Shown here one piece after another: positions 1 to 64,000 of a stretch of 64,000 bases of DNA. Both the position numbers and the translations under genes were made by a program. Each line of letters starts with the position of its first letter. Positions within the stretch are counted from its first letter, which is position 1. Under the pieces are notes generated by a model that searched no databases, had not been told where the DNA came from, and saw only the letters and a list, made by a program, of their open reading frames with translations. The stretch covers positions 330 through 64,329 of IMG/VR virus record IMGVR_UViG_3300044712_000496. One strand, 5' to 3'. The stretch comes from a virus. Taxonomy: Duplodnaviria > Caudoviricetes.

Positions 1-54
1 CCAAAAAAATTCAACCCTCCGCTCACCCCCCATACACAAAACCACAAAAAGTTC

Positions 55-83
55 TTGACATTTATTCAAACCCCGGTTATAAT
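55..83 (+). promoter_or_regulatory. Consensus sigma70 promoter
   Basis: TTGACA(55-60)-17 bp-TATAAT(78-83). ATG at 90 sits at the expected +1. Confidence 0.85.
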
Positions 84-89
84 ACGACC

Positions 90-206
90 ATGAATAAAAC
101 GCCCAACAACGACCCCTTCCCGCTCATAGGTCTCATACTCCTGGCGCTCCTGGCCATCGCCTGTGGGATCGAGATGCTTACACCCTTATTGGAGATCTTA
201 AAATGA
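90..206 (+). CDS. Small membrane protein (38 aa), probably leaderless
   Basis: Manual translation MNKTPNNDPFPLIGLILLALLAIACGIEMLTPLLEILK; ATGA overlap with the next gene. Confidence 0.55.
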   Translation: MNKTPNNDPFPLIGLILLALLAIACGIEMLTPLLEILK

Positions 207-436
207 AAAGCCTGTTCCGAAAAATAGCCCTTCTCCCCTGCCGTTGGGGGTTCCACAGATGGAGCCACTTCATGAAGTCCTTCGGGGGTCTCTGTTTCTT
301 CATGCGGGAGTGCGAGAGATGCGGTAGGGAAGAGGTCCACAAACACCGTGGGGACACCTGGAGAGACTCCAGCATCCCTTTGAACTACTCCTGGGAACAG
401 GAGATCTTTGACAAGGCACAAAGGAGTGAGGAGTGA
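203..436 (+). CDS. Hypothetical protein with C-x3-H ... CxxC Zn-ribbon motif
   Basis: LPCRWGFHRW...ECERCG; translationally coupled to neighbours. Confidence 0.6.
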   Translation: MKSLFRKIALLPCRWGFHRWSHFMKSFGGLCFFMRECERCGREEVHKHRGDTWRDSSIPLNYSWEQEIFDKAQRSEE

Positions 437-834
437 AACTAAACGGCAAGATAACCATACTGTTCAATGAAGAGGGGTTGAAGATCGAAGTCATGGACAC
501 CGCCTCGCGTATCGAGTTTTTGGAGATCCAGTTGACCCAGGAACAGACCTGCGAGGCTCTAGCCCGTATAGCCAATACTCCCTGCGAGCTGGAAGTCCGG
601 GGGCTGGAGAATGTAGGTAAGAAGCGGGAGCATAAGCCTTTTGAGTTTGCGCTCCCTGAAGACACCATCTACCACAACAAGAAGGAGAAAGCCACAGCCA
701 CGGCAAACTTGCTGTGTCCTGATGGATGGGTTGCAGCAACTTATTTCAATTCCCAGGATTCTTTCTTCGACCGAGGTGGCAAACCGTGGGCGAGGACTAA
801 TATATTCAGGTTCATAGAGACGGGGGAGGACTGA
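433..834 (+). CDS. Hypothetical phage protein
   Basis: 133-aa ORF with GGAG RBS, coupled to neighbours. Confidence 0.7.
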   Translation: MKLNGKITILFNEEGLKIEVMDTASRIEFLEIQLTQEQTCEALARIANTPCELEVRGLENVGKKREHKPFEFALPEDTIYHNKKEKATATANLLCPDGWVAATYFNSQDSFFDRGGKPWARTNIFRFIETGED

Positions 835-986
835 TGGAGAAACAGGAAAAAATGACCCGCGTGGACGCGATGATCTCCGCCCCCTTGAAGGAGAGAGCCA
901 AAGTCGTCGCCGCTAAGAAATGGATGACGCTCTCCGAAGTGATGCGAGTGGCACTCGAAGAGTATGTGACGAGGAACGGGGGTTGA
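834..986 (+). CDS. Ribbon-helix-helix (CopG/Arc-like) regulator, 50 aa
   Basis: Manual translation MEKQEKMTRVDAMISAPLKERAKVVAAKKWMTLSEVMRVALEEYV shows the RHH pattern; not in the ORF track. Confidence 0.7.
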   Translation: MEKQEKMTRVDAMISAPLKERAKVVAAKKWMTLSEVMRVALEEYVTRNGG

Positions 987-987
987 G

Positions 988-1224
988 ATGGTGCAAAAGA
1001 TAGAGGATGTGAAGATGGTGGAAGTGGGCGTGCTTGGCACCCTTGGTGAGCCCTCGTTGGTTGTATATGCCTACCGAGGCACGAAGAGCGGTAAGTTTTA
1101 TGGCCTTTTTGTTGATCATCGTGAAGCAGGCGATGACAGGAAGCCCCGCAGAATTATGTTCGACGATATAGACAGGCTGCAACAAATTGCCTTTGAATTT
1201 AGCGCAAAGGACGCCCGAGGTTAA
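988..1224 (+). CDS. Hypothetical protein
   Basis: 78-aa ORF in operon context. Confidence 0.6.
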   Translation: MVQKIEDVKMVEVGVLGTLGEPSLVVYAYRGTKSGKFYGLFVDHREAGDDRKPRRIMFDDIDRLQQIAFEFSAKDARG

Positions 1225-1225
1225 G

Positions 1226-1591
1226 ATGACTTCCATCTACCTGAAGTTCGATGTCCCGATCTACGAGGCCAAGGTTTACATCATCGTGGCGGACGACTTC
1301 GGCGCCGAGTCTCAGACCCGGCGTTGGGCGAGTATCTTCGAGGACGCCGTTTTCACCGTCAGTGACATCGCTACTTGTGCTTATCATGGGAACGTCACAG
1401 CCCTCCTTCTCAATCCCAAGTACATCAACATGAACACCTTGGCTCATGAGATACTTCATCTGACATTCCGCATCTTAGAGTGGAGGGAGATCAGAGTAAA
1501 CAACGACAACCAGGAACCAGCAGCATATCTCAACGGTTGGCTCTGGGAGCGCATCGAGAAGGTTCTAAAGAAACGGGGGTTTTTGAAGTGA
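1226..1591 (+). CDS. Small HExxH zincin-like phage protein
   Basis: LAHEILHLTF...QEPAAYL; start reassigned to ATG 1226 after GAGG. Confidence 0.65.
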   Translation: MTSIYLKFDVPIYEAKVYIIVADDFGAESQTRRWASIFEDAVFTVSDIATCAYHGNVTALLLNPKYINMNTLAHEILHLTFRILEWREIRVNNDNQEPAAYLNGWLWERIEKVLKKRGFLK

Positions 1592-1664
1592 GGCTTCCGG
1601 GAGATTCTTTGATTTTCAACTGCCACAAAAAGAGTGTCTAATTATTCAAACTCCGGTAATTATC

Positions 1665-1693
1665 TTGACAAAACTCAATATTGATGGTAATAT
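1665..1693 (+). promoter_or_regulatory. Sigma70-like promoter for the morphogenesis operon
   Basis: TTGACA-17 bp-TAATAT with upstream TG. Confidence 0.7.
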
Positions 1694-1732
1694 AGGCAAG
1701 ACTGGACAGGTGTATCGACAAAGGGGGTTCAC

Positions 1733-2248
1733 ATGCTCGGGAAGGTTTTAGTGGTCGTCATTTTTTCGTTCCTTCTCTTCGGTTGCGCAGGGATGCCAAT
1801 TCAGGGTCCGTCTCTCTCGGATAATAATGAAAAACTAGGGTGGATAGGCACTCTGGCTGACAAGCTCGGGGATACGATAAGGGCCGATGCGAATGGGGCG
1901 ATCGACTTCTGCAACAGCGTAGACGCCAAGAGCGACCCCATGAGCCGGCTACAGTGTCCGGTCTGCGCACAGGCGACGCTGATCCTGGTTGACAAGGCGG
2001 AAGCCGCTCGGGGGAAAGCGAAAACGGCGTTGCAACAGCTCCAGTTGCTTGGCGGCGACGGGCTGCACGTCATCAAGACCGCTACCATGTTCAAGTATGG
2101 CGCGGGTAAAGACCCCCAGGCGTGGTTCAACGACACTTATGACGAGCTTCTGAGCGACGCGATAAGCTGGAGAAACGCCTGTGCCACGCTTCTGCCGGAG
2201 AAAGAGATGGTCAAACTGGGTATCTCGGGGGCCATGAGCATACGGTGA
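1733..2248 (+). CDS. Lipoprotein
   Basis: Hydrophobic N-terminus with lipobox LLFG-C; several further Cys. Confidence 0.7.
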   Translation: MLGKVLVVVIFSFLLFGCAGMPIQGPSLSDNNEKLGWIGTLADKLGDTIRADANGAIDFCNSVDAKSDPMSRLQCPVCAQATLILVDKAEAARGKAKTALQQLQLLGGDGLHVIKTATMFKYGAGKDPQAWFNDTYDELLSDAISWRNACATLLPEKEMVKLGISGAMSIR

Positions 2249-2251
2249 TCT

Positions 2252-2755
2252 ATGAGCGACCTGTTCGGCCTTGACAGTTTGGGTGTAGAGACTCCTCCAG
2301 CGCTTGAAGTTGAGGAAGAACCCGACTTTTTTGCGCTTTCGTTGGCGCCTCGGGCCGACATTACCGACGTTCCCGCCGGCTCCGATCCATGGCCTCCGAG
2401 TTTTCCCCTCGACATAGCTCTAGGAGCCGAGGACGAGGACAAGATACTGCTCCGGCACGGGGTCTCCCAGGCGAGGTACGAGGATCTGAAGGTCATGCCG
2501 GTGTTCCGCAGGGCTCTGGCCGAGGCGCAGAAGGAGATAGCCGACAAGGGTTATTCGTTCAAGGTCAAGTGCCGGCACATGGCCGAGGATTTCCTGGCGC
2601 AACTCTACAAGGACTTTTTTGGGGACCGGGCGACACTGGCCCAGAGGCATGAGGTCTTCAAAACGACGGCACGGCTCGGGGAGCTGGAGCCTAAAGACGT
2701 TAAAGACGGTCCTGCGGGGGGAGTCCCGCAGGTGAACATTCAGATAAACCTGTAA
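2252..2755 (+). CDS. Putative terminase small subunit
   Basis: Helical protein (FPLDIALG...ILLRHGVS...) ending in a VNIQINL beta tail typical of TerS. Confidence 0.55.
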   Translation: MSDLFGLDSLGVETPPALEVEEEPDFFALSLAPRADITDVPAGSDPWPPSFPLDIALGAEDEDKILLRHGVSQARYEDLKVMPVFRRALAEAQKEIADKGYSFKVKCRHMAEDFLAQLYKDFFGDRATLAQRHEVFKTTARLGELEPKDVKDGPAGGVPQVNIQINL

Positions 2756-2771
2756 TTCAAGGGGGTTCGAT

Positions 2772-3116
2772 ATGAGGTACGTTCTGTTTTCGCTGTTTTT
2801 GATCCTGGCCTTCGCCGGGGTGTCCTGCGCTGCGGCGACCGATGTGACTGTAACCATTACCGGCACGGCTAATATCCGGGTTGCCAAGATGTATAACAAG
2901 ACGAAGTACGACCAGAATCGGATCATCATGCCGGGGGTTCCGGTGATCGACGCCATCGAGGTTCATGCGGTCACGACTACCTGGACATTCAGCAATTCAG
3001 GTCTCGCGTTCTGGGAGATCTACTCCCCGGTTGATGCCTATGTGTACATCGGCAATGACCTTACGAATGGGTGGTACATACCGGCTGGCGGGACTCTCGG
3101 GAGCGGCGTGAGATAA
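2772..3116 (+). CDS. Signal-peptide-bearing small beta-rich protein
   Basis: MRYVLFSLFLILAFAGVSCA-A Sec-type leader. Confidence 0.65.
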   Translation: MRYVLFSLFLILAFAGVSCAAATDVTVTITGTANIRVAKMYNKTKYDQNRIIMPGVPVIDAIEVHAVTTTWTFSNSGLAFWEIYSPVDAYVYIGNDLTNGWYIPAGGTLGSGVR

Positions 3117-3132
3117 GAGGAGGATAACTTTT

Positions 3133-6100
3133 ATGAAATGGACATTCAATGCGGTTTTGTGGGGTGTGATCCTTCTCTGTTCCGGTATATCCTACGGGAT
3201 GGACTTCAATTTTGTGGGTAGCGGCAACGGGGGTGGATCCTCGTCGCTTCAGTCTTATACGGTGGCGACTCTGCCAACAGGTGTGGTTGGCAGAATGGTG
3301 TACGTCACTGACGGAGCGAGTTCGTCCGATTGTAGTGTGGGTCTTGGGACCACTCTAGTTCCTTGTATTTTTAACGGTGCTGCTTATGTCTCCATCGGCG
3401 TAGCGGGGGCATCCACTGTTTCGGATGCGGCATACGACGCTACCGGGTGGAACGGCGACACTACAAACTCGCCGAGCAAGAATGCCATCCGGGATAAGCT
3501 AGAGGCTCTGAATACTGCCTTGCTCGCATCCTCGCTTCAAAACTCCCTTTTCAATGCGCACACGGTCTTGGCTGCGACAACCGACGATACCCCGGCGGCT
3601 TTAACCGTTGGGGAGCAAACAGTAGTCGGCAGGGCGACAGGCGGGAATATTGCAGCCCTTTCTATTGATTCGGACCTCTCTTCAGTTTCGGCCAACGATG
3701 ATACTGTACCAAGCGCAAAAGCGGTAAAAGCCGTGACAGATACACTTGTCACAAAGGCTTTATATGACGCTAACACCATTCTCTACGCAACCACTGACAA
3801 CACCCCTGCCGCACTGACTGTTGCGGAGGACAAACTGGTGGGTCGGGCAACGGGTGGCAATATCGCGGGCATAGGGCTCGGAACGGGTCTTTCTATCACT
3901 GGCGGCAACCTGACTATTGGTACTCTCAATCAGAATACCTCCGGCAACGCGGCAACGGCAACGGCTCTTGCGGCGGACCCCGCAGGATGCACGAACCAAT
4001 TCACCAGGGATATCAACGCTTCCGGCACGGCCACCTGCGCCAGTGTAGCGGCGGCTGACATCACGACCAACACTATTACTGCAACTCAACTCGCAGCGGC
4101 ACTTACTTTCGCCGACGGTGATTTTCTCGACCTCTCCGCCATTACCATGAGCGGAACCAATGACGAGGGGATTGCGATACCTTATTGGGCGAACACCACT
4201 CCTACGAACGGGGCGACCAAACGCTTCCTCACCTGGGACGAGAGTTCTGGGGTCATCAAGATTTACACTGCATCGGGGTGGGTGACAATCAACCCGAGTT
4301 CCGGGGCGCCGACCGATGCGCCCTATCTTGTTGTAGGTTCCTTGAGTGCCTCTCTAAGCGGGGAGCGTCTCATGACCGAGGGACTGGCCATTGACTTCAC
4401 AGACGCGGGGGCGAACGGCAACTTCACCATAGCCTTCGATCCCACCGAGCTGACTGGTGACAGGACTTGGGCGGCTGGCGGAGCGGCCACTACCACCTGG
4501 ACATGGGACGTTTCCACTGGGGCAGATCCTACTCTCGCATTTGGTAACGGGTTGATCTCCACCAATTCCTCGTTCACGGTAGCGACAGGGAAGAACATCA
4601 CGGTAGGGACTACCCAGTGGAACAGCGGGGACTCAATAGATGGGACCAAGGTAGCGAACGCCGATCTCGGCGCGGTGTCTGTCTCCAGCGGTGTATGGTC
4701 TCTGGACAATGGGACCGTGGCTGCGGCTAAACTGGCTGATGCCGACTTCGGGCCTTTTACCGTGGCCTCCGGGGTAGTAACCATAGATGCCGACTCCATC
4801 AACGACACCCATATAGACTGGGGGACCGGGGCGAATCAGGTCAGCATGGATGACATCCCGAATGGCTCCAGTTTCGAGAAGGTTGCTGCTGCGGATGTGG
4901 ACAGCAACGGCCATGTGAATGTCTTCCAGGACTCGGACGGAACCGGGTCGATCTCTGTGACCGGGCTCACGGCGGCTAGGGCAAAAACCGTTAGGGACGC
5001 AGCGGATACTCTCCTCGAACTTGGTGGGTCTTATACCCCGACTGGCACTTGGAACTGGACAAGTGCAACTGTCACATGGCCGACAAGCCTCAATGCCCTG
5101 AATAGCACAACCTCGGCTGCGAACATGCTCCCCTACTACACCGGGAGCGGCACGGCTTCCACCACTTCTCTGACTGCTTTCGGACGTTCCTTGATTGACG
5201 ACGCGGACGCTTCAACTGCGAGAACCACCCTCGGGCTCGCCATAGGCACGGACGTACAGGCTTACAACGCCGCGCTCGCTTCCATCGCGGGGCTTACTGA
5301 GACAGCCGGGGGAACCCCGTACTTCACAGCATCGAATACATGGGCTGTCCTTGCTGCGGGATCCGCAGGGCAGATTTCGAGGTTCGGCGCTTCCACCGCC
5401 CCCACATGGTCAACCTTCACTATCCCCGATACCATCGCCCTCGGTTCCGTGTTCGCGGCAAACAGCCTCAACACCCTCACGGCGATCACTTCCACTAGTG
5501 GCACCAAGTTCCTCCAGAATGCGGACGGCGTGATCTCATGGCAGACCGGCGTTGGTACTATTGGGGGTTCTACAGGTTCAACAGACAACGCCCTGCTCAC
5601 AGCGAATGGCACAGGTGGAAGCACCCTACAAGCGAACAGTTCTACATCTACCCTCTCCGATGCAGGGCTTTTGACTGTCCCGACCCTTTCTTCCGGGGCT
5701 GGTGGCTTTACGGTTGACGCCGATGGGGATGTGGTTGCGAAATCCATAACTATCAGCAAGGTAAGCGGCTTAGCCGGCATCCTTAGTCTCTATGAGGCGA
5801 ACTCCACCGATATGGACTATTCCGGCAGGATCGGCCCGAGTTCTATAACCGCCAACACCTCCTACCTCTTGCGGGATCCGAATGCAAGGGCGACTTCCGG
5901 TAACATGGTGCTTGCCTATACCAACAGCGGGGAGTCCGGTTCCGGCACTCCTGCGGATCCTTACATTCAGGTGGGGTCGTGGGCAGATCTCGATGACTAT
6001 GTGGCAAAAGCCGGGGCTACTATGACCGGCAAACTCACAGCCGTCAATTCTGGAACTTCTTCTGGCTTGAACGTAGGTTATTGGGCATCTCCTCCAGCTT

Positions 6101-7200
6101 CTCCTGTAAATGGTGACTGTTGGACAACCGCTTCAGGTGCCTACTGTCAGATCAACGGCTCGACTGTGGGCCCCTTTGGAGCTGCTGGCGCGGCTGGAAA
6201 CTTCGACACTATCGGGACCGGCACGAATACCACGGCCACTATGACCGTAGGCGCAGGGGCTTCCGTTGTTCCGACTTCTACCGGCATTATCGAGGCGACC
6301 CGTATCTATGCGGCGGCTGATACCCCCGCTACTAAGTACATCACATTCACGGGCGTCTCGGCGGCAAGGGCAAAAACTGTAAGAGACGCGGCAGATACCA
6401 TCCTGGAACTCGGTGGCTCCTATACTCCGACCGGGACATGGACAAACATGGTTCTTGCCGCTCCTAACCTCGGCACCCCTTCCGCTCTTACCCTTACAAA
6501 TGCAACGGGCTTGCCGATAGCTGGTCTTACAGCATCGACTTCAACAGCTTTGGGAGTTGGTTCTATTGAACTCGGTCATGCTTCGGATACCACGTTGGCA
6601 AGGGTGGGCGCAGGGCAAATATCAGTTGAGGGCGTGAATGTTGTGACTACCTCTTCAACTGACACACTCACCAACAAGACCCTTACGACTCCGGTTGTTG
6701 GCAATGGCGCAACTTCGGCAGGTTATATCGAGTTTAGAGAGGACACCGACAACGGGACGAACTATGTTCGCCTTGCCCCTGCCGAATCTCTTGCGGGGGA
6801 CTACAATGTTGTTCTCCCCAGTGCATCGACTACCCTTATCGGCAAGAATACCCCGATTACCCAATGTGCCGTAATCCCGGCAGCGGCAGCCACGGATGAT
6901 TTGCCGATCTTCAAAGCTCCAGCGGCGTTAACTATCGTCGCAAGTTCCATTCATGTTTACGCCATCGGCGGGACGAACGTAGTCGGTGGACTGGATGAGT
7001 GTACTGGAACCAATGGCGTTTGTTCAAGCGTAACGGCTGTTGACGCTGACATTACCGGCACGGCTGGTAGCGATGTTGCCGATGATGGGAGTTTAACAAA
7101 TGGCGGGATTGCAAGCGGCAACTGGATTCAATGGCATACAACAAGTGTGAGTGGCACAAATACAAGTCTGTCAGTGTGCTTCTCCTACACGCTGGATTAA
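3133..7200 (+). CDS. Long tail-fibre/adhesin-like protein (1355 aa) with N-terminal signal peptide
   Basis: G/T/S/A-rich; fibre-type motifs LTAFGRSLIDDADASTARTTLGL, LGTPSALTLTNATGLP and TDTLTNKTLTTP; internal repeats. Confidence 0.75.
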   Translation: MKWTFNAVLWGVILLCSGISYGMDFNFVGSGNGGGSSSLQSYTVATLPTGVVGRMVYVTDGASSSDCSVGLGTTLVPCIFNGAAYVSIGVAGASTVSDAAYDATGWNGDTTNSPSKNAIRDKLEALNTALLASSLQNSLFNAHTVLAATTDDTPAALTVGEQTVVGRATGGNIAALSIDSDLSSVSANDDTVPSAKAVKAVTDTLVTKALYDANTILYATTDNTPAALTVAEDKLVGRATGGNIAGIGLGTGLSITGGNLTIGTLNQNTSGNAATATALAADPAGCTNQFTRDINASGTATCASVAAADITTNTITATQLAAALTFADGDFLDLSAITMSGTNDEGIAIPYWANTTPTNGATKRFLTWDESSGVIKIYTASGWVTINPSSGAPTDAPYLVVGSLSASLSGERLMTEGLAIDFTDAGANGNFTIAFDPTELTGDRTWAAGGAATTTWTWDVSTGADPTLAFGNGLISTNSSFTVATGKNITVGTTQWNSGDSIDGTKVANADLGAVSVSSGVWSLDNGTVAAAKLADADFGPFTVASGVVTIDADSINDTHIDWGTGANQVSMDDIPNGSSFEKVAAADVDSNGHVNVFQDSDGTGSISVTGLTAARAKTVRDAADTLLELGGSYTPTGTWNWTSATVTWPTSLNALNSTTSAANMLPYYTGSGTASTTSLTAFGRSLIDDADASTARTTLGLAIGTDVQAYNAALASIAGLTETAGGTPYFTASNTWAVLAAGSAGQISRFGASTAPTWSTFTIPDTIALGSVFAANSLNTLTAITSTSGTKFLQNADGVISWQTGVGTIGGSTGSTDNALLTANGTGGSTLQANSSTSTLSDAGLLTVPTLSSGAGGFTVDADGDVVAKSITISKVSGLAGILSLYEANSTDMDYSGRIGPSSITANTSYLLRDPNARATSGNMVLAYTNSGESGSGTPADPYIQVGSWADLDDYVAKAGATMTGKLTAVNSGTSSGLNVGYWASPPASPVNGDCWTTASGAYCQINGSTVGPFGAAGAAGNFDTIGTGTNTTATMTVGAGASVVPTSTGIIEATRIYAAADTPATKYITFTGVSAARAKTVRDAADTILELGGSYTPTGTWTNMVLAAPNLGTPSALTLTNATGLPIAGLTASTSTALGVGSIELGHASDTTLARVGAGQISVEGVNVVTTSSTDTLTNKTLTTPVVGNGATSAGYIEFREDTDNGTNYVRLAPAESLAGDYNVVLPSASTTLIGKNTPITQCAVIPAAAATDDLPIFKAPAALTIVASSIHVYAIGGTNVVGGLDECTGTNGVCSSVTAVDADITGTAGSDVADDGSLTNGGIASGNWIQWHTTSVSGTNTSLSVCFSYTLD
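4960..6440 (+). repeat. Intragenic duplication of a ~30-aa module (copies at ~4960-5052 and ~6348-6440)
   Basis: TGLTAARAKTVRDAADTLLELGGSYTPTGTW vs TGVSAARAKTVRDAADTILELGGSYTPTGTW. A second repeat pair (TTD[DN]TPAALTV...VGRATGGNIA) lies at ~3577-3655 and ~3790-3867. Confidence 0.9.
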
Positions 7201-7212
7201 GGAGGGTGGGAT

Positions 7213-7791
7213 ATGTTACAGAAAATCATAATCAATGCCCTTCTATTGATATTTACATGGGTGGGCGTAGCATCTGCCGGGGGGATTGTCGTTGCGAAGA
7301 AAAAGGCGGCGGGTGCCGACTATACCGCCACGGTTGCAAAAGTCTATCTACGTGATGATAGCGGTGTTCACCAGAGTTTCAGAATCGCTGTCTATAATAG
7401 TGCGGGCACTAGGATAGCCGAATCCGACACGGGGACTACTGTAAGCGCAGATGGAACTCGGTCTGTATCGTTCTCTTCCCCTCCAACCTTGTCATCAGCG
7501 GGAACGTATTACATCTCGCTATACGGCACAGGCAGCATCGACAACTATTCCGATGCAGGTGCGTGGCGGCAGCAATACACCACAGTGACTTGGCCCGATT
7601 CTTCGTCAACCATTACTCCCGGCTCCGATTCGGGGCTTAACAGGGGTGAATATGCAATCTGGCTCGAAAATGCCTCTGGTCAAAAAATCGTAGGGGATAA
7701 CAACACGGCGGCTAAAACGACTCCATCTAATACCAGTTCGGGTAGTAACAATGTGTACCTGATAGATGGCTATACGAGGGAAACGCTGTGA
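7213..7791 (+). CDS. Signal-peptide-bearing beta-sandwich protein (putative receptor-binding accessory)
   Basis: MLQKIIINALLLIFTWVGVASA-G leader. Confidence 0.65.
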   Translation: MLQKIIINALLLIFTWVGVASAGGIVVAKKKAAGADYTATVAKVYLRDDSGVHQSFRIAVYNSAGTRIAESDTGTTVSADGTRSVSFSSPPTLSSAGTYYISLYGTGSIDNYSDAGAWRQQYTTVTWPDSSSTITPGSDSGLNRGEYAIWLENASGQKIVGDNNTAAKTTPSNTSSGSNNVYLIDGYTRETL

Positions 7792-8900
7792 AGTATATCA
7801 TCGTCCTAGCATTGGTTCTAATCCCTGCCATAGTTCAGGCGGCTCCGGCTGTTACCTCTGTCACCGGCACGGTATCAAATGCCCAATCTGTTACGATAGC
7901 AGGGAGCGATTTCGGGGCGAATGGGCCGACTGTGTTGCTGTTTGACGATTTCGAGGGGGGTAGTAATGGCAACCAGTTGGCGACAAATCTCGCCCCGTTG
8001 GGTAGTTGGGCGGGGACATACAGCGGCCAATATACGAGCTATTCCAATGCCAACAAGGTTTCCGGTAGCCTCGGCGCAAGGTTTGATATCACTACCTACA
8101 ACTCGGCCACTGAAAATCATCCTGTAATATATTTCCAGGCGGCCTCCGCTTTCGATTCGTTTTTCATCGCATATTGGTCAATGCTCCCCGCTGGCAACAC
8201 CTTCCCCGGTGACGGTTACGGGGGGGCAAATTGGAAAGAAGTCTGGGTGGCAAAGGATGATGTAGTTAACGACGCCGACCTATGCGTAATGGGTAACGGC
8301 TGGACATGGTATCACTGGTTTGGGAATGATCCGTATCATGACACCTACGACTCTCCATCATGGACATTCACAAAAGTTGCTGGAAGGTGGGACCGCTATT
8401 CGTGGTGGACAAAGGGGAGTACCTCCAACGATGGTGCCACCTCTATTTCTATCACTAATACAAATGGCACTACAACCGCATGGGAAAAAACGGGTGTTCA
8501 AACCTTAAACACAGGCGACAGCGGTAAACGAAGGCAGGTATATCTAAATGGATACGTGCGAACCACGCCTAATTCATATCCGACCTTTGATGATGTTTAT
8601 ATAGCAACGGGAGAATATGCCCAGGCAAGGGTTGAGATCGGGGACAATGCCACATATGCCAGTTGTACGAAAATGGCTCTCTGCACGACTCCTGCCGGTA
8701 CTTCAGGGTGGGGCGACACATCCATAACATGCACAGTCAGGCAGGCGTCTTTTACTGCCGGTGATACGGGATACATATTCGTAACCAAAGCGGACGGGGC
8801 ACGGAATAATACAGGCTATCCAGTCACGTTTGGCGCAAGTGCATCATCCTACAAATCCCTCAACGGCGGGGTGTCATTTACGGGAGGGTCGGTTAAATGA
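7788..8900 (+). CDS. Signal-peptide-bearing protein with Ig/IPT-like ends and a jelly-roll (lectin/lyase-like) core
   Basis: MKYIIVLALVLIPAIVQA-A; VTIAGSDFG...DDFE...WK...FDDVYI...WGDTSITCTV. Confidence 0.6.
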   Translation: MKYIIVLALVLIPAIVQAAPAVTSVTGTVSNAQSVTIAGSDFGANGPTVLLFDDFEGGSNGNQLATNLAPLGSWAGTYSGQYTSYSNANKVSGSLGARFDITTYNSATENHPVIYFQAASAFDSFFIAYWSMLPAGNTFPGDGYGGANWKEVWVAKDDVVNDADLCVMGNGWTWYHWFGNDPYHDTYDSPSWTFTKVAGRWDRYSWWTKGSTSNDGATSISITNTNGTTTAWEKTGVQTLNTGDSGKRRQVYLNGYVRTTPNSYPTFDDVYIATGEYAQARVEIGDNATYASCTKMALCTTPAGTSGWGDTSITCTVRQASFTAGDTGYIFVTKADGARNNTGYPVTFGASASSYKSLNGGVSFTGGSVK

Positions 8901-9253
8901 CGCTTGAATGCTCCCCTGAATATTTAGCGGCATCTCCTGAGGTCAGACATCAAGTGTGTAATGGTTGTGGCCCTGGTGGGTGGAAGTTTGACATTATCCC
9001 TGATAATTTATTGGGGCTTCCGATCCACGAACCTTGTGACATCCATGATTGGGATTATGCTTTTGGGTCTACTCAGGCAGATAAGGAAGCGGCTGATTCC
9101 CGTTTTTTGCGCAACATGATGGACACCATTAACAACTACAAGGGATGGACGCGAATCTTGAACCATTGGCGGCGGAAACTTGCTTTAGATTATTATGAGG
9201 CGGTGCATTTGGCAGGGGATTCAGCATTTTGGGAAAATAAGGGACCGAAATGA
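8897..9253 (+). CDS. Phospholipase A2-like / DUF1353-like phage protein
   Basis: CNGCGP...CDIHDWDY...ADSRF (HDxxY plus downstream Asp). Confidence 0.6.
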   Translation: MTLECSPEYLAASPEVRHQVCNGCGPGGWKFDIIPDNLLGLPIHEPCDIHDWDYAFGSTQADKEAADSRFLRNMMDTINNYKGWTRILNHWRRKLALDYYEAVHLAGDSAFWENKGPK

Positions 9254-9630
9254 GATACTTCTTTTTCTTGATTCTGTTTTTTCTGATTATGTCCAGGAGT
9301 GTATTTGCGACAGGAACGCCTACTATCATTACTCCTTCGCAGACTATTTTTTACAATCCGTTGGCCTTAGAGGTATCAAACAGCGACCCGACGGTCGTAG
9401 GGTGTCGATATCGGATTGGTGCTACTCCAGATCCTATTAACGGAACAGAATGCACTGGAGGGGGGGCTAACTGGACCTGCGTTGTAAGTTGCAGCCTGGG
9501 GGCGAACACGGTCTATGTCGCTTGCTATGATGGGGCCGATGTGCAGTCCAGTTCGGAGTCGGTCGTTATTTATTACTACCCTCGCTTACCCTCCCTCGGT
9601 GGAGGGCTATCAGGAGCCGCTTTAAAGTAA
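9250..9630 (+). CDS. Signal-peptide-bearing Cys-rich Ig-like protein
   Basis: MRYFFFLILFFLIMSRSVFA-T leader; 5 Cys. Confidence 0.6.
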   Translation: MRYFFFLILFFLIMSRSVFATGTPTIITPSQTIFYNPLALEVSNSDPTVVGCRYRIGATPDPINGTECTGGGANWTCVVSCSLGANTVYVACYDGADVQSSSESVVIYYYPRLPSLGGGLSGAALK

Positions 9631-9687
9631 ATTTTAATTCAAACCCCGGTAATATTTTTACCGGATTTTTCATAAAGGAGAACTGAC

Positions 9688-10122
9688 ATGGCAATGATCT
9701 TTGAAGACCTCGGCAGCGCAAAAGTCCTCGGGGCATATTTCAACAACACCTGGCCCGCTTCAAATAAGAACCTCACTTTGAAGCTCTACACTTCCAACAC
9801 CACCCCGAGCGCGAGCGGGGGGGACACGGCAGCTACTTTCACAGAGGCTTCCGGCGGCGGGTATGCGGCCATAACTCTCAGCAACGGGTCGTGGACGGTC
9901 TCGGCTTCCGGTGGCATCGAACAGGCGGCATACGCCCAACAGACCTTCACCTTCACCGGGGCGCTCTCGGGTTCGGCTTCGATCTATGGGTATTACGTCG
10001 TTGATGCCGACAACGACCTGATCTTTGCGGAACGCGCAGCGGCGTCCTTCACTCCTGCGAACAACGGCGACACCTATAAAGTGACTCCGGTTGTCCAGAT
10101 GTCGCAGGGTACACCGGCTTAA
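9688..10122 (+). CDS. Virion structural (tail-associated) protein
   Basis: LKLYTSNTTP...EASGGGYA...YGYYV pattern common in small phage tail proteins; AGGAG RBS. Confidence 0.6.
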   Translation: MAMIFEDLGSAKVLGAYFNNTWPASNKNLTLKLYTSNTTPSASGGDTAATFTEASGGGYAAITLSNGSWTVSASGGIEQAAYAQQTFTFTGALSGSASIYGYYVVDADNDLIFAERAAASFTPANNGDTYKVTPVVQMSQGTPA

Positions 10123-10135
10123 TCTGGAGGGCATG

Positions 10136-11137
10136 ATGGCGCGTGAGTTCATAGACGGTTTCGAGACGGGCGATTTTGGGCTCTGGGACACTTCGGCCCT
10201 GGACGCAAACTCCACGGTTGTTGCAAACAGCCTTAATTTCCCCGGCGGGTCTTACTGTTTCCACACATACACCGGCTGGCTGAGTCGCACAGTCACCAGC
10301 CGGTCGGCCTACTACGTCGCCATGCGCCTCATGCTCAAGAGCAATGACATAAACCAGTCCTTTATCCAGTTCAGGAACGGCACCACGGTTCTCGGGTGCG
10401 CTCGCATCGACAACGACAATAATTACCACCATGTAAAGATCTACCGGGGGGACGAGGCCAACCTTATCGCCACGGGTGCGACCGCAACCCCCTTCGGCAC
10501 AAGCCCCTATACTCCATTTCACATCGAGTTCTATTACGCTCCGAGCACCACCAGCGGCTCGTTTATCGTGAAAATCAACGGAACCACCGATGCCAACCTC
10601 AACATAACCGGGGCGCAGACCTCCAACAATGATTTGAACATCGACAACATCAGGATAGGGAGTTGGGGGAGTGACTGCACATATATCGACGATGTGGTTA
10701 TAGAGACTGCCGGCTGGATTGGGCGAACTCAGATCGAGGGGCTTGTTCCGAATGGCGCAGGGGCGACTACTCAGTGGACTCCGAGTGCCGGGTCGAACTA
10801 TCAGTGTGTGGACGAGACTCCCAAGAGCGATTCCGACTCCGTTAGCACCAACACCAACGATAACATAGACACCTATGCGATGTCTGATCTTGTGGGAACC
10901 GGGACTGTTAAGGCTGTGGCCCTGTGCGTGAGGGCTAAATACGACGGTACTCCGAATGGCACCAACATAGCGGGGGTTGTCCGTACAGGTGGAAGCAACT
11001 ACGCCGGCAGCGACAAGGCGTTGGCAACATCATACTCAAGTAACCAGTGGCTTTGGGAGACAAACCCAAGTACGTCTAGCACCTGGGCTGCTTCCGCCGT
11101 CAACGGGCTGGAAGCGGGAATTAAAATGAGGGCGTAG
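10136..11137 (+). CDS. Virion structural protein with concanavalin-like core
   Basis: FIDGFETG...HIEF...IDDVVI...LVPNG; start chosen after GGAGG. Confidence 0.6.
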   Translation: MAREFIDGFETGDFGLWDTSALDANSTVVANSLNFPGGSYCFHTYTGWLSRTVTSRSAYYVAMRLMLKSNDINQSFIQFRNGTTVLGCARIDNDNNYHHVKIYRGDEANLIATGATATPFGTSPYTPFHIEFYYAPSTTSGSFIVKINGTTDANLNITGAQTSNNDLNIDNIRIGSWGSDCTYIDDVVIETAGWIGRTQIEGLVPNGAGATTQWTPSAGSNYQCVDETPKSDSDSVSTNTNDNIDTYAMSDLVGTGTVKAVALCVRAKYDGTPNGTNIAGVVRTGGSNYAGSDKALATSYSSNQWLWETNPSTSSTWAASAVNGLEAGIKMRA

Positions 11138-11139
11138 GC

Positions 11140-12024
11140 ATGGCGGACCAGCAGGTTGTATCACAAGTCATAGCGCAGGTTGAGAGCCAGAGCGCACCGA
11201 TTGACTATCAAACGGTCAGCCAGGTAGTTCTTCAGGTCGAGACCAACCCCAATGAGATTTCGTATTCCGTTACTTCAGCGGGTGGGTGTGTCACGGGTGG
11301 ATCCTCCAGTGTGTTGCGGGGCAAGGTTTTTCCCTCGACCAACGGCTCCATAGTAGGAGGAGCATCGGTTGTTTCCTACCAGCATACTTATTCCGTGGTT
11401 TCTTCCGATGGACTGGTCGTGGGCGGAGCCTCAGCCATAAGCATGGGGGCGGGCTACAACATGGTGTCGTCCGGCGGTCTGGTCACGGCGGGGGTGACTT
11501 CCCTGGTGCGTGGTCAGGTGGTTCCGTCTTTCGGGGGCGCAGTGACGGGCGGTTCCAGTCCCCAGGTTCAAGGCCGCGTGGAAGTTTCTTCGTCCGGGGG
11601 GGTAGTTGGCGGCGGGGCTGCAATAACTGGGTTCCACAATTATTCGGTTTCTTCGCTCGGGGGTCTTGTCGCTGGCGGGGCATCAGAGTTCGATTTTGGT
11701 CTCAGCTACCCTATTCGGTCGAGCGGCGGGGCGGTGTTCGGCGGTAGTTCTGCCGTCGGCTATGACGGCTCGATAGTTTCCGCAGGGGGTTCCGTAGCGG
11801 GGGGTTCGTCGGGGATCCTGCTTCTCCCGATCCGCGTGATTCGCAAATTGCGAATGCACCCCCAGTTGAATGTTCCTAAAATTCAGGGCCGGGTCAAACA
11901 GGCCAGCGTTCACGGTGAGGTACAGGCGGCGAGCGCGGCTATCAGGTTCGGCGCATTGCGCCAGGTCGGGGTTATCGGCGGACTGTCGATAGAGTTCCAT
12001 CTCCGGTCGCGGAGGGAGATATGA
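11140..12024 (+). CDS. Gly/Ser/Val-repeat fibre-like protein
   Basis: About nine SxGGxVxGG-type repeats. Confidence 0.65.
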   Translation: MADQQVVSQVIAQVESQSAPIDYQTVSQVVLQVETNPNEISYSVTSAGGCVTGGSSSVLRGKVFPSTNGSIVGGASVVSYQHTYSVVSSDGLVVGGASAISMGAGYNMVSSGGLVTAGVTSLVRGQVVPSFGGAVTGGSSPQVQGRVEVSSSGGVVGGGAAITGFHNYSVSSLGGLVAGGASEFDFGLSYPIRSSGGAVFGGSSAVGYDGSIVSAGGSVAGGSSGILLLPIRVIRKLRMHPQLNVPKIQGRVKQASVHGEVQAASAAIRFGALRQVGVIGGLSIEFHLRSRREI

Positions 12025-12416
12025 AAACAGTTTCAGAGTACACGGACGCTACGCTGACCCTTACCTTCAGCGACGAGAACGGGCTGGCCGTTACCCCCAA
12101 CAGCGGGAGGTACGCGGTCTTCGACGGCGGGACCGAGGAGATGCTCGTTCCCTGGACGGCATTCACACCAGCAGCGGCCACGTTCGACATAAGTATTGGC
12201 GGGTACTACAACCGCATCTTAGATGTCGATAATGAGTCGGAGATCCGGGTGGTGTCGGTAGAGCTGGTTTATGGCAGCAAGCGGGCAATGGGGGAGTACG
12301 AGTATGCCGTTGCTAACCTGAAGCACATCCCGCCTTCGTACTTGATTACTTCGTCCAAAGGGGCGGTGTTCGGCGGAACGGCTTCGATTGTTGGAAACGA
12401 GGTGGTGATCCAATGA
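12021..12416 (+). CDS. Putative tail adaptor (BppU-like) protein
   Basis: TLTLTFSDENGLAVTP N-terminus; coupled to the previous gene. Confidence 0.5.
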   Translation: MKTVSEYTDATLTLTFSDENGLAVTPNSGRYAVFDGGTEEMLVPWTAFTPAAATFDISIGGYYNRILDVDNESEIRVVSVELVYGSKRAMGEYEYAVANLKHIPPSYLITSSKGAVFGGTASIVGNEVVIQ

Positions 12417-12598
12417 GCAAGCAATTCACGGTGGTCGTAGAGAATGCGTTGATCTTCGATTGCTGCGCGAACCGGCGATACTGGTTCATCAAGCAAGGGT
12501 ACAACGCGGAGACGCTGGCGATTCAGGACCGCCCTTGGGATAGGTTCCTACACTGCGGGTTGGGTTGTCCGAAGGAGGAGAAAGATGCCGGGGCTTGA
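12413..12598 (+). CDS. Hypothetical protein
   Basis: ATGA-coupled 61-aa ORF. Confidence 0.45.
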   Translation: MSKQFTVVVENALIFDCCANRRYWFIKQGYNAETLAIQDRPWDRFLHCGLGCPKEEKDAGA

Positions 12599-13145
12599 GG
12601 ACAAATTTTATGAAGTGATACTGCTGAACGAATGCTCCGGCAACATCGTCGTAGCGACCCGGTTCTCCTATGCCGGGGGCGCAAGCGGTTGGAGTTTCGG
12701 GGTCTCCCAGATGGACGTGTCACACTCGGAAAATGCGCTCAAGTGTCTGGAGGAGTGCGGGTTCAGCGGCGGCGAGATAGCACATCTCATAAAGATGGAG
12801 GGAGACCGGAAGGAGTGGTCGAAACGGTTGCCGGCCCATGCGGACACCATCAGGAAGTGGGATCTCATTCAGTTGTCCGAGTGCCTCGGAAAGACCTGGA
12901 GATTCATAGGGGCGTATAATCTCACCCCTGCGGACGACGCGGCGATTCTTATGTGCGCAGATACCATCAACCAGTTCGGGTCTTTAGGGCGCCAGTCAGG
13001 GGCGTGTCTGGGGAACTTGGGGCGTCCTTTCACGGCCCAAGACCTGTTTGAATACAAATTGGCATGGAAGTATGGGGAAGAGCATCCGAAGGACGTACAA
13101 CGCAGGTATGACAATATCCTGCGGGTGGTGAAAGGAGAAGCGTGA
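12585..13145 (+). CDS. Putative endolysin (lysozyme-like fold)
   Basis: ILLNE...SGWSFGVSQMD...NQFG...DVQRRY; followed by membrane proteins. Confidence 0.6.
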   Translation: MPGLEDKFYEVILLNECSGNIVVATRFSYAGGASGWSFGVSQMDVSHSENALKCLEECGFSGGEIAHLIKMEGDRKEWSKRLPAHADTIRKWDLIQLSECLGKTWRFIGAYNLTPADDAAILMCADTINQFGSLGRQSGACLGNLGRPFTAQDLFEYKLAWKYGEEHPKDVQRRYDNILRVVKGEA

Positions 13146-13312
13146 TGTCGAATTTTGATCTGAACAAGATGATTCTATTGGTCCTCACACTGGCACTGAT
13201 TATGGGTTTTTTTGTAGCGATTCCCAAGGATAACGCAGGACTCGTAAACAACATCATATCTGCGTTGATCGGGGCGTTCACAGGCTACGCAGCGGCCAAG
13301 GCGGGGATGTAG
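13145..13312 (+). CDS. Putative holin (55 aa, 2 TM)
   Basis: Manual translation MSNFDLNKMILLVLTLALIMGFFVAIPKDNAGLVNNIISALIGAFTGYAAAKAGM. Confidence 0.6.
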   Translation: MSNFDLNKMILLVLTLALIMGFFVAIPKDNAGLVNNIISALIGAFTGYAAAKAGM

Positions 13313-13325
13313 AAGGGGGGTCACT

Positions 13326-13601
13326 ATGGAACAGCAAGTTATCAGCGGGTGTTTGCTGGCGGCATTTCTCGGGTTCTTCGTATGGCTTCTCCAGAAGCGG
13401 CTCACCGATCCTATCGTGCAGTTCAAAGACGCAGTAGAGCGGCTCGAAAAGGCAGTTGATCGGCTGACCACGAAACAGGATGCGGAGAGCAAACAGCGAA
13501 GCGATCTTGAGGCGAAATTTTCGGCTCTTCAGGCTGCGCACGATACGAGGGTGGGTATGCGGATTTCATGCGCAGCTTGTGGACGCGAGGAGGATCAATA
13601 G
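13326..13601 (+). CDS. Single-TM coiled-coil lysis-associated protein (holin/antiholin-like)
   Basis: N-terminal TM followed by a heptad coiled coil. Confidence 0.55.
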   Translation: MEQQVISGCLLAAFLGFFVWLLQKRLTDPIVQFKDAVERLEKAVDRLTTKQDAESKQRSDLEAKFSALQAAHDTRVGMRISCAACGREEDQ

Positions 13602-13604
13602 ATC

Positions 13605-14603
13605 ATGACTCCACAGCAGGAGCGGATGGAACGGGTTTATGCGGAGCAACCGAACATAGGGCGCCAACGCCTTCGCATACTGGCGGATGTGAGTGAGACC
13701 ATGGCGAGGGTATTTCTGGCCAGGAAGCATGAGAGCCAGAACAAGAAGACCGAGACCCCCACGCTCAAAGAGGTTCTCGCCTACGGAGGGCAGTTGTCCG
13801 AACAGGAGTTGCGGATCATCGAGCGGTCGGCCTCCGTACCGGCTCCCGTAGAGGCCCGGAGCTTCCAGTGGGCGCATGACAGTTTCAGGTTCGCGGTAGT
13901 CTCCGACACCCACAACGGGCATATCAAGTCCAAGGCGCATTATTGGCAGAAGGCGATGGACCTGTGCGGGAAGGAGAAGGTCAATTTCATCTTCCATACA
14001 GGAGACATCTCCGACGGCATGAGCGGGCGTCCCGGTCATATCTACGAGCTAGAGGCGATTGGGGCTTCCGCCCAGTGCGACCTTTCCGCCGAGCGGTTCA
14101 GCATAGCCCCGGTCCCCATTCACGGCATTACCGGCAACCACGACGCCTGGGCTTTCAAGGCAGTGGGCTTCGACTTTGGCAAGGAACTCCAGAACCGCAT
14201 ACCCGACAAGTTTGTGCATCTCGGGGCGATGGAGCATACGGTCACGGTCGGCGGGGTCAAGATCATGCTGTGGCACGGCGAGGACGGTGCTTCCTATGCC
14301 CTCTCCTACCGTGTGCAGAAGTTCGCCGAGGGGCTCTCCGGCGGTGAGAAGCCGCACATCATTCTCAGTGGCCACGCTCACAAGGCAATCTACTTCATGT
14401 ACCGGAATATCGCCTGTTTCGAGGCCGCGACCCTCTGCGGACAGACCCAGTGGATGCGGGGGAAGAAGCTCGCCGCCCATGTGGGGTTCTGGATCGTCGA
14501 GGTATGGCCCGCCCCGGACGGCGGGATTCAGCGGATCAGACCGGAGTATATCCCGTTCTTCACCGAAGGGGATGACAGTCAAGCAACGGAGTTGTTCGTA
14601 TGA
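13605..14603 (+). CDS. Calcineurin-like metallophosphoesterase with N-terminal HTH
   Basis: SDTH, HTGDISDG, GNHD, WHG and GHAH motifs; IGRQRLRILADVSETMAR is HTH-like. Confidence 0.85.
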   Translation: MTPQQERMERVYAEQPNIGRQRLRILADVSETMARVFLARKHESQNKKTETPTLKEVLAYGGQLSEQELRIIERSASVPAPVEARSFQWAHDSFRFAVVSDTHNGHIKSKAHYWQKAMDLCGKEKVNFIFHTGDISDGMSGRPGHIYELEAIGASAQCDLSAERFSIAPVPIHGITGNHDAWAFKAVGFDFGKELQNRIPDKFVHLGAMEHTVTVGGVKIMLWHGEDGASYALSYRVQKFAEGLSGGEKPHIILSGHAHKAIYFMYRNIACFEAATLCGQTQWMRGKKLAAHVGFWIVEVWPAPDGGIQRIRPEYIPFFTEGDDSQATELFV

Positions 14604-14713
14604 GCGGTTTCTGGTGCCGGAAGCGCAAGGAGCAGATGGACGAGAGTTGCGACGACTGCGAGGATTGTCCGGGGATAAGCAAATGGGAGCTAGAGACCAA
14701 TGGCGAACAATAA
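14600..14713 (+). CDS. Small Cys-rich protein (37 aa)
   Basis: MSGFWCRKRKEQMDESCDDCEDCPG...; ATGA coupling. Confidence 0.45.
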   Translation: MSGFWCRKRKEQMDESCDDCEDCPGISKWELETNGEQ

Positions 14714-16202
14714 GCTGATATATAAATCCCCCGGTCCTGTTACAAGTGCGTTTTTGAGGTCTCAATGTGATTCGAGGGGGATCATGGGGCCATATGGGTC
14801 TGGGAAGTCAACGACTTGTATTATGGAGCTTCTACGCCAGTCTATAGAAATGCCTGTGTGGTCAAACGGCTATCGTTGTAGCCGTATGCTTGTTGTGCGC
14901 AATACGAAAGACCAACTTAAGGATATAACTTTGAAGTCTGTTTATGATTCTATTCCCTTCGAGATGGGTCTATATCGTTGGAAAGAGTCTGAGCGCACAC
15001 TGATTTTTGTGTTTAACGATGTGCGCTCTGAGTGGTTGTTTCGGTCGCTGGACACCCAGGAAGACATTCAGAGGGTACTTGGGATGCAGGTATCATGGAT
15101 ATGGGTGGACGAATGCCGAGAAGTCCCTGTTTCCCTTCTTGGTGACTTGGAGGCCAGGTCTGGTCGTTTCCCGTCGCAGCGCCCTTCGGAGGAGTACCCT
15201 GAAGGATTCCACTACAGGTCAGGAACTATTTACGCCACAAACCCCCCTGAAATAGACTCCGATTGGTACAAAATATTTGAGCGTCTACCACAGGATGAAG
15301 ATGACACAGAAGGTAATTCTGTTTTTGAAATGGATGTGTTCAAGCAGCCTTCAGGTCTGAGTCCTGAAGCGGAGAACAAGGAGAATCTGCGTCCTGGTTA
15401 CTACGAAAAACTGGCGAGAGGCAAGAAAAAAGACTGGGTGGATCAGTACGTTCATGGCCGCTATGCCAAGTCCCTTGCCGGTAAGCCGGTATATGAACTC
15501 TCCTTCCAGTACGACCGCAGGGTTAAGAGCGACCTCCGCATAGACCCTTCGCTCCCGGTCATCATAGGTGTGGACTGCGCCCGTCAGCCGGCGATGGTCT
15601 TCATGCAGTTGCAACGGGACGGGAAGCTGCGGAAGCTGCGCGAGGCGGTGGGCTTCGACATGGGGGCCAAGACCTTCATCGCCACGAAGGTCAAGCCGAT
15701 CCTCCGCAACGACTTCCCTCTCTGCCCGTGGGTGTTCGTGGGGGATCCTTCGTGGGTGACTCAGAATAACACGGACGACAACTCCTGGTTCAAGGAGCTG
15801 AAGAAGCAGTTCGTAACAGAGATGCCCGGTTCCGGGAACGCCGTGAAGTCGGCGATAACCAACGACCTCGACGCCCGGATCAACGCCCTCGATGACCCGT
15901 TCCGCAATATGTGGCCCGACGGCGAGCCGGGGATTGAGTATGACTCCAGTTGCAAGATGCTGATTGAGGGGCTTCGGAGCAAGTACCGCTACGTCCGCCT
16001 GAAGACCTTGGATGGCCGCTATCAGGACAAGCCCGAAAAGAACCGCTGGAGCCATTGTTGTGAGGCTGACCAGTATGGGACGATGTTCATTCTCGGCAAG
16101 CACTACCGGGCCGAGGACTACAGCAGGTCGAAGACGGATTTTTTCCTGAACTCGTTGCGCGGATCCACGCGCCCTGTCGGTGATCGTTACACCGGATATT
16201 AA
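14700..16202 (+). CDS. terL: Terminase large subunit
   Basis: Walker A GPYGSGKST, Walker B WIWVDE, ATNPP, nuclease IGVD...HCCEADQY; directly upstream of the portal. Confidence 0.92.
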   Translation: MANNKLIYKSPGPVTSAFLRSQCDSRGIMGPYGSGKSTTCIMELLRQSIEMPVWSNGYRCSRMLVVRNTKDQLKDITLKSVYDSIPFEMGLYRWKESERTLIFVFNDVRSEWLFRSLDTQEDIQRVLGMQVSWIWVDECREVPVSLLGDLEARSGRFPSQRPSEEYPEGFHYRSGTIYATNPPEIDSDWYKIFERLPQDEDDTEGNSVFEMDVFKQPSGLSPEAENKENLRPGYYEKLARGKKKDWVDQYVHGRYAKSLAGKPVYELSFQYDRRVKSDLRIDPSLPVIIGVDCARQPAMVFMQLQRDGKLRKLREAVGFDMGAKTFIATKVKPILRNDFPLCPWVFVGDPSWVTQNNTDDNSWFKELKKQFVTEMPGSGNAVKSAITNDLDARINALDDPFRNMWPDGEPGIEYDSSCKMLIEGLRSKYRYVRLKTLDGRYQDKPEKNRWSHCCEADQYGTMFILGKHYRAEDYSRSKTDFFLNSLRGSTRPVGDRYTGY

Positions 16203-16213
16203 GGAGATATGCC

Positions 16214-18358
16214 ATGCAAGTGAAAAATGCCGATGCCCTGGATGCTCTGGGAACCCGTCTCAAGGGCAAGTTCGATATTTACGACAGCGAGAGGCGCCAG
16301 CTTGAGCTGCAATGGTTGAGGAACTTGCGTCAGTACAAGGCCATTTATGACGCTGATGTGAAGATCCCCGAGGGGAAATCCAAGGTCTACCCCAAGGACA
16401 CCCACACCAAGATCGTCGGATGGGTGGCGAAGATGATGGAAATGATGTTCCCGGCCCAGGAGAAGAACTGGGATCTGATTCCTACTCCATTCCCCAATAT
16501 CGCCAAGAAAGATCTTGACAGCATCATCGCCGCTCTCCAGCAGGAGGAGGAGATTCAGGCGCAACAGCAGACTCTTATGGCCCAACAGCAGGATCCCAAT
16601 GCGCAGCCCGTGGAACCCCGTCCCTTGACCTCCGACCAGATAGAGCGGGCGGTTCGGGCCTTCGCTGAGAAACGTGCTGAGCAGATGATAAAGGAGTGCG
16701 AGACCCAGTTGGACCAGGGTGAGGTGGACTACCCGGAGCTGTGCAAGAAGGTCATTAGGCGTGGTGGCATTTACGGGTATGGGGTCGCCAAAGGCCCGAT
16801 AGTCAAGACCATAGTGGAGAGGGAGTGGATGCCCAACCCCGAGTCCGGGAAGTATGAAGCGGTGGAGCGGCCCCAGAAGGTTCCCTATTACATGCCGTTG
16901 AAGGCGTGGGACTTCTATCCTGACCTGTCGGCGATGAACTGGCGGGGGATGGAGGGGGTATTTGAGCGGATGGTTCTCCCCCGCAACAGCCTGTATGCCC
17001 TGGCGGTGGACGAGGACTTCTTCGGCGGGGTCATCCGGGAATACCTGAAGGAACACAAGGACGGCAACTACAAGGCCCGTTCCTACGAGGCCGACCTCAA
17101 CGAGATCAAGAAGGTAGACCAGAACGCCCCCCAGAGCAAACGGCAGTATGAGATCATCCGCTGGTATGGGTACGTCTCCGCATCGGATTTGGCGGAAGTC
17201 GGGGTCGATGTGCCGGGGTCGGCGATGGGGAAAGACATCCTGGCCGATATCTGGCTTCTGGACGAGAAGTGCATCAAGGCTGATCTTGCCCCGTTCGGAG
17301 AGCGCCCCGCCGATATGTACCATGCCTTCATTTTCGAGGACGACGAGGACAGTCCCCTGACCGGGACAAGCAAGGTTGAAGTCCTGCGTGATTCACAGAT
17401 GAAGCTCTGTTCCGTTGACCGGGCGACAATGGACAACATGGCAGGGTGCGCTGCTTCAATAGTGGAAGTGAACGACGACCTCTTGGCTCCGGGGGAGTCA
17501 CAAAAGACCATTACCGGCGGGGTTACTATCCATCGGCAGGGGGAGATGCAGGAGGCGAACTACCCGGCTATCAGGACATACAGCATTGATTCCCACCTGG
17601 GGGAACTCACAGAACTTCGGCGTCTCTACTCCGAGATCCTCGATACCGAGTCCAACCTCCCCGCGTGGCGGATGGGAGACGCAAAACCGCTCGGCGAGGC
17701 ATTCAGGACTTCAAACAACATGAGTATGATGGCCGGCGGCGGGGACATGGTGACGAAGGACGACGCCCGTGCGTTTGACCGCTTTGTATCGTCGCTTATC
17801 GGGTCGCTGGTCAAGTGGAACATGAAGTACAACGACAAGGAAGAGATCAAGGGGGACTACCGGGTGCAGCCGAAGGGGGCGATGTCCCTGGTCGCCAAGG
17901 AAGTACGGGGCATGGCCCTGGACCAACTGGTTCTGACCCTGACCCCACGGGAACGGGTGATGGTTGACGAGCGTGGGCTTCTGATGGACAGGTTCAAGTC
18001 CCGTGATCTTCCTGTGAACAGGATCAAAGACCCCGAAGAGGCCCAGGCCGCTCTCGACAGGTTCGATCAGGCCCAGGCAAGTGCCGCCAATGCGCAGCAG
18101 TCGTTGGTAGAGTCCCAGGCCCAGAGCTTCCAGGCGAGGGCGATGAAGGACCAGGCCCAGGCGGAAGAGATCGGGCGGATGATGGACACCAAGATTCAGG
18201 ATGCCCTCTCCAGCGTGGCGTTGAATCTGGCGAAGGCGAAAGGAGAGAAAGACAATGCCGCTTTATCACAAATCCAATTACTGCTGGACGCTCTCGCCCC
18301 ACAAGGAGCGGGAAAGGGAACTCAAAGTGCTTCTACAGGAGCGTCTTCCGGGGAGTAG
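16214..18358 (+). CDS. Portal protein
   Basis: 714 aa, follows TerL; WDFYPD motif and Q/A-rich C-terminal barrel typical of podovirus portals. Confidence 0.85.
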   Translation: MQVKNADALDALGTRLKGKFDIYDSERRQLELQWLRNLRQYKAIYDADVKIPEGKSKVYPKDTHTKIVGWVAKMMEMMFPAQEKNWDLIPTPFPNIAKKDLDSIIAALQQEEEIQAQQQTLMAQQQDPNAQPVEPRPLTSDQIERAVRAFAEKRAEQMIKECETQLDQGEVDYPELCKKVIRRGGIYGYGVAKGPIVKTIVEREWMPNPESGKYEAVERPQKVPYYMPLKAWDFYPDLSAMNWRGMEGVFERMVLPRNSLYALAVDEDFFGGVIREYLKEHKDGNYKARSYEADLNEIKKVDQNAPQSKRQYEIIRWYGYVSASDLAEVGVDVPGSAMGKDILADIWLLDEKCIKADLAPFGERPADMYHAFIFEDDEDSPLTGTSKVEVLRDSQMKLCSVDRATMDNMAGCAASIVEVNDDLLAPGESQKTITGGVTIHRQGEMQEANYPAIRTYSIDSHLGELTELRRLYSEILDTESNLPAWRMGDAKPLGEAFRTSNNMSMMAGGGDMVTKDDARAFDRFVSSLIGSLVKWNMKYNDKEEIKGDYRVQPKGAMSLVAKEVRGMALDQLVLTLTPRERVMVDERGLLMDRFKSRDLPVNRIKDPEEAQAALDRFDQAQASAANAQQSLVESQAQSFQARAMKDQAQAEEIGRMMDTKIQDALSSVALNLAKAKGEKDNAALSQIQLLLDALAPQGAGKGTQSASTGASSGE

Positions 18359-18530
18359 CATAGCGGATCCTCTATTTGAGCTTCTGGTCATCCGGCGCGA
18401 ACTGGCGAAGGAGCAACTGGCGAAGAACGAGGTTTCCGATCTGCGTGGCAACATCAAGGAACTATCTGATTTGATTAACCTTTTCAAGCCAGCTTCTCAG
18501 AAGGCGGCGGAAGTTTCGGCTTCTCCATAG
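18255..18530 (+). CDS. Small helical protein overlapping the portal 3' end
   Basis: AGGAG RBS upstream of ATG; LRGNIKELSDL motif typical of post-portal small proteins. Confidence 0.5.
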   Translation: MPLYHKSNYCWTLSPHKERERELKVLLQERLPGSSIADPLFELLVIRRELAKEQLAKNEVSDLRGNIKELSDLINLFKPASQKAAEVSASP

Positions 18531-18557
18531 ATAGTTATTTAGATTCAGGTTTTTATC

Positions 18558-18586
18558 TTGACAGAATACTAAAAATGTAGTAAATT
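18558..18586 (+). promoter_or_regulatory. Promoter for scaffold/capsid genes
   Basis: TTGACA-17 bp-TAAATT. Confidence 0.6.
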
Positions 18587-18613
18587 AAAACATGATACCA
18601 TAAGGAGGTTTTT

Positions 18614-19489
18614 GTGGACGAAGAACAGGAAAACTTGGACAAGGAATTTGAAGCGGCGTTCGACGAGGAGTTGAGCGCACCCTCGGACAAGGAAAAGGAC
18701 GATGATGCGGAGCTGAAGGCTGCTGAAGAGGCGAAGAAGGCCGAGGAACTCAAGGCCGCTGAAGAGGCGAAAAAAGCCGAGGAAGCTGCAAAGAAGGCCG
18801 AGCCGGAGGAGAAGGACTCCGCCGAGATCCTCGCCCTCAAAGCGCAGCTCGACGAGATAAAGGCCGGGATCAAACCGAAGGAAGAGGAGCCGGTGAAAGG
18901 CCCGACGCCCGCGGAGATCGAGGCACAGAAGGCGGAACAGGAGGCGTGGGACAAGTTCGAGAAGGATTGGCCGGACCAGGCGGGGATAGCCAATAAGCTC
19001 AAAGCCCAGGTCGCCGCGCTGGAAAAGAAACTTGAGGATGCTACCAAGGCACTCCAGGACAAGCTCGACCCGGTTGTGGAGTCTGTCTCGGAGGCCGACA
19101 ATCAGGCGTTCTTGAAGCCTATTCTTGAGAAACACCCCGACGCCCTTGATTTATACAATAAAGGCGATGTCGCCAAGTGGATAGAGAAGCAACCCCGGCG
19201 TCTCCAGGCAGGTTATGTCTGGGCGTTGAACAACGGCAAGTCGGAAGATGTGATCGAGGTCTTCGATGACTACAAGAAGGCCAACGGGGTAGGCACGACA
19301 GAAGCGGAAAAGAAAGCGGCGGAAGCGGCGGCAAAAGCTGAAGAGGAAAAGAAGGCCGCTGAGTTGAAGAAGATGGAGATGCCGGGGGTAGTACGAACAT
19401 CGGTGACATCTGAGGAAGATCCTGACGATTTTGATGCTGCGTTTGAATCGGAGGTCAAATCTGGGAAATATAAAAATTCAGGCTTCTAA
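18614..19489 (+). CDS. Capsid scaffolding protein
   Basis: E/K/A-rich coiled coil between portal and capsid; TAAGGAGG RBS. Confidence 0.8.
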   Translation: MDEEQENLDKEFEAAFDEELSAPSDKEKDDDAELKAAEEAKKAEELKAAEEAKKAEEAAKKAEPEEKDSAEILALKAQLDEIKAGIKPKEEEPVKGPTPAEIEAQKAEQEAWDKFEKDWPDQAGIANKLKAQVAALEKKLEDATKALQDKLDPVVESVSEADNQAFLKPILEKHPDALDLYNKGDVAKWIEKQPRRLQAGYVWALNNGKSEDVIEVFDDYKKANGVGTTEAEKKAAEAAAKAEEEKKAAELKKMEMPGVVRTSVTSEEDPDDFDAAFESEVKSGKYKNSGF

Positions 19490-19552
19490 AATCTAGGAGC
19501 GCCCTACATAGGGTTAAACTTTGCGGGATAACTACCCGCCAGGAGGTATGTT

Positions 19553-20563
19553 ATGGCTATTAATCTGTATGGGGACATCTCCCCGCGTACCGCAGGGAAG
19601 GCGATGCCCGGTTTCCTAATGAGGGCGCTTCCGTATTTGACCATCGAGAAATTCATTGATCTTCGTCCCCTTCCTTCCAACTCGACCAAGGTGGCGATCT
19701 TCAGGCGTTATGAGGCTCTCGCTGTCGCAACCACCCCGCTCGTTGAGGGCGTGACTCCGCAGGGCAACGCGGTCGCCAAGACCGACTATTCCTGCACCCT
19801 GACCCAGTATGGCGATTTTGTCCAGCTCACCGACCACATCGCCGACTTCCATGAGGATTCTGTCCTTCAGGAGTACACCGGCATCATTGCTGAACAGGCG
19901 GCTCAGACCCTTGAGACCCTCCGCTACAACACCCTCAAGGCCGGGACCAACAAGTTCTACGCCAACGGCACCGCCCGTACCGACGTGAACACCCCGATCA
20001 CCCTGTCTCTCCAGAGGAAGATCACCCGCGCATTCAAACGCCAGAACGTCGGCTACATCACTCAGCAGACCGCCAGCACCCCGAACTTCGGGACTGTCTC
20101 CGTCCGCGCCGGTTATGTGGCCCTGGTTCACCCCGACTGTGAGAATGATGTCCGTGCGATGGCCGGGTTCAAGGATGCCGTGGACTACGGTTCAAAGGTT
20201 CCCGTCGATACCTTCGAGATCGGCTGCGTCGAGGATGTCCGCTACATCCGTTCGACCATTTATGAGTCCTATGCCAACGGTGGTGGGGCTTATGCTGGTT
20301 CCGGTTCCTCGATGGTGACGACCGGCGGCACTTCTGCCGACGTTTATCCGATCATCTTCCTTGGTTCTCATTGTGCTGCGTCTGTGCCGCTGAAGGGCAA
20401 GAGTTCCGTCATCGCCCCCATCGTGCGCAATCCCGGCACCATCTCTGATTCCGACAAGCTCGGTCAGAGGGGCCATGTGGGTTGGAAGGCATACTTCGGC
20501 TGTGTGATCCTCAATCAGCTCTTCATGGCTGTTGCCGAGGTCGCCGCTTCCGAACTGAGCTAA
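19553..20563 (+). CDS. Major capsid protein, N4-gp56 family
   Basis: YGDISPRTA, FRRY, LVEGVTP, QYGDF and DKLGQRGHVGWK motifs; strongly biased codon usage. Confidence 0.92.
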   Translation: MAINLYGDISPRTAGKAMPGFLMRALPYLTIEKFIDLRPLPSNSTKVAIFRRYEALAVATTPLVEGVTPQGNAVAKTDYSCTLTQYGDFVQLTDHIADFHEDSVLQEYTGIIAEQAAQTLETLRYNTLKAGTNKFYANGTARTDVNTPITLSLQRKITRAFKRQNVGYITQQTASTPNFGTVSVRAGYVALVHPDCENDVRAMAGFKDAVDYGSKVPVDTFEIGCVEDVRYIRSTIYESYANGGGAYAGSGSSMVTTGGTSADVYPIIFLGSHCAASVPLKGKSSVIAPIVRNPGTISDSDKLGQRGHVGWKAYFGCVILNQLFMAVAEVAASELS

Positions 20564-20569
20564 GTAACC

Positions 20570-20600
20570 AGGGGGAGTGAACCTCCCCCTTCAAATTTTT
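20570..20600 (+). terminator. Hairpin after the capsid gene
   Basis: AGGGGGAG-TGAAC-CTCCCCCT followed by a T-rich tract. Confidence 0.55.
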
Positions 20601-20613
20601 CAGGAGGTCAATT

Positions 20614-21093
20614 ATGACAACTTCAGCAAAAAAAGGCATCTGCCTCTCTGATGTAGAGAACGATGCTGTCCGCAAGATGATGGGAACCAGGGCGTTCAGC
20701 CTTTGCTCTGCCGGTATCGGTGGCACTGCTACCAAAGCAAGGCTCTCCGCAACCGTTTATTACTGCATCAATGGCAAGATGTACTCCAAAGGAACCACCG
20801 ATGATGTGTGGACACTTGCCGGGTCGGTCGTTCCTGTTTCTTCGACTAAGTATTTTCTACTCTGCCTCGATGCTACCGGCACGGGCGTTGTAGTTGAAGG
20901 GACTTCCACCACGCATGGCCAGATCCCGGTCGATGCCAACGGCCTCCCCACCGCTTGCCCGGTGGCGGAACTGAAGGTCGAGACCGACTCCACCCACACC
21001 TTTACCCCCGGCACCACCAATCTCAGTGCCGCCGGTATTACTGACACCTACACCGACATCTCCGTTCTTCCGGTCGGTGGGGTCGCCGCGTAA
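20614..21093 (+). CDS. Putative capsid decoration protein
   Basis: Follows the capsid gene; FTPGTTNL motif shared with the next gene (FTAGTTAL). Confidence 0.55.
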   Translation: MTTSAKKGICLSDVENDAVRKMMGTRAFSLCSAGIGGTATKARLSATVYYCINGKMYSKGTTDDVWTLAGSVVPVSSTKYFLLCLDATGTGVVVEGTSTTHGQIPVDANGLPTACPVAELKVETDSTHTFTPGTTNLSAAGITDTYTDISVLPVGGVAA

Positions 21094-21105
21094 GGGGGGT
21101 CTATC

Positions 21106-21684
21106 ATGGCTATTACGACCAAAGTAAGTGCCTCTTCCTGCGCGTTTGCCGGTAACTTGCTGGACTTCGGCAAGGCTCTTCTGACCGATCTCGCCAAGGG
21201 CTTCGCCGACATCCTCTCGCTCCGCACCGCTCAGATCTCCGGTGTCCTCCAGCCGGCGGCTCTCGCAATAAAAACAGGGGGGAGTGCCATAGTGCGGTCC
21301 ACCACCAACATCGTCGCAAAAGTCGGTGGAACCTGGGCCTATGTTGCTGCGGGGGATATGAGCGCGATTGCCGGAACTCTGGTGACTGCTCATTACGCAG
21401 GGTGGGCGTTTTATGTGGACAACGCCGGGACTGTCACTACCTCGACCAAGACTGCTGACTGTGATTCATTCGCTCTCGCTCTGGCTGCGGTGTCCGCAAT
21501 CTCCACCCCGAGTACCAAGGTTCTGATTGGTTTCATCATCGTTCAGAATGCCACAGGGAGCGACTTCACTGCTGGTACTACCGCGCTGGACGCTTCAAAC
21601 GTGACGACCACCTATTTCAATGTGAGCGGCAACGCAACCAGCATCTCCGCTCCTACCAGTGCAACCCGTGTGCTGATCGACTAA
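21106..21684 (+). CDS. Putative capsid decoration protein (paralog of the previous gene)
   Basis: Similar C-terminal IGFIIV...FTAGTTALDAS. Confidence 0.55.
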   Translation: MAITTKVSASSCAFAGNLLDFGKALLTDLAKGFADILSLRTAQISGVLQPAALAIKTGGSAIVRSTTNIVAKVGGTWAYVAAGDMSAIAGTLVTAHYAGWAFYVDNAGTVTTSTKTADCDSFALALAAVSAISTPSTKVLIGFIIVQNATGSDFTAGTTALDASNVTTTYFNVSGNATSISAPTSATRVLID

Positions 21685-21704
21685 GCGTTGGGATTATTGT
21701 GCGC

Positions 21705-21735
21705 AGCCCCTCGGTTCTCCGCCGAGGGGCTTTTT
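21705..21735 (+). terminator. Rho-independent terminator
   Basis: AGCCCCTCGG-loop-CCGAGGGGCT-TTTT. Confidence 0.85.
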
Positions 21736-21753
21736 AGGTAGGAGGGACCGACT

Positions 21754-22032
21754 ATGTACCTTGAACGGATCCTAGAAGTTGCCAAGATTGATAATGGATA
21801 TGTGGTGGAAGCAAGGGTTCCCCTCAAACGGAAGAAGGATAAAGATGGTTGTATACCCTGTGATTCGGGTGCGGATAAACAGATTCTTTGTAAAGATGAA
21901 AAGGAAGCGGCCTCGGCTGTCGAGAAGCTCCTTCCGCTTTTAGATACTGAGTATTCCACCAAGAAAGAGTTTGAAAGCGCCTTCGATGAAGCAGCGAAGG
22001 ACATGGAAGACGACGAAGAAAACGACGACTAA
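21754..22032 (+). CDS. Hypothetical acidic protein
   Basis: GGAGG RBS; C-terminal EFESAFDE. Confidence 0.7.
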   Translation: MYLERILEVAKIDNGYVVEARVPLKRKKDKDGCIPCDSGADKQILCKDEKEAASAVEKLLPLLDTEYSTKKEFESAFDEAAKDMEDDEENDD

Positions 22033-22046
22033 AGGAGAGACGATTC

Positions 22047-22430
22047 ATGGAAACAGCAGGCATAGACCTGAGTTTGGACGAGTTCAAGACCCCGGCGATT
22101 CAGAAGGAAGCGGTTGCCGCCGGTCTCAGCAGGATCCACAAGGGGAAGGAAGAGTATGCACCTCCCTATTACACCATCAATATCGCCTCGGTTGAGGGTC
22201 TGCCGGAGTTCGAGGTTGTCGGTGTGAACGGCGAGGTTCTCCAGATCCGGCGCGGTGTGGATGTCCCCAACATCCCCGAGTGTTTTGTCAAGAACCTGAG
22301 AACCTGCATGTCGAAGCGCCAGGTGACGAAGCTCGACGCCAACGGCAAGGAGTACAACGACTGGGTTCCTTATCCCGCGATCCCCTACCAGATCATCGAG
22401 GGTCCATATATGGAGAGGAAGAAGATATAA
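22047..22430 (+). CDS. Conserved phage head-region protein
   Basis: VGVNGEVLQIRRGVDV motif typical downstream of N4-gp56-type capsids. Confidence 0.65.
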   Translation: METAGIDLSLDEFKTPAIQKEAVAAGLSRIHKGKEEYAPPYYTINIASVEGLPEFEVVGVNGEVLQIRRGVDVPNIPECFVKNLRTCMSKRQVTKLDANGKEYNDWVPYPAIPYQIIEGPYMERKKI

Positions 22431-23123
22431 ATGCTCCGTGTCGATGTCCTAGACGAACTCAGGCATGTCCTCCGTGACACCCGCACTCCCTACAGGTGGA
22501 GCGACAGGCGCCTTATGCGGTTCCTTGCGATGGGCCAGGATCAGTTCTGTAAGGACACCGGCTTTTTCACCGACCGCAACAGCTACACCATAACGACCCA
22601 GGCGGGTATCGACCAGTACGATATCGACTCAAGGATCATCAGGGTTTACGAGGTGTGGTACGGCGACAACGTGCGGCTGACCCAGTTCTTCGAGCATCAG
22701 CGTTCGTCCGAGGCACTGGACCAGTGGAGCAATTCTTTCTCCACCATCGAACTGACACCGGGGCCCCCCTATGGGTGGCAGACGGACCGGGAGACCCAGA
22801 AGCTGACACTTTACCCCATCCCCGACACCGTTTATGAATTTGACCTCCGGGTACAGCGCAGGAGCCTGGTCGTGTTCGACCACCAGGATGTGAACGGGAA
22901 GTTCGACACCGAACTTGAGATCCCGGAGGACCACCACTTCGCACCCATCGAGTACGCCGCGTGGAGGGCTTTTTCCGATCATGACTCCGAATTGCAGGAT
23001 CCCGTGAAGGCGGCGGAGCATTTCGGCAATTACAAGATGTATGCCAAAGAGGGGAAACGGGATTTCAGAAGGCTGTCAGGCGGGGGTCCGACGTTCGCCG
23101 GCAATCCTCTCTATGTAGTGTGA
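22431..23123 (+). CDS. Head-tail adaptor protein
   Basis: LRDTRTPYRWSD...LYPIPD...EIPEDHH...YAAWRAF. Confidence 0.7.
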   Translation: MLRVDVLDELRHVLRDTRTPYRWSDRRLMRFLAMGQDQFCKDTGFFTDRNSYTITTQAGIDQYDIDSRIIRVYEVWYGDNVRLTQFFEHQRSSEALDQWSNSFSTIELTPGPPYGWQTDRETQKLTLYPIPDTVYEFDLRVQRRSLVVFDHQDVNGKFDTELEIPEDHHFAPIEYAAWRAFSDHDSELQDPVKAAEHFGNYKMYAKEGKRDFRRLSGGGPTFAGNPLYVV

Positions 23124-23135
23124 TGGAGGTCAACT

Positions 23136-24056
23136 GTGGCTCTATTATCGTTTGCTCGCTGCTTGGGGATAAACAACCGCAAGCCCACAGAGGATCTCAA
23201 GGCACCTTCGATCTGGCGACCCGGTATCGACGATGACGGTATTTCTTACGAGGTAAGCGAGGCCACAAATTGCGAAGTTGATACTGCGCTCTCGCTCAGT
23301 CGGCGAAGCGGCTATACGCTTACCTCGTCTTCTGCCCCCCATTCACTGTGGGCGACACTGGATGGCAATTATGCCTATTGCATATTGGGGAACGATCTCT
23401 GTTCGTTCCCTGATTTTTCCGTCGTCGCAGCCGGTGTCGGGGCCAGTGAGATGTCCTTCCAGGAAACTCCCAAGTTCATATTCTTCACGAACGGAGCGGT
23501 CATCGGCTACATCCAGAACAGGACGGCCTATGCCGTCCCCTCCCCCACCGAGTTGAACAGGGTGCGCATATTCCCCGGCTCCTGCCTTGACTTCTACAAG
23601 GCCCGACTGTTCTGGGCGGTGGCGAATGTCCTTTATTTCAGCGATGCCTTCAAACTGTTTCAGACTGACCTCCGTTACAACTTCAAACAGTTCCCCGCCG
23701 ACATTGACCTTATCGCCGCTGGCGAGTACGGGGTGTGGGTCGCTGCGGGAACACGCACTTATTATCTCTCAGGGAACAATCCCCATCAGTTCACAGCCAC
23801 CGAGGTCGCTCCCTACGGCGCGAAGCGAGGCTCGAAGACCTATGTGGATGGTCAGAAGATACGCGGCGATCTAGGGAAAAGGACTCCGGTTTGGGCTTCC
23901 CATGAAGGGATAGTGGTTGGCACTCCGACCGGGGATCTTATCAACCTGACCAATGAAAAATACATCATGCCCGACGGCTCAAAGGCTGCGCTCGTCGCTC
24001 GGGACAGAAAAGACACCGGGGCTGGTTATTTGCAGCTAATAACATCATTGAGGTAA
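23136..24056 (+). CDS. Tail tubular/nozzle-like protein
   Basis: GINNR...RRSGY beta-propeller-like pattern; position after the adaptor. Confidence 0.55.
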   Translation: MALLSFARCLGINNRKPTEDLKAPSIWRPGIDDDGISYEVSEATNCEVDTALSLSRRSGYTLTSSSAPHSLWATLDGNYAYCILGNDLCSFPDFSVVAAGVGASEMSFQETPKFIFFTNGAVIGYIQNRTAYAVPSPTELNRVRIFPGSCLDFYKARLFWAVANVLYFSDAFKLFQTDLRYNFKQFPADIDLIAAGEYGVWVAAGTRTYYLSGNNPHQFTATEVAPYGAKRGSKTYVDGQKIRGDLGKRTPVWASHEGIVVGTPTGDLINLTNEKYIMPDGSKAALVARDRKDTGAGYLQLITSLR

Positions 24057-24061
24057 GGGAA

Positions 24062-24262
24062 ATGAGCCAAGAAGAAAGAATCGCAAGTCTGGAGCGGGAG
24101 AATCAGTTTCTCAGGGAAGAGATCGAGAGGCTGAGGGTTAGACTAGATGGTCCGAGTAGGGATCGTCAATCGCTTCTTCCTTGGGTGATACCGCCCTACC
24201 CTTTGCCTTTTACGCCATACATTGTGGGGGACTTTCCCGATACCCAACCAATAATTTCATAG
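24062..24262 (+). CDS. Hypothetical protein
   Basis: 66 aa, coiled-coil N-terminus. Confidence 0.45.
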   Translation: MSQEERIASLERENQFLREEIERLRVRLDGPSRDRQSLLPWVIPPYPLPFTPYIVGDFPDTQPIIS

Positions 24263-24272
24263 GGGGTTTTCA

Positions 24273-25037
24273 ATGATAAACGAATCAACACTTTTCAGGC
24301 AGTTCAGGCAGAAGAATGGTTGCACCAAGCAAGCCCTTCAGGGCGGGGTGCTTTGTCTCTATGACGGGGTGCAGCCGACCGACCCGGATGTTGCGCCGAA
24401 CGGCAACCTTCTGGTTACATTCACCCAGTCCTCGGGCGCTCACACCGCCGAGACCCTGGCAATCGGCTCCGTAACCCTGACGGGCGGATCATCCGGGAGC
24501 GTGAATCAGGTAACGGTCAACAGCGAGCCGCTTCTTGCTTCGGCGGTTTCCTATAGTTCTTCGCTCGCCCAGACCGCTCTGAACCTGATCGACGCCATTA
24601 ACGACCAGACCTTCAGGCACGGATATGTGGCATCCTCCGGCGGCACTGCGGTTGTCACTCTCACGGCGCCAATCGGCTCAGGGGCATTGGTCAACTCTTT
24701 CGTGGTCACTGCCAGCCTTACGACTATCACCGCTTCCTACGGCAATATGTCCGGCGGGGTTACTGCGGTGAACGGGCTGACCTTCGGAGAGTCTGTCGCC
24801 GGAGTGCTGTCGGGCAATGGCACATGGTCGGGTGTTGCCGTGGCGACCGGGGTTCCCGCTTCTTACCGCTTCGCCCGTAGTGCTGCGGACGCGGCTTCCG
24901 CAACTCCGTCCGGTCCTCGTATTGATGGCTCGGTCTCTTCGTCCGGGGCGGACCTCAACTTCACTCCGAACCAGGCAGTCAGCGGCGTGACCATGACCAT
25001 AACAGCGAGTTCCTTCCAGTACACCGAACCGGCCTAA
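24273..25037 (+). CDS. Virion structural protein
   Basis: LYDGVQPTDPD...RIDGSV...ADL motif family with a central insertion. Confidence 0.6.
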   Translation: MINESTLFRQFRQKNGCTKQALQGGVLCLYDGVQPTDPDVAPNGNLLVTFTQSSGAHTAETLAIGSVTLTGGSSGSVNQVTVNSEPLLASAVSYSSSLAQTALNLIDAINDQTFRHGYVASSGGTAVVTLTAPIGSGALVNSFVVTASLTTITASYGNMSGGVTAVNGLTFGESVAGVLSGNGTWSGVAVATGVPASYRFARSAADAASATPSGPRIDGSVSSSGADLNFTPNQAVSGVTMTITASSFQYTEPA

Positions 25038-25047
25038 GAGGTAGGGG

Positions 25048-25965
25048 ATGGCTGACTACAGCATCACATCATCGGGTGGAGCGGTTGCCGGCGGCGCGGT
25101 AGCTTTTGTCAAGAGCGCCACGTTCCTGACCTATGCGGCTCCTCTAGGGGTGGTGGTTGGAGGATATTCCCCTGCGGGTGCTGTGGCCGTAGGGACCGCA
25201 TCCGGGAACATCGGCAAAATAACCGGCATCGGATATGGAGCTGCGACCGGCAGCGGGCGGTTGAAGGCTCTCTCCGGTTCCGGGGTGGGATATGTCATCG
25301 CTCTGGGGACCGGGGCGGCGGATCTGCGCAAGGTGCATCAGCTCGTAGGGTATGGCAACAGCGGGTGTATCGGAACCGGGAGCGGGGCGTTTGCGGGGCT
25401 TACCGGGGAAGGAACCGGAGTGGTTCTCGCAGTCGGCACGGCATCCGCGACTCTGAAGGGTGTCATTGGAGCAGGTATAGGCACCGGGGTTTACAAGGCC
25501 GTTGTGGTAAACGCTCAGAACGGGGTTGTTACAGAGTGGGCGCCTTATGGGTTCAATTCCTTCTGCTTCTATCGGGGATCCTACTACGGGGCGAGCAGCG
25601 CGGGGGTGATGAAGCTCTTTACCGGCGATCTGGATAACACTTCCATTATTGAAGCGGAGGCCCATCTCCCCACTACCGACTTCAACTCCAACGCCCAGAA
25701 GTTCGTTACCCAGGCTTACTTGAACGCTCGGGGGGATGGGGAGCTGGAGATTGACCTCTACACCGATGAGGAGGAAGACCCTTACGAATACTTTACTGAC
25801 GAGGACTTGACGGACAGCTTGAGTAACCATCGGGTTCCGTTCGGTCGCGGCTGCGAGGGGGAGAACTGGAAGCCGGTCATCAAGAACGTGGATGGGTCTG
25901 ACTTCGCGCTACGTAACTTGGACCTGCACTTTAATGTCTCCTCCAGACGGATAAGGAGTATGTGA
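25048..25965 (+). CDS. Virion tail protein
   Basis: Gly-rich N-half; C-half FNSF...TDF...YL...GRG pattern. Confidence 0.6.
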   Translation: MADYSITSSGGAVAGGAVAFVKSATFLTYAAPLGVVVGGYSPAGAVAVGTASGNIGKITGIGYGAATGSGRLKALSGSGVGYVIALGTGAADLRKVHQLVGYGNSGCIGTGSGAFAGLTGEGTGVVLAVGTASATLKGVIGAGIGTGVYKAVVVNAQNGVVTEWAPYGFNSFCFYRGSYYGASSAGVMKLFTGDLDNTSIIEAEAHLPTTDFNSNAQKFVTQAYLNARGDGELEIDLYTDEEEDPYEYFTDEDLTDSLSNHRVPFGRGCEGENWKPVIKNVDGSDFALRNLDLHFNVSSRRIRSM

Positions 25966-27134
25966 TGACGGTCAGCTACAATTCAAATCTTGCAGCCATA
26001 GGTCTTACAACCGGGCGTTTTGTCGAGGGGTACACCGTTGCCAATAATGCTCTCCAGGCACTTCAGGGTTTTGTCGGCAGCAACCCAGGGATGACGCTCT
26101 CCGAGTACCTTCAGTCGATCCTTACATCCATAAGGCCGATGCCCGAGATCAACCTTCTCGATGCGCCGACATACGACCAGCTCGATGCGGAGTTCAACCT
26201 CACTCCCCCCGTGCCGCCTCCTTCGGAGACCTTCCCCGCTCTGCCGACCGTCATCCCGCAACCCCCGGCGACCAACTTCAATTTCCAGGAGGGGGGTTAC
26301 ACCTCGGATGTGGATATTTCTCTGGTTGAGAAATTGGTGGATGGTATTACAAACGGTGGGACCGGACTCGGGGCGGCGGTCGAGGAAGGGATATGGAACC
26401 GTGAGCAGGAGCGGGCTCTATTAGAACTGGCGGAAGCCAAGAACCGTCTTGCCGGGGAATCATCGGATACCTCCTTCGGTCTGCCGGGTGGAGCCGTTGC
26501 CGCGATGCTCGTAGATCAGGAGACCAAGTTCTCCGATGCAAGGCTCACATCCAACAGGGACATCGCCACGAAACAGGCGGAACTTGCGCAGGACATGACC
26601 AAGGCTTACCTGACCAGCGGACTCAACTATGAAGGCACGAAGCGTTCCTATCTGTCGTCCTTCTGGTCCCGGTCCCTCGATGCGGCCAAGGCTGCTCCCG
26701 CTATCGCCGTGGAGATATACAAAGCACAGGTGGAGTACATCAATGTATTTGTCGCCCAGTACAATGCCATCGCCGCAAAGGTCAACGCCGAGGCCGAAAT
26801 ATTCAAGGCCCAGGTTCTCTCCTATACGTCTCAGGCGGATGTCAAGACCAAGATCATCACTGCTTCCGTTCAGAAGTACATGGCCGATGTCGAGGCTATC
26901 AAGGCCGCGAACACAAGCGAACTGGGCAAGGACGAACTGCTTTTGAAGGAGTTCATAGAGTATCGGACACTCTTCGCCGCCGGCATCACGGAACTGACCA
27001 AACTCTGCACTCAGCTCGTAGCTTCTGCACTGTCCGGGATGTCTGCTACCGCGAGCGTGGGTTACGACGCCAAGGACAACAACGAAGCGTCTAACAGCTA
27101 TGTGGATTACCACTACACAGACGAGACTTCATAA
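25962..27134 (+). CDS. Virion/ejection protein (helical)
   Basis: GGTGL...E..IW.R...FGLPGG motif. Confidence 0.6.
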   Translation: MMTVSYNSNLAAIGLTTGRFVEGYTVANNALQALQGFVGSNPGMTLSEYLQSILTSIRPMPEINLLDAPTYDQLDAEFNLTPPVPPPSETFPALPTVIPQPPATNFNFQEGGYTSDVDISLVEKLVDGITNGGTGLGAAVEEGIWNREQERALLELAEAKNRLAGESSDTSFGLPGGAVAAMLVDQETKFSDARLTSNRDIATKQAELAQDMTKAYLTSGLNYEGTKRSYLSSFWSRSLDAAKAAPAIAVEIYKAQVEYINVFVAQYNAIAAKVNAEAEIFKAQVLSYTSQADVKTKIITASVQKYMADVEAIKAANTSELGKDELLLKEFIEYRTLFAAGITELTKLCTQLVASALSGMSATASVGYDAKDNNEASNSYVDYHYTDETS

Positions 27135-28483
27135 TGGCACAGATTGGGTTGTTTGGAGATAGAACCAGGGTTTTCACTGAGGGGGACGCCGAGGGTTGCA
27201 AGATTTACTTGGGCGAAGCCCGGAGACTCCTGCACCAGTTCAGGCAGAACAACGCTCATCTCGGCACCGCCACATGGGGGCCGATCAAGTTCTCCAGCGG
27301 GGCGGCTATCTCTTTCTTTAAAGCGGCAGGGGACGAGAAGATCAAGATTTTTGTTCCCCCCGAGGAGAAGGGCAAGCCGGAGTATGAACGGGAGCGGGTC
27401 GTGGTGGCAGCGATGGGGGCGACGGATTCTACTCCTGGGTATGTCCTTTTCTTTGACCCCAGTTTGAGCCTGCGGAAACAAATTACCATCGCCCCCGCGA
27501 ATATGAATGGCTTTTCTTGGGGGTTCCTGTCGAACGTGGTAGCAGACAGAAAAACCGGGAAGGCTTACTGCGCCGATACATTTGACTATGTGCATAAATT
27601 GAATATGCGGAGTATGAAGATCGAGAACTCCTTGGCTCTGCCGACTGGTTACAGCAATGTCTACCTCCGGGCGATAAACAACTACGTCATTAACGACTCA
27701 ATATATGTGTCCGCGATGGACTACTCGACCCTGTACCCGCATCGGAAGGATAGTCTGTTCAGGATCGACAAGGGGAGTCTACAAGTCCTTAGCTCCTCCC
27801 AGATGCACAATGACGAGTATGCGTTTCCATATTCCTACTGGGGCAAGGGCGCAGCGTATTCCGTGGTGGCGACGAGGGATCATGTTTACGCCGGTCAGGT
27901 GGCGGTGCTGGAGAAGTTCAGCAGTGGTCTCGCTTATGAGAATGATGTCGCCATATCATCGAACCCGGCTGACTCCATTGCGGCGAACTCGGCCATTTAC
28001 AATCCGCAGAACAAGCGGATATATGCGGTGCGCTCCTTTGTAGGCACTATCCCGCAATGGGGATTGATCTCCTTTGACACGCAGACCGATTCCATATTGG
28101 CGACTGCGAATCAACCCGCTGGCGACCCCCCCGCCAGTTCTTATGGGATAGTTAGTGCGGACCGCAAGCGCGGATTTGTGTTCGTCGGTTACTACGAGGC
28201 TGAAAATGCGCGGGGGATGGGGCAACCGCAGCGGGTGATCGTGCGGAAGTACAATTCTGGGCTCGGGTATGTCAGTGGGTCGCAGGAGTTCCTTTACAAT
28301 GCGCCGATAGCCGGGATCACCGTTTCTGAGGATGGTCGGTTTCTTTATTTCGTAACCGGCGGTTACTCGGCACCGCAGACCGGGTGCTTGCTGGCTAAGT
28401 TGCGGGTGTCCAATATGAGTGTTGTCAAACAGGTTACTATTGCGGGTCTACGCGGTAACGGGATAGATTGCTGTCCCATATAG
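27134..28483 (+). CDS. Beta-propeller protein, possible receptor-binding/tail component
   Basis: Repeated YVTN-like strands. Confidence 0.55.
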   Translation: MAQIGLFGDRTRVFTEGDAEGCKIYLGEARRLLHQFRQNNAHLGTATWGPIKFSSGAAISFFKAAGDEKIKIFVPPEEKGKPEYERERVVVAAMGATDSTPGYVLFFDPSLSLRKQITIAPANMNGFSWGFLSNVVADRKTGKAYCADTFDYVHKLNMRSMKIENSLALPTGYSNVYLRAINNYVINDSIYVSAMDYSTLYPHRKDSLFRIDKGSLQVLSSSQMHNDEYAFPYSYWGKGAAYSVVATRDHVYAGQVAVLEKFSSGLAYENDVAISSNPADSIAANSAIYNPQNKRIYAVRSFVGTIPQWGLISFDTQTDSILATANQPAGDPPASSYGIVSADRKRGFVFVGYYEAENARGMGQPQRVIVRKYNSGLGYVSGSQEFLYNAPIAGITVSEDGRFLYFVTGGYSAPQTGCLLAKLRVSNMSVVKQVTIAGLRGNGIDCCPI

Positions 28484-28492
28484 GAGGTCGTC

Positions 28493-29803
28493 ATGGCGGA
28501 TTTCAGTTTTACTACAGGATCATTTAAGAAAGACCCGAGAGACTTCAGCTTTACCACCGGGGGTTTTGCTGGTCAAGCTGCGCCGAAGGTGGCTCCTATT
28601 GCTTCGCATGGAGATGGGATTGCTCCTCCGGTTGCCCCTCCGGTCTCTCCTACACCCGCTCCCGAAAAACCGGCTCGGGTGAGGAACTTCCATCAGGTCG
28701 CCAAGACCGCCAATGCGGGAGCGGACTTTTCCAGGGCTGTGCAGAACATCGCAGATAATGTCTACCCCGGTCCCCCTACGGAGAACGGTTTCAGTCTGAC
28801 AAAGGGCGACACCGGGGCGACTTACGGTTACGATCCTGAGTCCAACTCCTTCAGCAAGCCCCTCGGGTTCTATACCGCCGCCGGCCAGAAGCTCGAAGGG
28901 CCGGAGAATATCACTGGCACGGTGGGAAGGTCCATGCTGACCGGAGCCCCCATTTCAGGAACAAATTTTGTCAGCGGGGCCACGGTCGCCCCGACCCCCA
29001 ATGGCATCGCCCATACTCCCGGAGCAACGGAGAAAGAGGTTCCCCTTTCCATGATCTCAAACCCTAAGACCAATCCTCTCACAAACCCCTGGTCCGGGAG
29101 CCCCGAACAGAAAGCCACTGCTGAGACCTTGGATGACATGATGCGTTCCTACAAGACCGCCGTTGACCCGTTCAATCCTTTCCTCCGGGGCAGGACGAGG
29201 GCTGCGCTCGCTGAAGCGGCGACCAGCGGGGTTAACAGGTCTTTGGAGAGCATGGTCGGTGGGGCTGCGCATGGGATGAACTTCATGTCAACCGTGAGGG
29301 GCCAGGATACTGCGGCGGATATTGCTTCTGATAAGAATGCCGTGGATGTTCAGAACATAAATGCCAATCTCCAGATAGCGAAGCAGAATAATGCGCTCCA
29401 GAGCAAGATCCTTGAGAACACTATAAAGCATCAGGGGGTTCAGGAAGGTTTCGAGGCCCAGAGGCTCGGGCTGGACGCCAGCAGACTCAATTTCGATAAG
29501 TCCAACTCCAAGACCGCGCTTGAGGCTCTGAAGCAGGAGAATAAAAGCACTCCGGTTTTTAAGGACTTCCTTACTGCGTCGGGTGGGGATGTGGGCAAGG
29601 CGACCGAGGGGATGCAGGACTACAGTATGGCGACAAAAGGGTGGAGCCCGGTGAAGGAACAGAAGGTAGGAAATTTTCTGAATAGGAGCAAGGTGCCGAG
29701 GCACTACGCCCCGCAAGGCGGGGTTCCCACAGGAACTTATGGGGCCGACGGAATGCCGCTCTACAAACTCTCTAATGGTCAAGTTGTATCCGGGGTAAGA
29801 TAA
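28493..29803 (+). CDS. Internal virion/ejection protein
   Basis: Low-complexity Pro/Gly/Gln-rich protein directly before the giant protein. Confidence 0.55.
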   Translation: MADFSFTTGSFKKDPRDFSFTTGGFAGQAAPKVAPIASHGDGIAPPVAPPVSPTPAPEKPARVRNFHQVAKTANAGADFSRAVQNIADNVYPGPPTENGFSLTKGDTGATYGYDPESNSFSKPLGFYTAAGQKLEGPENITGTVGRSMLTGAPISGTNFVSGATVAPTPNGIAHTPGATEKEVPLSMISNPKTNPLTNPWSGSPEQKATAETLDDMMRSYKTAVDPFNPFLRGRTRAALAEAATSGVNRSLESMVGGAAHGMNFMSTVRGQDTAADIASDKNAVDVQNINANLQIAKQNNALQSKILENTIKHQGVQEGFEAQRLGLDASRLNFDKSNSKTALEALKQENKSTPVFKDFLTASGGDVGKATEGMQDYSMATKGWSPVKEQKVGNFLNRSKVPRHYAPQGGVPTGTYGADGMPLYKLSNGQVVSGVR

Positions 29804-32800
29804 TGGCCGATTTTGAATATCCGGTATATAAAGGTCCGCAGTTCGATTCTCCGAATGGCGACACAGGCTCTTTCGTCCAGGAGACCTTGAAGGCAGTACC
29901 GAGAACCTTCGGGGCGATGGTTGAAGAGTCCGGGCGCATAGCTCATGCTCTCACAGCGGGGAAATTCCACGGAGCATCGCAACTGATACAGACAGGCAAA
30001 GAGGCGCAGGAAAAACACGCGATGTCCCCGGAGTTCGTCCAGGCGCATCCGATAGCCGCAACCGTTGGGGGGGCGGTCGAGGGTCTTGCGACTATGGCAC
30101 CATACCTGGCGGGCGAGGCGTTTGTGTCGGCTATTGCGCCGGAGGCCGGTCTCCCTGCCGCCGCGGGTACTCTCGCCCGAGGTTTCTCTGCCGTCGCTCG
30201 GGGATTGAAAAAGACCCAGGCGATAACCAGGGTCGGACTCCCGGCGGGCATCGGCCTTGCCACGGCAGACAAGACCTATGAGATGGCGAGGGAACAGGGT
30301 AAGGATGTTCATGATTCAGTGGCCGCTTCGATCCTCCCCGGCGTAGTCTCCGCCGCAGGAATGGCGTTGATGGGACCGGGGGCCAAGGCAGGTCGCAGCC
30401 TGTTGTTCAAGGAGTCGGCACAAACCCTGGCGCAGCCGGCGAAGAAGGAGTTCGTCAAGGACATCATAGGCGGGATGGTTGTGGATACCCCCATCATGCA
30501 GGGCGCAGCGGCGGCAACCGCTCTTGCGCAATCAGCCGCAGGGGTAAAACCCGAACAGACGGCGACCGAGATCCTCACCAATCCGCAGCAGTGGTTGTCG
30601 GCGACCATAACAGGCGGCATCTTCGGTGTCCTGAACGCAGCGCATCGCAAGGGGGCGGCGGATGTCCTGAACGAAGCCCTGTCGAACCCGGAGATGAATA
30701 AAGAGTCCCGTGCGAAGGCTGTGGAAATGATTTACCAGCGTGGAAAAGGTGGGAACGAAACCACGGCGGAACTCTGGAGAGCGCAAGCCTTAGATCTTAT
30801 AAACAAAAAGCAACCCATCCCGGTTGACGCCGTTGAGATGTTCAAAGCCCCCGAGGAGCCTGTCGAAACCGGAACCCCGGAAAAGGCGAGGACGGAAGTG
30901 CTTAAAGCCGTGCAGGAGAGCGTTGCGACCGGCGGAGAGAAGACCCCCCTTGAGATCATGGCCGAGAACAAGGAGACCGAGGGCGCAGCGGTGAGCCTTG
31001 AGGCTTTAAAACCTGACTCCTACATGATGTTGAACCCGCAGACTGGGGAGGTAGAACGCATCCCCAACACGGCGGAGAGCCTCAAGATGGCGAAGGAGAT
31101 GGGATACGTCAGCGCATCGGACGAGATGGTTGCAGGGATACAGGAATACGAAGCACTCCGGGGGGTGGATTATGAAAGAGAAGAAGTTCAACTTTCACGA
31201 ACTGGCGAAGGCGTACAAGGAGAAGGGGCATATCGGGACAACGAAAAAGAACCTGTCGCCGGAACAGGCGATAGTGCTATCCAAAGCCAAGGAAAAGTAG
31301 AGCCTCTCAAGGACAACGAGGCGAGGTATGTCTCAGGGGCGGAGGGGCGTGAAGCGATAAGGCGGGTGGGTGATACCGTCGAGTGGTGGGGCCAGGATGC
31401 CAACGGTGACGCTTCTATTATTGCGGTTGCCGACATCCTCCCGAACGGCAGACTGACCATCCGGGAAGCCGAGACCCCGGAGGCCGCATTGAGGGCTGTT
31501 GATCTTCTCGCCAGAGAGACCGGACTTAAACCCGATGAAACCCGCTTTGCCCGAATGAAACCCATCACCGACAGGATGATGGAAGAAGAGAAGATACTCC
31601 GACCGGCTGTGAGGTTCGCCCCTGAAGGCGGGAAAGAGATGGTCACGACCGCCGAACCGGGTACGGGGACGCATTACGAAGCCTTGGCAAAGATACCCCG
31701 CGACTTCGAGAACCGCCACGGCAAGCTGCAAGGCTCCATGAAAGAGGGGTATGTCCTCCCCGATGGCACTTTCCTGTCTCGCCGTGAGATCATCCCCTGG
31801 CTTCGCATCAACGACCCGGAGACCTACAGGGCGATCCCCGGCAGCATGAGAACGGCCCCCGAGGGTCTTGAGTCTGTGAGCTACAACCGGGCGAAGGGTC
31901 TGGTGGGGAATGACTTTGAATTTATTGACGGGTTGCGTTTCTCCAGAAGCGAGGGTGCTATGAACTCAGACGTTACAAAGCTCTATGACCTCCTGCGGAG
32001 ATTCAACCCCGAAGTGGACTGGAAAGAAAAAGGGATAAAAGCAGGACTGGAAGAACTTCGCAAAACGAAGGACGAAAAGTTCAGCCGGGAGATTCAGAAA
32101 ACCGAGACGCTCTTTACCACAATCGAAACAGGAATCACCGAGGTCTCCAAGGGCTTAAAAATCCCGGTCGAGGTTGTGCGCAGCAGATCGGAGATCCCCG
32201 GTCTCAAGCAACCGGGTTTCGACTTCTCGGGTGTCTACCACGAAGGTAAGATATGGATGGTCGCCGATCAGTTGAAAGACCTTGACCATGCGAAGGAGAT
32301 TCTGTTAAAACATGAACTTATCCATGCCGGTTTCCGTGAGTCTCTCGGGAAGGACTTCGACACCCTGCTCGGTCGGGCGTGGAGTTCGAGGGGGACGGAA
32401 GTAAGGGAGTTCGCTGACAAGGTAGGGATTGACTGGAAGACCAAGGCGGGTAAGGCTGAAGCTACTGAAGAGTGGCTGGTCGAGTTCGCAAAGACCGATG
32501 CCAAATCCCCCGTGTGGGATAAGTTCGTCTCCGTCCTCAAGGACTGGGTGAGGAAGGTCTTTGGGATTGACCTGAAACTCTCCGATGCTGAAATTCGTAA
32601 CCTTGTGGCCGAGGCTGGCAAGGCGATGAAGGGAGATAAGAAATCCCTGACTCCCCTGAAGGAATTTCAAGGGACATACCCCTTCGCCAAATTCGACGAG
32701 ATGTTCGCCGATCTCGCTCCGACGAGATTCAACTCGGAAGGTAAACCCGTGATCTGGTACTCGAAACTGGAAAAACATCTTGACGACAAGACCCGGAGCC

Positions 32801-35800
32801 TGAAGGGGGACAAGCCGGTTCCCGTTTCTCACTTCGAGCAACTCCTCAAAGACACCAGCCTGAAGAAAGACGAGCTGGAACAGTCAGGGGTGAGGGAGTG
32901 GCTCGCAGGTAAAGAGAAGGCGACGAAGAACGAAGTCATGGATTACCTGAAGGAAAATCAGGTGGAACTGAAGGATGTGGTGTTGGGGGGAGCCAATACG
33001 GGGTGGAATGAAATCGAGCAAGACTTGCACGATACAGGAGAAGCACGTTTATCCAATGGGTATACCGTTGTCTATGAGAGCGGTGCGTATGAAATCTATG
33101 ATGATGGCAATGGTTTCCAAGGCACTGCCGGATACTCCGTAGCTGATGCCGTGGCCTATTTGAAAAAAGCATATCCAGGATATGCTTCAACCACCCCCAC
33201 CCACTTCTCCCAATACACCGAACCTGGCGCGAAAGAGGGAAGCTACCGGGAGATGTTTGTGACGGTGCCGGTGTCCCCCCGCGATCAAGCGGCAATGGAG
33301 CATAATGCCAAAATATCTGCCGACCACAACGCACCGACAAAAATACTTCAAGATTCTTGGAAAGACGGTCACTCCCAATATTCAGATATTCAAAATCCTG
33401 TGGTGAGGATTAGGTTTAATGAGAGATTTGTAGCTGACTCTGAAGGAACATCAGTAGAGGTAGGAGGCAAGGGTGGTAAGGTTCAAAGACTTACTCATGA
33501 GCGCCAGAAGATGTTGGACGCCGGGATGTCTGACATGGGGGTGCGGGGAAATAGGATTCTCTTCGTAGAAGAGATGCAGGGACCGTCGGACGAGAATCAA
33601 GGGAAGATGCCCGAGTATCTCAAGAACAGGATTTATGACATCGGGGTTAAGCGCATCCTGCGGTACGCGAAGGAGAACGGTTTTGACGGCGTGGCGTGGA
33701 CGCCCGGAGAGGTTCAGGCGAAAAGGTATGATTTGAGTAAACATTTTGACAAGATTGAAGCCCTAGCAAACCCGGACGGGACATTTAACATCTTCGGTTA
33801 CAATAATGCAGGGGAGAGAATAGTCGATAAACTCGATGTTCCACAGGGACAATTACCAGATGTAGTTGGTAAAGAACTGGCTGAGAAAATAGTAAAACAG
33901 CCGTGGGTTCGGGGGGAGTACAAGGGTTTAGATTTAAAAGTCGGCGGCGAAGGTCTCAAAAGGCTCTATGACCAGATGCTCCCCAAGATGTTCGAGAAGT
34001 ATGGGGGGGAGAAGGTAGGAGAGACTAGGATTGAGAGTCCAAATGCGGGGCGCCCACCCGCCAATGTGGTAGAGGACTATACTAGGGAACATTATGGGGT
34101 GGCTTTCAACAATCTCCGTCCAGAACAACGGGCGGAACTCTATCAGGAAGTTGTGGATGCTGAAAAACTAAAAGCCCTATCCACCCCCTTCATCCCAATC
34201 ACCGAGAAAACCCCCGGTTCTTATCCTCTCTTTGCGCGTGTAGCGCAAGAGACACCCCCGGCTGAAAGGCGGGAAGCGACGAACGAATGGACGAAGGGCA
34301 TCTTCACGGCGGGGCGGGTTATCAAGGACGCGGCTTCTTCTGTTTACTCCGCTGTTATGCCCATCGACAGAACGATAACCCTTGCGACTTCGAGGAATGA
34401 CTTTGCTCCGGTGCGGCCCAACTTTAACGAGATCCTTCGACTGCGCAGGGAAAAGGCGCAGTACGTTCCCACGGAACTCTACAAGGCGCATGAGAATATC
34501 AAGATGTTCTCCAAAGCGGGGATGGATGGGGTGTCAGATGTGGCCTACAAAGCCACGCTCTATGAACTTGATCCCTTCGCGCCGATGGAGAGGCAGTGGG
34601 TTGATGCCGAGAACTGGTCGCCGGTAAGTGGAGTAGAATTGGCTCCTGCACGGTCGCTCGAAGAGGCGAAGGCTGATCTCATGAAGTCTTTCAACCGTCT
34701 GACCCCGGAGCAGAAGCAGACCTACAAAGACATGACTGACCACATCTCCGAGGCGAGGCAGCAGAGGTTCCGCGCTCTTCTGCGCAATGTGGACCTTGCC
34801 TTTGGGCCGGGAACAGAAAAAGCTATGGAAGAAAAAGCGAAGCTCATGAATGACTTCGCACAGATGACGAGGGGGAGATACGTCCCCCTGTCCCGGTTCG
34901 GCCAGTTCCTCGTCAGGACATTCGCTATTGAAGGGGACGAAAAAGGTCGGCGTTTACATACAAAAGCCTACGAATCGAAACAGGGGGCTCTCGACGCGGT
35001 GGCAGAAGCGAGGAACCAGAATCTCCACGCGGAGATTACCGAGAAGATGGACCCGAAGGATTATGTCGTCAATGTCCCCTCTTCTTTCCTTGCTTCGCTC
35101 ACCCAGGCGGCGGAGGCCCGAGGGATCTCAGGCGAACAACTGGAGCAACTGACCGGCGACATCACAAGGCTCTGGGTCAGCACAATGGCGCCCGACACTA
35201 TCAAGGGTAACTCCCTGCATCGCCAAGCTGTCGAGGGATTCTCTACCGACCTTGCGAGAACTTATGCGGCTCATATCCAGAGAGAGGCGATGTCAACATC
35301 GAACGCCCTATACAACCCACTCATAGCGCAGCAGTTCCGCAACATGAAGACCGTGGTATCCGCTCTGAAGGAGGATGTGGAAAACCCCTATGATCCTAAC
35401 GCCCTGATCGACATTGCAAGGCTGGCGGACAAGATAGAGGCCCAGGACATACGTTTTCAGCGGGAGAGGATCAGTGAAGCGACGAAGGCGATAAGCAAGA
35501 TCACATACCTCCATTACCTGACCTCCCCCTCGGTGTGGGCGGTTCAGTGGTCACAGCCGTTCATGATGACGATTCCCAAGATGGCAGGGAAGTATGGGTT
35601 CGCCGAGGCGATGGGCTATTACACCAGGGCGGCTTCCCAGTATATGCGGGGGGCGTTCTCCGACCAGAAAATAGCTGAGTTCGAAGCAAGGACGAACGGC
35701 GCAGGGCGCAGGATGCTCCAGGCTCTCGACCAGGCGAGGAACGGAAGCAAGGTAGGGTTGGGCAAAGCCCAAGCAATCTACGATGGCATGAAGACCGAGG

Positions 35801-37134
35801 CTGACAGGAACCTGCTTATACAGGCAACGCTCTTGAACCAGGGGGGCATTACGCTCTCCCTATCCCACGATGTCATGGACCAGATAACCAGCGGACGGAA
35901 TATCGAAAAGATGCTGGATACGGCGACGGAGTATGGCAGTTTCTTCATGCGCAAGTCCGAGATGGGAAGCCGCAAGGCTGCGGCGGTGGCTGCGTTCAGG
36001 GTTGCTCTTGAGAAGGGCGGGAAGAACATGCTGGAGGCGAACGACTATGCCCTCCATGTTATTGACGACACGCTTTATGACTTCTCCTCGGAAAACCGCC
36101 CCGCTCTTCTGAAGGGTAACGTAGGCCGGGTCATCGGGCAATTCCAGTTCTTCAGGCTGCATACGGTAGGAAAAGTCATGCAACTGGTTATGGACAGCGC
36201 AAAGCGGGGGTACGAGTCGAACGTGGCGGCGTTCGGGGAATCCAAGGCCAAGGAGATGTTGAGAGAATCCCGAAAAGAACTCGCCTTCATGACCGGGATG
36301 GGGTTCGCCCTCGCCGGCGCAGCCGGGACTCCTATTTCGATGCTCGCCTCGAACCTTGTGACCGACGCTCTGTGGGCCGGGATCAAGTTCCTCTTCGACG
36401 ACCCGGACGATCCGTGGAACCCGAAGCAGGATTTTGAAGCGACAGTCAGAGAGTCTCTGGGAGATACGGCGGGGACCGCAGTATTAAAAGGTCTGCCGGC
36501 GATGATGGGACTGGATATATCCCGGCGTGTAGGGATGGGTGGCATGGCGAACATGATCCAGAACGACCCGCCTCCGGGGATGTCCGAGATGGACAAGGCG
36601 AACTGGCTGGCAGGGAGGATCCTCGGCCCGAGTTGGGGTGTCGCTACCGATGTAGTCCGGGCCTTTGATGCCGTGGGTCGTGGGGAATTGGCCGACGCTT
36701 TCATGTACTCCAACCCCAAGATCGTCAAGGACTTCATCAAGACCTACAACCTCAACGCCGAGGGCGTTGTCGCCAAGGGCAAGACGATACTGCAACCCGA
36801 GGATGTCAGCCCGTGGAGCTTCGCTCTCCAGTTTGCGGGTATAAATCCCACGCAGGTCGCACTCGCCCGCGAGGAAGCCGCGGAGATCAACAAGCTGTCT
36901 TATGCGCTCTCGGCTCGGAGGACCAAGCTCCTGAAGGACTTCACCGAGGCCCGGTTGAATGACGACTATGAGGCTGAAGAAAAGGCGATTGAGAAAATCA
37001 ACGCATGGGCGGAGAAACAGCCGAAGCTCATGATCTCCCAGAAAGAACTCGTCCATGCCGTCCGACGGGCGATGAAGCTGAAGGAAGGCGCACCCACGAA
37101 GCGGGAGGAGATTATAAAAGAACAACTGAGTTGA
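29803..37134 (+). CDS. Large polyvalent internal virion protein (2443 aa), PLxRFG family, with a zincin-like domain
   Basis: YVPLSRFGQF; LKHELIHAG...ATEE (HExxH); LFVEEMQ and DGVAWTPG domain. Confidence 0.75.
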   Translation: MADFEYPVYKGPQFDSPNGDTGSFVQETLKAVPRTFGAMVEESGRIAHALTAGKFHGASQLIQTGKEAQEKHAMSPEFVQAHPIAATVGGAVEGLATMAPYLAGEAFVSAIAPEAGLPAAAGTLARGFSAVARGLKKTQAITRVGLPAGIGLATADKTYEMAREQGKDVHDSVAASILPGVVSAAGMALMGPGAKAGRSLLFKESAQTLAQPAKKEFVKDIIGGMVVDTPIMQGAAAATALAQSAAGVKPEQTATEILTNPQQWLSATITGGIFGVLNAAHRKGAADVLNEALSNPEMNKESRAKAVEMIYQRGKGGNETTAELWRAQALDLINKKQPIPVDAVEMFKAPEEPVETGTPEKARTEVLKAVQESVATGGEKTPLEIMAENKETEGAAVSLEALKPDSYMMLNPQTGEVERIPNTAESLKMAKEMGYVSASDEMVAGIQEYEALRGVDYEREEVQLSRTGEGVQGEGAYRDNEKEPVAGTGDSAIQSQGKVEPLKDNEARYVSGAEGREAIRRVGDTVEWWGQDANGDASIIAVADILPNGRLTIREAETPEAALRAVDLLARETGLKPDETRFARMKPITDRMMEEEKILRPAVRFAPEGGKEMVTTAEPGTGTHYEALAKIPRDFENRHGKLQGSMKEGYVLPDGTFLSRREIIPWLRINDPETYRAIPGSMRTAPEGLESVSYNRAKGLVGNDFEFIDGLRFSRSEGAMNSDVTKLYDLLRRFNPEVDWKEKGIKAGLEELRKTKDEKFSREIQKTETLFTTIETGITEVSKGLKIPVEVVRSRSEIPGLKQPGFDFSGVYHEGKIWMVADQLKDLDHAKEILLKHELIHAGFRESLGKDFDTLLGRAWSSRGTEVREFADKVGIDWKTKAGKAEATEEWLVEFAKTDAKSPVWDKFVSVLKDWVRKVFGIDLKLSDAEIRNLVAEAGKAMKGDKKSLTPLKEFQGTYPFAKFDEMFADLAPTRFNSEGKPVIWYSKLEKHLDDKTRSLKGDKPVPVSHFEQLLKDTSLKKDELEQSGVREWLAGKEKATKNEVMDYLKENQVELKDVVLGGANTGWNEIEQDLHDTGEARLSNGYTVVYESGAYEIYDDGNGFQGTAGYSVADAVAYLKKAYPGYASTTPTHFSQYTEPGAKEGSYREMFVTVPVSPRDQAAMEHNAKISADHNAPTKILQDSWKDGHSQYSDIQNPVVRIRFNERFVADSEGTSVEVGGKGGKVQRLTHERQKMLDAGMSDMGVRGNRILFVEEMQGPSDENQGKMPEYLKNRIYDIGVKRILRYAKENGFDGVAWTPGEVQAKRYDLSKHFDKIEALANPDGTFNIFGYNNAGERIVDKLDVPQGQLPDVVGKELAEKIVKQPWVRGEYKGLDLKVGGEGLKRLYDQMLPKMFEKYGGEKVGETRIESPNAGRPPANVVEDYTREHYGVAFNNLRPEQRAELYQEVVDAEKLKALSTPFIPITEKTPGSYPLFARVAQETPPAERREATNEWTKGIFTAGRVIKDAASSVYSAVMPIDRTITLATSRNDFAPVRPNFNEILRLRREKAQYVPTELYKAHENIKMFSKAGMDGVSDVAYKATLYELDPFAPMERQWVDAENWSPVSGVELAPARSLEEAKADLMKSFNRLTPEQKQTYKDMTDHISEARQQRFRALLRNVDLAFGPGTEKAMEEKAKLMNDFAQMTRGRYVPLSRFGQFLVRTFAIEGDEKGRRLHTKAYESKQGALDAVAEARNQNLHAEITEKMDPKDYVVNVPSSFLASLTQAAEARGISGEQLEQLTGDITRLWVSTMAPDTIKGNSLHRQAVEGFSTDLARTYAAHIQREAMSTSNALYNPLIAQQFRNMKTVVSALKEDVENPYDPNALIDIARLADKIEAQDIRFQRERISEATKAISKITYLHYLTSPSVWAVQWSQPFMMTIPKMAGKYGFAEAMGYYTRAASQYMRGAFSDQKIAEFEARTNGAGRRMLQALDQARNGSKVGLGKAQAIYDGMKTEADRNLLIQATLLNQGGITLSLSHDVMDQITSGRNIEKMLDTATEYGSFFMRKSEMGSRKAAAVAAFRVALEKGGKNMLEANDYALHVIDDTLYDFSSENRPALLKGNVGRVIGQFQFFRLHTVGKVMQLVMDSAKRGYESNVAAFGESKAKEMLRESRKELAFMTGMGFALAGAAGTPISMLASNLVTDALWAGIKFLFDDPDDPWNPKQDFEATVRESLGDTAGTAVLKGLPAMMGLDISRRVGMGGMANMIQNDPPPGMSEMDKANWLAGRILGPSWGVATDVVRAFDAVGRGELADAFMYSNPKIVKDFIKTYNLNAEGVVAKGKTILQPEDVSPWSFALQFAGINPTQVALAREEAAEINKLSYALSARRTKLLKDFTEARLNDDYEAEEKAIEKINAWAEKQPKLMISQKELVHAVRRAMKLKEGAPTKREEIIKEQLS
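31172..31300 (+). CDS. Putative nested out-of-frame ORF (42 aa)
   Basis: GGGGGTGG RBS; MKEKKFNFHELAKAYKEKGHIGTTKKNLSPEQAIVLSKAKEK in the +1 frame. Confidence 0.45.
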   Translation: MKEKKFNFHELAKAYKEKGHIGTTKKNLSPEQAIVLSKAKEK

Positions 37135-37164
37135 CAAACTGCCCTGGGGGAGTTACACTCCCCC
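37131..37164 (+). promoter_or_regulatory. Integrase promoter with overlapping palindrome
   Basis: TTGACA-17 bp-TACACT, ATG 6 nt later; GGGGGAGT-TAC-ACTCCCCC inverted repeat spans the -10. Confidence 0.7.
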
Positions 37165-37165
37165 T

Positions 37166-38167
37166 ATGAGCGTCAGAGAGCATCCGACAAAGGGGCGGGG
37201 TTGGTGGACTATTGATGTCGGGCGGGGCAGGAACCGGAAACGCCCCGCCTTTGAAGGAACCTACGAAGAGGCCCAGGATTGGGAAATGGAGATCCGGGCG
37301 CAGACATCCACCATCCAGGACAAGATAAACCCCAAGTTCAACCAGTGCATTCCCGAGTTCCTCATAAGTTACGGCAACAACCGCCCCGCCTCCCTATCCC
37401 GGACCCGCATATCCCTGGACCATCTGAAGAAGCACTTCGGCAATCTCTCCCTCCTGTCCATCACTTCGAGCCAGGTAGAGCAGTATAAAGCCTCCAGGAT
37501 CCTCAAAGGGGTCAAGCCCACCACAATACAGAAAGAACTTTGCGCCCTGTCGTCCTTCCTCAAATGGGCCAAGAGGGAACGGAAAATAGCCCACCTCCCC
37601 GAGTTCGACAAGTTCCCCGGCAAGATGGTCAAAGCCCCGCTCCCCGTGGTCCCCACGCAGGAGTTGATAGAACAGGTGATAGCGGAAGTCCGCCCTGAGT
37701 GGAAACAGATTGTGTTCAAACTCATGCTGTTCTGCGGGCTCCGCCGAGCCGAGGTCTTGAAACTCAGGGGCGAGGATGTTCTCCTGGATCGAGGGCTTTT
37801 GATCGTAACCGGAAAAGGGAGCAAACAGAGGGTTGTGCCGGTGATAAGGGACGACATTAAAGAGGGGCTTCGACGGGTCGTGGAGAAGGCGGGAGCGGGG
37901 TATCTGTGGGTGAACCCGGTGACGGACAAGCCCTATATCGACATCATGGACTCCCTGAAGGAAGCAGCCAGGAGACTCGGGTTCTCGGGGCGCTGGTATA
38001 ACCATATCCTGCGGCATGGGTTCGGGACTTACTCCCACGAAGCGGGGCTCTCCCTGCGGGACATTCAGGTTCTCATGGGCCACTCCACCAGCCAGGTCAC
38101 GGAGATCTACACCCACACATCGAGCGGTCATCTGGCAGAGGCTTTGGGAAGGTGGCAGAAGAAATAA
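37166..38167 (+). CDS. int: Tyrosine integrase
   Basis: GLRRAE (R), GKGSKQR (K), HILRH, LMGHS and EIYTH catalytic residues. Confidence 0.95.
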   Translation: MSVREHPTKGRGWWTIDVGRGRNRKRPAFEGTYEEAQDWEMEIRAQTSTIQDKINPKFNQCIPEFLISYGNNRPASLSRTRISLDHLKKHFGNLSLLSITSSQVEQYKASRILKGVKPTTIQKELCALSSFLKWAKRERKIAHLPEFDKFPGKMVKAPLPVVPTQELIEQVIAEVRPEWKQIVFKLMLFCGLRRAEVLKLRGEDVLLDRGLLIVTGKGSKQRVVPVIRDDIKEGLRRVVEKAGAGYLWVNPVTDKPYIDIMDSLKEAARRLGFSGRWYNHILRHGFGTYSHEAGLSLRDIQVLMGHSTSQVTEIYTHTSSGHLAEALGRWQKK

Positions 38168-38174
38168 CCCCCCG

Positions 38175-38780
38175 TTATGTAGTAGCCCCCTCAATTTTGT
38201 TAATCTGGGAACAAAAATCTGCGATAGATAGAGCCGACAACGCCCCGAGCGCAATCTGTTTGTGCTCGTCTGAAAGTTCTTCCAATGCGGCCAAATACTC
38301 CTGATATATTCTCTTGAGCCGCGCCTTAAGAAACTTAGGCTGATGCAAGTAAATGTAGTTCAAAAGTGCTTGGGATGGAGCGAACCACTCGCCCATCAGC
38401 CTGTCTTTTGCGAAATGCAAATGTAGTTCTTGCTCTAAACTATGGCTCGCGCCTTCGAGAACCAGAAGTAAATTCAATTTGTATGGGTTTGCAACCTGGA
38501 GTTTCGCTATTCTCCCCACTAGATCATTATGCACAAACCCGATCTTAATAGGCCCATCAGAACCCTGTTGTATGAAATAAACAAATGGAGGGTTCTTCTT
38601 GTCATGCGCAAGTGCAACTACCGTGGGGTCTTCGATATAGTAACCCGCTTTTGCGTGTCTCGCTCGTCTGGCAGCTTCGAGCTTTGTTCCATAGAACGCA
38701 ATTCGCTTTCGGTCTTTGCTCCGACCAATGTCAATGACCCACCAGCCGTCTCCTTTTGTTGGATGTGGACGAAACGACAT
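38175..38780 (-). CDS. GIY-YIG (T5orf172/MUG113-like) nuclease with integrase-like N-terminal domain
   Basis: FVYFIQ...IKIG...RIAKLQVANP...EQELHLHF...GEWF; the first 36 aa are 24/36 identical to Int. Confidence 0.8.
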   Translation of the reverse strand: MSFRPHPTKGDGWWVIDIGRSKDRKRIAFYGTKLEAARRARHAKAGYYIEDPTVVALAHDKKNPPFVYFIQQGSDGPIKIGFVHNDLVGRIAKLQVANPYKLNLLLVLEGASHSLEQELHLHFAKDRLMGEWFAPSQALLNYIYLHQPKFLKARLKRIYQEYLAALEELSDEHKQIALGALSALSIADFCSQINKIEGATT

Positions 38781-38785
38781 AGCCT

Positions 38786-38941
38786 CTACTCCTTGGACTG
38801 TTTTTTCTGCTCCCGAGCGTCCACCATTTTCTTAGCCTGCTCGGATGTAAGAACGCGCTTCGATTTCTTTCCACCTTTACTAGCCAAATGGTGTGCAATT
38901 ACTTCGTCTGGGATATCCCTGTCACAGTATGGGCATTTCAT
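38786..38941 (-). CDS. Small basic CxxC/KGG protein (51 aa), probably leaderless
   Basis: MKCPYCDRDIPDEVIAHHLASKGGKKSKRVLTSEQAKKMVDAREQKKQSKE. Confidence 0.6.
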   Translation of the reverse strand: MKCPYCDRDIPDEVIAHHLASKGGKKSKRVLTSEQAKKMVDAREQKKQSKE

Positions 38942-38947
38942 ACTTAT

Positions 38948-38976
38948 CTTATATCATAACCGCTTACGTTTGTCAA
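38948..38976 (-). promoter_or_regulatory. Promoter for the small protein/nuclease operon
   Basis: TTGACA-17 bp-TATAAG, ATG 6 nt later; near-palindrome TAAGCGGTTA in the spacer. Confidence 0.7.
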
Positions 38977-39004
38977 GTGCTGTTTTTTAAATTTTCCTTC
39001 TAGG

Positions 39005-39160
39005 CGTGCCATTTTTGCCTCTCGTAAGTATCTGATTTTATAGGACTAAAAAATTACGGTGACTGAACTCAAAATCCACTACGCGCACCCGTAGGTTCTT
39101 GATATAAGCGGATTCACAGACAGGGAAAAATTAGAAATTGACACTAATTGACACACTTTT
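39005..39160. other. Putative attP
   Basis: Non-coding and near int. ACTCAAAATC (39067-39076) is identical to the tRNA-Leu anticodon loop region; AATTGACAC direct repeats at 39136 and 39146; TAAGTATCTGATTTT motif. Confidence 0.6.
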
Positions 39161-39243
39161 GGGGGGTTTAAAAAGGGAGCCTTTTTACTACTTTGGGGGG
39201 ATGGCGGTTCGGCCCTTCCAGGCCTCATGACTCAGCAACCAAA

Positions 39244-39330
39244 GGGGGGGTGGCGGAACTGGTAAACGCGGCAGACTCAAAATCTGTTGCCCGTCCGGGC
39301 TTGGGGGTTCGATTCCCCCTCCCCCTACCA
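39244..39330 (+). tRNA. tRNA-Leu (anticodon CAA)
   Basis: D arm TGGCGGAACTGGTAAACGC, anticodon arm GCAGA-CTCAAAA-TCTGT, long variable arm, GGTTCGATTCC, encoded ACCA end. Confidence 0.93.
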
Positions 39331-39331
39331 T

Positions 39332-40201
39332 TTAAAGACGCTCTCCTCGTTCCGCGCAATAGTCATCCCACAAGACAGACTTATATAGCTTTTTCAGGTT
39401 GGCCCATCGTGCCAAACGACGCAGTTCTCTAGGGGGGACAGTACCTATTTCGTCTATATAGGGCTGAACGAAGGGATCAACATTCATGCCTTTTAAGAAC
39501 CGCAGGACCTCTAATGTAGATTCCAAGTCTCTCGCAAGTACATAGCAGGAATATGTCCGTGGGGTTACGTTATACATTCGTAAAATCTGAATAGCTTTTT
39601 CAACCGCTGGTATCATACTACAGGAATCACATGCCAGACGAACAGGTTCCGCCCATTTGCATTTAGAGAGCAATTTTGCTGTCGCGGGGTCTATCAATCG
39701 AGCGTCTAGTCCTTGGTTGAAATCAATCTTTATTTGTGTGGATCCCAATAGCTCTATCTGGCGAACTCCATGCTCACAAGCCAGCACGTTGTTGTCCATG
39801 AAAATGACTTTCCCATGCCGCGTAAATTCGGTATATTCAGCATGGGGTTCTATGGGGCCTTCTTTGGCAGGAACAAAGCAATGTTCGCATCTACGAATAC
39901 AACCCCGAGTTAGAAATCCGAGGGAGTAATCAAGCCCGTAAAGATCATAGTCGGGACAGATGTGCTCCACCCACTCTGGGAGCGTGGACCCAATCTTTCT
40001 CCCCCATCCCCCTCTGATAGATCCTTCTGGGGCATTCTCTGGGGTAAAGCTGAACACTTTTGAAGACACTACCTTATCGTAGGAGACACCATTTTTATAT
40101 AGCTCCGTTGAGGCTCCCCGGCTTTTATACGCCGCAGACAGTTTCATGAGTGCTAAATTGGGGAAGTTTGTATTGTCGGCATCGTGCAATCCTACGAGCA
40201 T
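39332..40201 (-). CDS. Radical SAM protein
   Basis: TRGCIRRCEHC (CxxxCxxC), FPNLALMKLS, MDNN and DFNQGLDARL. Confidence 0.85.
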   Translation of the reverse strand: MLVGLHDADNTNFPNLALMKLSAAYKSRGASTELYKNGVSYDKVVSSKVFSFTPENAPEGSIRGGWGRKIGSTLPEWVEHICPDYDLYGLDYSLGFLTRGCIRRCEHCFVPAKEGPIEPHAEYTEFTRHGKVIFMDNNVLACEHGVRQIELLGSTQIKIDFNQGLDARLIDPATAKLLSKCKWAEPVRLACDSCSMIPAVEKAIQILRMYNVTPRTYSCYVLARDLESTLEVLRFLKGMNVDPFVQPYIDEIGTVPPRELRRLARWANLKKLYKSVLWDDYCAERGERL

Positions 40202-40398
40202 TTGACCCTCCGCCCCCCGCTCTTCGAGCGAGCCTTTAGATAGGCAATCGGGTCAATCCCGGTCGCTCGCACCCGAGCGATTTCCTCTTGTGGGGAAAAG
40301 GATATGGAAGGAGCCGGTGTTGAAGGTCGCCCTCCAAAAATAGCACTCAGCTCCTCCCGAAAAATCTGCCTGATTCTATTCTCGTCTTCTGGGGTCAT
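40192..40398 (-). CDS. Hypothetical small protein
   Basis: 68-aa ORF in the operon. Confidence 0.55.
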   Translation of the reverse strand: MTPEDENRIRQIFREELSAIFGGRPSTPAPSISFSPQEEIARVRATGIDPIAYLKARSKSGGRRVKCS

Positions 40399-40401
40399 TC
40401 T

Positions 40402-40701
40402 TTATATTCCTGCAACTGCCTCGTAGGTTGCTCGGAAAATATCGAGCTTGCAGGGGTACGCTTCGCCCTTCACTCCGATGATAAGCATATCGTTCTGTGT
40501 CATCTCCATTTCGCCTTCCAGAGTGGAAATAAGATAGCGGTCATACCCGCCTTGGCAGTCGTGTGTCACTGGTCTGTCGCCAATTTTGAACGACCACGGC
40601 AGTCCGTTCACTACGTTTCCGCCGTTTTCGATGCCGTATTGCACCAGTTCATCCCATGTCATTGCTTCGATAACTACCGGGAGTTTTCTGAATTTTGCCA
40701 T
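40402..40701 (-). CDS. Conserved phage protein (KxPVVIEA...TLEG...GVKGExYPCK family)
   Basis: Recognisable motif set; AGGAGG RBS. Confidence 0.75.
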   Translation of the reverse strand: MAKFRKLPVVIEAMTWDELVQYGIENGGNVVNGLPWSFKIGDRPVTHDCQGGYDRYLISTLEGEMEMTQNDMLIIGVKGEAYPCKLDIFRATYEAVAGI

Positions 40702-40829
40702 TTTTGCGATACCTCCTTAGCATTCGCCACCGTACATGGTGGACAGTAGTAGATACCTCTCGACTCTTCCAGTGGAGCGTTGCAATTTGGGCAACGGTAT
40801 TTGTTTTTAGCCGCCTGTTGCAGAGTCAT
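40674..40829 (-). CDS. Small Zn-ribbon protein (51 aa)
   Basis: CPNC...YYCPPC by manual translation. Confidence 0.5.
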   Translation of the reverse strand: MTLQQAAKNKYRCPNCNAPLEESRGIYYCPPCTVANAKEVSQKWQNSENSR

Positions 40830-40832
40830 TCT

Positions 40833-41132
40833 TTATCTTCCTGCGGGGCCATCCACCCATTTGATGTACTGACTTTCATTTCCTGACAGCACCATCCCCT
40901 CGGCACTCAACACATCCGCAGGAAAGACTCCGCTTTGCAGGGTTGCGAGGTCGGTGTTAATCTTCTTCAGCCGCGCCTCGATGGTTGTCTTCTCTTTTAG
41001 GAGGGTCTTCGCCTGGGCCACAAGAGCCGCGCGGGTCTCGTTGTCGATCTGCTTCTGTGCGTCCTCTATCACTCCAGCGTAAGAAACCGACGCCACCAAA
41101 CTAAATGCTACGACCAGTAATAGTTTCTTCAT
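40833..41132 (-). CDS. Secreted coiled-coil protein
   Basis: MKKLLLVVAFSLVASVSYA-G leader. Confidence 0.65.
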   Translation of the reverse strand: MKKLLLVVAFSLVASVSYAGVIEDAQKQIDNETRAALVAQAKTLLKEKTTIEARLKKINTDLATLQSGVFPADVLSAEGMVLSGNESQYIKWVDGPAGR

Positions 41133-41274
41133 GGTTTTCTCCTTTTCTCAATTCATCAATTATCGCCAATAAAACATCGGTAATCCGAATGGCGTTGAAC
41201 TTCCTGTTGAGAGCGTGGGGCGGGGTTGCTCGCCACTTCCTTATTTCTTCTTCCGTCAGATTCTCAGAATCCAT
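41101..41274 (-). CDS. Hypothetical protein
   Basis: MDSENLTEEEIRKW...; start reassigned. Confidence 0.45.
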   Translation of the reverse strand: MDSENLTEEEIRKWRATPPHALNRKFNAIRITDVLLAIIDELRKGENHEETITGRSI

Positions 41275-41563
41275 AAAAACTCGCCTTCTCAATGGCGTTG
41301 GAACAACCCCCGCAATAATACTCATGGCCATGCTTATGAGCCACTCCGCACTCGGTTCCGCAGTCTGCGCAGTTCGTAACCACGGAGACGATGTACCTTC
41401 TTCTCTCCTGCTGGTTCCTCCTGATTTCCTCATGGAGCCATGCCTGGGCTTCTTCCACAGTCTTCAAAGGAGCGGATGAGTTTCTCCATACCCCGTTCAC
41501 AAGAGTATGTCCCTCAGGTGCTTCAATGACGGTTTTGAATCTTTGTTTTCGACTCATACCCAA
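41264..41563 (-). CDS. Zn-ribbon hypothetical protein
   Basis: CADC...YYCGGC. Confidence 0.55.
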   Translation of the reverse strand: MGMSRKQRFKTVIEAPEGHTLVNGVWRNSSAPLKTVEEAQAWLHEEIRRNQQERRRYIVSVVTNCADCGTECGVAHKHGHEYYCGGCSNAIEKASFYGF

Positions 41564-41733
41564 AACCCCTCCGGGTAGTTCCTTTTATGCGAATAACCTA
41601 CCGCCTTCGGCAAAATTATGTTTTGGGCAACTCCGCACTGCTGACAGACGAAGGACTTAACAGGCGAAGTGAACCTATGCCACTTACCACAAAAACCGCA
41701 TTCGATCTCTTTTAAGCCTTCGCCTTTTTTCAT
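41554..41733 (-). CDS. Zn-ribbon hypothetical protein
   Basis: ECGFCG...CQQCG. Confidence 0.5.
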   Translation of the reverse strand: MKKGEGLKEIECGFCGKWHRFTSPVKSFVCQQCGVAQNIILPKAVGYSHKRNYPEGFWV

Positions 41734-42086
41734 ACTCTTATCTCCTCTCCGCTCCACGGGTCGGGGTTTTGTTCCCCCGATTTGATTTTGTCTTTATAAG
41801 TCCGGGCGTCCGCAAAGTACCTGAGACTGTACTTCCTCCCACATCTGGGACAGGACTCAGCCGGGGGGTAATGTATCCGGTCGCCGTCGATCTCGCTATA
41901 CTCCGGCCCGTCCTCCATCTTCTTGCTACCCCGGAACCTGTACCCACACCTCCCGCAGACCCAATAGAATGAGAGACTACATCTTTTACGCTTATCCATT
42001 GAGCCTTTGGGCCGGAAGGTCCGGCCTTTTCGATTCGCCCTCATGCGCTCTCGGGTCTCGGGGGTGTGGGTTTGGCCCTTTTTCAT
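41730..42086 (-). CDS. NUMOD3-like plus Zn-ribbon protein
   Basis: KGQTHTPETRERM; CGRCG...CPRCG. Confidence 0.55.
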   Translation of the reverse strand: MKKGQTHTPETRERMRANRKGRTFRPKGSMDKRKRCSLSFYWVCGRCGYRFRGSKKMEDGPEYSEIDGDRIHYPPAESCPRCGRKYSLRYFADARTYKDKIKSGEQNPDPWSGEEIRV

Positions 42087-42508
42087 CTGATCGGAACGAA
42101 TGTCGTGCAGGTGTCGCAGTATTCGACGCTGTTGGAGACCATTTCTTTACCCCCGCAGGGGCAGTGCTTCCCTGTCTCGACAGCGTTCTCCAAGTCAATG
42201 ACCGGCATTCCCAGTTCCTCGGCCTCAGCCTCTTCGATCTCGGCGGGTTGGATAAGGTGGATACCGTGGATCTCGATGTCGTCGGGAGAGTGAGCTTCGT
42301 GGACTTGGATAAAGGCGTCTTCAATAGAGAACGCCCGGACCTTGGTGACGATGTACGAAGTCTTGACCAGGCTGACCTCATACTCATAGGGCGCCTCCCT
42401 CGGCTCGAAACATCCCTGCGGGGGGATCTCATGCTTCATCTTGTTCGCATTGGAACATTTACCGTCCGCGGTTTCGTGACGGCATCCTGCACATGCTTCT
42501 TCTGGCAT
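42083..42508 (-). CDS. Cys-rich hypothetical protein
   Basis: CAGC...C...C at the N-terminus; CPCG...CDTC at the C-terminus. Confidence 0.6.
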   Translation of the reverse strand: MPEEACAGCRHETADGKCSNANKMKHEIPPQGCFEPREAPYEYEVSLVKTSYIVTKVRAFSIEDAFIQVHEAHSPDDIEIHGIHLIQPAEIEEAEAEELGMPVIDLENAVETGKHCPCGGKEMVSNSVEYCDTCTTFVPIR

Positions 42509-43369
42509 TTAGAGTACCTCCATGTAAGATTTTATGAACTCCGCCGCGAGCGGCGGGACGATGGCATTTCCGTAGGCGCGTATTTGGCCCACTCTTCCGG
42601 GAACCCCATCAACCAGCGGCACAATTCCGAGGCCAATACGCCGCGCTTTTCCGTCTGCACAGGGGATGAAGACGGAGTTTGACCAGCACCCCAGACCGTT
42701 CTCCCCAACAACCCGTTCACCGAGACATTCGGACAATGCTCCCCATCCTTCCAGTCCCTTGTTGTTGTTGGCCATCCCGCTAAACAGGCTTGGTCCTCCA
42801 ACTTGTGTTGATGGGCTACATTTTTCTCTGTTGTACAAGCTCCGCCGCTCGGAAGTTTCGGAGACATCCATCCCCCCAACCCAATACAATCTTTGCCTGA
42901 TGTGCGGCGCCCCGATGCCCGCTGCGCACAAATCTGCGGCCCCGACTCCATATCCCAGTGCTTCCAGGTCAGAACGTACTCCGGCGAGCCATACTCGCCC
43001 ATCCTTTGACGCAACTTGTTCTCCAAAGACAACTGGAGGTCCGCACTCTTCGATAAGCCTTCTGAACTCGGGCCACAGATGCCGCTCGTCGCTGGTTCCT
43101 TTTCTCTTCCCGGCAACACTGAAGGGCTGACAGGGACAGCTTCCTGTCCACACAGGGGCATCGCAGGGCCACCCGGCAAGTTGTAGAGCAAGATCCCATC
43201 CTGCAATACCCACAAAGAAATGGCATCTAACGTATCCTGTAAGGTCATTCGGTCGTACCTCCTGAATGGGCCGGGGGTCCACATCGCCATCCATTATCAG
43301 ACCTGCGGCGATAAGGTTCTTCAACCACTGAACCGCATAGGGTTCGATCTCGTTGTAGTAGGCTTTCAT
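42509..43369 (-). CDS. DNA cytosine-C5 methyltransferase, alpha polypeptide (M.EcoHK31I-like)
   Basis: AYYNEI, HFFVGIAG, GSCPCQPFS, FGEQV, HIRQRLY and YGNAIVP motifs. Confidence 0.9.
   Translation of the reverse strand: MKAYYNEIEPYAVQWLKNLIAAGLIMDGDVDPRPIQEVRPNDLTGYVRCHFFVGIAGWDLALQLAGWPCDAPVWTGSCPCQPFSVAGKRKGTSDERHLWPEFRRLIEECGPPVVFGEQVASKDGRVWLAGVRSDLEALGYGVGAADLCAAGIGAPHIRQRLYWVGGMDVSETSERRSLYNREKCSPSTQVGGPSLFSGMANNNKGLEGWGALSECLGERVVGENGLGCWSNSVFIPCADGKARRIGLGIVPLVDGVPGRVGQIRAYGNAIVPPLAAEFIKSYMEVL
42532..43290 (-). CDS. Overlapping beta polypeptide of the C5 methyltransferase (true start probably internal)
   Basis: Alternative frame containing TSGICG, LENKLRQR, WPTT and CRWLMGFPEEW (motif IX). 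Confidence 0.7.
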   Translation of the reverse strand: MAMWTPGPFRRYDRMTLQDTLDAISLWVLQDGILLYNLPGGPAMPLCGQEAVPVSPSVLPGREKEPATSGICGPSSEGLSKSADLQLSLENKLRQRMGEYGSPEYVLTWKHWDMESGPQICAQRASGRRTSGKDCIGLGGWMSPKLPSGGACTTEKNVAHQHKLEDQACLAGWPTTTRDWKDGEHCPNVSVNGLLGRTVWGAGQTPSSSPVQTEKRGVLASELCRWLMGFPEEWAKYAPTEMPSSRRSRRSS

Positions 43370-46179
43370 TTCCTTCTCCTACCCCTTCGCTCGACTTCTT
43401 CCAGTTTCACTTCTTCAGTTGCGAGTTTCTTGACAATCCGCATGGTGTTCTGCAATGCCGGGTGGCTGATGTCGATGATCCATACGGCGACCTGGGTGTG
43501 AGCCCACTGGGTACGGGAGCCGAGGACTTTGCGCCCGTCGTGGTCGAGGAGGATCTTCCAGTCTTGGAGTTCCTTTTTGAAGTCGGTGTACCCTGCGCTC
43601 TGTTTCTGGAGCCAGCGGCGGAAGATCGTCCGGTTGATGAAGAGCTTGTTGTTGTCCAGCTCTATCCTGTACTCCAGCGGGGCTCTCGGTTCCCGAGCAA
43701 TGGAGAACATCTGCTTCTCACACTCATTGCCGGTGAGGATCAACCCCCCCGCTTGCCGCTCGTCAAGGAACTGGCCGATGATGTCGAAGGAGCTGGTCTT
43801 GTGTTCCTCTATCTCCCCGAGGTTCTCCTTGATAAGCCCGATGCTCCACTCCCAGATGCGCTTGACATCAAACTGGATAAGCCCGAGTTTCTTTGCTACC
43901 AAACCACCGTAAATGGCAACGGCGCACATGGCGAGCCAGAACCTATGTTCCCCCCTTGCCCCCGACCTAACTTTGAGGTCATGGATGATCTTGTCGAGGT
44001 CCTGAGTTATCCGGTCCTGGTTCTTCGCCAGCCATTCACAGTAGATCGGCCCTGCGGTTCCATAGTTCTTGTAAAAAATCCTGCGGACTTGCGTGGCCAC
44101 GGAGAGGAACTTAGGGTTCCCGACTACCCGGACTTCGAGGACTCTGTTCATTTCTGCCGTGGGGTTGATTTTGAATGCCGAGAGTTTGTCCATGAGAGAG
44201 TGATTCGATGATGCTACCGCTACGAGGTTCCACTGGTTGAGACCTTCCTTCTCCGCTCCTTTCTGGGTCAGTCTTGCCTTGTCCCGCCCCTGCGTGACCC
44301 GGTACAGCAGGTTGGATAGCTCGTCGGGCATGATGTTGGAGATCTCGTCGATGTAGGCGGGGAATGAGTTGTATATCCCGAGGCGGCTGACTATGGCGTT
44401 GCGGGTGTCGTCGTTCTGGAGCTTCAGCTTGTCCGGGTCTCCGTAGACGGAACACATCCACTCGCCGGTAAGGGTCTTGCCTACCCCGGAACGACCAATC
44501 ATGGCGACCATACCCCCGGCGAAGCCTGTGAATCTCAAGAGGGGGGAGCCAAACCCGCCGGCCAGGAAACTGAAGGCGATGTCCTCGATGCCGGGGAAGT
44601 CGAACACCCTGGTTATCGCAGACCACTCCTCGACGTTCCCTTGAGACGCAAATGACCGGGCGACTGTCGGCACATTCGCTGAGAACCCGACTTCTACCGG
44701 GTCTCCTTCAGGCTGGTGGACCGTGGAGCCAAGGACTATGCTATCCCCCTGCCATCCCATCTGCGTTGCGAGTATCGTGATGTCCCGCTTCTTCCGCAGG
44801 TCTTTCATATAGCTTTCAATATATGTAGTCATGTCGTTTCGGGCCTCCGTACCGATGCAGTGAACATGATTGTCGAGAAGTGCCGTGTGGAAGGCTTTGG
44901 GGTCGCGGACCAGGGACGAACGTATCTGGAACTCCTCATACTCTTTGTTGAACGGTAGTTTGTGCTGAATGGTCAGCATTTCCTGTTTTGATCCCAGATC
45001 CTTGGACACCGCCGTAATGAAGAGGTCGGAATCGTAGAAGGGGTTCGGGTCAACCTGTCCGTCCGAGACCCTGTGGAGCCCCGTGGCGAGCCTCTTGAAT
45101 CCCTCTGGGCAGTAATTATGGTCTTCCTTTTCCACTACAACAGGCTCGGATATCGGGCGACCGAGGGAAATGGGGCTCTTTACCTTCCCCTGCCAACGGC
45201 AACCGATACACCCCATCGGGTTGTCCATCCCGAATCTCTGGCATGTGGTCGGTCCCGCCCCCGAGTCTATGTGATGCTGGATCTTGTCGGTTGTTTGACC
45301 AGGGGAGTAATCTGGATGGCCGCTCGACCATTCATGTATTATTTGAAACTCACCCTCTAAGGCTTCCTGTGTAAACCGGGCGACACCTATGAAATCGTAC
45401 CACAGAGGCTCGGAAACATACCCCCCGCTGTCCCTTACCTGCCTGATCTGGGCGCAGCGTTCTACGAGTTGAGTCAGGTAAGATACCGGTGTTTCATTTA
45501 TACCCGAAACAAATTCATCGGGAACGCCCTGGTACTCGCTCGGGGGGGTAAGGGACTTGGTTGGGAGCTTCTTCTTATCCAGTGCGGATTTGAGCTGCGT
45601 GGAGAACTCGGCGAACGATATGGCGGGGCGGTCGATCAGGAGACGGACGGGCTTCTCGTTGCCGTTCTTGCGGTTCGTAGTCCCCACCGGGCGAAGTACC
45701 GAGGAACAGTCGGCAGTTCGGGATGGATCGGCTTTGAAATTGTATGCTTCACAGAGGGTCTTTAACTGCTTCGCAACGGTTCTCCAGACCTCCGCCGGGA
45801 GATCCTGACTGATGCACCAATGGGCATAGAGGCCATTCCCGGAAGAGACAACTGAAGGGAAAGAGAAGCCGGTCTCATCGCAGAACCTCTTCAATTCCTG
45901 AATTGCTATGCCCTGAGAGGCGAAGGGCTTACCCTCGCCGCAGTCGATGTCGAGGAAGAAGTTGCGCAGGAACAGGGCGTTTTCGTGCTTACGGTTCTCT
46001 TTGGTCCTGAACGATGCCTGGGCGTAGTACATCGTATGCCCTTGGGCGTCCATGTACTCGAAATAGTTCTTCAGGTCGGTCAGAGAATCGTGGAATCTAT
46101 GTTCAAACCCGCCGGATGGGAGCAAGCGGCCACAACAATATGAGCCGCCGGACGGGAGAATCTTTTGTAAAAAATCCAT
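43366..46179 (-). CDS. Primase-helicase (primase domain + Cys cluster + DUF927 helicase)
   Basis: FLDID, SGNGLYAHW, VLRPVGTTN; GPTTC...CIGC; Walker A GRSGVGKT; IDE. Confidence 0.85.
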   Translation of the reverse strand: MDFLQKILPSGGSYCCGRLLPSGGFEHRFHDSLTDLKNYFEYMDAQGHTMYYAQASFRTKENRKHENALFLRNFFLDIDCGEGKPFASQGIAIQELKRFCDETGFSFPSVVSSGNGLYAHWCISQDLPAEVWRTVAKQLKTLCEAYNFKADPSRTADCSSVLRPVGTTNRKNGNEKPVRLLIDRPAISFAEFSTQLKSALDKKKLPTKSLTPPSEYQGVPDEFVSGINETPVSYLTQLVERCAQIRQVRDSGGYVSEPLWYDFIGVARFTQEALEGEFQIIHEWSSGHPDYSPGQTTDKIQHHIDSGAGPTTCQRFGMDNPMGCIGCRWQGKVKSPISLGRPISEPVVVEKEDHNYCPEGFKRLATGLHRVSDGQVDPNPFYDSDLFITAVSKDLGSKQEMLTIQHKLPFNKEYEEFQIRSSLVRDPKAFHTALLDNHVHCIGTEARNDMTTYIESYMKDLRKKRDITILATQMGWQGDSIVLGSTVHQPEGDPVEVGFSANVPTVARSFASQGNVEEWSAITRVFDFPGIEDIAFSFLAGGFGSPLLRFTGFAGGMVAMIGRSGVGKTLTGEWMCSVYGDPDKLKLQNDDTRNAIVSRLGIYNSFPAYIDEISNIMPDELSNLLYRVTQGRDKARLTQKGAEKEGLNQWNLVAVASSNHSLMDKLSAFKINPTAEMNRVLEVRVVGNPKFLSVATQVRRIFYKNYGTAGPIYCEWLAKNQDRITQDLDKIIHDLKVRSGARGEHRFWLAMCAVAIYGGLVAKKLGLIQFDVKRIWEWSIGLIKENLGEIEEHKTSSFDIIGQFLDERQAGGLILTGNECEKQMFSIAREPRAPLEYRIELDNNKLFINRTIFRRWLQKQSAGYTDFKKELQDWKILLDHDGRKVLGSRTQWAHTQVAVWIIDISHPALQNTMRIVKKLATEEVKLEEVERRGRRRK

Positions 46180-46189
46180 TAGAACCCCG

Positions 46190-46351
46190 TCAATTCAATA
46201 GGTACACTCCAACACAAAAGGGGTCTTGCACCAGGACTACGCTTTGTATTTTAAGTCCGAAAGGCGCAAGTAGTTTATCGAGTTCTTCCTCAGTGGGAGC
46301 AAAGTCAATCAGAAGGAGGGGCGAAGGAGTATGTGACATCTGGAACGGCAT
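46190..46351 (-). CDS. Hypothetical protein (53 aa)
   Basis: AGGAG RBS; manual translation MPFQMSHTPSPLLLIDF... Confidence 0.4.
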   Translation of the reverse strand: MPFQMSHTPSPLLLIDFAPTEEELDKLLAPFGLKIQSVVLVQDPFCVGVYLLN

Positions 46352-46374
46352 AGTCTATCTCCTGGAGAGTTTCT

Positions 46375-46403
46375 TTATACCACCATTAATGGGGTTTTGT
46401 CAA
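46375..46403 (-). promoter_or_regulatory. Sigma70-like promoter upstream of the primase operon
   Basis: TTGACA-17 bp-TATAAA on the minus strand. Confidence 0.6.
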
Positions 46404-46681
46404 TTACTTTTCGCCGTCTCGACCAGGATCTTCTTGATAGCCCGTAACCGCAACTCCGGTGCCAACCCACAGGCTTCCTCTCCCAGAGGAAGTTCGCCCC
46501 TCTCCAGAGCCCTCTTAATCAGCTCGTTCATGCGCTCCACGCCGATCTTGACCAACAGACTGCGGGGTACCGAAGACCCCCGGCGCCATGCGTAGATGGT
46601 CTGCTTCGTCGTCTTATATAAATCCGCAGCCTCCATGATTGTAACCCCGGAAGCCTCGATCAGTTTTTTAAACTCAGTCAT
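46400..46681 (-). CDS. HTH (Cro/XRE-like) regulator
   Basis: TIMEAADLYKTTKQTIYAWRRG. Confidence 0.7.
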   Translation of the reverse strand: MTEFKKLIEASGVTIMEAADLYKTTKQTIYAWRRGSSVPRSLLVKIGVERMNELIKRALERGELPLGEEACGLAPELRLRAIKKILVETAKSN

Positions 46682-46865
46682 TTTTTTCATCCTTTGGGGG
46701 CGTCCATCCCAATTCAATAAGCCGCTGTCGCACCCGTTGGTCCTTAAGATAAATAATGGACCTCTGTAGAGTCTCCATAGGAGATTCCCAACCTTCTTCA
46801 ATTACTATGTTCCCTGCTGCGTCAATGTGGTCTTTAACAACGTAGCGCATGGGCTTTTCCATCAC
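46674..46865 (-). CDS. Hypothetical protein
   Basis: LIELGWTPP motif common in small phage proteins. Confidence 0.55.
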   Translation of the reverse strand: MMEKPMRYVVKDHIDAAGNIVIEEGWESPMETLQRSIIYLKDQRVRQRLIELGWTPPKDEKND

Positions 46866-47242
46866 TGCGCTCTCCGCAGCCTTACGGCTTCCCTCTTGAG
46901 AGCCTTCTTTTCCTTCTTGGACAGCTTCAGCTTGGCCGATAGGAATCCCCCGCAGCCGGTATCTTTTGTCATGTAGAGAGTGCGCCCATCGGTGGACTTG
47001 ATAATCCCGTCCATGTGGGTCGGTTTGAACCCGAGCCTGACCGTCCGGCGAACCTTCCGGTACTTGGAAACACCCGCGAGTTTTAGCATCCTCTTAGAAG
47101 CACCGATCCCCATGTTTTTCAGGTCTTCGTATTTGGCAACGCGGCGAGGTTCCAAAACAAAATCAGAAGGGGACGCCTCTAAGACTACGTTCGCCAATAT
47201 GACTTTTCCCTTCGCTGCCTTCACCCTATCCATAAGCAACAT
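46862..47242 (-). CDS. Basic hypothetical protein
   Basis: Lys/Arg-rich; start after GGGGAG. Confidence 0.55.
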   Translation of the reverse strand: MLLMDRVKAAKGKVILANVVLEASPSDFVLEPRRVAKYEDLKNMGIGASKRMLKLAGVSKYRKVRRTVRLGFKPTHMDGIIKSTDGRTLYMTKDTGCGGFLSAKLKLSKKEKKALKREAVRLRRAQ

Positions 47243-47301
47243 GACTCTCCCCCTAAAAAGGAGGGGCCACAAAGCCCCTCCTCGGTTCTCTTCAATTCTC
47301 T

Positions 47302-48345
47302 CTAGTCAAGCCCCAACTGGGCGATGACCGCGCTTACGTCCTCTTCTGGGATGGTCTCCTTTGTCGCCATCTCAGGCGACACCGCGAGGGGGTTGGTAAC
47401 AGGTGGAGCGATTTGTCCGTTCTCCAGGCCGATGTCGAGGATAGGTTCGGTCTCCTGAACGGGCGGAGGCGGAGCCGGGGCTTCTTTCGCTGCCGCTTTC
47501 TCCTTCTTGATAGGCGTGACCTTTGCCGGAGCGGATGCTTCGGGTTGCTTGTTTTCAACAAGCGGGGTGGATGGGGGAGCCGGGAGCGAAGGGGTTTTAT
47601 TCCCGCCGATGATCTCCTGTACCTCGGGTGAGTTGGTCATCTCCAGGATCTTCGCAAGCTGCTGTTCACCCAACATGCCCTGGAAGCCAAACGTGAGTAC
47701 GAAGGGCTTATCCTTGTCCGAGTTGAACCCGATCTGGGTGACGACGAACTGCGGAGCGACGCCGTAATTTGCGAGCTGCTTGCAGTATGCCACCCACGCC
47801 TGGAGGGAAGCCGGGGGAACCGTGAACCGATACACTCCGTTGTCGGCGAATATTGCCAGAACCTTGCGGTCGGCACATGCCTTGCCCTTGCTCGGGTTCC
47901 CCTGCGCATCATGCCCAGAGCCGAAAACATTCTGCGGACAACCGGCGCAGGACTCACACATCTTCATCGTCGCCGACGGATCGGGACGGACACCATCCAG
48001 GGAGAAGCAGTCCGGGGACTGGGGTTCCTGGCCGGGAGTGTAGTTGCTGGCGTAGTAAACCTTCTCGATATTCGCCCGAGCCCTCAGAACGATGCAGGGG
48101 AGAACGGTGAGCGGGGCCCCCGCCGCAGGATGCGGCGTACCGTCAGGCATGGTCTGGGGATAGGCGATGACCGTCTCTGTCCCTTCCACCTTCTTCACGA
48201 ATCTTCCCCCGTTCGCCACGATGGTCGGCGGCATTCCCGAGGAGATTCCTGCTGTCGCTTCGTCGATGAGCGCCTGAAGGTCTGCGTTCGAGGCCATGAG
48301 AGCCTTGACGTAAGCGGGTACTTCTACTGGCAGATTGTTAGCCAT
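47302..48345 (-). CDS. Putative ssDNA-binding/annealing protein
   Basis: PDCFSLDG...CESCAGCPQNVFGS...GKAC motif; Pro-rich/acidic tail; replication context. Confidence 0.6.
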   Translation of the reverse strand: MANNLPVEVPAYVKALMASNADLQALIDEATAGISSGMPPTIVANGGRFVKKVEGTETVIAYPQTMPDGTPHPAAGAPLTVLPCIVLRARANIEKVYYASNYTPGQEPQSPDCFSLDGVRPDPSATMKMCESCAGCPQNVFGSGHDAQGNPSKGKACADRKVLAIFADNGVYRFTVPPASLQAWVAYCKQLANYGVAPQFVVTQIGFNSDKDKPFVLTFGFQGMLGEQQLAKILEMTNSPEVQEIIGGNKTPSLPAPPSTPLVENKQPEASAPAKVTPIKKEKAAAKEAPAPPPPVQETEPILDIGLENGQIAPPVTNPLAVSPEMATKETIPEEDVSAVIAQLGLD

Positions 48346-48386
48346 TTAATATTCCTCCTTTGTTTTGCGGGTTCATAACCCGGTTT

Positions 48387-48587
48387 TTAGCATTGAAAGG
48401 GGACGGACTCCCCCATCTTGTCCCATATCTGGCTTATCTTTTCTTTCTGTTTGTCGGACAACGGTATCCCTGCATCGAACCTGTTCTTAACCGAAGTGAA
48501 AAACTCTTGCTCCCACTCACTCAAAGCGTGGGAATTTTTGTCAATGCGCGTCATTATAAACTCCAGCTCCTTCAAAGAATATTTCAT
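48387..48587 (-). CDS. Conserved small phage protein
   Basis: LSEWEQEF...LSDKQ motif. Confidence 0.65.
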   Translation of the reverse strand: MKYSLKELEFIMTRIDKNSHALSEWEQEFFTSVKNRFDAGIPLSDKQKEKISQIWDKMGESVPFQC

Positions 48588-49228
48588 TTCGCCTTCCTCA
48601 CACCCACAGCGGCGAACGCCTTGTAGTCCACTCCTGCCGGCGGGGGGTTGGGCCTCGCGCCGGTCTTTTCATCCTGGTCCCCCATGACTTCGAGAATCGC
48701 TGTTTTGTTGACTGCGTGGTTGAGGAGTTCCAGATGGAGGGCTGCGCGAATGAGGTCCGAGAGATCTTCTTGAGTATGTGCTGCTGGATCATAAACCTCC
48801 ATGACCTTCGCAACAACTGGCCCGACCAGCTCGGACTCGACAAACGCATCCCAGTTCGCTACGCTCACCGATTCCTTCCTCGTCTTGTAGACAGTCCCGA
48901 AGTCGGTGGCGATGGACTTGCCCACCCGAGACAGCATCTTGAGGAGCCACGCCTCGATCTTCTCCTGAGCAAGACCTATCTCGCTCTTTTTCTTGTCCGC
49001 CGCGGCCTTGCCGTCACGGCCATTGATGAACAGGTCGGTCATGAAACCGAAGATCTCATGGTCCTCGTGCTGGAGGAGGAAATCCTCTCGGGCTTTCTGG
49101 TAAGTCTCAAGTTGTGCGAGTTCCATCATGTGCTTCGCCTTGAGCTGATTTATTTGGTATCGTGTCTCGTTGTACTTCTCAACTACCTGCTGCGTTGTGG
49201 GCATCTCGGACATTTTCATATCCTCCAT
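48584..49228 (-). CDS. Conserved replication-region protein
   Basis: TDFGTVY...VANWDAF...PPAGV...VGVRK. Confidence 0.65.
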   Translation of the reverse strand: MEDMKMSEMPTTQQVVEKYNETRYQINQLKAKHMMELAQLETYQKAREDFLLQHEDHEIFGFMTDLFINGRDGKAAADKKKSEIGLAQEKIEAWLLKMLSRVGKSIATDFGTVYKTRKESVSVANWDAFVESELVGPVVAKVMEVYDPAAHTQEDLSDLIRAALHLELLNHAVNKTAILEVMGDQDEKTGARPNPPPAGVDYKAFAAVGVRKAK

Positions 49229-49253
49229 GTGTCGTTCTCTACTCTTGTAAATC

Positions 49254-49283
49254 ATATTACCACAACCCCAATTATTTGTCAAG
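49254..49283 (-). promoter_or_regulatory. Promoter (near-identical copy of 57604-57633)
   Basis: TTGACA-17 bp-TAATAT; 28/30 identical to the other copy. Confidence 0.8.
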
Positions 49284-49292
49284 TAATTTATT

Positions 49293-50840
49293 TTATTCCC
49301 CCCGTTTTATCATGTCCAGAATAATATCCTGAAGTCTGGTTTTTTCCTGTAACGCCTTGTAAATCCTCCGTTCTGTCGGGGTTGCGGAGATCATGGCGAT
49401 GTCGATTTTTGCTTTCTGCCCCCCACCGTCGATCCGGGCGTTTGCCTGGACGAACAGCTCGTTCTTGTTACACGGGGCATACCATATTATAAGCGAGGCT
49501 GCGGTTAATTCAAGTCCGTGTGCCATCGTGCCGGGGTGGGCGAGGAGAACATGCGGTTTGGCGGACATCTGGAAATCCTGGAATATGGCGTTCCTATGGT
49601 TCGCAGACGTGCGCCCGTCCACGATGGCGACTGACCATTTCTTTTTCAGCTCTTTGGCCAGGGCGTCGAGAACCCCGGTGAACGGGACGAATACCAGAAC
49701 CTTCTCCTGGTTCTCCTCGATCAGCTCCTCCAGAACCCGCAGCCGGGGACCGAAATCCAACTTAACCACGCATCCGAACGAGTCATAGACGCAGCCGCAA
49801 GCGGCCTGGGTGACTTTGGATATCATCACGGCGGCATTGACCGCAGTTACCACGGACCCGTCTATCTCGGTCTGGGCCTTTCGGATGATCTCATTGACGG
49901 CCTTCTTCTGGCCCTCGGTCAACTCAGCATTACGCTCTATGATCGTAGGCTCCATGTCAGTCACGACATCTCGGGTGAACCTTATGGCCGGCGAGAGGAG
50001 TCTCTTCACCCACTCCTCGGCCCCGCGCCGGGGAGCCCATTTGAAAGGGCCGAGCTGCATCATGGTCTCGGATTTGAACCGGGTGAACGTGCCTTTGAAG
50101 TTCTCGGGTTTGACGATCTTCATTTGCCGGTAGGAGTCTGTCGGTTCTTGCGGCGTTGGCGTCCCTGTCAAAGCCCAACAAGCCCGCTCGGGAGTAACCA
50201 CTGCCTTCATTGCCTTGTACCGATTGGTGTTGTTCCTGAATACTGCACTCTCGTCGATTATTACCAGATTGATGTCCGTCCGCTGGTTGATCTCATCAAC
50301 AAGGATCTCTATGCCATCGTGATTAATGATATAGAAGTCATTGGGTTCCGCTAATAACCTACGCCGCCTTTCGGCTGTGCCGTAGAGAACCGCGAACCGG
50401 CGATGGGGGAAGTGAAAGAATAGATGATCCCCCCACACCCTCTCCAGGGTGGACAACGGGGCAACTACCAAAACCTTATGAGCGACGCCCTTCTGTATGA
50501 GATAATCAGCGGCCCAAAGGGTCGAGAGGGTCTTCCTGGTCCTCATTGTTGAAAGATTAAAGGCCCGAGGGTAGAGGGTCAGGAACTCGGCGGTGTCGAT
50601 CTGCCACCAGCCGGGAGTCATTCCTGCGCGGATGGGCCAGTTGTATTCTGTTCTAATAGGCGACGGGGCATCTATGTCCATATTCCGCAGCACCCTCGCC
50701 GCTTCGAGACTCTGCTGCACGGCAACATAGACCTTACCCCCGACCTGGACGCTCTTTGCCATCGGCAGCACGGACTGGATCTGTGCGTAGTTCTGAGGGA
50801 CAAAAATCAGATGGTCTTTAGCAACCGTGCAAGGAATCAT
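49293..50840 (-). CDS. SNF2-family helicase
   Basis: MRTRKT (Walker A variant), IIDES, LTGTP, HGLELTAA and QANARI. Confidence 0.88.
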   Translation of the reverse strand: MIPCTVAKDHLIFVPQNYAQIQSVLPMAKSVQVGGKVYVAVQQSLEAARVLRNMDIDAPSPIRTEYNWPIRAGMTPGWWQIDTAEFLTLYPRAFNLSTMRTRKTLSTLWAADYLIQKGVAHKVLVVAPLSTLERVWGDHLFFHFPHRRFAVLYGTAERRRRLLAEPNDFYIINHDGIEILVDEINQRTDINLVIIDESAVFRNNTNRYKAMKAVVTPERACWALTGTPTPQEPTDSYRQMKIVKPENFKGTFTRFKSETMMQLGPFKWAPRRGAEEWVKRLLSPAIRFTRDVVTDMEPTIIERNAELTEGQKKAVNEIIRKAQTEIDGSVVTAVNAAVMISKVTQAACGCVYDSFGCVVKLDFGPRLRVLEELIEENQEKVLVFVPFTGVLDALAKELKKKWSVAIVDGRTSANHRNAIFQDFQMSAKPHVLLAHPGTMAHGLELTAASLIIWYAPCNKNELFVQANARIDGGGQKAKIDIAMISATPTERRIYKALQEKTRLQDIILDMIKRGE

Positions 50841-51055
50841 GAACGTCTTTCTCTGAGATGCTCAGTAGCGAGTTCCCTTATCTTAAAATATTCCTCAGTT
50901 CCCAGTGGAGCTCCCTTTGCATATATGATGTTGTTGATCTGTTCCAACCGTTGCCCTAGAAGCGACAAAGGCATTATGAGAGCGACCACATCCGAAACAG
51001 TCGCTCCGTTTGCACATGCTTCCACAATTTTACCGGCTAAGAGTGTAGGTTCCAT
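50837..51055 (-). CDS. Hypothetical protein
   Basis: Coupled 72-aa ORF. Confidence 0.5.
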   Translation of the reverse strand: MEPTLLAGKIVEACANGATVSDVVALIMPLSLLGQRLEQINNIIYAKGAPLGTEEYFKIRELATEHLRERRS

Positions 51056-51056
51056 T

Positions 51057-51410
51057 TTAGTCAGTTCCTTTCATTATACGATCTACTGCCCATCTCCACT
51101 GTCTTATCTCCTCAAGATCCTTCAGTTCGTCTATGACGAAGGCCACAGCCCCGGTCCCGTAGGTCAGCTCAATAGCCTGGTTCTGCCTGGGCGTGGGTTT
51201 CTCCCCAGGAGCCTTGGTCTCGATGCCGAAGAACTTCCCCTTGTAATGCCCGATGTAGTCGAGATAAGACACCCCGTAGCCGGAAGGAACAGGCATCCAG
51301 TAAAAGCCCTGCGGGTTGAAAATCCCGCCTTTCCCCCCCAGTTTTACAAGGTGCAGCTCCCGCTCCAGGAACTCGCTCACGAATTTCTTAACTCGGCCTT
51401 CGGGGGTCAC
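51057..51410 (-). CDS. VRR-NUC domain nuclease (putative resolvase)
   Basis: TPEGRVK...LDYIG...IETKAPG.KPTPRQ. Confidence 0.85.
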   Translation of the reverse strand: MTPEGRVKKFVSEFLERELHLVKLGGKGGIFNPQGFYWMPVPSGYGVSYLDYIGHYKGKFFGIETKAPGEKPTPRQNQAIELTYGTGAVAFVIDELKDLEEIRQWRWAVDRIMKGTD

Positions 51411-51559
51411 TCACACCTCATGGAAAAACCAACAGTCAAAAGCAACGCTGAAGCAAAGGACATGAACACAAAGAGGAAACGATCCTGGGGCAAACACATT
51501 ACAGCGATTAACCCATAGAAGAACCCGAAGAACAAAGCTACGCCTCTAAGAACTTGCAT
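51407..51559 (-). CDS. Small 2-TM membrane protein
   Basis: Manual translation MQVLRGVALFFGFFYGLIAVM... Confidence 0.45.
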   Translation of the reverse strand: MQVLRGVALFFGFFYGLIAVMCLPQDRFLFVFMSFASALLLTVGFSMRCE

Positions 51560-51571
51560 GATTACCCCCCC

Positions 51572-51760
51572 TTAAAAAACCTGCTCCCAATGCGCCCTGA
51601 ACTTCTCCCCACAACCTCCGCATCTCACGAACTGCTTGGGGGGACTGTTACCCTTAAGGAAGATCCTTCGATATGTAAAACGACATCCAGGGCAAGTACC
51701 CACATGAACTTCTGCGTTGCGGTAGATTTTTACCGTAAGGGTCGATAGTTTTTTCCTCAT
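51572..51760 (-). CDS. Zn-ribbon protein
   Basis: CPGC...CGGCG. Confidence 0.5.
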   Translation of the reverse strand: MRKKLSTLTVKIYRNAEVHVGTCPGCRFTYRRIFLKGNSPPKQFVRCGGCGEKFRAHWEQVF

Positions 51761-51762
51761 TT

Positions 51763-52020
51763 TTAAACATCCCCATTCTCTTTCCTTTTCCCTTCTTCAT
51801 AGGGAATTACCTCCAGGCAGAAGAAGACCATGAAGGCCAGGATCTTCGCTCGATCTAAAGACCCAAGAGTGGGAAATAAGTTCCCCAAAAAACGCTCAAC
51901 CGTTCCCCACCGAGGATTCTCCCTCCATTGCTCCATCAGCTTCTTATACTGAACGTAGCACCTATCCCCCGGTATCGACATATCAGGATTCTCTCTATGC
52001 GCCAAAGTCACGAATGGCAT
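51763..52020 (-). CDS. Conserved phage protein
   Basis: PYEEGKRKENGDV C-terminal motif. Confidence 0.65.
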   Translation of the reverse strand: MPFVTLAHRENPDMSIPGDRCYVQYKKLMEQWRENPRWGTVERFLGNLFPTLGSLDRAKILAFMVFFCLEVIPYEEGKRKENGDV

Positions 52021-52021
52021 T

Positions 52022-52252
52022 TTATTTCTCCTTTAAATCTTTGTAAAACCGTGCTGGCTCTGTACTCCCATCCTTCAAACCCTTAACAATTTCCGGCGGG
52101 GGCCAAACCACACGCCAACGGCGCATCCTGCATGATCTCGTCAGAAAACCAGCCCCGAAGAACGAACGCAGAAACATAATGTCCTCATTGGGTACTCGCC
52201 AACGTATGTAGAATCGTCCTGTTGGGGACCATGTGAATTGTATTTTAACCAT
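52022..52252 (-). CDS. Hypothetical protein
   Basis: 76-aa ORF in the operon. Confidence 0.5.
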   Translation of the reverse strand: MVKIQFTWSPTGRFYIRWRVPNEDIMFLRSFFGAGFLTRSCRMRRWRVVWPPPEIVKGLKDGSTEPARFYKDLKEK

Positions 52253-52652
52253 CGCTCCCCTCCTTCAATTCCTTAACAACCGTTGCCAGCTCGTAGTGAT
52301 GCCGGACCTCGGGGAGATGGTGGAAGATGTTCTCCTTCGGTCCGACTACAAAAACAGTCTTTCCCGAAGCGATGGCGAAGCCGGTCTCGACGTGTCTCCC
52401 GCCCCGGACTGTCGGAATAAGAGGGTCCACTGAGAAGAGGAGAAACACATCGGCCCGTTCAATATCGGCCAGATCATCGACAGCAAAAGACACCAAATCC
52501 TCTCCCGCAACCTGATCCATCGTCACGCTCGGGGAATATTTCTCGTCCAGCCACCGGGAGGTTATCGTATGCCCCTCGTTCTCAAGATGTGCGGCGACCC
52601 GCTTCATGTCCTCTTTCGCGGAGTACCGTGCCGCGATGTAAATACTAGCCAT
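52245..52652 (-). CDS. Nucleoside 2-deoxyribosyltransferase-like / nucleotide N-glycosidase
   Basis: IYIAA...DLADIERADV...GGRHVETGFA. Confidence 0.75.
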   Translation of the reverse strand: MASIYIAARYSAKEDMKRVAAHLENEGHTITSRWLDEKYSPSVTMDQVAGEDLVSFAVDDLADIERADVFLLFSVDPLIPTVRGGRHVETGFAIASGKTVFVVGPKENIFHHLPEVRHHYELATVVKELKEGSDG

Positions 52653-52686
52653 TTTGAGAGTCCTTATGTCGGTAGATCACACAAAT

Positions 52687-53220
52687 CTACCGAGGAAGAG
52701 TAACATCCTCGCTCACAAAAGCGTCCTTCGCCACCGGATACCGCTCAATTATCTCCGCCGCTTGTTTGTTCAACTCCCGCAGCCAGTCCGGGTCGCTCTT
52801 GGGGGGCCGGTCGTCCACTACGTTGCCTCTCATTATGCAGTCCCGCACAACGGTCAGACAGGCAATGGCCTTCGCAAGATGATGGATCCCCGAGTCCGGG
52901 TCGATGTCCTGGCCCTCCCAAAAAGCATCGAGATGGCGTTTACAGGCATCGTAATAGACACTGACCCTGACTCCCGCTACGCGGTAATTGTGCCGCCCGT
53001 ACTTCCTCGCCCCTTCGAGCATGGCGAGCCCGACCTCCGCGATAACAGGAGCGGGGATTGTTGAGTAGGGAACCTTCTTCGTGCCTACGGCGTCCTTGGG
53101 GTTTGTGTCTTTCGTTTCAGGGGGAGGCTGAACATCTAAGCTCTTGCAAACGGAGCACTCACAACGCGAAGGATCCAACCCTAAAGGTCCCCCCAATTTC
53201 TGAAACCACGACTTTTCCAT
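52687..53220 (-). CDS. dATP/dGTP diphosphohydrolase (DUF5664)
   Basis: TNPKDAVG.KK...EGARKYGRHNYR...RHL...DPDSGIHHLAKA. Confidence 0.85.
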   Translation of the reverse strand: MEKSWFQKLGGPLGLDPSRCECSVCKSLDVQPPPETKDTNPKDAVGTKKVPYSTIPAPVIAEVGLAMLEGARKYGRHNYRVAGVRVSVYYDACKRHLDAFWEGQDIDPDSGIHHLAKAIACLTVVRDCIMRGNVVDDRPPKSDPDWLRELNKQAAEIIERYPVAKDAFVSEDVTLPR

Positions 53221-53225
53221 CCTCA

Positions 53226-54203
53226 TTACCCCCTCCCGCAATGCGGGCATTCCCGGTTCCCACAATACTGCCGGCAGAGTCCGTTGGTCTGTTTCCTGAA
53301 GCTCTCGTTGTTCCATGCCTGTTGCATCTGGTTGACAGTGGAGAGGAACCCGGCCCATTTCTCCTGGAGCTGTTCCCGGTTGAGCGGGGCTGGAAGCCCC
53401 AAGACTTTGTTGTACTTGAGGAAGATCAGTTTCCCATCGAAAGTCTCGATCTCAGGTTCTAGCCATGAGGCGAAGATCAGCATGAGTTCAATCTGGGCAA
53501 CGTCGTCTTTAATCTTCCCTGTCTTCCAATCATAGACCACGACTTTTTTCTTATGGCGTTGAAAAACCAGGACATCACCCTTGCCCCGGACCCAGACAGT
53601 GTTCCAGTCTTTCCACCCGCAGGGTTTAAGATCCTCGGTGAAGCACATTTCCCTTTCAACCATGAGTTCAGCCCCGGAGTTTTTCGCATTGAGAAGGGCG
53701 TTCAGATATGGCTCGCTCCCGCTCTCGTCGATGATCTTCTTGTCACCACTCGACAACTTCGCCCCTTTGAGGGCTTTCTCGTTCGCTTCGTGGACGCTCT
53801 GACCCCACCGTTGCTGTTCGGTCTCGGCTTCCTTGATGGTCTTGTAGAAACGCTTCGCTGCCCACATCGCGGGGCAGGTAATGAACTCCTGCATTGACGT
53901 ATAGGACCATGTGAATCGGGGGCGTTGAACGGCAACGGGGGTTGCCGCTTCTTTGGTTTCGCCCCACGGAGGACGGTTGTAGATCTTCGTCGCCTGGAAC
54001 TGATCCATGACCGGAACGGGAACCTTGCCTATGATGTTCGACGCAGCCTGGACGTCCTTCTGCCATGCGAGCCATAAGTCCCTTTGAATGACATTCTTCC
54101 GGTCGGGTCCACCCCACAGATTACCCACAAGATCCACGACCGGAAGCGTAGACGCCCCGATCTCCTCGAACTTCAGTTGATGCAGGAAAACAAAATGTGC
54201 CAT
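53226..54203 (-). CDS. PD-(D/E)XK (Cas4-like) exonuclease
   Basis: WSYTS...CP...GD...YDWKTGK...LCRQYC...CPHC. Confidence 0.8.
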   Translation of the reverse strand: MAHFVFLHQLKFEEIGASTLPVVDLVGNLWGGPDRKNVIQRDLWLAWQKDVQAASNIIGKVPVPVMDQFQATKIYNRPPWGETKEAATPVAVQRPRFTWSYTSMQEFITCPAMWAAKRFYKTIKEAETEQQRWGQSVHEANEKALKGAKLSSGDKKIIDESGSEPYLNALLNAKNSGAELMVEREMCFTEDLKPCGWKDWNTVWVRGKGDVLVFQRHKKKVVVYDWKTGKIKDDVAQIELMLIFASWLEPEIETFDGKLIFLKYNKVLGLPAPLNREQLQEKWAGFLSTVNQMQQAWNNESFRKQTNGLCRQYCGNRECPHCGRG

Positions 54204-54247
54204 TTTGGAAAGTCCTTTGGGGGAGGGGGCCGAAACCCCCTCGGTTT

Positions 54248-54493
54248 TTACTTCTTCTCTTCCTTCTTGATCTTCTTCTGGAGTTCCTCCGCTTCCTTCT
54301 GGAGCGGAGCGAGCATCTTCTTGAACTCCGCCTGGAGCTGCTGCATAGCGACCTGATAACGGAACTGGATCCCGTCGATCTTCAACGCCAGGTCGTCCAG
54401 CTTCTCCTGGTCCGGGTTAACCGGGTTCTCCGCGGCGATAGCCGCAGACGCGAAAATCAGCAACATCCCCATCAGAACTGCAAATCTCTTCAT
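54248..54493 (-). CDS. Secreted coiled-coil protein
   Basis: GGAGG RBS; MKRFAVLMGMLLIFASAAIA-A leader. Confidence 0.65.
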   Translation of the reverse strand: MKRFAVLMGMLLIFASAAIAAENPVNPDQEKLDDLALKIDGIQFRYQVAMQQLQAEFKKMLAPLQKEAEELQKKIKKEEKK

Positions 54494-54629
54494 GTTGGTT
54501 CCTCCAATTTTTATTATTATTATTCTTCCCACCTGCACCGGCACTCTTCGCCGCTCAACACCGTGGTTTGACATTTCGTACAAAAATACTCGCTCTCCAT
54601 CCCGTCCGGGGAACTTCGTCTGTAAAGTT

Positions 54630-54920
54630 TCATTTTGGGCCTCCTTCACGTTCCTCCAAAAAATCATACAAAGCGTCGTCGAAGCGGGCAGGGTGGATAA
54701 GTGTTTGATCTATACCACACAGATCATGTAAAAATTCCTGCCACCACCCTTGCTTCTGCGCCCATTCCCAACGAATACCGAATAATGCCCATGAATCTAC
54801 ATAGCCGATTGCGCTTCTGAATGAGTCTCCAGGGAAAGCAGCATAAATCATCCCCCTGTCGTCAATACGGACATTGGTGTAGCCCATCGCCTCGGTTAAG
54901 AACTTATCTCTTTCGCTCAC
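54630..54920 (-). CDS. Hypothetical protein
   Basis: RDKFLTEAMG...WEWAQKQGWW. Confidence 0.6.
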   Translation of the reverse strand: MSERDKFLTEAMGYTNVRIDDRGMIYAAFPGDSFRSAIGYVDSWALFGIRWEWAQKQGWWQEFLHDLCGIDQTLIHPARFDDALYDFLEEREGGPK

Positions 54921-55078
54921 TCCTCCACCCCTCCCCTCAATGCCCGTTTGTACGCCTCAATCCGCAGCTTCTCCACGTCAACTTGTTCGGTTTTAATTGA
55001 GAGAGGAGCGACATAAAAAACCGCAAGAGCGACCCCACAGAGGATGACCGAAGCCAGGAACAGCTTGACGCCTCTCAT
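54917..55078 (-). CDS. Small membrane protein
   Basis: N-terminal TM; ATGA overlap with the polymerase stop. Confidence 0.45.
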   Translation of the reverse strand: MRGVKLFLASVILCGVALAVFYVAPLSIKTEQVDVEKLRIEAYKRALRGGVEE

Positions 55079-56457
55079 TTCACATAGCTCCTTCCCCATC
55101 CACCTTCACTCGCCAAAGGCAAGTCCGGCGCCCAGGACGGCGGGGTACTCATTATCTCGCCCATCCGGTGATATGTCCGCTCGGCGTCGCTTTCTTTTGC
55201 GGCAACCAAAATTTCATCATGAACCGTCAGGACGACCTTCATCCCTTCGTCACGCATTCTCAACATAGCGTCGGTCATTATGATGCGGGACAAAGCCTGG
55301 TCACAGTTTTCATCGACCTTCCCGCCGTATAGCTTCTCCCGCTCGCCCTTCTTCCTGTTCTTCAGTATCGAATACTCGGTCCTTCGCCCTCTTGTCTCCC
55401 CTTGCAGCTCGACATAGCGAATTATCATGCCGTTGGGGAGGAGAATACCCTCCGGGACTGTTCGCAGGACGTTCTTGGGGCCGATGGGCTTGCGCTCACC
55501 CTTGAGAATCCAGCCGAGGGCATCCTGGCACTCGTCCCAGAACGCGGGGACCGCAGGGTTGTTGTCTCGGAAGAGCTGAATTATCTTCTGGGCGCAAGCA
55601 CAGTGCAGGGAGTGGGTGTTTATGTCCATCCCTGGTGGGAGGGTCGCGTTGATGTATGCGGCGTTCCTGAACTCAAAGGCTCGCTGGTCAACTCCGAGGG
55701 GGGCGGCGATAGCGTCTCCGAGGATGCGTCCCTTGTCACCAAGCATCCCGACTCTCAACATGCTTTGGTATTTCTTCCACCCGAGCCCATAGCCGCAGTT
55801 ATGAACGAGGATATACCCATCGTCGGAAACCAAGGTGAAGCGGTGGTCCGGGCCGGTATTCAACAGATCGAAGGTCGGAAGTTTTTCGTGGAAGATCGTG
55901 GGCCTATAGGCCACCGACGATATTTTAACGGTCGAATGTGCCGCTCTCCAAAACAGATGGTCGTTAGCTATTTTTTCCCAAGGAAACCAGCCATAGGGGG
56001 TTGCAATCTCATGGTCAGGGGTAGCTGTGACCCCACCCTTCTCAATTACGTCCTTCCGCCCCTTGCGGATCAATCCTTCATGGGACACCCAGTTGTTGCC
56101 ATCCCAGACCTTGTGCTTGGCGGTGATGTTGCACAACTTAACAACCCCTGTGTCAGTGAGAACTCTGTTGTCTCCGGTCAAACAACCGAGAACCACAGTT
56201 TTCCCGAGGAACCGTTCGTTCTTTTCTTTTTTTGTGATCTCCGCCCCGGTCATGGTTTTATACATCTCGCAGTAAAGATCCTTGCCTTCCCGGTATGCCT
56301 GGACCTTATCCTCCTGGCCAGCGAGCCAGAAGTTCACCCGCGCCTCAATAGCTGACAGATCTCGAACAACAATCACATGACCCTCGGGAGCCTGGAGCGC
56401 ACGACGCAGGGGGGAGACTCCGGTTCCGGCGCATTTTTCACAGGGGCATTCAGACAT
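55075..56457 (-). CDS. DNA polymerase A, C-terminal (palm/fingers) part, intein-containing
   Basis: Motif A DLSAIEAR, motif B RFLGKTVVLG/CGYG, motif C TVHDE. Confidence 0.9.
   Translation of the reverse strand: MSECPCEKCAGTGVSPLRRALQAPEGHVIVVRDLSAIEARVNFWLAGQEDKVQAYREGKDLYCEMYKTMTGAEITKKEKNERFLGKTVVLGCLTGDNRVLTDTGVVKLCNITAKHKVWDGNNWVSHEGLIRKGRKDVIEKGGVTATPDHEIATPYGWFPWEKIANDHLFWRAAHSTVKISSVAYRPTIFHEKLPTFDLLNTGPDHRFTLVSDDGYILVHNCGYGLGWKKYQSMLRVGMLGDKGRILGDAIAAPLGVDQRAFEFRNAAYINATLPPGMDINTHSLHCACAQKIIQLFRDNNPAVPAFWDECQDALGWILKGERKPIGPKNVLRTVPEGILLPNGMIIRYVELQGETRGRRTEYSILKNRKKGEREKLYGGKVDENCDQALSRIIMTDAMLRMRDEGMKVVLTVHDEILVAAKESDAERTYHRMGEIMSTPPSWAPDLPLASEGGWGRSYVK
55798..56184 (-). mobile_element. 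Mini-intein (129 aa) in PolA motif B
   Basis: G|CLTGDNRVLT...ATPDHEI...FDL...ILVHN|CGYG; no endonuclease domain. Confidence 0.9.
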
Positions 56458-57550
56458 TTATTTTCCCACTCCCATCGCAGATCGTACAACTTCTGCTTAG
56501 ATTTTGAAGGTTTATGCGGTCCATCCCACCATACCGTCCGGTATGTGCCTTGTAGTAGCCTAAAGGAACCGGCAGGTTGCCCCGAGAAGCAATACCCAGA
56601 AGCCGTTGGGTCCGGGTCTCTTTGATGGTGCTTTTCACACCCAGGCGGGCCTCGACAAGAGCCCTTATCTCCTCGTCCTCGCTATCCAGGAGAGCTTTGA
56701 ACTCCTCGTCAGATTTCGAGAATGCGTAGGCCCATCCTTCCTTGCTCTGCTCCGCAGAGAGCAACCCGACCGGCGGCTCGCCCATTGTCTCGCTGCTGAT
56801 CTCCCCGCGCTTCACTTTCGCCATTGATAGTTTTTTGGGCGGGTCAATACCAAAACCCAGTAAAAGAGACGCAAACTTAGGATTGGAGGACAGCAACTCC
56901 TTATCCGCTGAGACTCTTGCGAGTAGATCTTCTTTTCTTTTTAACTCGTCTTGGTGGGCCCCTTTAAGAATCTCGGAATTGAGTTCCAGGATCGGCTCGG
57001 TGAACATGCGAATGGTCAGATCAATGAGTTTCAGTTCGGAAGGGGGGAAATGACCGCGAAGAAGATTAAAGACATTCCAAGTATCAGTACAGTCATATCC
57101 GCAATAAGTAGCGCAATCTCGGTATAATTCCGGGGGTAGCGTTTCGAATCCTTTGGTAGCCGTGACATTGAACCCTCGTCCTTTCTCCGGGAGACCCAGA
57201 ACGCGCAGGATGTTTGAAAGAGAGGCGGATTCCGCCGGATAGATCGCCCTGAACATGGACATGGTATCAAACCAGAACCCAGGATGAACGCCGTAGTGGT
57301 ACGAAAGAATAAAGCCATCGAAAGCAGCGTTCTGTGCGATTACCCCGGTCTCCGCCCAATTTATCTTCGAGAAGACCGCTTCGATTTGACGTGCGGGGAC
57401 AACGACGGGCTTCCCTCCCCCGACTTTAAGCCCGACCATGTGGGCGTGGAACCTGGGGTCTCGGACGTATGCCTCGTTCGTCATCTTCGAGAGGGTGTAG
57501 TCCGCCGCCCAGTAGGTCTCGAAATCCAATGTAAGGAGGTTTTTTATCAT
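56450..57550 (-). CDS. DNA polymerase A, N-terminal (3'-5' exonuclease/thumb) part
   Basis: LDFET (ExoI), QNAAFD (ExoII), YCGYD (ExoIII), HTGRYGG...NLQNL. Confidence 0.9.
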   Translation of the reverse strand: MIKNLLTLDFETYWAADYTLSKMTNEAYVRDPRFHAHMVGLKVGGGKPVVVPARQIEAVFSKINWAETGVIAQNAAFDGFILSYHYGVHPGFWFDTMSMFRAIYPAESASLSNILRVLGLPEKGRGFNVTATKGFETLPPELYRDCATYCGYDCTDTWNVFNLLRGHFPPSELKLIDLTIRMFTEPILELNSEILKGAHQDELKRKEDLLARVSADKELLSSNPKFASLLLGFGIDPPKKLSMAKVKRGEISSETMGEPPVGLLSAEQSKEGWAYAFSKSDEEFKALLDSEDEEIRALVEARLGVKSTIKETRTQRLLGIASRGNLPVPLGYYKAHTGRYGGMDRINLQNLSRSCTICDGSGKINV

Positions 57551-57603
57551 TTGAGGGTCTTGATTTCTCTCGTTGTTTGCTCTTTTTCTTAATTGTGTAA
57601 ATT

Positions 57604-57633
57604 ATATTACCACAACCCCGATTATATGTCAAG
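57604..57633 (-). promoter_or_regulatory. Promoter for the polymerase operon
   Basis: TTGACA-17 bp-TAATAT. Confidence 0.8.
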
Positions 57634-57658
57634 AAAAAAGCGACTCAGGATAGTCGCT
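57634..57658 (-). terminator. Rho-independent terminator
   Basis: AGCGACT-loop-AGTCGCT followed by T6 on the minus strand. Confidence 0.65.
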
Positions 57659-57680
57659 ATTATCTATTGTCCACGCTATT

Positions 57681-58241
57681 TTAGTTTTGCTGCTTCCACC
57701 CTTGCGCCAATCTGCCGGCATGTTGCTGAATGAATCCGTCCGGGTCCAGAACGATGTCCCTCTGGTCCTCTGCGCTGAGTTGCTGGTACTTGCCTGACTT
57801 GTGTTTAATCCACATGGGCGGGGAAAGCTCCAGCCCGTACTTTGCGAGCTGTGCGTTCGCCCTTACTACGTCCAGGATCGTCAAACCGTACATCCTCAGA
57901 TCTTCCTTGTCGAAGTAGTCGAAATATCCCACTGTCAGGATCCTTTCCCGCCTGCGGGTTTGTTGCAGTTCCCGCTCCCGTGCCGCTACACGGGCAAGGG
58001 CGATGTAGCTTCTACCGCTCTTCGCAGCCTCCATTTGCAACTCTTCATCAGTCATAGCCGCGAGCGCCGCCTTCTCGGTCGCCGTGTACTTTTTTCTTTT
58101 GTCTATGCCGTCCTCCTTTGCGTGGAAAAATACAGTGTTCCTGGCTAATCCTGTAGCCTCGCAAACCTCCTCAATGGTTTTACCTGCTGCAAACAGCGTT
58201 TTAATCTGATGCTTCAGCGTTACATTTACAGGCCGTCCCAT
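57681..58241 (-). CDS. HTH DNA-binding protein (candidate regulator)
   Basis: GKTIEEVCEATGLARNTV; has its own promoter and terminator. Confidence 0.65.
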   Translation of the reverse strand: MGRPVNVTLKHQIKTLFAAGKTIEEVCEATGLARNTVFFHAKEDGIDKRKKYTATEKAALAAMTDEELQMEAAKSGRSYIALARVAARERELQQTRRRERILTVGYFDYFDKEDLRMYGLTILDVVRANAQLAKYGLELSPPMWIKHKSGKYQQLSAEDQRDIVLDPDGFIQQHAGRLAQGWKQQN

Positions 58242-58284
58242 CCCAAAACCACACTCCTTTCGTCGCTAGAATTTAGTTAAGTAA

Positions 58285-58313
58285 ATTATATTACTAACGA
58301 TATCGGAAGTCAA
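58285..58313 (-). promoter_or_regulatory. Sigma70 promoter
   Basis: TTGACT-17 bp-TATAAT. Confidence 0.75.
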
Positions 58314-58373
58314 GTAAAAAATCAAACTAAAGTATTGTTTTGGTGAGGGGCGATCTTCGGGTTCAGTTTTTCT

Positions 58374-58673
58374 TTATCCTAGATACGAACGAAGAGCTTG
58401 CAAAATCAAATCCCGGAGCGAAACGCCCTGGTCAACGGCCCTGTGCTTCGCGGCGGTCCAGAGATCATCGGGGATGTCACGGAGCAGATAACTCCCGGCG
58501 GAGGATGTTTCACGGAACAACTTCCGGGCGATCTGCATGGCATTTACTGGCTTCCCAGCTGCGCGGAGTTGCTCGATTTCTGACTGCACATCCGCCGAGC
58601 AGGGACGGCAGAGCATTGTCCCGCCGATGCCGATGCTTGGATTTGGTTTGCCACATGCGTCGCAAGTTTTCAT
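58374..58673 (-). CDS. Zn-finger + ribbon-helix-helix regulator
   Basis: CDAC...CRPC; YLLRDIPDDLWTAAKHRAVDQGVSLRDLILQAL. Confidence 0.75.
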   Translation of the reverse strand: MKTCDACGKPNPSIGIGGTMLCRPCSADVQSEIEQLRAAGKPVNAMQIARKLFRETSSAGSYLLRDIPDDLWTAAKHRAVDQGVSLRDLILQALRSYLG

Positions 58674-59065
58674 GCCGTCACCTCCGAGCCTTCGGCTATG
58701 CGCACTATTTTGAGTTCCATCGGCTGATCCACCTCCAGGGCCGCATTACAATCGTCACACCACTGCTGCGCGATATCCTGCAACGTACTCCAAAAGGCAT
58801 CGCTGCCCCATTGCCCTTGGTAATAATTATCGGAGAGCGTGTAGCGGTTCGATCCTTCGCATTCCGATTCCGTCAGGCCGAATTGGTTAAAGGCCGCGAG
58901 GAAAGTGGACACGTTGTTATCAGTTTTACTTTTGAGCCATAACCCGTGGTTGCCGTTGCTCTTCAGCGAGCCTTCCACCAAATAGAGGTCTCCGGTTTCG
59001 AGTCCGTGAGCCAACCAACCGATTGTTCCTTTTGCGTGACCGATGCGTTTAATTTTGATTTCCAT
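58670..59065 (-). CDS. Hypothetical protein
   Basis: AAGGAG RBS before MEIKIKRIG. Confidence 0.65.
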   Translation of the reverse strand: MEIKIKRIGHAKGTIGWLAHGLETGDLYLVEGSLKSNGNHGLWLKSKTDNNVSTFLAAFNQFGLTESECEGSNRYTLSDNYYQGQWGSDAFWSTLQDIAQQWCDDCNAALEVDQPMELKIVRIAEGSEVTA

Positions 59066-59109
59066 GGTGATCTCCTTGTTTTTTGGTTTAACCTCAAATC
59101 TTGATATTA

Positions 59110-59137
59110 AGTATATCATGATAATCATGAGTGTCAA
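59110..59137 (-). promoter_or_regulatory. Promoter with palindromic operator
   Basis: TTGACA-16 bp-TATACT; the spacer contains the palindrome TCATGAT-T-ATCATGA. Confidence 0.7.
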
Positions 59138-59420
59138 GAAAAAAATGTTTCCGAGAGCGAAGGCTTAGGTTCGAGCCCGAGCCCCTCGGCGTCCGGGAGC
59201 CGGCCTGGATCGAGCGAAGCTAGATAAATCAGGTATTTACAATTATTTATGCTATTCCGGTAAAATAAATTACTTTATTATTGCAATTCTGGTTAAGCAT
59301 GTTAAAATTCAGGTAACTAAATTTTTAAGGGGGTTATCATGGACATTATCAGCATTTATGTATTTTTCGGACTTGTGGCCCTTTTCCTGGTCATGAACAC
59401 AACTAATGGAGATTAAAAAC

Positions 59421-59579
59421 ATGAACAAACGCAACCTAATAATGCGAATCACCATGTTAGCGGCAGACCCGGCACTTGTCTCCTATAGGAGACTCTCGAA
59501 AATGTCCGTCTCCGAACTCAAGCGCCTTTATGCCTGGATATCCCAGCCGGACCCCGGCGACGTTGTATTTAATGTATAG
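59421..59579 (+). CDS. Hypothetical protein (52 aa)
   Basis: GGAG RBS; manual translation MNKRNLIMRITML... Confidence 0.45.
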   Translation: MNKRNLIMRITMLAADPALVSYRRLSKMSVSELKRLYAWISQPDPGDVVFNV

Positions 59580-59587
59580 GGGGGGAA

Positions 59588-59962
59588 ATGAAAATCGGAA
59601 CCGATATAAGTTTAGCGGAATGCAGAGCCGAAGGTTATGGAATGATCGAGTTTAATAAATCTAAGCTCCTCAAAAAAGGAATACTCCAAAAAGACACCCC
59701 CGTTCGCTATTTCCGAACCTTCGGCTATTTGTCACATGATGAAAAAGGGCGCCCGCTTGAACTTGGAATGATGAAAGCAGAACTATATATTACAGATACG
59801 CTCATTTCCTGGAACGATTTAATCGAGATATACGAGCCCCGAAAAGAAGGGATTGACAACTTCGCAGATTTTAAAAACTGCCCGTTGAACTGGGACAATC
59901 CAACAGAATACGACCTGTTAACCCTAGCGGATATAATTGACAGTTATTGCGGCATTGAATAA
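59588..59962 (+). CDS. Early hypothetical protein
   Basis: 124 aa, GGGGG RBS. Confidence 0.65.
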   Translation: MKIGTDISLAECRAEGYGMIEFNKSKLLKKGILQKDTPVRYFRTFGYLSHDEKGRPLELGMMKAELYITDTLISWNDLIEIYEPRKEGIDNFADFKNCPLNWDNPTEYDLLTLADIIDSYCGIE

Positions 59963-59981
59963 CTAGAAGGAGAAATAAAAA

Positions 59982-60755
59982 ATGCCAACCGTGAAAGTAA
60001 GAACCCATCGAGAATACACCCTGGAGATTGACGAAGAAACCTTCCCTATTCCTTTTAACGACGAGACGGGAGCAATGGAGAACACCGCAGAGCTGATAAT
60101 TTCCCAGGATGGTTTAAGGGCCGTTGTTGGCTGTTTATGCGCAGATGATAGCCCGGAAGACCCCTTCGAGATGTGGGACGAAGGAGAATTTTTTCAATTC
60201 TCAAACAGGTATATCCACCACACCCCCCGGCCGGACATCGAAGAGTTTAAAAGAATCGTCAGGCAGAACCCTGGACGTGTCTTTTTGCTCGATATTTATG
60301 ACTACGGCAGCGGCGGGACTTCCATCAAGGTTCGTTCAGCTCTTACACCCCAAGACACCCGCGGCGACAAACACACCGGGGAAAACTCAAAAGCAGAGCA
60401 GGAGCTTGACGACGCCGATGGATATTATATTTGCCCCTCCGACGTTACGGACCCGCAGAAATATGCCGAAGGCGCTTTAAAGGCTTATGAATCATGGTGC
60501 AATGGCGACGTTTACGGCGTTTGTCTTTGGTTTTTTGAGCGTGATTATTGCAATTTTGATTTGAACGGGACCGGAATAGCAGCAGACGGATTGACCAACT
60601 GGGAACTGATCGAAGACGAAAGAGAAGAAGTATGGGGTTATTATGGCGACGACGCCAAACAGGAGCTAAAAAGCGCCCTAGAAGCCCAGAAAGAGAAAAT
60701 CAACGAACCCAGGCCCGAACGGACGGACCCGCGACAAATGGCGCTGGGATTTTAA
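59982..60755 (+). CDS. Early acidic protein
   Basis: YESWCNGDVYG...VWGYYG motif typical of early phage proteins; very acidic. Confidence 0.7.
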   Translation: MPTVKVRTHREYTLEIDEETFPIPFNDETGAMENTAELIISQDGLRAVVGCLCADDSPEDPFEMWDEGEFFQFSNRYIHHTPRPDIEEFKRIVRQNPGRVFLLDIYDYGSGGTSIKVRSALTPQDTRGDKHTGENSKAEQELDDADGYYICPSDVTDPQKYAEGALKAYESWCNGDVYGVCLWFFERDYCNFDLNGTGIAADGLTNWELIEDEREEVWGYYGDDAKQELKSALEAQKEKINEPRPERTDPRQMALGF

Positions 60756-60769
60756 AGGAGGTTTAAAAA

Positions 60770-61693
60770 ATGCGAATAGTCGTTGACTCAAGACAAGTTG
60801 CACACCTATGGGCTCACCAGGCCCAGGGCCACGCCAGGAACGACGGAAACACCGTGCATTTCCAAGGCCCGGATTTTTACAGTTATTCAACCGTCATTGC
60901 CCACCTGGACCTGGAGAAGAAAGTCGCCTTCATATCAAATCACAGTCATTCACCGACGACATCAATACATCAAGGCCATGCTCACCGCGCAATCAGGGGC
61001 AATGATTATAAGGTTTACTCCTCTGACTGGTCCCGGCGCGGCTGTTATTTCCCAGGAGTGGAACAAGTTATAAAGATGGAGGCCGAGGACCTCCAGGAGC
61101 TTTTCAAGAGCCTGGACCGCTGGCGCGAGCGGTTAGTGTATGAGATTGGTTATTATAATGCCCGACGGGAGGAGCTCCAGGAAATTGCGACTCTTTACGG
61201 TTTTAACCTCCCCGACCTCCCAGACATACCGGAGAAATTAATAGAGAAGGCGAGAGCCTACGAACAGAAGGCGGAGGAGCGCCGGCAGCAGAGGGAGAAG
61301 GAACAGATCGAGAGAGCGGCAAAGGCGAGAATCGAATATAAAAAAGACTTCGATAAATGGCTAAACGGTGAACCAGGGAGTTATTGCCCCCGCGCTTTTT
61401 ATAAGACCGGAGATCCGCCCACAATGTCATTGACTGTCAGGGACGAAACGGTTTACACTTCCGCCGGAGCTCAAGCGCCCCTGGATCATGTTGCAAAGGC
61501 TGTTAAGTTTTGGCTCTCCAGGCGGAACCAAGACGGGACTTTTAAACCCTATCAGACCAACGGACATACGATTCATCTAGGCTCATTCAAGATGGAAAGC
61601 ATTTCCGAGACAGGGACCGTAAAGGCCGGGTGCCACGTGTTTACACGTGGAGAAATTGAGCGGTTTATAAACAGATGGGAGTTGAACCAATGA
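60770..61693 (+). CDS. Early hypothetical protein
   Basis: VAHLWAHQ...YSYST...SPTTS.HQ...TSAGA...KAGCH. Confidence 0.75.
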   Translation: MRIVVDSRQVAHLWAHQAQGHARNDGNTVHFQGPDFYSYSTVIAHLDLEKKVAFISNHSHSPTTSIHQGHAHRAIRGNDYKVYSSDWSRRGCYFPGVEQVIKMEAEDLQELFKSLDRWRERLVYEIGYYNARREELQEIATLYGFNLPDLPDIPEKLIEKARAYEQKAEERRQQREKEQIERAAKARIEYKKDFDKWLNGEPGSYCPRAFYKTGDPPTMSLTVRDETVYTSAGAQAPLDHVAKAVKFWLSRRNQDGTFKPYQTNGHTIHLGSFKMESISETGTVKAGCHVFTRGEIERFINRWELNQ

Positions 61694-61989
61694 AACTATA
61701 CAAGCCAACCCTCGACGAAATGATTAGAAGCAGGGAATTTGAAGGATTTATATCTGACAAACTGGGAAACGACCTGTTTATATCGGACCCGGACCGAGCG
61801 GATAGAATCTGGGAATATGCAGAAAACGGCAGCAATGGCTCAACACACGCCGAAGTAATAGAGGACTGGCGAGACTTTCTGAAAATCTGGGATATTCCCG
61901 AACGCTGCAAGGCCGGAATCGAGAAAGAGATCGAAGAATGTGAAAAATGGCACGACAAAAACGGCAGCCTGAACGAAATAATAAACTAA
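61690..61989 (+). CDS. Early hypothetical protein
   Basis: ATGA-coupled. Confidence 0.6.
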   Translation: MKLYKPTLDEMIRSREFEGFISDKLGNDLFISDPDRADRIWEYAENGSNGSTHAEVIEDWRDFLKIWDIPERCKAGIEKEIEECEKWHDKNGSLNEIIN

Positions 61990-62007
61990 GAAAGGACTGT
62001 AAGCCCC

Positions 62008-62253
62008 ATGAAACTGACAAATAACCAGCTCGGCCGGCTACAACTAACAATGCAACACATTTCTGACTTATACGACTATCTCCAGGATTATAAAGATAAT
62101 GACTTCGCAATGAGGGAGCGGATAATAGAGACCGGAGCGGATTTAGTGGACTTATGGCCCAACAGAACCGAAATCATGACAATCTCAAGCGACCTTAAAA
62201 CCCTTTATAACACCGGGCAAACCATATACCTGGAAAAGGAGAAAACCCCATGA
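62008..62253 (+). CDS. Early hypothetical protein
   Basis: 81-aa ORF. Confidence 0.55.
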   Translation: MKLTNNQLGRLQLTMQHISDLYDYLQDYKDNDFAMRERIIETGADLVDLWPNRTEIMTISSDLKTLYNTGQTIYLEKEKTP

Positions 62254-63014
62254 ACTACCCTATTATGGAACATGAACACGAAATTAATGGAGTAAAGGGC
62301 CGGATGTTTACCATTCATGAACCCGTCAACGGGTTGCATCTAAATCAAAAGTGGCGCTCTTTCTCACGCCCAATAGAAGGTTACGGAACCAACGGACAAA
62401 TGACGGTGGAAATACGTTTTGATGACCAATGCCGCAACGGACATCAGACATTTTCCATCACCGCCGATGTTTACACCAATGAATCCAGGAGACAGAGAGA
62501 TATAGCCGCTTGTGGATGTCTCCATGAAGATATTGAAAAGGTATTCCCGGAGCTGGCGCCCCTCATAAAATGGCATTTAGTTTCAACGGACGGACCCCTT
62601 CATTACATCGCTAACACGCTCCACCATGCAGGGGATAAAGACTGCTGGGGACTGAAAAAAGGGGAGAAACGCCAAATCAGAAACGGGAAAACCGGACAGC
62701 TTTGCTGGAAACTGGAATTTACAGGAGAAAAAGGCCCGCAGTACATCGACAGCGACACGGAACCACCAGCCCCGCAAGGTGAATATAAGTATGTCCCGCG
62801 GTATAGAACCGGAGAAGGGAAGGAAAGGGATTTAAAATCAGCCCGATCATGCGCTGTTTGGCCGGAAGCGACGGATGAAGAATTGACAAGTGAAGACCTG
62901 GAGGAGAAATTAAAGGCCCGTCTCCCCAGATTGATGGAAGAGTTTAAAAAGGCTATGGTGGAGACGTGCGGGTTTTTGTGGGCGATGAATACGAGTTACA
63001 CGAAACCAACATAG
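62250..63014 (+). CDS. Early conserved phage protein
   Basis: DDQCRNGH.TFSIT...GCLHEDI...FPELAPLIKWHL...GPLHYIAN. Confidence 0.7.
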   Translation: MNYPIMEHEHEINGVKGRMFTIHEPVNGLHLNQKWRSFSRPIEGYGTNGQMTVEIRFDDQCRNGHQTFSITADVYTNESRRQRDIAACGCLHEDIEKVFPELAPLIKWHLVSTDGPLHYIANTLHHAGDKDCWGLKKGEKRQIRNGKTGQLCWKLEFTGEKGPQYIDSDTEPPAPQGEYKYVPRYRTGEGKERDLKSARSCAVWPEATDEELTSEDLEEKLKARLPRLMEEFKKAMVETCGFLWAMNTSYTKPT

Positions 63015-63037
63015 CCGCCTAGCGGCAGGGGGAGAAA

Positions 63038-63301
63038 ATGGGAACTTGGGAAATAGTAATAGACACATATAAACAATACAAGGGGGATCATCTAATAACA
63101 ATACAAATGCCTGATCTAGCGTTTGACTTGACCTTCCCCCCATGCTACGGCAAAAACAAAACATTGCAGACATCTGCCCTTATCGCCGCCGCGCCTGATC
63201 TGCTGGCGGCGTTACAAAAGATTGTTAATAACTGGGATGACTTACATCCTAAAGACAGACAACAAGCAAGATTTGCCATCGCCAAAGCAAAAGGAGGGTA
63301 A
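63038..63301 (+). CDS. Early protein with LIAAAPDLL motif
   Basis: LIAAAPDLLAAL...AIAKAKG. Confidence 0.65.
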   Translation: MGTWEIVIDTYKQYKGDHLITIQMPDLAFDLTFPPCYGKNKTLQTSALIAAAPDLLAALQKIVNNWDDLHPKDRQQARFAIAKAKGG

Positions 63302-63421
63302 TTAAATGACCCTCTTAATGGGATTGATGATTGTTGCGGTATGGATCATGAGGCATTATTGACCAGGGAAGGAGACGACGAACCCAAAAAGGAGGAGTGA
63401 AAGACCAAAAACGAAGCAACC

Positions 63422-63448
63422 AGGCGCCCCACAAGAGGCGCCTTTTTT
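63422..63448 (+). terminator. Rho-independent terminator
   Basis: AGGCGCC-loop-GGCGCCT-TTTTT. Confidence 0.8.
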
Positions 63449-63476
63449 ATTTTGTAGTATGTTTTTGGGAGAAAGA

Positions 63477-63910
63477 ATCACGATTTTAGAGAAAATATCA
63501 CGATTTTTTCGGGAAAATGATATTTGGATAAGTGGGCGATTTTGTTCTGAAAAAGGGCGATTTTCGGCGTCGAATATCACGAAAAACATGATTTTTCCCA
63601 GAGTGACGCTCACCTTTTTTAGACATGCACATTTACACAAGGTTAAAATCCCAAATTCTGGACGTACCTGTTTATTATACTATGTGGGATATAAATAATA
63701 ATAAATCACGATCCAATAAATAATAATAACCTTGTGGGATTAACCACTTAGCCCTGAAACCCCATCCACCTGTTTAGGCGATATTTTAGCACGATTTTTT
63801 ACCTATATCCGCCATGGGAGCCATTCTAGCCCATTTCCCGCCCTTGGATCATCGTATTACGAAACCTCGTAACCAACTGTTTTTTTATATATATTCAACT
63901 ATCACGATGG
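63477..63910. repeat. AT-rich non-coding region with dispersed ATCACGA(TTTT)/GGCGATTTT repeats
   Basis: ATCACGA at 63477, 63497, 63576, 63705 and 63901; CACGATTTTT at 63790; GGGCGATTTT twice near 63534-63565. Confidence 0.7.
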
Positions 63911-64000
63911 ATTTTCGGATGATACCACAATCCAATTAACTCTGATCCTACCCCCTGCATCCAGGCTCAAAGCATATGGCACCTAACCCTTCCCCCCTGG

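Follow-up and report, generated by a model that had tools for sequence, protein, structure and literature searches.

The leader-gene block and its setting

The window analysed here, a 64,000-nt stretch of viral DNA (positions 330 to 64,329 of IMG/VR record IMGVR_UViG_3300044712_000496), covers nearly all of the complete genome of a short-tailed temperate phage with a 127-bp terminal repeat. An integrase gene (37166–38167) and, nearby, a tRNA-Leu gene (39243–39330) are marks of its temperate nature. Relatives of the coat protein, found on metagenome-assembled Nitrospira, Competibacter and Betaproteobacteria contigs and in cultured Pseudomonas, Pseudoalteromonas, Xanthomonas and Stenotrophomonas phages, suggest a host with two membranes, of Gram-negative type. 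Eight open reading frames, all on the plus strand, make up a block at 1733–9630, and six of these are predicted to begin with a Sec-type leader, five of the signal-peptidase-I type and one with a lipobox. The block and its surroundings are as follows.

1665..1693, plus strand: sigma-70-like promoter (TTGACA, 17 nt, TAATAT, with an upstream TG), 10 of 12 consensus matches, ~40 nt 5' of the first block gene
1733..2248, plus strand: predicted lipoprotein, 171 aa; leader MLGKVLVVVIFSFLLFG before C (lipobox, ending LFG before the Cys)
2252..2755, plus strand: leaderless protein with an acidic N-terminus, 167 aa (phrog_36773, E 6e-5)
2772..3116, plus strand: small protein, 114 aa, directly 5' of the giant fibre; Sec leader MRYVLFSLFLILAFAGVSCA before A
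3133..7200, plus strand: fibre-like mosaic protein with fibre homologues, 1355 aa; Sec leader MKWTFNAVLWGVILLCSGISYG before M
7213..7791, plus strand: protein matching the C-terminal end module of a giant protein on contig L107, 192 aa; Sec leader MLQKIIINALLLIFTWVGVASA before G
7788..8900, plus strand: protein with IPT/TIG-like, central jelly-roll-like and IPT/TIG-like domains, 370 aa; Sec leader MKYIIVLALVLIPAIVQA before A
8897..9253, plus strand: leaderless phospholipase-A2-like protein, 118 aa, with a profile match to PLA2 structures
9250..9630, plus strand: protein with five Cys in its mature part, 126 aa; Sec leader MRYFFFLILFFLIMSRSVFA before T
9646..9664, plus strand: weak terminator-like hairpin, then AUUUUUCAU, in the 57-nt gap 3' of the last leader gene
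9688..12416, plus strand: leaderless fibre-type gene set (144, ~334, 294 and 131 aa) with fibre profile matches
12585..13601, plus strand: putative lysis cassette (186, 56 and 91 aa)

A preliminary description had placed the block inside the morphogenesis operon, which is only roughly right: the strand is the same, and the block lies upstream of the leaderless fibre set, the putative lysis cassette, a phosphoesterase gene and the large terminase gene at 14700, in that order. From 1733 to the terminase the genes overlap or are tightly spaced. The leaderless set matches phrog_2448 (E 1.5e-21) and, below the cut-off, the Gp80 fibre family PF23140 (E 0.0013), and its 144-aa protein is 52% identical to the product of a gene within the tail module of the relative G002; the set is likely to be ordinary tail-fibre gear. 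Within the lysis cassette, 13326–13601 matches the Rz-like spanin family phrog_739 (E 6e-4). The other roles assigned there are putative, the 56-aa protein consisting of two hydrophobic helices and the 91-aa protein having an N-terminal membrane helix followed by a coiled coil. An outer-membrane spanin lipoprotein was sought and none was found.

The promoter at 1665–1693 is called by consensus match only, in a scan that gave 17 promoter-like sites in 15 kb against 9.6 expected from shuffles. The hairpin folds with a centroid energy of -10.4 kcal/mol, not significantly different from shuffles (z = -1.25), and the terminator scan showed no enrichment over shuffles. As the promoter-like site and the weak hairpin flank the block, expression from the prophage may be possible.

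Export leaders and gene starts

Leaders were called by visual reading of the N-termini and by a home-made heuristic for n-, h- and c-regions. All six have the full n/h/c layout, with h-regions of 9–20 residues and small residues at -3 and -1, and none contains a twin-arginine motif; by eye and heuristic alike, no leader is present in 2252–2755 or 8897–9253. The six of eight in the block compare with three of the 66 other called ORFs (Fisher p = 1.2e-5), and of these three, two are small, antisense and doubtful. In every leader gene the start codon is the first ATG or GTG after an in-frame stop 4–15 codons upstream, with a GGAG/AGGGG-type Shine-Dalgarno site ~8–16 nt 5' of the start, and the hydrophobic segments are therefore not artefacts of the start calls.

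Homologues keep the leader layout while the leader sequence drifts. Leaders are present in 11 of the 14 fetched homologues of the 1355-aa protein, together with a Gly- or Pro-rich linker and AXA-type cut sites, and, in canonical form, in 28 of the 30 fetched homologues of the 370-aa protein (103 of 150 by the heuristic). The claim of the preliminary description that six of the eight genes carry export leaders is thus borne out, by eye and by heuristic, in the window and in these homologues. Because six neighbouring late genes carry bacterial secretion signals, their products probably fold outside the cytoplasm, the compartment in which particles are built.

The giant fibre-like protein

The 1355-aa protein consists of a Sec leader, a Gly-rich linker, a small Cys-pair domain, tail-fibre repeat modules and a variable C-terminal domain; the leader, the fibre-type motifs and the three Cys pairs named in the preliminary description are all present. 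It has 155 homologues at E <= 1e-3, with short modules shared with proteins annotated as tail fibres in Caulobacter, Rhizobium and Puniceispirillum phages; the protein itself is absent from all five related phage records searched. Among the 119 fibre homologues listed, 22 bear a leader (21 by heuristic and P0007 by eye) and are concentrated among the closest matches, whereas 97 are leaderless with classic fibre N-termini, from which it follows that the leader replaces the usual virion-anchoring N-terminus. No conserved N-terminal docking domain is common to the leader-bearing fibres of different contigs.

The mature protein contains 10 Cys, of which eight fall into four close pairs. C67/C78 co-occur in five of 12 aligned homologues and C286/C302 in two of the 12, the remaining pairs being private to the window's protein. 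Co-occurring pairs are in keeping with extracytoplasmic folding; the six leader proteins are no richer in Cys than the rest (1.12% versus 1.24%).

Other proteins of the block

The predicted 171-aa lipoprotein has Ala at +2 and four further Cys in its mature part, and found no match in Pfam, PHROGs, NCBIfam or PADLOC. Of all the block genes, the one that follows, for the 167-aa protein, is found in the largest number of relatives, in which it stands at the head of a variable fibre slot: homologues are 40–46% identical in G001–G004 and occur also in G007 and G008, with none in G005, G006, G009 or the cultured phages. A word-based search with the 114-aa protein returned only the protein itself; it is 26% identical over 120 aa (E 3.5e-5) to a 121-aa leader protein of G001, and small leader proteins precede the giant fibre in other cassettes too. 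The mature 192-aa protein aligns with residues 1398–1571 of L107's 1572-aa leader protein (27% identity, E 2e-7), to the very C-terminus. As the match is to the C-terminal 175 residues of that giant, the 192-aa protein corresponds to an end module encoded on its own.

The 370-aa protein is a member of a large family whose proteins are of secreted type and carbohydrate-active or carbohydrate-binding, any enzyme activity of its own being putative; 1996 cluster representatives match at E <= 1e-3, and 194 reach E <= 1e-30. Among 29 aligned members, TIG is found in eight and Polysacc_lyase PF14099 in one (E 6.6e-5), and the family profile matches the IPT/TIG chain of PDB 8co1 (E 2e-4). Long relatives are fusions with Big, PKD, dockerin, F5/8-C, LamG, BACON and beta-helix domains, partners typical of secreted glycan-active proteins. 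The fibre-type cargo of the preliminary description can thus be recognised in homologue and domain matches, the block encoding proteins of fibre and sugar-binding or sugar-cutting kind.

The 118-aa protein has 17 homologues, none with a leader. In this family NGCG..G, C..H and D67 are invariant, with D51 and Y54 nearly so, and the family profile matches Streptomyces PLA2 1faz (E 4.9e-8) along with three other PLA2 structures; PF09056 is found in four of the 17 members, in each case below the Pfam cut-off. No family match was found for the 126-aa protein. Both 9250–9630 and 8897–9253 score below threshold with a codon-usage caller, in a stretch of lower G+C (0.50).

Recurrence of the cassette and the fibre slot in relatives

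A core trio, comprising a small leader protein, a giant leader fibre and a leader-bearing IPT/jelly-roll protein, recurs with different neighbours in five other viral or metagenome contigs (L100, L101, L107, L109 and L110). In L109 the cassette lies between the portal gene and the protease and coat genes, overlapping its head-operon neighbours with no gap for signals of its own. Such portability fits a unit that needs no match to a particular tail. In five of the six relatives with the 167-aa marker (G002, G003, G004, G007 and G008) the slot occupied here by the block is filled by leaderless genes of fibre- or tailspike-like type, and in the cultured relative Rollin a tail fibre without a leader is encoded 5' of the terminase, identifying this as a receptor-binding-protein slot. 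G013, whose record is complete and includes a protein of the 370-aa family, has no tyrosine integrase; the other three records searched are fragments. No published description of a cassette of this kind was found in the literature.

Comparison with known systems

Signal-peptide or lipoprotein genes lie beside tail-fibre genes in the case of lambda Lom and Bor, T5 Llp and Cor, each of which is a single small outer-membrane protein or lipoprotein; none of them is known as a set of several genes that combines a giant fibre with a glycan-active protein. Closer in layout is the cultured Cellulophaga phage phi10:1 (KC821618.1), compared here through its GenBank annotation only. Its gp091–gp094 bear leaders and, by that annotation, are structural proteins detected in virions by MS/MS, and the adjoining gp095, 5' of the lysis genes, is a leader-bearing pectate lyase. 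As in the window, late genes with Sec-type leaders follow one another; in phi10:1 these number five, one of them for a polysaccharide lyase, and they close the tail module ahead of the lysis genes. The phi10:1 proteins differ in their Bacteroidota host, in a Gln after the cut site and in the phage backbone, and no sequence similarity to the window's proteins was found. The source paper is reportedly that of Holmfeldt and colleagues (2013).

Ordinary leaderless fibres and tailspikes share the repeat modules, the slot in relatives and glycan-active partner proteins, but lack a leader and have an N-terminal domain that anchors them to the virion; the 97 leaderless homologues above are of this type. 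In the mosaic adhesive trimer (MAT) fibres of Bdellovibrio bacteriovorus (Caulton et al. 2024, PMC10769870), a signal peptide and an N-terminal domain rich in beta structure precede a long trimeric fibre, a mosaic of phage-like modules that ends in a variable tip; the Gram-negative cell displays these fibres outside its cytoplasm. MAT genes are chromosomal genes of a predatory bacterium with one invariant N-terminal domain of ~130 aa, whereas the leader-bearing phage fibres lie in phage late operons and have no such common domain; a search against solved structures gave no sequence matches. WceF of Pantoea stewartii (PMC7949094), a tailspike-like glycanase that the bacterium exports, is a tailspike-type trimer with an export signal and acts on the cell's own exopolysaccharide. 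It differs in being chromosomal, Tat-exported in folded form and in keeping a P22-like head-binding domain, the window's leaders being Sec-type. Matrishin et al. [quoted passage not shown]

Where the putatively exported proteins may act

The best explanation for the block, offered tentatively and at somewhat less than an even chance, is a cassette of exported sugar-recognition proteins, portable and transcribed late, that would work free or bound to the envelope, off the assembly line. The preliminary description had proposed instead that the proteins are receptor-binding parts, oxidatively folded in the periplasm and attached to virions at lysis, and its interpretation is partly supported, by the leaders, the fibre- and sugar-type cargo and the paired Cys. 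On this reading they would dock on finished particles and serve as true receptor-binding or depolymerase parts of the virion. In its favour, the block sits in the fibre slot of its lineage, packed in one run with late genes, its fibre modules are common to annotated tail fibres and phi10:1 has its four leader-bearing structural proteins. Three of the six leader proteins also share an extreme C-terminal tail, a possible docking strand in a pattern defined post hoc. The inner membrane, however, would divide particles from exported proteins until lysis, the leader stands where the virion-anchoring N-terminus normally is, and no N-terminal docking domain is common to the fibres of different contigs. 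The cassette's position and neighbours vary, the phage has separate leaderless fibres, and the Cellulophaga proteins, dissimilar in sequence and known here from annotation, could have been detected by MS through co-purification. We consider attachment to virions rather unlikely, and lean towards action free or on the envelope. The preliminary description's own alternative, a phage-encoded surface adhesin or appendage, may also apply, and would resemble the MAT fibres.

Alternatively, the block could be a lysogenic-conversion 'moron', expressed from its own promoter in the lysogen and supplying a surface fibre adhesin with a glycan-modifying enzyme, or masking receptors against superinfection. 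The phage is temperate, the promoter-like site and the U-run hairpin flank the block exactly and the insertion sites in other phages vary as those of morons do; MAT fibres show that leader-bearing trimeric fibres are displayable on a Gram-negative cell. Matrishin et al. (PMC10367356) proposed that the host outer membrane may be modified by leader-bearing phage proteins. Yet the hairpin is weak, the conserved 167-aa gene at the head of the late fibre slot falls within the bracket, the L109 cassette has no room for signals of its own and G013 is complete without a tyrosine integrase, all of which make this improbable. Most improbable of all is that the hydrophobic N-termini are uncleaved anchors or other helices, or that late export fails, leaving the proteins on the cytoplasmic side. 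A ~24-residue uncharged run followed by KKK in the 192-aa protein is readable as a membrane anchor, but the n/h/c layout with its small residues, the conservation of that layout despite drift, the secreted-protein domains fused to the 370-aa family and the paired Cys argue for export.

Under the favoured reading of exported accessory gear, particles would assemble in the cytoplasm while the leader proteins pass SecYEG unfolded, five to be cleaved by signal peptidase I and the sixth by signal peptidase II to yield a lipoprotein. Folding, with disulfides, and trimerisation of the fibre would take place in the periplasm. The 1355-aa product would be a long adhesin of fibre type, the 192-aa product a fibre end module made separately and the 370-aa product a binder or cutter of sugars, accompanied by small partners of 114 and 126 aa and the 171-aa lipoprotein, with a leaderless phospholipase-A2-like enzyme encoded among them; the particle's own receptor-binding gear would be the leaderless set at 9688–12416. 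The least certain step is that the exported gear acts off the assembly line, free or envelope-bound: the annotated MS/MS detection of the leader-bearing phi10:1 'structural proteins', the sole experimental hint, points the other way, the block occupies the receptor-binding-protein slot of relatives, and its flanking promoter-like site and weak hairpin may allow prophage expression. Breakage of the envelope at lysis would then free the exported proteins to bind, and perhaps cut, surface glycan on the dying host cell, on debris and on neighbouring cells. By clearing matrix or receptors in this way, they would let progeny escape rather than be wasted.

Sec-type leaders of the block genes

The preliminary description credited six of the eight plus-strand genes at 1733–9630 with export leaders, and this proves correct: all eight open reading frames are present, and reading by eye together with a home-made rule set (the heuristic), which served for all leader calls, recovers the six leaders. 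The features sought were a basic n-region, an uncharged hydrophobic h-region of ~7–15 residues and a c-region bearing small residues at −3 and −1; a twin arginine had to be absent. The proteins starting at 2772 (114 aa), 3133 (the 1355-aa fibre-like protein), 7213 (192 aa), 7788 (370 aa) and 9250 (126 aa) have SPI-type Sec leaders of this form by eye and by heuristic. The sixth leader, on the predicted 171-aa lipoprotein starting at 1733, ends LFG/C; against the lipobox consensus used ([LVI][ASTVI][GAS]C, placed where the h-region ends), Phe at −2 falls outside the strict form and the remainder fits. All six leaders comprise one or two basic residues, 9–20 uncharged hydrophobic residues and then small residues at −3 and −1. 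No leader is present on the 167-aa protein (2252–2755) or the 118-aa protein (8897–9253).

Each leader gene begins at the first start codon past a nearby in-frame stop, with a GGAG/AGGGG-type site ~8–16 nt 5' of the start, so the objection that the true starts lie downstream fails. The heuristic flags six of the eight block genes versus three of 66 other called ORFs (Fisher p = 1.2e-5). A Tat route is rejected, as none of the six leaders has a twin arginine, as is a signal-anchor-release (SAR) reading, since the h-regions are strongly hydrophobic (mean Kyte–Doolittle 2.2–3.9). Taken at the level of sequence, export and folding outside the cytoplasm are highly probable. The only convincing leader among the three flagged outside the block is on a 99-aa protein in the early/replication arm (40833–41132, minus strand), which has a clear Sec leader (MKKLLLVVAFSLVASVSYA, cut before G) and may function in exclusion or at the surface.

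The 1355-aa fibre-like protein

Searches with the 1355-aa protein returned 155 homologues at E≤1e-3. Eleven of the 14 best homologues fetched begin with a leader that has an AXA-type cut site and is followed by a linker rich in Gly or Pro; P0003 and P0010 have no leader and P0008 is N-terminally cut. Among 119 listed homologues, the heuristic identifies 21 leaders, to which P0007 is added by eye, and the remainder have classic fibre N-termini. These counts suggest that the fibre modules are common to a majority of ordinary leaderless tail fibres and a leader-bearing minority, in which the leader would thus replace the usual virion-anchoring N-terminus. In tblastn, stretches of 44–57 residues of the window protein match proteins annotated as tail fibres in phages of Caulobacter, Rhizobium and Puniceispirillum; its own N-terminus consists of the leader and a Gly-rich linker, with no tail-anchoring domain, and no N-terminal domain common to the leader-bearing fibres was found. 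The S74 domain (PF13884) is carried by some homologues and has no match in the 1355-aa protein. No sequence match was found among solved structures, and a search of species-representative genomes with the fibre alignment found nothing. An ESM Atlas search gave only weak viral, Mtd_N-type neighbours with scores <0.9. A candidate from the first viral scan with the fibre, locus L017, was discarded: it encodes an unrelated leaderless 2720-aa fibre and the scan matches are common short motifs only.

The mature protein contains ten Cys residues, eight of them in four close pairs, with C1245 and C1349 isolated. C67 and C78 co-occur in 5/12 aligned homologues and C286 and C302 in 2/12, the remaining pairs being private to the window protein. 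The pairing fits disulfides. A 'Cys-rich' reading was rejected, Cys density in the leader proteins not being raised (1.12% versus 1.24% in the rest).

Other proteins of the block

The family of the 370-aa protein is large (1996 cluster representatives at E≤1e-3, 194 at E≤1e-30), and a canonical leader is present in 28 of 30 members fetched and in 103 of 150 by heuristic. From the N-terminus, the protein consists of a leader, an IPT/TIG-like domain, a central domain and a second IPT/TIG-like domain. TIG (PF01833) matches eight of 29 aligned family members (best E 1.4e-4) and not the window protein itself, and the family profile matches the IPT/TIG chain of 8co1 (E 2e-4). Polysacc_lyase (PF14099) matches a single member of the 29 (E 6.6e-5) and not the window protein, which is therefore 'lyase-like' at most. 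Pfam matches are present in 24 of the 33 longer relatives scanned, which join the 370-aa module to Big, PKD, dockerin, F5/8-C, LamG, Calx-beta, BACON and beta-helix domains; going by these matches, the family's domain partners are those of secreted carbohydrate-active proteins. The 370-aa protein has no sequence match among solved structures and none in cultured phages. Profile comparison shows no relation of the family to a leaderless 334-aa neighbour or to the 254-aa protein of locus L109.

The leaderless 118-aa protein is predicted to be a phospholipase-A2-like enzyme on the basis of a GCGxGG-type Ca-loop, a catalytic C-x-x-H-D-x-x-Y motif and a downstream Asp: in 17 sequences NGCG..G, C47, H50 and D67 are invariant, with D51 and Y54 conserved in at least 90%. 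The family profile matches the Streptomyces PLA2 structure 1faz (E 4.9e-8) and also 4aup, 7ygk and 8k1w, whilst the protein scores 18.6 bits against PF09056, for which the cut-off is 29.4. None of the 17 members has a secretion leader.

The mature 192-aa protein aligns with the final 175 residues of the giant protein of locus L107, reaching its C-terminus (27% identity, E 2e-7); a separate leader protein in the window, it forms a fused end module in L107. A 121-aa leader protein of the related phage G001 is a relative of the 114-aa protein (E 3.5e-5). Searches of the block's leader proteins against Pfam, PHROGs, NCBIfam and PADLOC gave no family match except a sub-threshold T9SS-tail in the 192-aa protein, and the 167-aa protein has no match in cultured phages.

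Three non-homologous leader proteins, the lipoprotein, the 370-aa and the 126-aa protein, end in similar tails (GISGAMSIR, GVSFTGGSVK and GGLSGAALK; C-terminal codons at 2238–2248, 8888–8900 and 9618–9630) of the pattern G-x-S-x-x-G-x-x-K/R, which the 114-aa protein narrowly misses with its GTLGSGVR ending. Defined post hoc, a regular expression for this tail matches three of six window leader proteins versus one of 482 other called proteins, that one being a leader-bearing 490-aa protein of the L100 cassette (L100 13725–15197); it matches, again as a post hoc pattern, 4/150 members of the 370-aa family. This common tail could be a docking or sorting tail.

Recurrence of the cassette

Alignments of the fibre and of the 370-aa family located three metagenome and seven viral loci. 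The analysis covered two of the former (all but L102, of 1.8 kb) and five of the latter (all but L112 and L113, where the matches are cut).

Gene sets at loci encoding similar proteins (lengths in aa)
L100: 128, 72, 1252 (fibre), 260, 490 and 110; all with leader, which in 128 and 260 requires a downstream start
L101: 145 with leader; 781 with leader
L107: 104 with leader; 1572 with leader; 413 with leader (370-aa family)
L109: 110 without leader; 1072 with leader; 254 with leader; 449 with leader
L110: 606 with leader; 387 (leader from a downstream start)

The L109 set sits between a portal gene (phrog_332) and protease and coat genes (phrog_458, phrog_212). L108 encodes a 370-aa family member without a flagged leader and no giant protein, and in L111 the contig ends within the 370-aa family gene.

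The fibre slot in related phages

Homologues of the 167-aa gene are present in six of nine related phage records (G001–G004, G007 and G008), and in five of the six the genes that follow are leaderless and fibre- or tailspike-like. Leader genes follow it only in G001 (121 aa and about 525 aa), being absent from the other five, and the 1355-aa protein is absent from all five related phage records searched. In Pseudomonas phage Rollin, an 836-aa tail fibre without a leader is encoded upstream of the terminase.

The window phage also possesses leaderless fibre-type genes directly after the block. A 144-aa protein among them has a weak Gp80 fibre match and is 52% identical to a gene product of the G002 tail module, the protein after it matches phrog_2448, and for a 348-aa protein no viral relatives were found. 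The gene at 10091–11137 (plus strand) is listed with a TTG start that lacks a ribosome-binding site; translation probably begins from the ATG pair at 10133 (MMAREFID...). A 93-nt tRNA-Arg called by ARAGORN at 11496–11588 (plus strand), inside a 294-aa Gly/Ser-rich ORF (11140–12024), is probably false since Rfam gives no confirmation.

Phage genome and likely host

The 64,329-bp virus record, of which the window covers bases 330–64329, has a 127-bp repeat at both ends, indicating that the phage genome is complete. Its main features are as follows.

14700–16202, plus strand: large terminase
16214–18358, plus strand: portal-sized protein
19553–20563, plus strand: major head protein (phrog_1357, E 1.9e-55)
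22431–23123, plus strand: SU10-type adaptor
23136–24056, plus strand: head-closure protein
plus strand: giant protein of 2443 aa
37166–38167, plus strand: tyrosine integrase
about 39244–39327, after the integrase: tRNA-Leu
minus strand: replication genes (DUF927 primase-helicase, SNF2 helicase, split family-A polymerase, PD-(D/E)XK nuclease)

The closest cultured relative of the coat protein is that of Rollin (43%), followed by those of Pseudoalteromonas, Xanthomonas and Stenotrophomonas phages, all with Gram-negative hosts, and relatives are also found on metagenome-assembled genome contigs of Nitrospira (56%), Competibacter and Betaproteobacteria. These relatives make a two-membrane host likely.

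The family-A DNA polymerase is seemingly split into two adjoining ORFs (366 and 460 aa; 55075–57550, minus strand), both halves being matched by a single ORF of ~685 aa in G001 and G002. A protein with a dATP/dGTP diphosphohydrolase N-domain (52687–53358, minus strand; PF18909, E 4.5e-26) adjoins a weak nucleoside 2-deoxyribosyltransferase-like protein (52245–52652, minus strand), and PurZ (adenylosuccinate-synthetase-like) has no match among the window proteins scanned; DNA base modification in this phage is possible but unproven. Directly after the terminal repeat and upstream of a group of small genes lies a perfect sigma-70 consensus promoter (55–83, plus strand; TTGACA, 17 nt, TATAAT; 12/12 matches). 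One of the small genes, 834–986, encodes a protein that resembles ribbon-helix-helix regulators by eye.

Transcription and lysis

Between 1733 and the terminase, neighbouring genes either overlap or are separated by 3–97 nt. A promoter-like site at 1665–1693 (TTGACA, 17 nt, TAATAT, with TG) suggests that the block may start a transcription unit. At 9646–9664 there is a hairpin with a U-run, which is weak (z = −1.25), and evidence that the block has its own terminator is poor. A putative lysis cassette (12585–13601, plus strand) encodes a protein resembling inner-membrane spanins (phrog_739, E 6e-4); a search around the lysis genes turned up no lipoprotein that could serve as its outer-membrane partner. 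It is conceivable that the leaderless PLA2-like enzyme (8897–9253) contributes to disruption of the outer membrane.

Comparison with known systems

In the textbook view, tailed phages assemble wholly in the cytoplasm, which is also what the annotation of fibre and depolymerase genes presupposes. No description of Sec-leader tail fibres of tailed phages was found in the full-text literature, and supplements may hold signal-peptide or virion data. The nearest published cases are three. Five prophage genes of unknown function encode host-type signal peptides (Matrishin et al. 2023, PMC10367356). The MAT fibres of Bdellovibrio are mosaic trimeric cell-surface fibres with a signal peptide and a conserved N-terminal domain (Caulton 2024, PMC10769870), this being a beta-rich domain of ~130 aa right behind the signal peptide, and some members carry an S74 chaperone-protease; the 1355-aa protein found no MAT fibre by sequence among solved structures. 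WceF is a bacterial tailspike-like glycanase exported by Tat (PMC7949094).

In the cultured Cellulophaga phage phi10:1, gp091–gp094 and the pectate lyase gp095 all have Sec-type leaders, as in the block, but show no sequence similarity to the window's proteins. The GenBank entry (KC821618.1), by annotation alone, calls gp091–gp094 structural 'based on experimental MS/MS proteomics', which makes phi10:1 the sole analogue annotated in this way.

What the exported proteins might do

We tentatively favour an accessory set, free or envelope-bound, that would act on host glycans around lysis, apart from the particle. This preference comes from the portability of the genes among different neighbours, the lack of an N-terminal anchor and the fact that the same phage also encodes a leaderless fibre set. 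That the exported proteins instead dock on particles after lysis, as the preliminary description had proposed, is somewhat unlikely in our judgement; the position of the block in the fibre slot and the phi10:1 annotation speak for it. A broader claim, which we regard as unlikely, is of a widespread and so far undescribed assembly route of tailed phages, in which Sec-exported fibres, depolymerase-like enzymes and small adaptors would fold and acquire disulfides in the periplasm, joining completed particles only once lysis occurs. Attachment may run through the common extreme C-terminal strand (G-x-S-x-x-G-x-x-K/R). Were this route real, many uncultured phages would build part of their host-recognition apparatus outside the cytoplasm.

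It is improbable that the block is a conversion cassette expressed from the prophage. A moron would be an insert flanked by its own promoter and terminator and absent from close relatives; here the promoter-like site and the weak hairpin bracket the block, but the conserved 167-aa gene lies inside the bracket. Failure of the proteins to be exported at all is very improbable.

A conserved, portable Sec-leader cassette means either that some virion parts mature in the periplasm and join late, or that secretion of fibre-like adhesins and glycan-active proteins, working apart from the particle, is routine among phages. Either reading would alter the prediction of receptor-binding genes in metagenomic phages, would affect recombinant expression of fibres and depolymerases (in an oxidising compartment, with the leader removed) and would bear on our understanding of phage effects on host surfaces and the biofilm matrix.

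Follow-up and report, generated by a model that had tools for sequence, protein, structure and literature searches.

In the accessible portion of its description, Odn (gp88) of the Vibrio phage ICP1 is an origin-directed chimeric nuclease (Barth et al. 2021, eLife, PMC8263062), in which an N-terminal RepA_N-like domain is joined to a T5orf172 domain and which cuts the satellite origin only when iterons are present. According to the same portion, Odn is the one T5orf172 protein for which nuclease activity has been shown biochemically, and its E180A form is predicted to be inactive. The excerpted text of Barth, Dunham and Seed (2023, 10.1101/2023.03.23.533998) gives CapR, the DUF723 and DUF4397 zinc fingers and RepA_N as partners of T5orf172 domains, and describes T5orf172 homing-endonuclease genes as swapping their DNA-binding modules, alongside AP2-HNH ('IPA-HNH') genes in which an AP2 domain is paired with HNH.

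We describe here a locus of a virus of the Caudoviricetes, contained in a window of 64,000 nucleotides (positions 330 to 64,329 of IMG/VR virus record IMGVR_UViG_3300044712_000496). A 201-amino acid ORF convergent with an integrase gene (int) begins with a homologue of the integrase N-terminal domain, hereafter called the head, and continues with a domain of the T5orf172/MUG113 branch of the GIY-YIG superfamily. The likeness to Odn, as far as the available text on Odn goes, is one of design: in both, a head homologous to the site-specific DNA-binding protein of another element precedes a T5orf172 domain, both are kin to free-standing homing-endonuclease genes, and both would mimic the DNA-binding specificity of a rival. 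The head here, however, is an integrase N-terminal (arm-type-like) domain instead of RepA_N, the presumed target is att-arm repeats instead of replication iterons, and the gene is borne by a temperate phage with a donor-type integrase of its own. With the T5orf172 and AP2-HNH homing-endonuclease genes, as portrayed in the excerpted text, it shares the modular plan of a nuclease with an exchangeable DNA-binding module, sporadic occurrence among relatives and an intergenic position beside conserved genes, and with the AP2-HNH genes perhaps a beta-sheet DNA-binding fold of AP2 type. That text, however, makes no mention of an integrase N-terminal domain joined to T5orf172/MUG113, and the genes it treats are mostly in lytic phages.

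Like I-TevI and the Seg proteins of phage T4, the protein combines a GIY-YIG-type domain, a flexible linker and a separate DNA-binding module, and is encoded by a free-standing intergenic gene that may repress itself. Unlike in those proteins, the DNA-binding head comes first, the nuclease domain belongs to the T5orf172/MUG113 subfamily (KIG for YIG), and the DNA-binding fold is a different one. Arm-type N-terminal domains with the AP2-integrase fold are found in lambda Int (residues 1-64) and in HPI/P4-like Int, and in heterobivalent integrases elsewhere an N-terminal domain of such a type binds arm-type sites. The head resembles the lambda and HPI domains in standing at the extreme N-terminus, in its length of ~45 residues and in its predicted beta-beta-beta-alpha order, whereas no Pfam model, arm-domain models included, matches it in the window's ORF, and its structural Z-scores are only 3.4-4.3. 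The tandem repeats near the gene recall the lambda P'1-P'3 sites in their spacing (10-12 nt) and in lying beside a presumed core.

The initial annotation knew of no description of such an architecture. In the literature searched, with the supplementary domain lists of Barth 2023 outside the comparison, we likewise found no fusion of an integrase head to T5orf172; the principle, however, is already in print in the form of Odn, with its borrowed DNA-binding domain. Of that annotation's wider interpretation, the architecture, the operon and the position of the gene stand, whereas a special tie to the neighbouring integrase and any required link to int are not supported.

The interval between int and tRNA-Leu

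The virus record (64,329 bp) is a complete phage of 64.3 kb and temperate. Its gene order is int, then the convergent nuclease gene with orf51, and then a conserved segment bearing short repeats and a tRNA-Leu(CAA) gene (Table 1). The ORF list agrees with the coordinates first given for all three ORFs. As originally proposed, the nuclease gene lies between int and a repeat-bearing segment, and this segment is attP-like in four related phages. Int is a tyrosine integrase by comparison with Pfam (PF00589, 78.4 bits, 7.4e-22; PF02899, 3.2e-5) and with PHROGs (PHROG 1, integrase, 2e-52), and R193, K217, H280, R283, H306 and Y315 are invariant in 35 members of its family.

Table 1. Features of the int-tRNA-Leu interval (positions in the window; residues refer to the encoded protein)
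Feature	Position	Strand	Residues or length	Remarks
Int	37166..38167	+	333 aa	
Int, small N-terminal domain	37166-37300	+	1-45	
Int, SAM-like core-binding region		+	~69-143	
Int, catalytic domain		+	168-319	
Convergent ORF (nuclease gene)	38175..38780	-	201 aa	
201-aa ORF, C-terminal helical tail	38178..38339	-	148-201	AF2 helices
201-aa ORF, T5orf172/MUG113 (GIY-YIG superfamily) domain	38343..38585	-	66-146	Pfam above cut-offs
201-aa ORF, N-terminal domain	38646..38780	-	1-45	three strands and a helix; integrase N-domain homologue
orf51	38786..38941	-	51 aa	basic, CxxC...HH; directly upstream of nuclease gene
Predicted sigma-70-type promoter, TTGACA-17 nt-TATAAG	38948..38976	-		ends 6 nt before orf51 ATG
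TTGTCAAG motif	within 38,940-39,250			with the AATTGACAC pair and the GAACTCAAAATCC element
Anticodon-stem-loop-like element GAACTCAAAATCC	39065..39078	+		candidate attP core
Tandem AATTGACAC x2	39136..39154	+		10-nt spacing; candidate arm-type sites
tRNA-Leu(CAA) gene	39243..39330	+		ARAGORN; adjoins int in related phages

The stop codon of orf51 lies 5 nt before the nuclease ATG, and AAGGAG stands 8 nt upstream of that ATG. This spacing and the promoter match fit the operon that had been claimed, consisting of the nuclease gene and the basic 51-amino acid ORF under a promoter of their own, and co-transcription of the two genes is plausible. The promoter pattern occurs twice in 64 kb, where shuffled sequence would give 0.01 occurrences; a scan that accepts the second hexamer only if it closes with T misses this promoter. 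Its -35 box is at the same time a TGTCAA motif, like those that recur around the putative attP. Together, the nuclease gene and orf51 make up a cassette of ~0.8 kb that is low in GC and has a near-consensus promoter of its own, and the homologues have a GC content of 0.35-0.43, against 0.46-0.62 for neighbours or locus averages, in five of the five other loci measured. A neighbouring radical-SAM gene is similarly low in GC. Compared with Pfam, orf51 gives a weak match to zf-Di19 (0.0035) that falls under the cut-off, and a tblastn search for its relatives in loci L001-L008 returned none besides the window's own copy in L001.

A GIY-YIG-type domain behind an integrase-type head

Pfam, BLASTP and an AlphaFold2 (AF2) model agree on the architecture, that is, an integrase-type N-terminal domain followed by a T5orf172/MUG113 domain. 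The 201-aa ORF matches MUG113 (PF13455) with 35.4 bits (cut-off 22.3) over residues 79-134 and T5orf172 (PF10544) with 23.2 bits (cut-off 20) over residues 66-134. Among 15 related fusion proteins, the MUG113 match recurs in all 15 and the T5orf172 match in 12 (E up to 1). In PHROGs, the ORF matches only families of unknown function. The Tyr in strand 1, the K/Y-I-G in strand 2, the Arg in helix 1 and the acidic metal ligand of the motif are all present, and Y68, K79, I80, G81, R90, E116, H120, G130, E131, W132 and F133 are invariant across 25 sequences of 30-50% identity. Putative catalytic positions are among these residues, the role of each being assigned from motif order. That all GIY-YIG-type positions are kept at 30-50% identity points to an enzyme, and the 201-aa ORF is probably a nuclease.

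The AF2 model (mean pLDDT 88) consists of a beta-beta-beta-alpha head, a disordered linker (residues 47-56), an alpha/beta nuclease domain and a helical tail with helices at residues 148-166, 171-180 and 186-199. In VIA-align, residues ~51-153 match 1ywl (Z 5.3), a structural-genomics protein that we take to be GIY-YIG, as well as HIGLE (4.9), Slx1 (4.9), I-TevI (1ln0, 4.4) and UvrC (4.2). The tail is kept in the close family (alignable in P0001-P0007 and P0049), and its own VIA-align matches are non-specific helical ones only. In AF2 models of the head, strands at residues 3-5, 13-18 and 25-30 are followed by a helix at 33-44, with pLDDT about 84-92. The head weakly matches the SIP2 AP2 domain (Z 4.3), residues 14-58 of lambda Int (3.9), the HPI Int arm domain (3.7) and the lambda IntDBD (3.4), scores that are tied with those of PH/PTB and DegV beta-beta-beta-alpha subdomains. 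The comparisons included PDB entries 2wcc, 1z1b and 3jtz, presumably arm-type domain structures of lambda Int or HPI-type Int. Foldseek, run with the whole model and with the head alone, found no match at E up to 0.001, and a sequence profile search of the PDB found nothing relevant, its one match being spurious (a malate oxidoreductase, E 1.6). The arm-domain model PF13356 matches one of the 15 related nucleases, weakly (0.041).

Int and the 201-aa ORF are identical at 24 of their first 36 residues, a count on which our recount agrees with the initial one, and BLASTP of the N-terminal alignment gives E 1e-14. R4, K9, R20, R24, K25 and R26 are common to both over this stretch; in a 44-row alignment of N-terminal domains, invariance is limited to M1, K9, G31 and A36. 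A profile made from the N-termini of Int and of nucleases matches the ORF head at 2.6e-20 and finds both nuclease and integrase N-termini, and a six-frame search of the 64,329-bp record locates the domain in the genes for Int and the 201-aa ORF only. At the DNA level, the 36 shared codons are identical at 62 of 108 nt, with different codons at 16 of the 24 identical residues. The pN of 0.28 is far under the pS of 0.91 (saturated), which agrees with the protein-level conservation that had been suggested, and a dN/dS near 1 is not seen. The saturation at synonymous sites and the unequal GC3 (0.75 in int, 0.47 in the ORF) rule out a recent duplication of the 5' end of the neighbouring int.

The 24/36 match had been read as a tie to the neighbouring Int in particular. 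Instead, the motif marks the whole integrase family (~40 members): several unrelated family members share 26/44 residues with the N-terminal domain of the ORF, whereas the phage's own Int shares 24/44 and ranks 5 of 42. For L009, where a nuclease gene and int also adjoin, the corresponding rank is 33 of 42. A tree of 54 N-terminal domains places the ORF head among other nuclease heads, with support 93/85, and not with the neighbouring Int. Co-variation of the head with its cognate Int, which had been put forward as a check, is therefore not supported by ranking or tree (n = 2 pairs), and is rejected for the window. Both members of the L009 pair have, by eye, a beta1-beta2 loop four residues longer. 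As to single or multiple capture of the head, the starred branches of the tree force at least three changes, yet one clade is not rejected by the AU test (p 0.36).

Distribution in phages and bacterial genomes

Uniqueness of the fusion to this genome, which would have spoken against the initial interpretation, is not found: there are six close homologues and at least 12 further clusters at 50% identity. Two phage-borne copies were found in IMG/VR, those of the window and L009. Their nuclease proteins are ~42% identical, and each gene, convergent with int, separates it from a group of short repeats. A supposed tRNA-like fragment upstream of the L009 gene was rejected, Rfam (E up to 1) and ARAGORN finding none. 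Among 50,697 cultured-phage records searched by tblastn, seven match and none of these matches covers >=80% of the protein. In three related phages (L003, L072 and L073), int is followed by tRNA-Leu(CAA) within about 100-170 nt and the cassette is absent; these relatives are distant (Int 44-47% identical) and do not define the exact insertion junctions, and no pair of nearly identical phages that differ in the cassette was found. The nuclease gene was not found in L003, nor within 3.5 kb in any of 21 further Int-family phage loci. Such sporadic presence and absence at the same locus among relatives fits what is expected of a homing gene, whereas an excisionase would be encoded consistently with the Int family, a pattern that the 21 loci and L003 do not show.

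In bacteria, 3 of 239 genomes from a single order contain full-length copies, and the chromosomal homologues (Geobacter-type genomes) lie in variable islets without an integrase. To illustrate, the gap between truA and hemG is 142 bp and empty in genome G023, and the same site in G002 is filled with higBA and the nuclease gene. Neither integrase nor tRNA is present in the available flanks of at least two of the four genome-collection loci (L005 and L006), nor in those of a metagenome locus with the context of L006 (L004); the contigs of L007 and L008 stop at the nuclease gene. Since L004, L005 and L006 are without integrase or tRNA, an att-linked target is not general.

These findings bear on the possibility that the protein is an accessory or regulator of recombination and not a cutter. 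Its head, sitting on arm-type sites, would bias integration against excision, or would repress int, the tRNA gene or its own promoter, the T5orf172 domain being oligomerising or only weakly active. The gene does lie between int and att-like repeats, convergent with int, in both phage cases, and its own -35 box is one of the TGTCAA motifs. Of 44 viral loci with related MUG113 genes, moreover, 13 have int at a distance of up to 6 kb, and in seven the two genes adjoin or overlap, an uncontrolled count in which the integrase profile may also miss divergent integrases. Directly upstream of int, where xis genes usually sit, L011 encodes a MUG113 protein whose HTH_17 domain (3.7e-13) is of excisionase type. 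In the accessible portions of the literature, I-TevI is reported to be both repressor and nuclease, and CapR is presented as a domesticated protein related to the DNA-binding domains of homing endonucleases. Against a regulator stand the absence of the gene from 21 of 21 Int-family loci and from the three phages of the same int-tRNA layout, the chromosomal homologues without int, and the retention of all GIY-YIG-type positions; low GC and patchy spread, too, are more in keeping with a selfish or defence role than with a core factor of recombination. We regard a regulatory role as rather unlikely. A required link to int is not supported, and because the gene is missing from the 21 loci and chromosomal copies occur without int, an obligatory recombination factor is unlikely. 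An N-terminal HTH in the MUG113 proteins of L016 and L047, seen by eye only, was not upheld by Pfam at E up to 0.05.

The attP-like segment and the presumed target

The GAACTCAAAATCC element copies the anticodon region of tRNA-Leu(CAA) at 39275-39284 (a 10-mer repeat). ARAGORN also finds tRNA-Leu(CAA) in L003, L072 and L073; ACTCAAAATC stands just 3' of int in L003 and L072, and the variant GGGCTTAAAATCCC stands there in L073. TTGACAC occurs four times in the window, two of them within 39136-39154. In the relatives, the tandem repeats abutting the tRNA are TTGACAT/GTGACA (L003, L072) or two copies of TTCAATAC (L073), and tandem TTGACAY with inverted TGTCAA motifs, as candidate sites, are present in three of the four int-tRNA-Leu phages. 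The repeat motifs of the two cassette-bearing phages differ, being AATTGACAC in the window and TGTGTAGAAA, in four copies, in L009. TTGACA is also the -35 consensus, so that some of the presumed arm sites may be mere promoters. A search for a host tRNA-Leu/attB in 239 genomes of the homologue-bearing order gave a best identity of 78-82%; with no closer host tRNA-Leu among these genomes, the attP stays putative.

The head may instead be a generic DNA-binding module whose target has nothing to do with att, for instance in an anti-phage or anti-plasmid defence nuclease or in a homing endonuclease with another site, and its place beside int would then reflect the accumulation of morons at prophage ends. 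Accessory genes commonly settle at the int/att junction, and the bacterial homologues are found among toxin-antitoxin islets, with mqsRA and relBE-like genes (L005) or higBA (L004 and L006), and no int. The failure of the head to co-vary with the neighbouring Int points the same way, as does the low GC of the radical-SAM gene. It is, however, harder to reconcile with such a module that both phage copies combine repeats, nuclease and convergent int despite ~42% protein identity, that the profile finds the head only in the Int family and in nucleases among the loci examined, and that the head stays 50-65% identical to integrase heads. An att-unrelated target seems improbable to us.

From its sequence, the locus suggests a nuclease, selfish or competitive, whose target would be attachment-site DNA. 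More specifically, we give about an even chance to the 201-aa ORF being a mobile chimeric nuclease, similar to homing endonucleases or to Odn, that is directed to arm-type repeats. The gene would stand free, move horizontally and encode a nuclease of the T5orf172/MUG113 branch with a head copied from the integrase family, and would have been inserted, with orf51 and promoter, as a cassette between int and the attP-like segment. By the mechanism we infer, the N-terminal domain would bind the TTGACAY/TGTCAA repeats around the att core, which would be the same as, or near-cognate to, the sites of the integrase N-terminal domain, and the tethered nuclease domain would then cut nearby DNA. The targets would be cassette-free related phages or prophages of the same integrase family. 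Either the cassette would be copied into the junction of int and att, which amounts to homing, or a competitor would be excluded, in the way of ICP1 Odn with its borrowed RepA_N domain. As one of the repeats is the -35 box of the cassette promoter, the protein may also repress itself.

More tentatively, there could be a whole class of 'integrase-mimic' nucleases, in which captured arm-binding heads serve to cut the att arms of rival temperate phages, a generalization that we consider possible if somewhat doubtful. Such a class may extend over temperate phages and bacterial accessory islets, and the L011 protein may be a version of it with an HTH_17 head. If the class is real, att DNA would be a target of warfare or homing between elements, and integrase heads and arm sites would be under pressure to diversify.

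The recurrence of MUG113/T5orf172 genes beside integrase genes in viral contigs, albeit from an uncontrolled count, is an association that has not been described. If the head directs the nuclease to arm-type sites, this would be the first of its kind to target sites of site-specific recombination, and it would offer a handle on an uncharacterised integrase family, namely on the target of its N-terminal domain and on the location of its attP. Attachment sites and integrase N-terminal domains would then seem to evolve under attack, beyond the needs of recombination.

Organisation of the int-att region

The virus record (64,329 bp, with direct terminal repeats) is rated complete, and the window represents nearly all of it. 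A block of long + strand ORFs runs from ~3.1 kb to 37.1 kb and ends in a 2,443-aa ORF followed by int, while most long ORFs from 39.3 to 57.6 kb are on the - strand. The 2,443-aa ORF, directly 5' of int and on the same strand, is very long given a phage genome of 64 kb. Beyond the tRNA-Leu, a radical-SAM-family ORF on the opposite strand ends 1 nt past the tRNA 3' end; it matches PHROG 9298 (4e-67) and no Pfam family, and its GC3 (0.46) is low, like that of the cassette comprising the 201-aa ORF, orf51 and their promoter. A predicted tRNA-Arg(TCG), at 93 nt unusually long for its kind, falls within the region of a 294-aa ORF.

Positions of features in the window, in the 201-aa ORF product and in compared loci
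Feature	Position	Strand	Source
tRNA-Arg(TCG)	11496-11588		ARAGORN
294-aa ORF	11140-12024	+	
2,443-aa ORF	29803-37134	+	
int	37166-38167	+	ORF list
201-aa ORF	38175-38780	-	ORF list
orf51, 51-aa basic ORF with CxxC...HH	38786-38941	-	ORF list
AT-rich spacer, 300 nt	between orf51 and tRNA-Leu(CAA)		
tRNA-Leu(CAA)	39243-39330	+	ARAGORN
radical-SAM-family ORF	39332-40201	-	
Int-adjacent tRNA-Leu plus anticodon-loop copy	window 39065-39330; L003 7067-7251; L072 4567-4752; L073 about 4594-4783		
Head, three strands and helix	residues 1-44		AlphaFold model
Disordered linker	residues 47-56		AlphaFold model
Alpha/beta domain	residues 66-146		AlphaFold model
Three-helix tail	residues 148-199		AlphaFold model
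MUG113 ORFs on both sides of int	L048 4398-6444		
HTH_17-MUG113 gene and int	L011 5422-7690		
higBA pair	L006 1459-2105		
Integrase-like N-terminal fragment	L008 2409-3113		

The window shares with three related phages that have no cassette (L003, L072 and L073) a layout of an anticodon-stem-loop-like element, then tandem repeats close before the tRNA 5' end. The element's sequence, GGACTCAAAATCC or one much like it, duplicates the anticodon region in the neighbouring tRNA-Leu, and two or three repeats at 10-12-nt spacing lie next to the tRNA 5' side (AATTGACAC twice in the window, G/TTGACAT three times in L003 and L072, TTCAATAC twice in L073). On the int side there are inverted TGTCAA motifs. 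The last repeat in L003 and L072 is only 4-6 nt from the tRNA, so in these two phages the repeats are not its -35 box. In all four phages the second copy of the anticodon loop (ACTCAAAATC; CTTAAAATCC in L073) lies ~100-170 nt upstream of the complete tRNA-Leu(CAA). In lambda, the arm-type sites P'1-P'3 flank the core, and the att-like arrangement resembles such a core with flanking arm-type sites. The attP stays putative, since no host tRNA-Leu more than 82% identical to the phage region was found among 239 genomes of the homologues' order. The phage may integrate at the anticodon loop of a host tRNA-Leu, carrying a replacement tRNA, with either copy a candidate core.

A near-consensus promoter, TTGACA-17-TATAAG, ends 6 nt 5' of the orf51 ATG, and one TGTCAA motif is its -35 box; two such matches occur in the 64 kb versus 0.01 expected. 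The sole other perfect match of the TTGACA-N17-TATAAT type in the window, at 55-83, lies close to the record's left end.

The shared N-terminal domain

The initial annotation held that the 201-aa ORF carries a copy of the Int N-terminal domain, and the two are indeed identical at 24 of the first 36 residues (BLASTP, E 1e-14); a six-frame search of the record found no third copy. It was also right that the DNA of this head is heavily diverged and the protein conserved, as nucleotides agree at 62/108 positions of the shared codons, different codons are used at 16 of the 24 identical residues, and pS is 0.91 vs a pN of 0.28. The remainder, described there as T5orf172/MUG113-like, matches both Pfam families above their cut-offs. 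An AlphaFold model from 25 sequences (mean pLDDT 88) contains an alpha/beta domain whose top structural match is 1ywl, a structural-genomics protein, with the GIY-YIG nucleases HIGLE, Slx1, I-TevI and UvrC among the best (Z 4.2-5.3, 1ywl included). Y68, K79, G81, R90, E116, H120 and E131 are among the GIY-YIG-type positions invariant in 25 sequences.

Modelled separately (pLDDT 84), the head matches a Plasmodium AP2 domain (Z 4.3), lambda Int residues 14-58 (Z 3.9), the HPI integrase arm-binding domain (Z 3.7) and the lambda Int DNA-binding domain on P'2 DNA (Z 3.4). Since unrelated small beta-beta-beta-alpha units equal the AP2 and integrase scores and Foldseek returned no significant match to the head model, the fold evidence is consistent, not decisive. 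The AP2-integrase domain is reportedly treated by Magnani (2004) and Balaji (2005). A stronger argument than the fold is the homology of the head to the extreme N-terminus of integrases with SAM-like and complete catalytic domains. About 40 integrases, 33-63% identical to Int, start MS[VI]RPHPTKGxGWW..ID..G..KR..F.GT..EA, and the head is a signature of the whole integrase family and not of the window's Int specifically.

Over 44 aligned positions, the 201-aa ORF head has 24 identities to the neighbouring Int, 26 to three unrelated members of the integrase family and 28 to the head of another nuclease; its own Int is placed fifth of 42. Of the 54 heads in a maximum-likelihood tree, nine from nucleases, including those of the window, of L009 (a second phage with the nuclease beside int) and of the Geobacter type, group together (93/85, unstarred) within a 'short-loop' integrase clade (96/87, starred), and the window's Int is not their sister. 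Co-variation with the cognate Int, proposed earlier as a check, is thus not seen for the window. Four further nuclease heads are placed among 'long-loop' integrases, one of them starred (P0052 with P0225-P0227, 99/88). An AU test does not reject a single origin of the nuclease heads (p 0.36), and repeated capture of heads by nucleases is possible.

Distribution of the fusion and of the cassette

A word-indexed search returned 48 proteins at E <=0.001 among 542 candidates, and six of these 48 (P0002-P0007) are 43-49% identical to the 201-aa ORF at 83-98% query coverage, head included. An exhaustive search of 1.84 billion representatives gave 15,082 proteins at E <=0.001, nearly all via the nuclease domain alone; among the best 150 of these, 13 (query counted) align from residue 14 or earlier, and integrase-type heads are visible in their alignment. 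Uniqueness to this genome, which would have told against the annotation, is contradicted by the six homologues and the others, and the fusion is a family, not a single case. No fusion was found in cultured phages, where 7/50,697 records matched and none covered at least 80% of the protein; the phage-borne fusions found in IMG/VR are only those of the window and L009. In L009, a locus from a 58.8-kb viral contig, the homologue (204 aa; 42% identity across residues 1-143) faces, 15 nt away, a convergent integrase gene that belongs to the same family; both proteins carry the head, and four copies of TGTGTAGAAA lie upstream of the nuclease gene, two in tandem (10-nt spacing), one direct and one inverted.

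GC3 is 0.75 in Int, 0.47 in the 201-aa ORF and 0.54 in orf51. Nuclease homologues in every other locus measured (GC 0.35-0.43) are far more AT-rich than their neighbours (the L009 integrase has 0.52, and at the other loci the neighbouring genes or the locus average give 0.46-0.62). In L003 (Int 46% identical), L072 and L073, only a short spacer separates int from tRNA-Leu(CAA), whereas the window alone has ~0.8 kb (201-aa ORF, orf51 and promoter) between int and spacer; its Int is without the ~20-residue C-terminal tail present in L003 and L072. Among 80 loci obtained with an integrase-family profile, 21 have the head on the integrase, and in none of these does a MUG113 domain lie within 3.5 kb. 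Our confidence is high both in the domain architecture of the 201-aa ORF and in its gene being part of a cassette of foreign origin, inserted beside int.

Of 239 genomes in the order containing L005, a non-phage homologue locus, 3 have a full-length copy. In one bacterial genome (G002) the nuclease gene and a higBA pair lie between truA and hemG, which are 142 bp apart in G023; higBA without the nuclease gene is widespread. At L005 mqsRA-like and relBE-like pairs flank the nuclease gene (ORFs read by eye). No integrase or tRNA was found in the available flanks of L004, L005 and L006; L007 and L008 stop at the nuclease gene. The higBA pair of L006 recurs at ~75-83% DNA identity in differing places in many genomes of the order and resembles a toxin-antitoxin module that is mobile. 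Between truA and hemG the content varies, G023 being empty there and G028 having ~3.9 kb of other DNA. An integrase-like fragment (profile E 9e-7), integron-integrase-like by eye, lies ~0.7 kb upstream of the L008 homologue. Such toxin-antitoxin islets, together with the lack of co-variation between head and neighbouring Int, would fit a nuclease with an unrelated target, merely located at a common site for accessory genes; we think this improbable, as the same detailed layout recurs in two phages and the head is restricted, among the loci examined, to this integrase family and the nucleases.

By uncontrolled counts with an integrase profile, 13 of the 44 viral loci that carry a related MUG113 gene have an integrase within 6 kb of it, and seven (L009, L011, L016, L017, L020, L047 and L048) have it adjacent or overlapping; L048 has MUG113 ORFs on both sides of int. 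In L011 a MUG113 protein with an excisionase-type HTH_17 domain (3.7e-13) is encoded directly upstream of int, the usual xis position. That gene, and the location of the 201-aa ORF between int and repeats, would suit a non-cutting recombination accessory or regulator, an unlikely role given the absence of the 201-aa ORF gene from all 21 other loci of the Int family, the chromosomal copies without int and the retained catalytic motifs.

A possible att-directed nuclease

The 201-aa ORF gene lies beside the putative arm-type repeats. We give an even chance to an att-directed nuclease, in which the head would bind the repeats of the att-like segment and the tethered nuclease domain would cut nearby DNA in cassette-free relatives, leading to homing into the int-att junction or to exclusion of rival phages. 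The TGTCAA motif embedded in the cassette promoter might also permit self-repression. The nearest worked example of a foreign DNA-binding domain joined to a T5orf172 nuclease, as proposed here, is Odn of phage ICP1: according to its published description, an N-terminal domain 42% identical to the satellite's RepA_N domain directs the nuclease to the satellite origin, and cutting needs iterons (PMC8263062). A further account describes T5orf172 homing-endonuclease genes as modular, with swappable DNA-binding parts, alongside AP2-HNH homing endonucleases (doi 10.1101/2023.03.23.533998). Published accounts also give repressor activity for CapR, a DNA-binding relative, and a block with a T5orf172 gene as the difference between two near-identical temperate Sulfitobacter phages.

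In the literature searched we found no account of a fusion of an integrase head with T5orf172 or MUG113; the underlying principle is already established by Odn and modular homing endonucleases. The cassette is a specific example, open to experiment, of a nuclease whose predicted target is attachment-site DNA, and the 201-aa ORF provides a way into an integrase family that is still uncharacterised.

Follow-up and report, generated by a model that had tools for sequence, protein, structure and literature searches.

Polymerases that are split, phage polymerases with zinc knuckle inserts, and Zn(Cys)4 sites formed between molecules all have precedents. Also known are split inteins, in which an N-intein of about 100 residues and a C-intein of about 35 residues, both with splicing blocks, rebuild the protein of a split gene by trans-splicing. 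In T7-like cyanophages such as S-SBP1, the exonuclease/polymerase gene is split and the new termini are solvent-exposed, according to the accessible text of Czernecki et al. 2023 (PMC10201439), in which 'zinc', 'cystein' and 'intein' have no occurrence. Polymerases of the HMO-2011 type, namely gp12 of Puniceispirillum phage HMO-2011 and those of the RCA phages CRP-1 to CRP-3, carry a 'partial DnaJ central domain' in the description given by the available parts of PMC6918029 and PMC9038755, where the word 'split' does not occur. Finally, intermolecular Zn(Cys)4 sites are known from the Rad50 zinc hook and the CD4/CD8alpha-Lck zinc clasp: in the accessible portions of PMC5093744, PMC9569753 and PMC12198760, each chain gives two Cys to a single tetrahedral site, by which coiled coils or otherwise separate proteins are linked.

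The locus described here belongs to a soil phage whose genome is complete (64 kb, direct terminal repeats, estimated completeness 100%); the window, that is, the whole stretch of DNA analysed, is 64,000 nt long. Its polymerase gene lies in two ORFs, cut between two CxxCxGxG half-sites (Table 1), and re-translation confirms the observation of the initial annotation that the N-half ends, and the C-half begins, with such a motif, the coordinates bracketing both half-sites exactly. The N-half carries a probable 3'-5' exonuclease domain and the thumb, followed by the NLQN motif; the insert sets in four residues past this motif with the first Cys half-site, and a four-residue tail closes the protein (NLQNLSRSCTICDGSGKINV, followed by the stop codon). 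The C-half opens with the second half-site (MSECPCEKCAGTGVSPLRRAL) and continues with motif A, an intein-interrupted motif B and motif C (VHDE); an additional Cys at its residue 4 is not conserved. The break is flanked by 12 extra, non-polymerase residues at the end of the N-half and 13 at the start of the C-half. In a three-frame view, the C-half starts in the +1 frame relative to the N-half, and the reported 8-nt overlap and upstream GGAG were both recovered, the latter as part of GGGAG, with a second GGGA 6 nt ahead of the ATG. This overlapping stop/start layout would suit translational coupling of both halves.

Table 1. Features of the split polymerase locus (window coordinates)
Feature	Position	Strand	Basis
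N-half, split family A DNA polymerase	56450..57550	-	ORF, 366 aa
C-half, split family A DNA polymerase	55075..56457	-	ORF, 460 aa including intein
NLQN motif, N-half residues 347-350	56501..56512	-	ORF translation and alignment
First half-site CTICDGSG, N-half residues 355-362	56465..56488	-	translation
GGGAG, Shine-Dalgarno-like, 11 nt before C-half ATG	56469..56473	-	sequence
8-nt overlap ATGTCTGA, N-half stop and C-half start	56450..56457	-	sequence
Second half-site CEKCAGTG, C-half residues 6-13	56419..56442	-	translation
Motif A DLSAIEAR, C-half residues 33-40	56338..56361	-	ORF translation and alignment
Mini-intein, 129 aa, CLTGDNRV...TATPDHEI...YILVHN	55798..56184	-	translation

That the two ORFs encode a family A polymerase is apparent from several comparisons. 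The C-half matches Pfam PF00476 with 52 bits (cut-off 34.3) and has all three catalytic motifs, A (DLSAIEAR), B (ERFLGKTVVLG-intein-CGYGLG) and C (TVHDE); D33, I37, E38 and R40 of motif A, together with R82, K86, H413 and D414, are invariant in alignment A4, as are N347, Q349 and N350 of the N-half in alignment A3. A six-frame search of the genome with PF00476 returned two pieces below the cut-off (27.4 and 25.5 bits), both within the C-half; elsewhere in the complete genome the profile search found neither another PF00476 match nor any PF00136 match, so that the split enzyme is the genome's only recognisable DNA polymerase. The N-half has no Pfam family at E up to 0.1; it matches the PHROG family phrog_17 'DNA polymerase' (E 9.2e-24), its relatives carry PF01612 in precomputed annotations, and the segments DFETYW and FDGFIL are visible in it. 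It is 57% identical to P0002, and residues 1-95 of the C-half are 73% identical to P0121 and P0122, including the stretch upstream of the gene caller's GTG start. The fold was tested on one fused relative, P0123, whose AF2 model (mean pLDDT 91.7; 86, 86, 92 and 92 for the blocks of ten residues that cover the insert) has Pol I of Aquifex and of phage G20c, and the Klenow fragment, as Foldseek matches (E 6e-21 to 1e-18).

Could the two ORFs nevertheless belong to a single gene, with a programmed +1 frameshift joining them in translation or a 1-nt error of assembly separating them? The initial annotation had raised both alternatives, and the loss of one A (three instead of four A in AAAATAAATG, within 56458-56464) would join the two frames, which overlap by 8 nt. 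However, an independently assembled Logan contig from the same run (X1; 63,166 nt, depth 42.9) has no difference over positions 56200-56700, and the same split is present in data of several sources. The comparison is one at contig level within the one run that contains this DNA, possibly the window's own source; no RNA run was listed as containing it. Moreover, the two halves are about 400 nt apart in L045 and L046, and about 460 nt apart in L126, with two small ORFs in between, which excludes a frameshift in those relatives; the small ORFs of L045 and L126 match no Pfam family beyond one sub-threshold hit at chance level. Relatives keep the split with differing junction layouts, two of them with two intervening ORFs, rather than a conserved shift site with overlapping frames, and the C-half of the window begins with an ATG of its own, preceded by a purine-rich stretch for ribosome binding. 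The single-gene explanation is largely refuted, and we regard it as highly improbable.

Split inteins resemble the present case in that they restore a functional protein from a split gene, and N-intein-like tails also occur in this polymerase clade: P0007, P0015, P0023 and P0055 have such tails, of about 100 residues, a few residues upstream of the window's junction position. A split intein at the window's junction was rejected on size: 12 and 13 flanking residues do not suffice for one, and the insert of fused relatives has 17 residues. Covalent joining of the two halves is not to be expected here.

The Cys segment is an insertion after NxQN, as had been claimed. In polymerases 36 to 40% identical to that of the window, the frame continues as NLQNLPRNGxIRxAL, without Cys, in 43 of 44 IMG/VR loci, the 44th being cut by a contig end. 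Among the best 15 non-self matches of the N-half, 13 are themselves N-halves of about 360-415 residues that end with CxxCxGxGK(I/L) or with a Cx4CxGGK tail, and the remaining two have intein-like tails. On the other side of the break, seven database C-halves, as well as those of L045 and L126, begin with M, zero to five residues and CxxCxGTG. Overall, two Cys are found at the end of all 16 related N-halves examined and CxxCxGTG at the start of all 10 related C-halves, so that the split with paired CxxC motifs recurs in homologues, and each half supplies two Cys, in the window as in its relatives. Insert-bearing homologues also include continuous ORFs, though they are not all continuous, as one of the refuting outcomes named in the initial annotation would have required: 13 uncut relatives have the full Cys4 insert, of roughly 17 residues, and stand beside five closer outgroup forms without it. 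The knuckles are zero to two residues apart in eight of these 13, and in the other five a linker of 5 to about 32 residues separates Cx4CxGGK from the CxxCxGTG that follows. The four Cys are retained without exception across the insert-bearing relatives examined, which comprise 16 N-tails, 10 C-heads and 13 fused forms; this pattern is far beyond chance.

Wider sampling did not add split lineages, because clustering at 50% collapses the clade. Sorting of 145 new cluster representatives by regular expression gave 83 plain fused forms and one N-only form with Cys, namely P0210, which lies at a contig end and is a variant with three Cys; the other 61 (33 'other', 27 'N-only other' and one fused single-Cys form) are mostly fused forms missed by the regular expression, inteins or truncations. 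In a tblastn search for cultured relatives, the N-half matches only 12 phage records, at 26 to 34% identity, and the fused P0127 matches 394, the best at about 30%; no insert was apparent from these matches as such.

HMO-2011 gp12 is comparable as a phage family A polymerase with two internal CxxCxGxG motifs in an uncut gene. However, its pair (CATCNGTG, 17 residues, CPACHGDG) lies about 130 residues upstream of NMQN, between the exonuclease and polymerase parts, whereas the insert of the window clade directly follows NxQN. We therefore rejected the idea of one and the same insertion. The match profiles also differ: gp12 scores 29 bits against the DnaJ central domain profile PF00684 (cut-off 32.7), and the insert of the window clade has no match. 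Differing in site and profile, the two inserts are analogous. HMO-2011 stands outside the best 60 of the 394 phage records matched by P0127. Among its close relatives in IMG/VR (74 to 91% identical), to which this set is confined, no split variant was found: each of the 80 loci gave a single continuous match, in one case truncated where the contig ends.

The identification of the half-sites as DnaJ-type repeats holds for the 8-residue CxxCxGxG motif and fails for the domain. PF00684 gave no match in the window halves at E up to 0.1, nor in any of the four fused relatives P0123, P0125, P0127 and P0136 at E up to 10, and membership of the DnaJ domain family was rejected on this ground. Just two such repeats are present, spread over two proteins.

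To follow the split through the clade, we used a tree of 34 rows (motif A onward, 299 columns, insert columns omitted). All 25 insert-bearing rows form one clade (support 95/95), within which the split or fused state changes at least three times; the fused P0127-P0129 are sister to the split P0121 and P0122 (95/90), and monophyly of the 12 split rows, a group named after inspection of the tree, is rejected (p-AU 0.0205). The tree does not separate repeated splits from re-fusions. Since 13 fused relatives have the same Cys4 insert, the module is most likely older than the split and was not built for reassembly; its presence in uncut enzymes implies some function besides reassembly.

In a more modest account, the break is neutral and sits in the linker for the sole reason that this surface loop is exposed and permits it. 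The Cys4 module would then serve some other purpose, such as touching the primer-template duplex beside NxQN or adding local stability, and the native interface would hold the halves together, the metal adding little. The fused forms with the same module, which must then predate the split or be independent of it, are compatible with such an account, and so are the five of them with linkers of 5 to about 32 residues, which indicate that insertions are tolerated between the knuckles. The T7-like exonuclease/polymerase split, as far as the available text of PMC10201439 goes, needs no clasp. However, every split observed in the insert clade falls between the knuckles, never elsewhere in the polymerase body unless an intein is involved, and the four Cys are invariant in split forms. 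A neutral split would moreover still imply a metal site completed in trans, and differs from the explanation that we prefer only in the importance of that site. We consider it rather unlikely, while giving it more weight than the other alternatives.

Modelling of the window's N-half and C-half with Zn bears on the same question. The complex model reached an ipSAE of 0.85, the best control giving 0.07; the mark applied is reached by 58 of 80 solved complexes and by two of 110 mismatched pairs. At least 75% of contacts are shared between runs, and the partner has a pLDDT of 64 or more. Both Cys tails belong to the confident interface (351-358 and 360-366 in the N-half; 2-6, 8-9 and 11-24 in the C-half), and 160-166 confident contacts are modelled outside them. 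Two points limit what can be drawn from this score. The tool scores protein pairing, leaving zinc unscored and its ligands unreported, and halves of a known fold can pass by resemblance to solved Pol I structures, so that the model shows likeness, not binding. With a large modelled interface beyond the tails, zinc probably serves to clasp the cut ends and is not the only staple, and the halves may bind equally well without the Cys; the same interface is compatible with a neutral split. The initial interpretation is retained in part: a true insert after NxQN, a true split between the two half-sites and separate polypeptides are supported, and the emphasis shifts from a zinc staple to a probable additional clasp.

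The spacing Cx2Cx4Cx2C is tight for a single tetrahedral site. As to the metal, the sequence by itself cannot identify it, and Cys4 sites of other polymerase families hold Fe-S clusters. The four Cys could in principle hold iron or an Fe-S cluster, or be linked as disulfides, which would make the junction redox-sensitive. Against this stand the knuckle spacing with four Cys only, and the role of CxxCxGxG repeats as zinc ligands in DnaJ, cited by PMC9038755 in its accessible part. We find such an alternative to zinc improbable.

Our preferred explanation, to which we give a probability of about 65%, is a naturally split, two-subunit family A polymerase in which a pre-existing pair of Cys4 knuckles is completed in trans as a putative metal clasp. 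The clade would have gained an insert of about 17 residues, with two CxxCxGxG knuckles, in the loop between NxQN and motif A. In uncut relatives, its four Cys would form a single metal site, most likely for zinc. The cut seen in the window and in several related lineages lies in the short linker between the knuckles, such that the N-subunit (predicted exonuclease, thumb) has two Cys at its end and the C-subunit (palm, fingers) two at its start. After coupled translation, the subunits may rebuild the polymerase fold through their large native interface, while the metal site, completed in trans by the four Cys at the cut ends, would clasp them together; an active C-subunit would also need excision of the mini-intein from motif B. 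The recurrence of split and uncut layouts suggests such a natural metal clasp, holding the split enzyme together and contributing some share of its stability.

Set against the described systems, the window polymerase resembles the S-SBP1 type in being a phage family A polymerase made of two adjacent genes and predicted to rebuild the normal fold. The latter is cut between the exonuclease and polymerase domains, whereas the window's cut lies inside the polymerase domain, between NxQN and motif A, and its new termini both carry CxxC, unlike the solvent-exposed termini of S-SBP1. With the Rad50 hook and the Lck clasp it would share two Cys per chain completing one joining tetrahedral site and, with the Lck clasp as available descriptions present it, a heterodimeric arrangement. 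In contrast to both, the putative site is at the cut ends of one enzyme fold, with uncut single-chain counterparts in relatives. We found no description of a split through a metal site, each product retaining half of the ligands. This search for a polymerase split at a zinc site covered the main parts of openly accessible articles; split cases could exist among the 207 polymerases aligned in Supplementary Fig. 3 of PMC9038755.

If the metal site forms in trans, the clade, which also uses inteins, would offer a natural, non-covalent alternative to split inteins. Its matched fused and split versions are a ready comparison for the contribution of a zinc clasp, and a tag pair of 12-13 residues with metal-dependent protein reassembly would interest protein engineers. 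A bolder and, in our opinion, quite unlikely possibility is that the half-site pair is a portable metal clasp that makes a gene tolerant to cutting, and that assembly of these phages' only replicative polymerase is gated by zinc or thiol redox state, switching phage DNA replication. If true, it would explain the repeated toggling between split and fused states at one spot, together with the small foreign ORFs between halves.

The mini-intein, absent from the initial annotation, is inserted between G and C of motif B (LG-CGYGLGW), a site that is intein-free in P0121, P0122, P0133, P0143 and P0145, all of which read through LGCGYGLGW. It has the hallmarks of Class 1 inteins: Cys1, a block B TxxH (TPDHE) and a C-terminal HN followed by Cys (LVHN-C). 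Profile matches are weak, with TIGR01445 intein_Nterm at E 0.0069 and 17.4 bits, under the cut-off of 24.5, and RecA mini-inteins of the PDB at E 0.09 to 0.2; no Pfam intein family was detected in the C-half.

The locus also has a bearing on annotation. The C-half start is miscalled by gene callers at an internal codon, with loss of this half-site, in P0126 (from the window's own record), P0146, P0148 and P0150, and N-halves are mostly annotated as 'hypothetical protein'.

The family A DNA polymerase of the window is encoded by two minus-strand genes, here called N-half and C-half, and their coordinates and translations bear out the proposal of the initial annotation that they overlap and are cut between two CxxCxGxG half-sites, which its coordinates bracket exactly. 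The GGAG that it had placed just upstream is also present, GGGAG lying 11 nt and a second GGGA 6 nt upstream of the C-half ATG. The C-half matches Pfam DNA_pol_A (52 bits, cut-off 34.3), and both halves fall in PHROGs phrog_17, 'DNA polymerase'. In the virus record the C-half is called from an internal GTG (P0126, 433 aa); since the 27 residues upstream of it are conserved in relatives, the true start codon is the ATG at 56457. Late starts, on an internal GTG or ATG 17 to 27 residues downstream (56377-56457, minus strand, in the window), affect P0126, P0146, P0148 and P0150, so that the second half-site is missing from the database proteins, while most N-halves are labeled 'hypothetical protein'.

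Features of the split polymerase, its genomic surroundings and the junctions of related loci
Locus	Feature	Position	Strand	Remarks
Window	N-half	56450-57550	minus	366 aa; C-terminal end GGMDRINLQNLSRSCTICDGSGKINV, stop
Window	C-half	55075-56457	minus	460 aa; N-terminal start MSECPCEKCAGTGVSPLRRALQAPEGHVIVVRDLSAIEAR
Window	Overlap ATGTCTGA	56450-56457	minus	Common to N-half stop and C-half ATG
Window	First half-site, CTICDGSG	56465-56488	minus	Translation
Window	Second half-site, CEKCAGTG	56419-56442	minus	Translation
Window	Insert in C-half motif B (O-helix region)	55798-56184	minus	129 aa; LG/CGYGLGW, between G and C
Window	Exonuclease	53226-54203	minus	Replication module; phrog_69
Window	Helicase	49293-50840	minus	Replication module
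Window	Primase/helicase	43366-46179	minus	Replication module
Window	DNA methyltransferase	42509-43369	minus	Replication module
L045/L046	N-half	ends at 3596		End CPNPQCEGGVLK, stop; carries large intein
L045/L046	Small ORFs between halves	3593-3775 and 3810-4001
L045/L046	C-half	starts at ~4001		Start MSELCPKCQGTG
L126	N-half	ends at 3546		End CGRCNGEKEVPDENV, stop
L126	Small ORFs between halves	3500-3781 and 3778-4017
L126	C-half	starts at 4007

That the Cys segment is an insertion, as had been supposed, is upheld by IMG/VR loci with 36 to 40% identical polymerases: 43 of 44 have a single frame of ~620-660 aa running from NLQNLPRNGxIRxAL into motif A with no Cys, the 44th being cut by a contig end. 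Five closer outgroup forms (P0137, P0140, P0141, P0144 and P0147) have the Cys-free NPQNLNRGSKLRESIEAPPGHVIVVRDLS at this junction. All four Cys are retained in each insert-bearing sequence examined. A fused protein at a contig end (P0210, 392 aa) has a variant junction, NPQNLQRSCTKHDERDESCADCWKGTLRAAL, with three Cys in a different spacing; other forms of the insert may exist.

The split recurs in homologues. When the N-half was compared with 5.8 billion proteins, 4565 of the 8000 scored matched with an E of 1e-10 or less; in the best 120 of these, the nearest 15 non-self matches are 44 to 57% identical, and 13 of them are proteins of ~360-415 aa that stop directly after the first Cys pair (for example NPQNLNKFCPACSGEGKI, NLQNLTRSCTNEGCDGGKIDDNA and NAQNLTKSCGRCEGTGEMV, each followed by a stop; in P0013 the end falls within the motif). 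P0007 and P0015, which make up the 15, bear instead an intein-like tail of ~100 residues beginning a few residues upstream of the Cys-pair position. When residues 1-95 of the C-half served as the query, 78 matches were found among 171 candidates, including seven C-halves that start with M, 0 to 5 residues and CxxCxGTG(V/I)S (P0121, P0122, P0124, P0133, P0135, P0143 and P0145). Three more C-halves are called from an internal Met (P0146, P0148 and P0150); the DNA of P0148 (locus L126) encodes MKCDRCDGTG upstream of it. P0003 and P0121, P0006 and P0122, P0013 and P0124, and P0014 and P0133 agree in the length of their longest contig and are probably pairs from the same contigs.

A +1 frameshift or a 1-nt assembly error had been offered as alternatives. 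As a general cause, both are ruled out by the junction layouts, which differ between the window, L045/L046 and L126, small ORFs separating the halves in these related loci. Window DNA was found in one public run, a rhizosphere metagenome that is possibly its source, and the Logan contig of that run (63,166 nt, depth 42.9), which assembles those reads anew and is not a raw-read view, has no difference over 56200-56700. Neither are all insert-bearing homologues continuous, split forms occurring in several relatives. Overall, the observed split holds, with artefact and frameshift both excluded. The intervening ORFs contain no Pfam family (L045, L126) and those of L045 do not resemble those of L126; overlapping stops and starts chain them, and the first of each pair is Cys-rich.

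The same C-half search returned 13 uncut polymerases of ~630-750 aa with the whole insert. In 8 of them (P0125, P0127-P0132, P0142) the knuckles are adjacent or 2 residues apart, as in NPQNLNKF-CPACSGEG-CPKCGGTG-VSALRRAI; in the remaining five (P0123, P0134, P0136, P0138, P0139), Cx4CxGGK is followed by a linker of 5 to ~32 residues and then by CxxCxGTG. A maximum-likelihood tree was built from motif A onward, insert columns excluded (34 rows, 299 columns; omitting P0022, missed by the motif pattern, and P0126 and P0148, duplicates of the window and L126). The 25 rows with the insert all group in a single clade (95/95), embedded among forms that lack it, inside which split and fused forms are interleaved, requiring at least three state changes: split P0121 and P0122 are sister to fused P0127-P0129 (95/90), and the window joins these. 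Forcing the 12 split rows together, a group named post hoc, cost 32.3 log-likelihood units (p-AU 0.0205). Whether by repeated splits or by re-fusions, between which the tree does not discriminate, the polymerase has switched several times between split and fused at this very spot, an argument for near-equivalence of the two states in function. It is surprising to find such toggling at a putative metal site, and natural matched controls make direct tests possible.

How would the halves be held together? The AF2 model of fused P0123 (69-row alignment; mean pLDDT 91.7, pTM 0.86) has short strands in the 10-residue blocks that cover the insert (residues ~341-380; scores 86, 86, 92 and 92), and Foldseek relates it to Aquifex Pol I, phage G20c Pol I and Klenow fragment (E 6e-21 to 1e-18). 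A complex of the window N-half, the C-half with its intein and one Zn reached ipSAE 0.85, versus 0.07 for the best control; 58 of 80 solved complexes attain that mark, as do 2 of 110 mismatched pairs, counts that apply here only approximately because our own alignments and a ligand were used. Runs agreed in at least 75% of contacts, with partner pLDDT of at least 64. Both Cys tails lie in the confident interface (N-half residues 351-358 and 360-366; C-half 2-6, 8-9 and 11-24). It also takes in many contacts elsewhere (160 to 166 confident pairs). Halves of a fold that is already known may score well through their resemblance to solved polymerases, and zinc is unscored by the tool; the model therefore speaks for contact of the cut ends and not for their joining by metal. 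The best reading, to which we give roughly two chances in three, is a two-subunit polymerase in which the cut ends would together complete, in trans, a pre-existing Cys4 knuckle pair. The main rival, that the metal site has little weight for subunit association, is considered less likely.

Zn(Cys)4 sites that join two chains have precedents in the Rad50 hook and in the clasp between CD4/CD8 and Lck. Czernecki et al. 2023 (PMC10201439) present the exo/pol split of T7-like phages as the earliest such case among PolAs; its new termini are solvent-exposed, whereas the window polymerase has half-sites at the cut, and 'zinc', 'cystein' and 'intein' do not occur in the text of that paper. In the literature searched, supplementary files excluded, no polymerase was found whose split leaves half-sites at the cut ends. 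One of the traits that define HMO-2011-type marine phages is a polymerase having a 'partial DnaJ central domain' with two CXXCXGXG motifs (PMC6918029, PMC9038755). In translated HMO-2011 gp12 (L204, 8284-10326) the pair lies ~130 residues upstream of NMQN, and hence at a different insertion site from that of the window clade, which follows NxQN. A CxxCxGxG pair has been inserted independently in this other phage PolA lineage, which suggests that phage polymerases gained zinc knuckles convergently. PF00684 gave a sub-threshold 29 bits against gp12, versus no match in the window clade's insert; the motif, and not the profile, speaks for the DnaJ-type label of the initial annotation.

The virus record (64,329 bp, direct terminal repeats, 100% estimated completeness), of which the window is nearly all, contains neither another PF00476 match nor any match to PF00136. 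The split polymerase lies within a minus-strand replication module. The exonuclease downstream of it has a Cys-rich C-terminal tail (CRQYCGNRECPHCGRG), a possible further metal site; upstream of the module, a 99-aa ORF (58374-58673, minus strand) has a zinc-ribbon-like CxxC...CxxC head, MKTCDACGKP...LCRPCSADV.

The motif B insert starts with CLTGDNRV, has block B TPDHE and ends with LVHN before Cys. Its site is uninterrupted in five relatives and holds other inteins in P0124 and P0135; intein profile matches are weak (TIGR01445, E 0.0069, below cut-off; RecA mini-inteins, E 0.09). It is read as a class 1 mini-intein, so that an active enzyme would depend on protein splicing in addition to the assembly of its subunits; the window polymerase is interrupted twice, by gene split and intein. 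The family is intein-rich at several sites: after YYGAH (the large intein of L045, N-half 1479-3596), before NxQN, in motif A (QIE/C...) and in motif B. Examples from this family are P0007, P0015, P0023, P0055, P0204, P0313, P0316 and P0341, with representatives such as P0276, P0307, P0326 and P0328. Several N-only proteins stop ~100 residues into an intein, resembling split-intein N-pieces; if they are true ones, trans-splicing and Cys half-sites would both be used by one clade.
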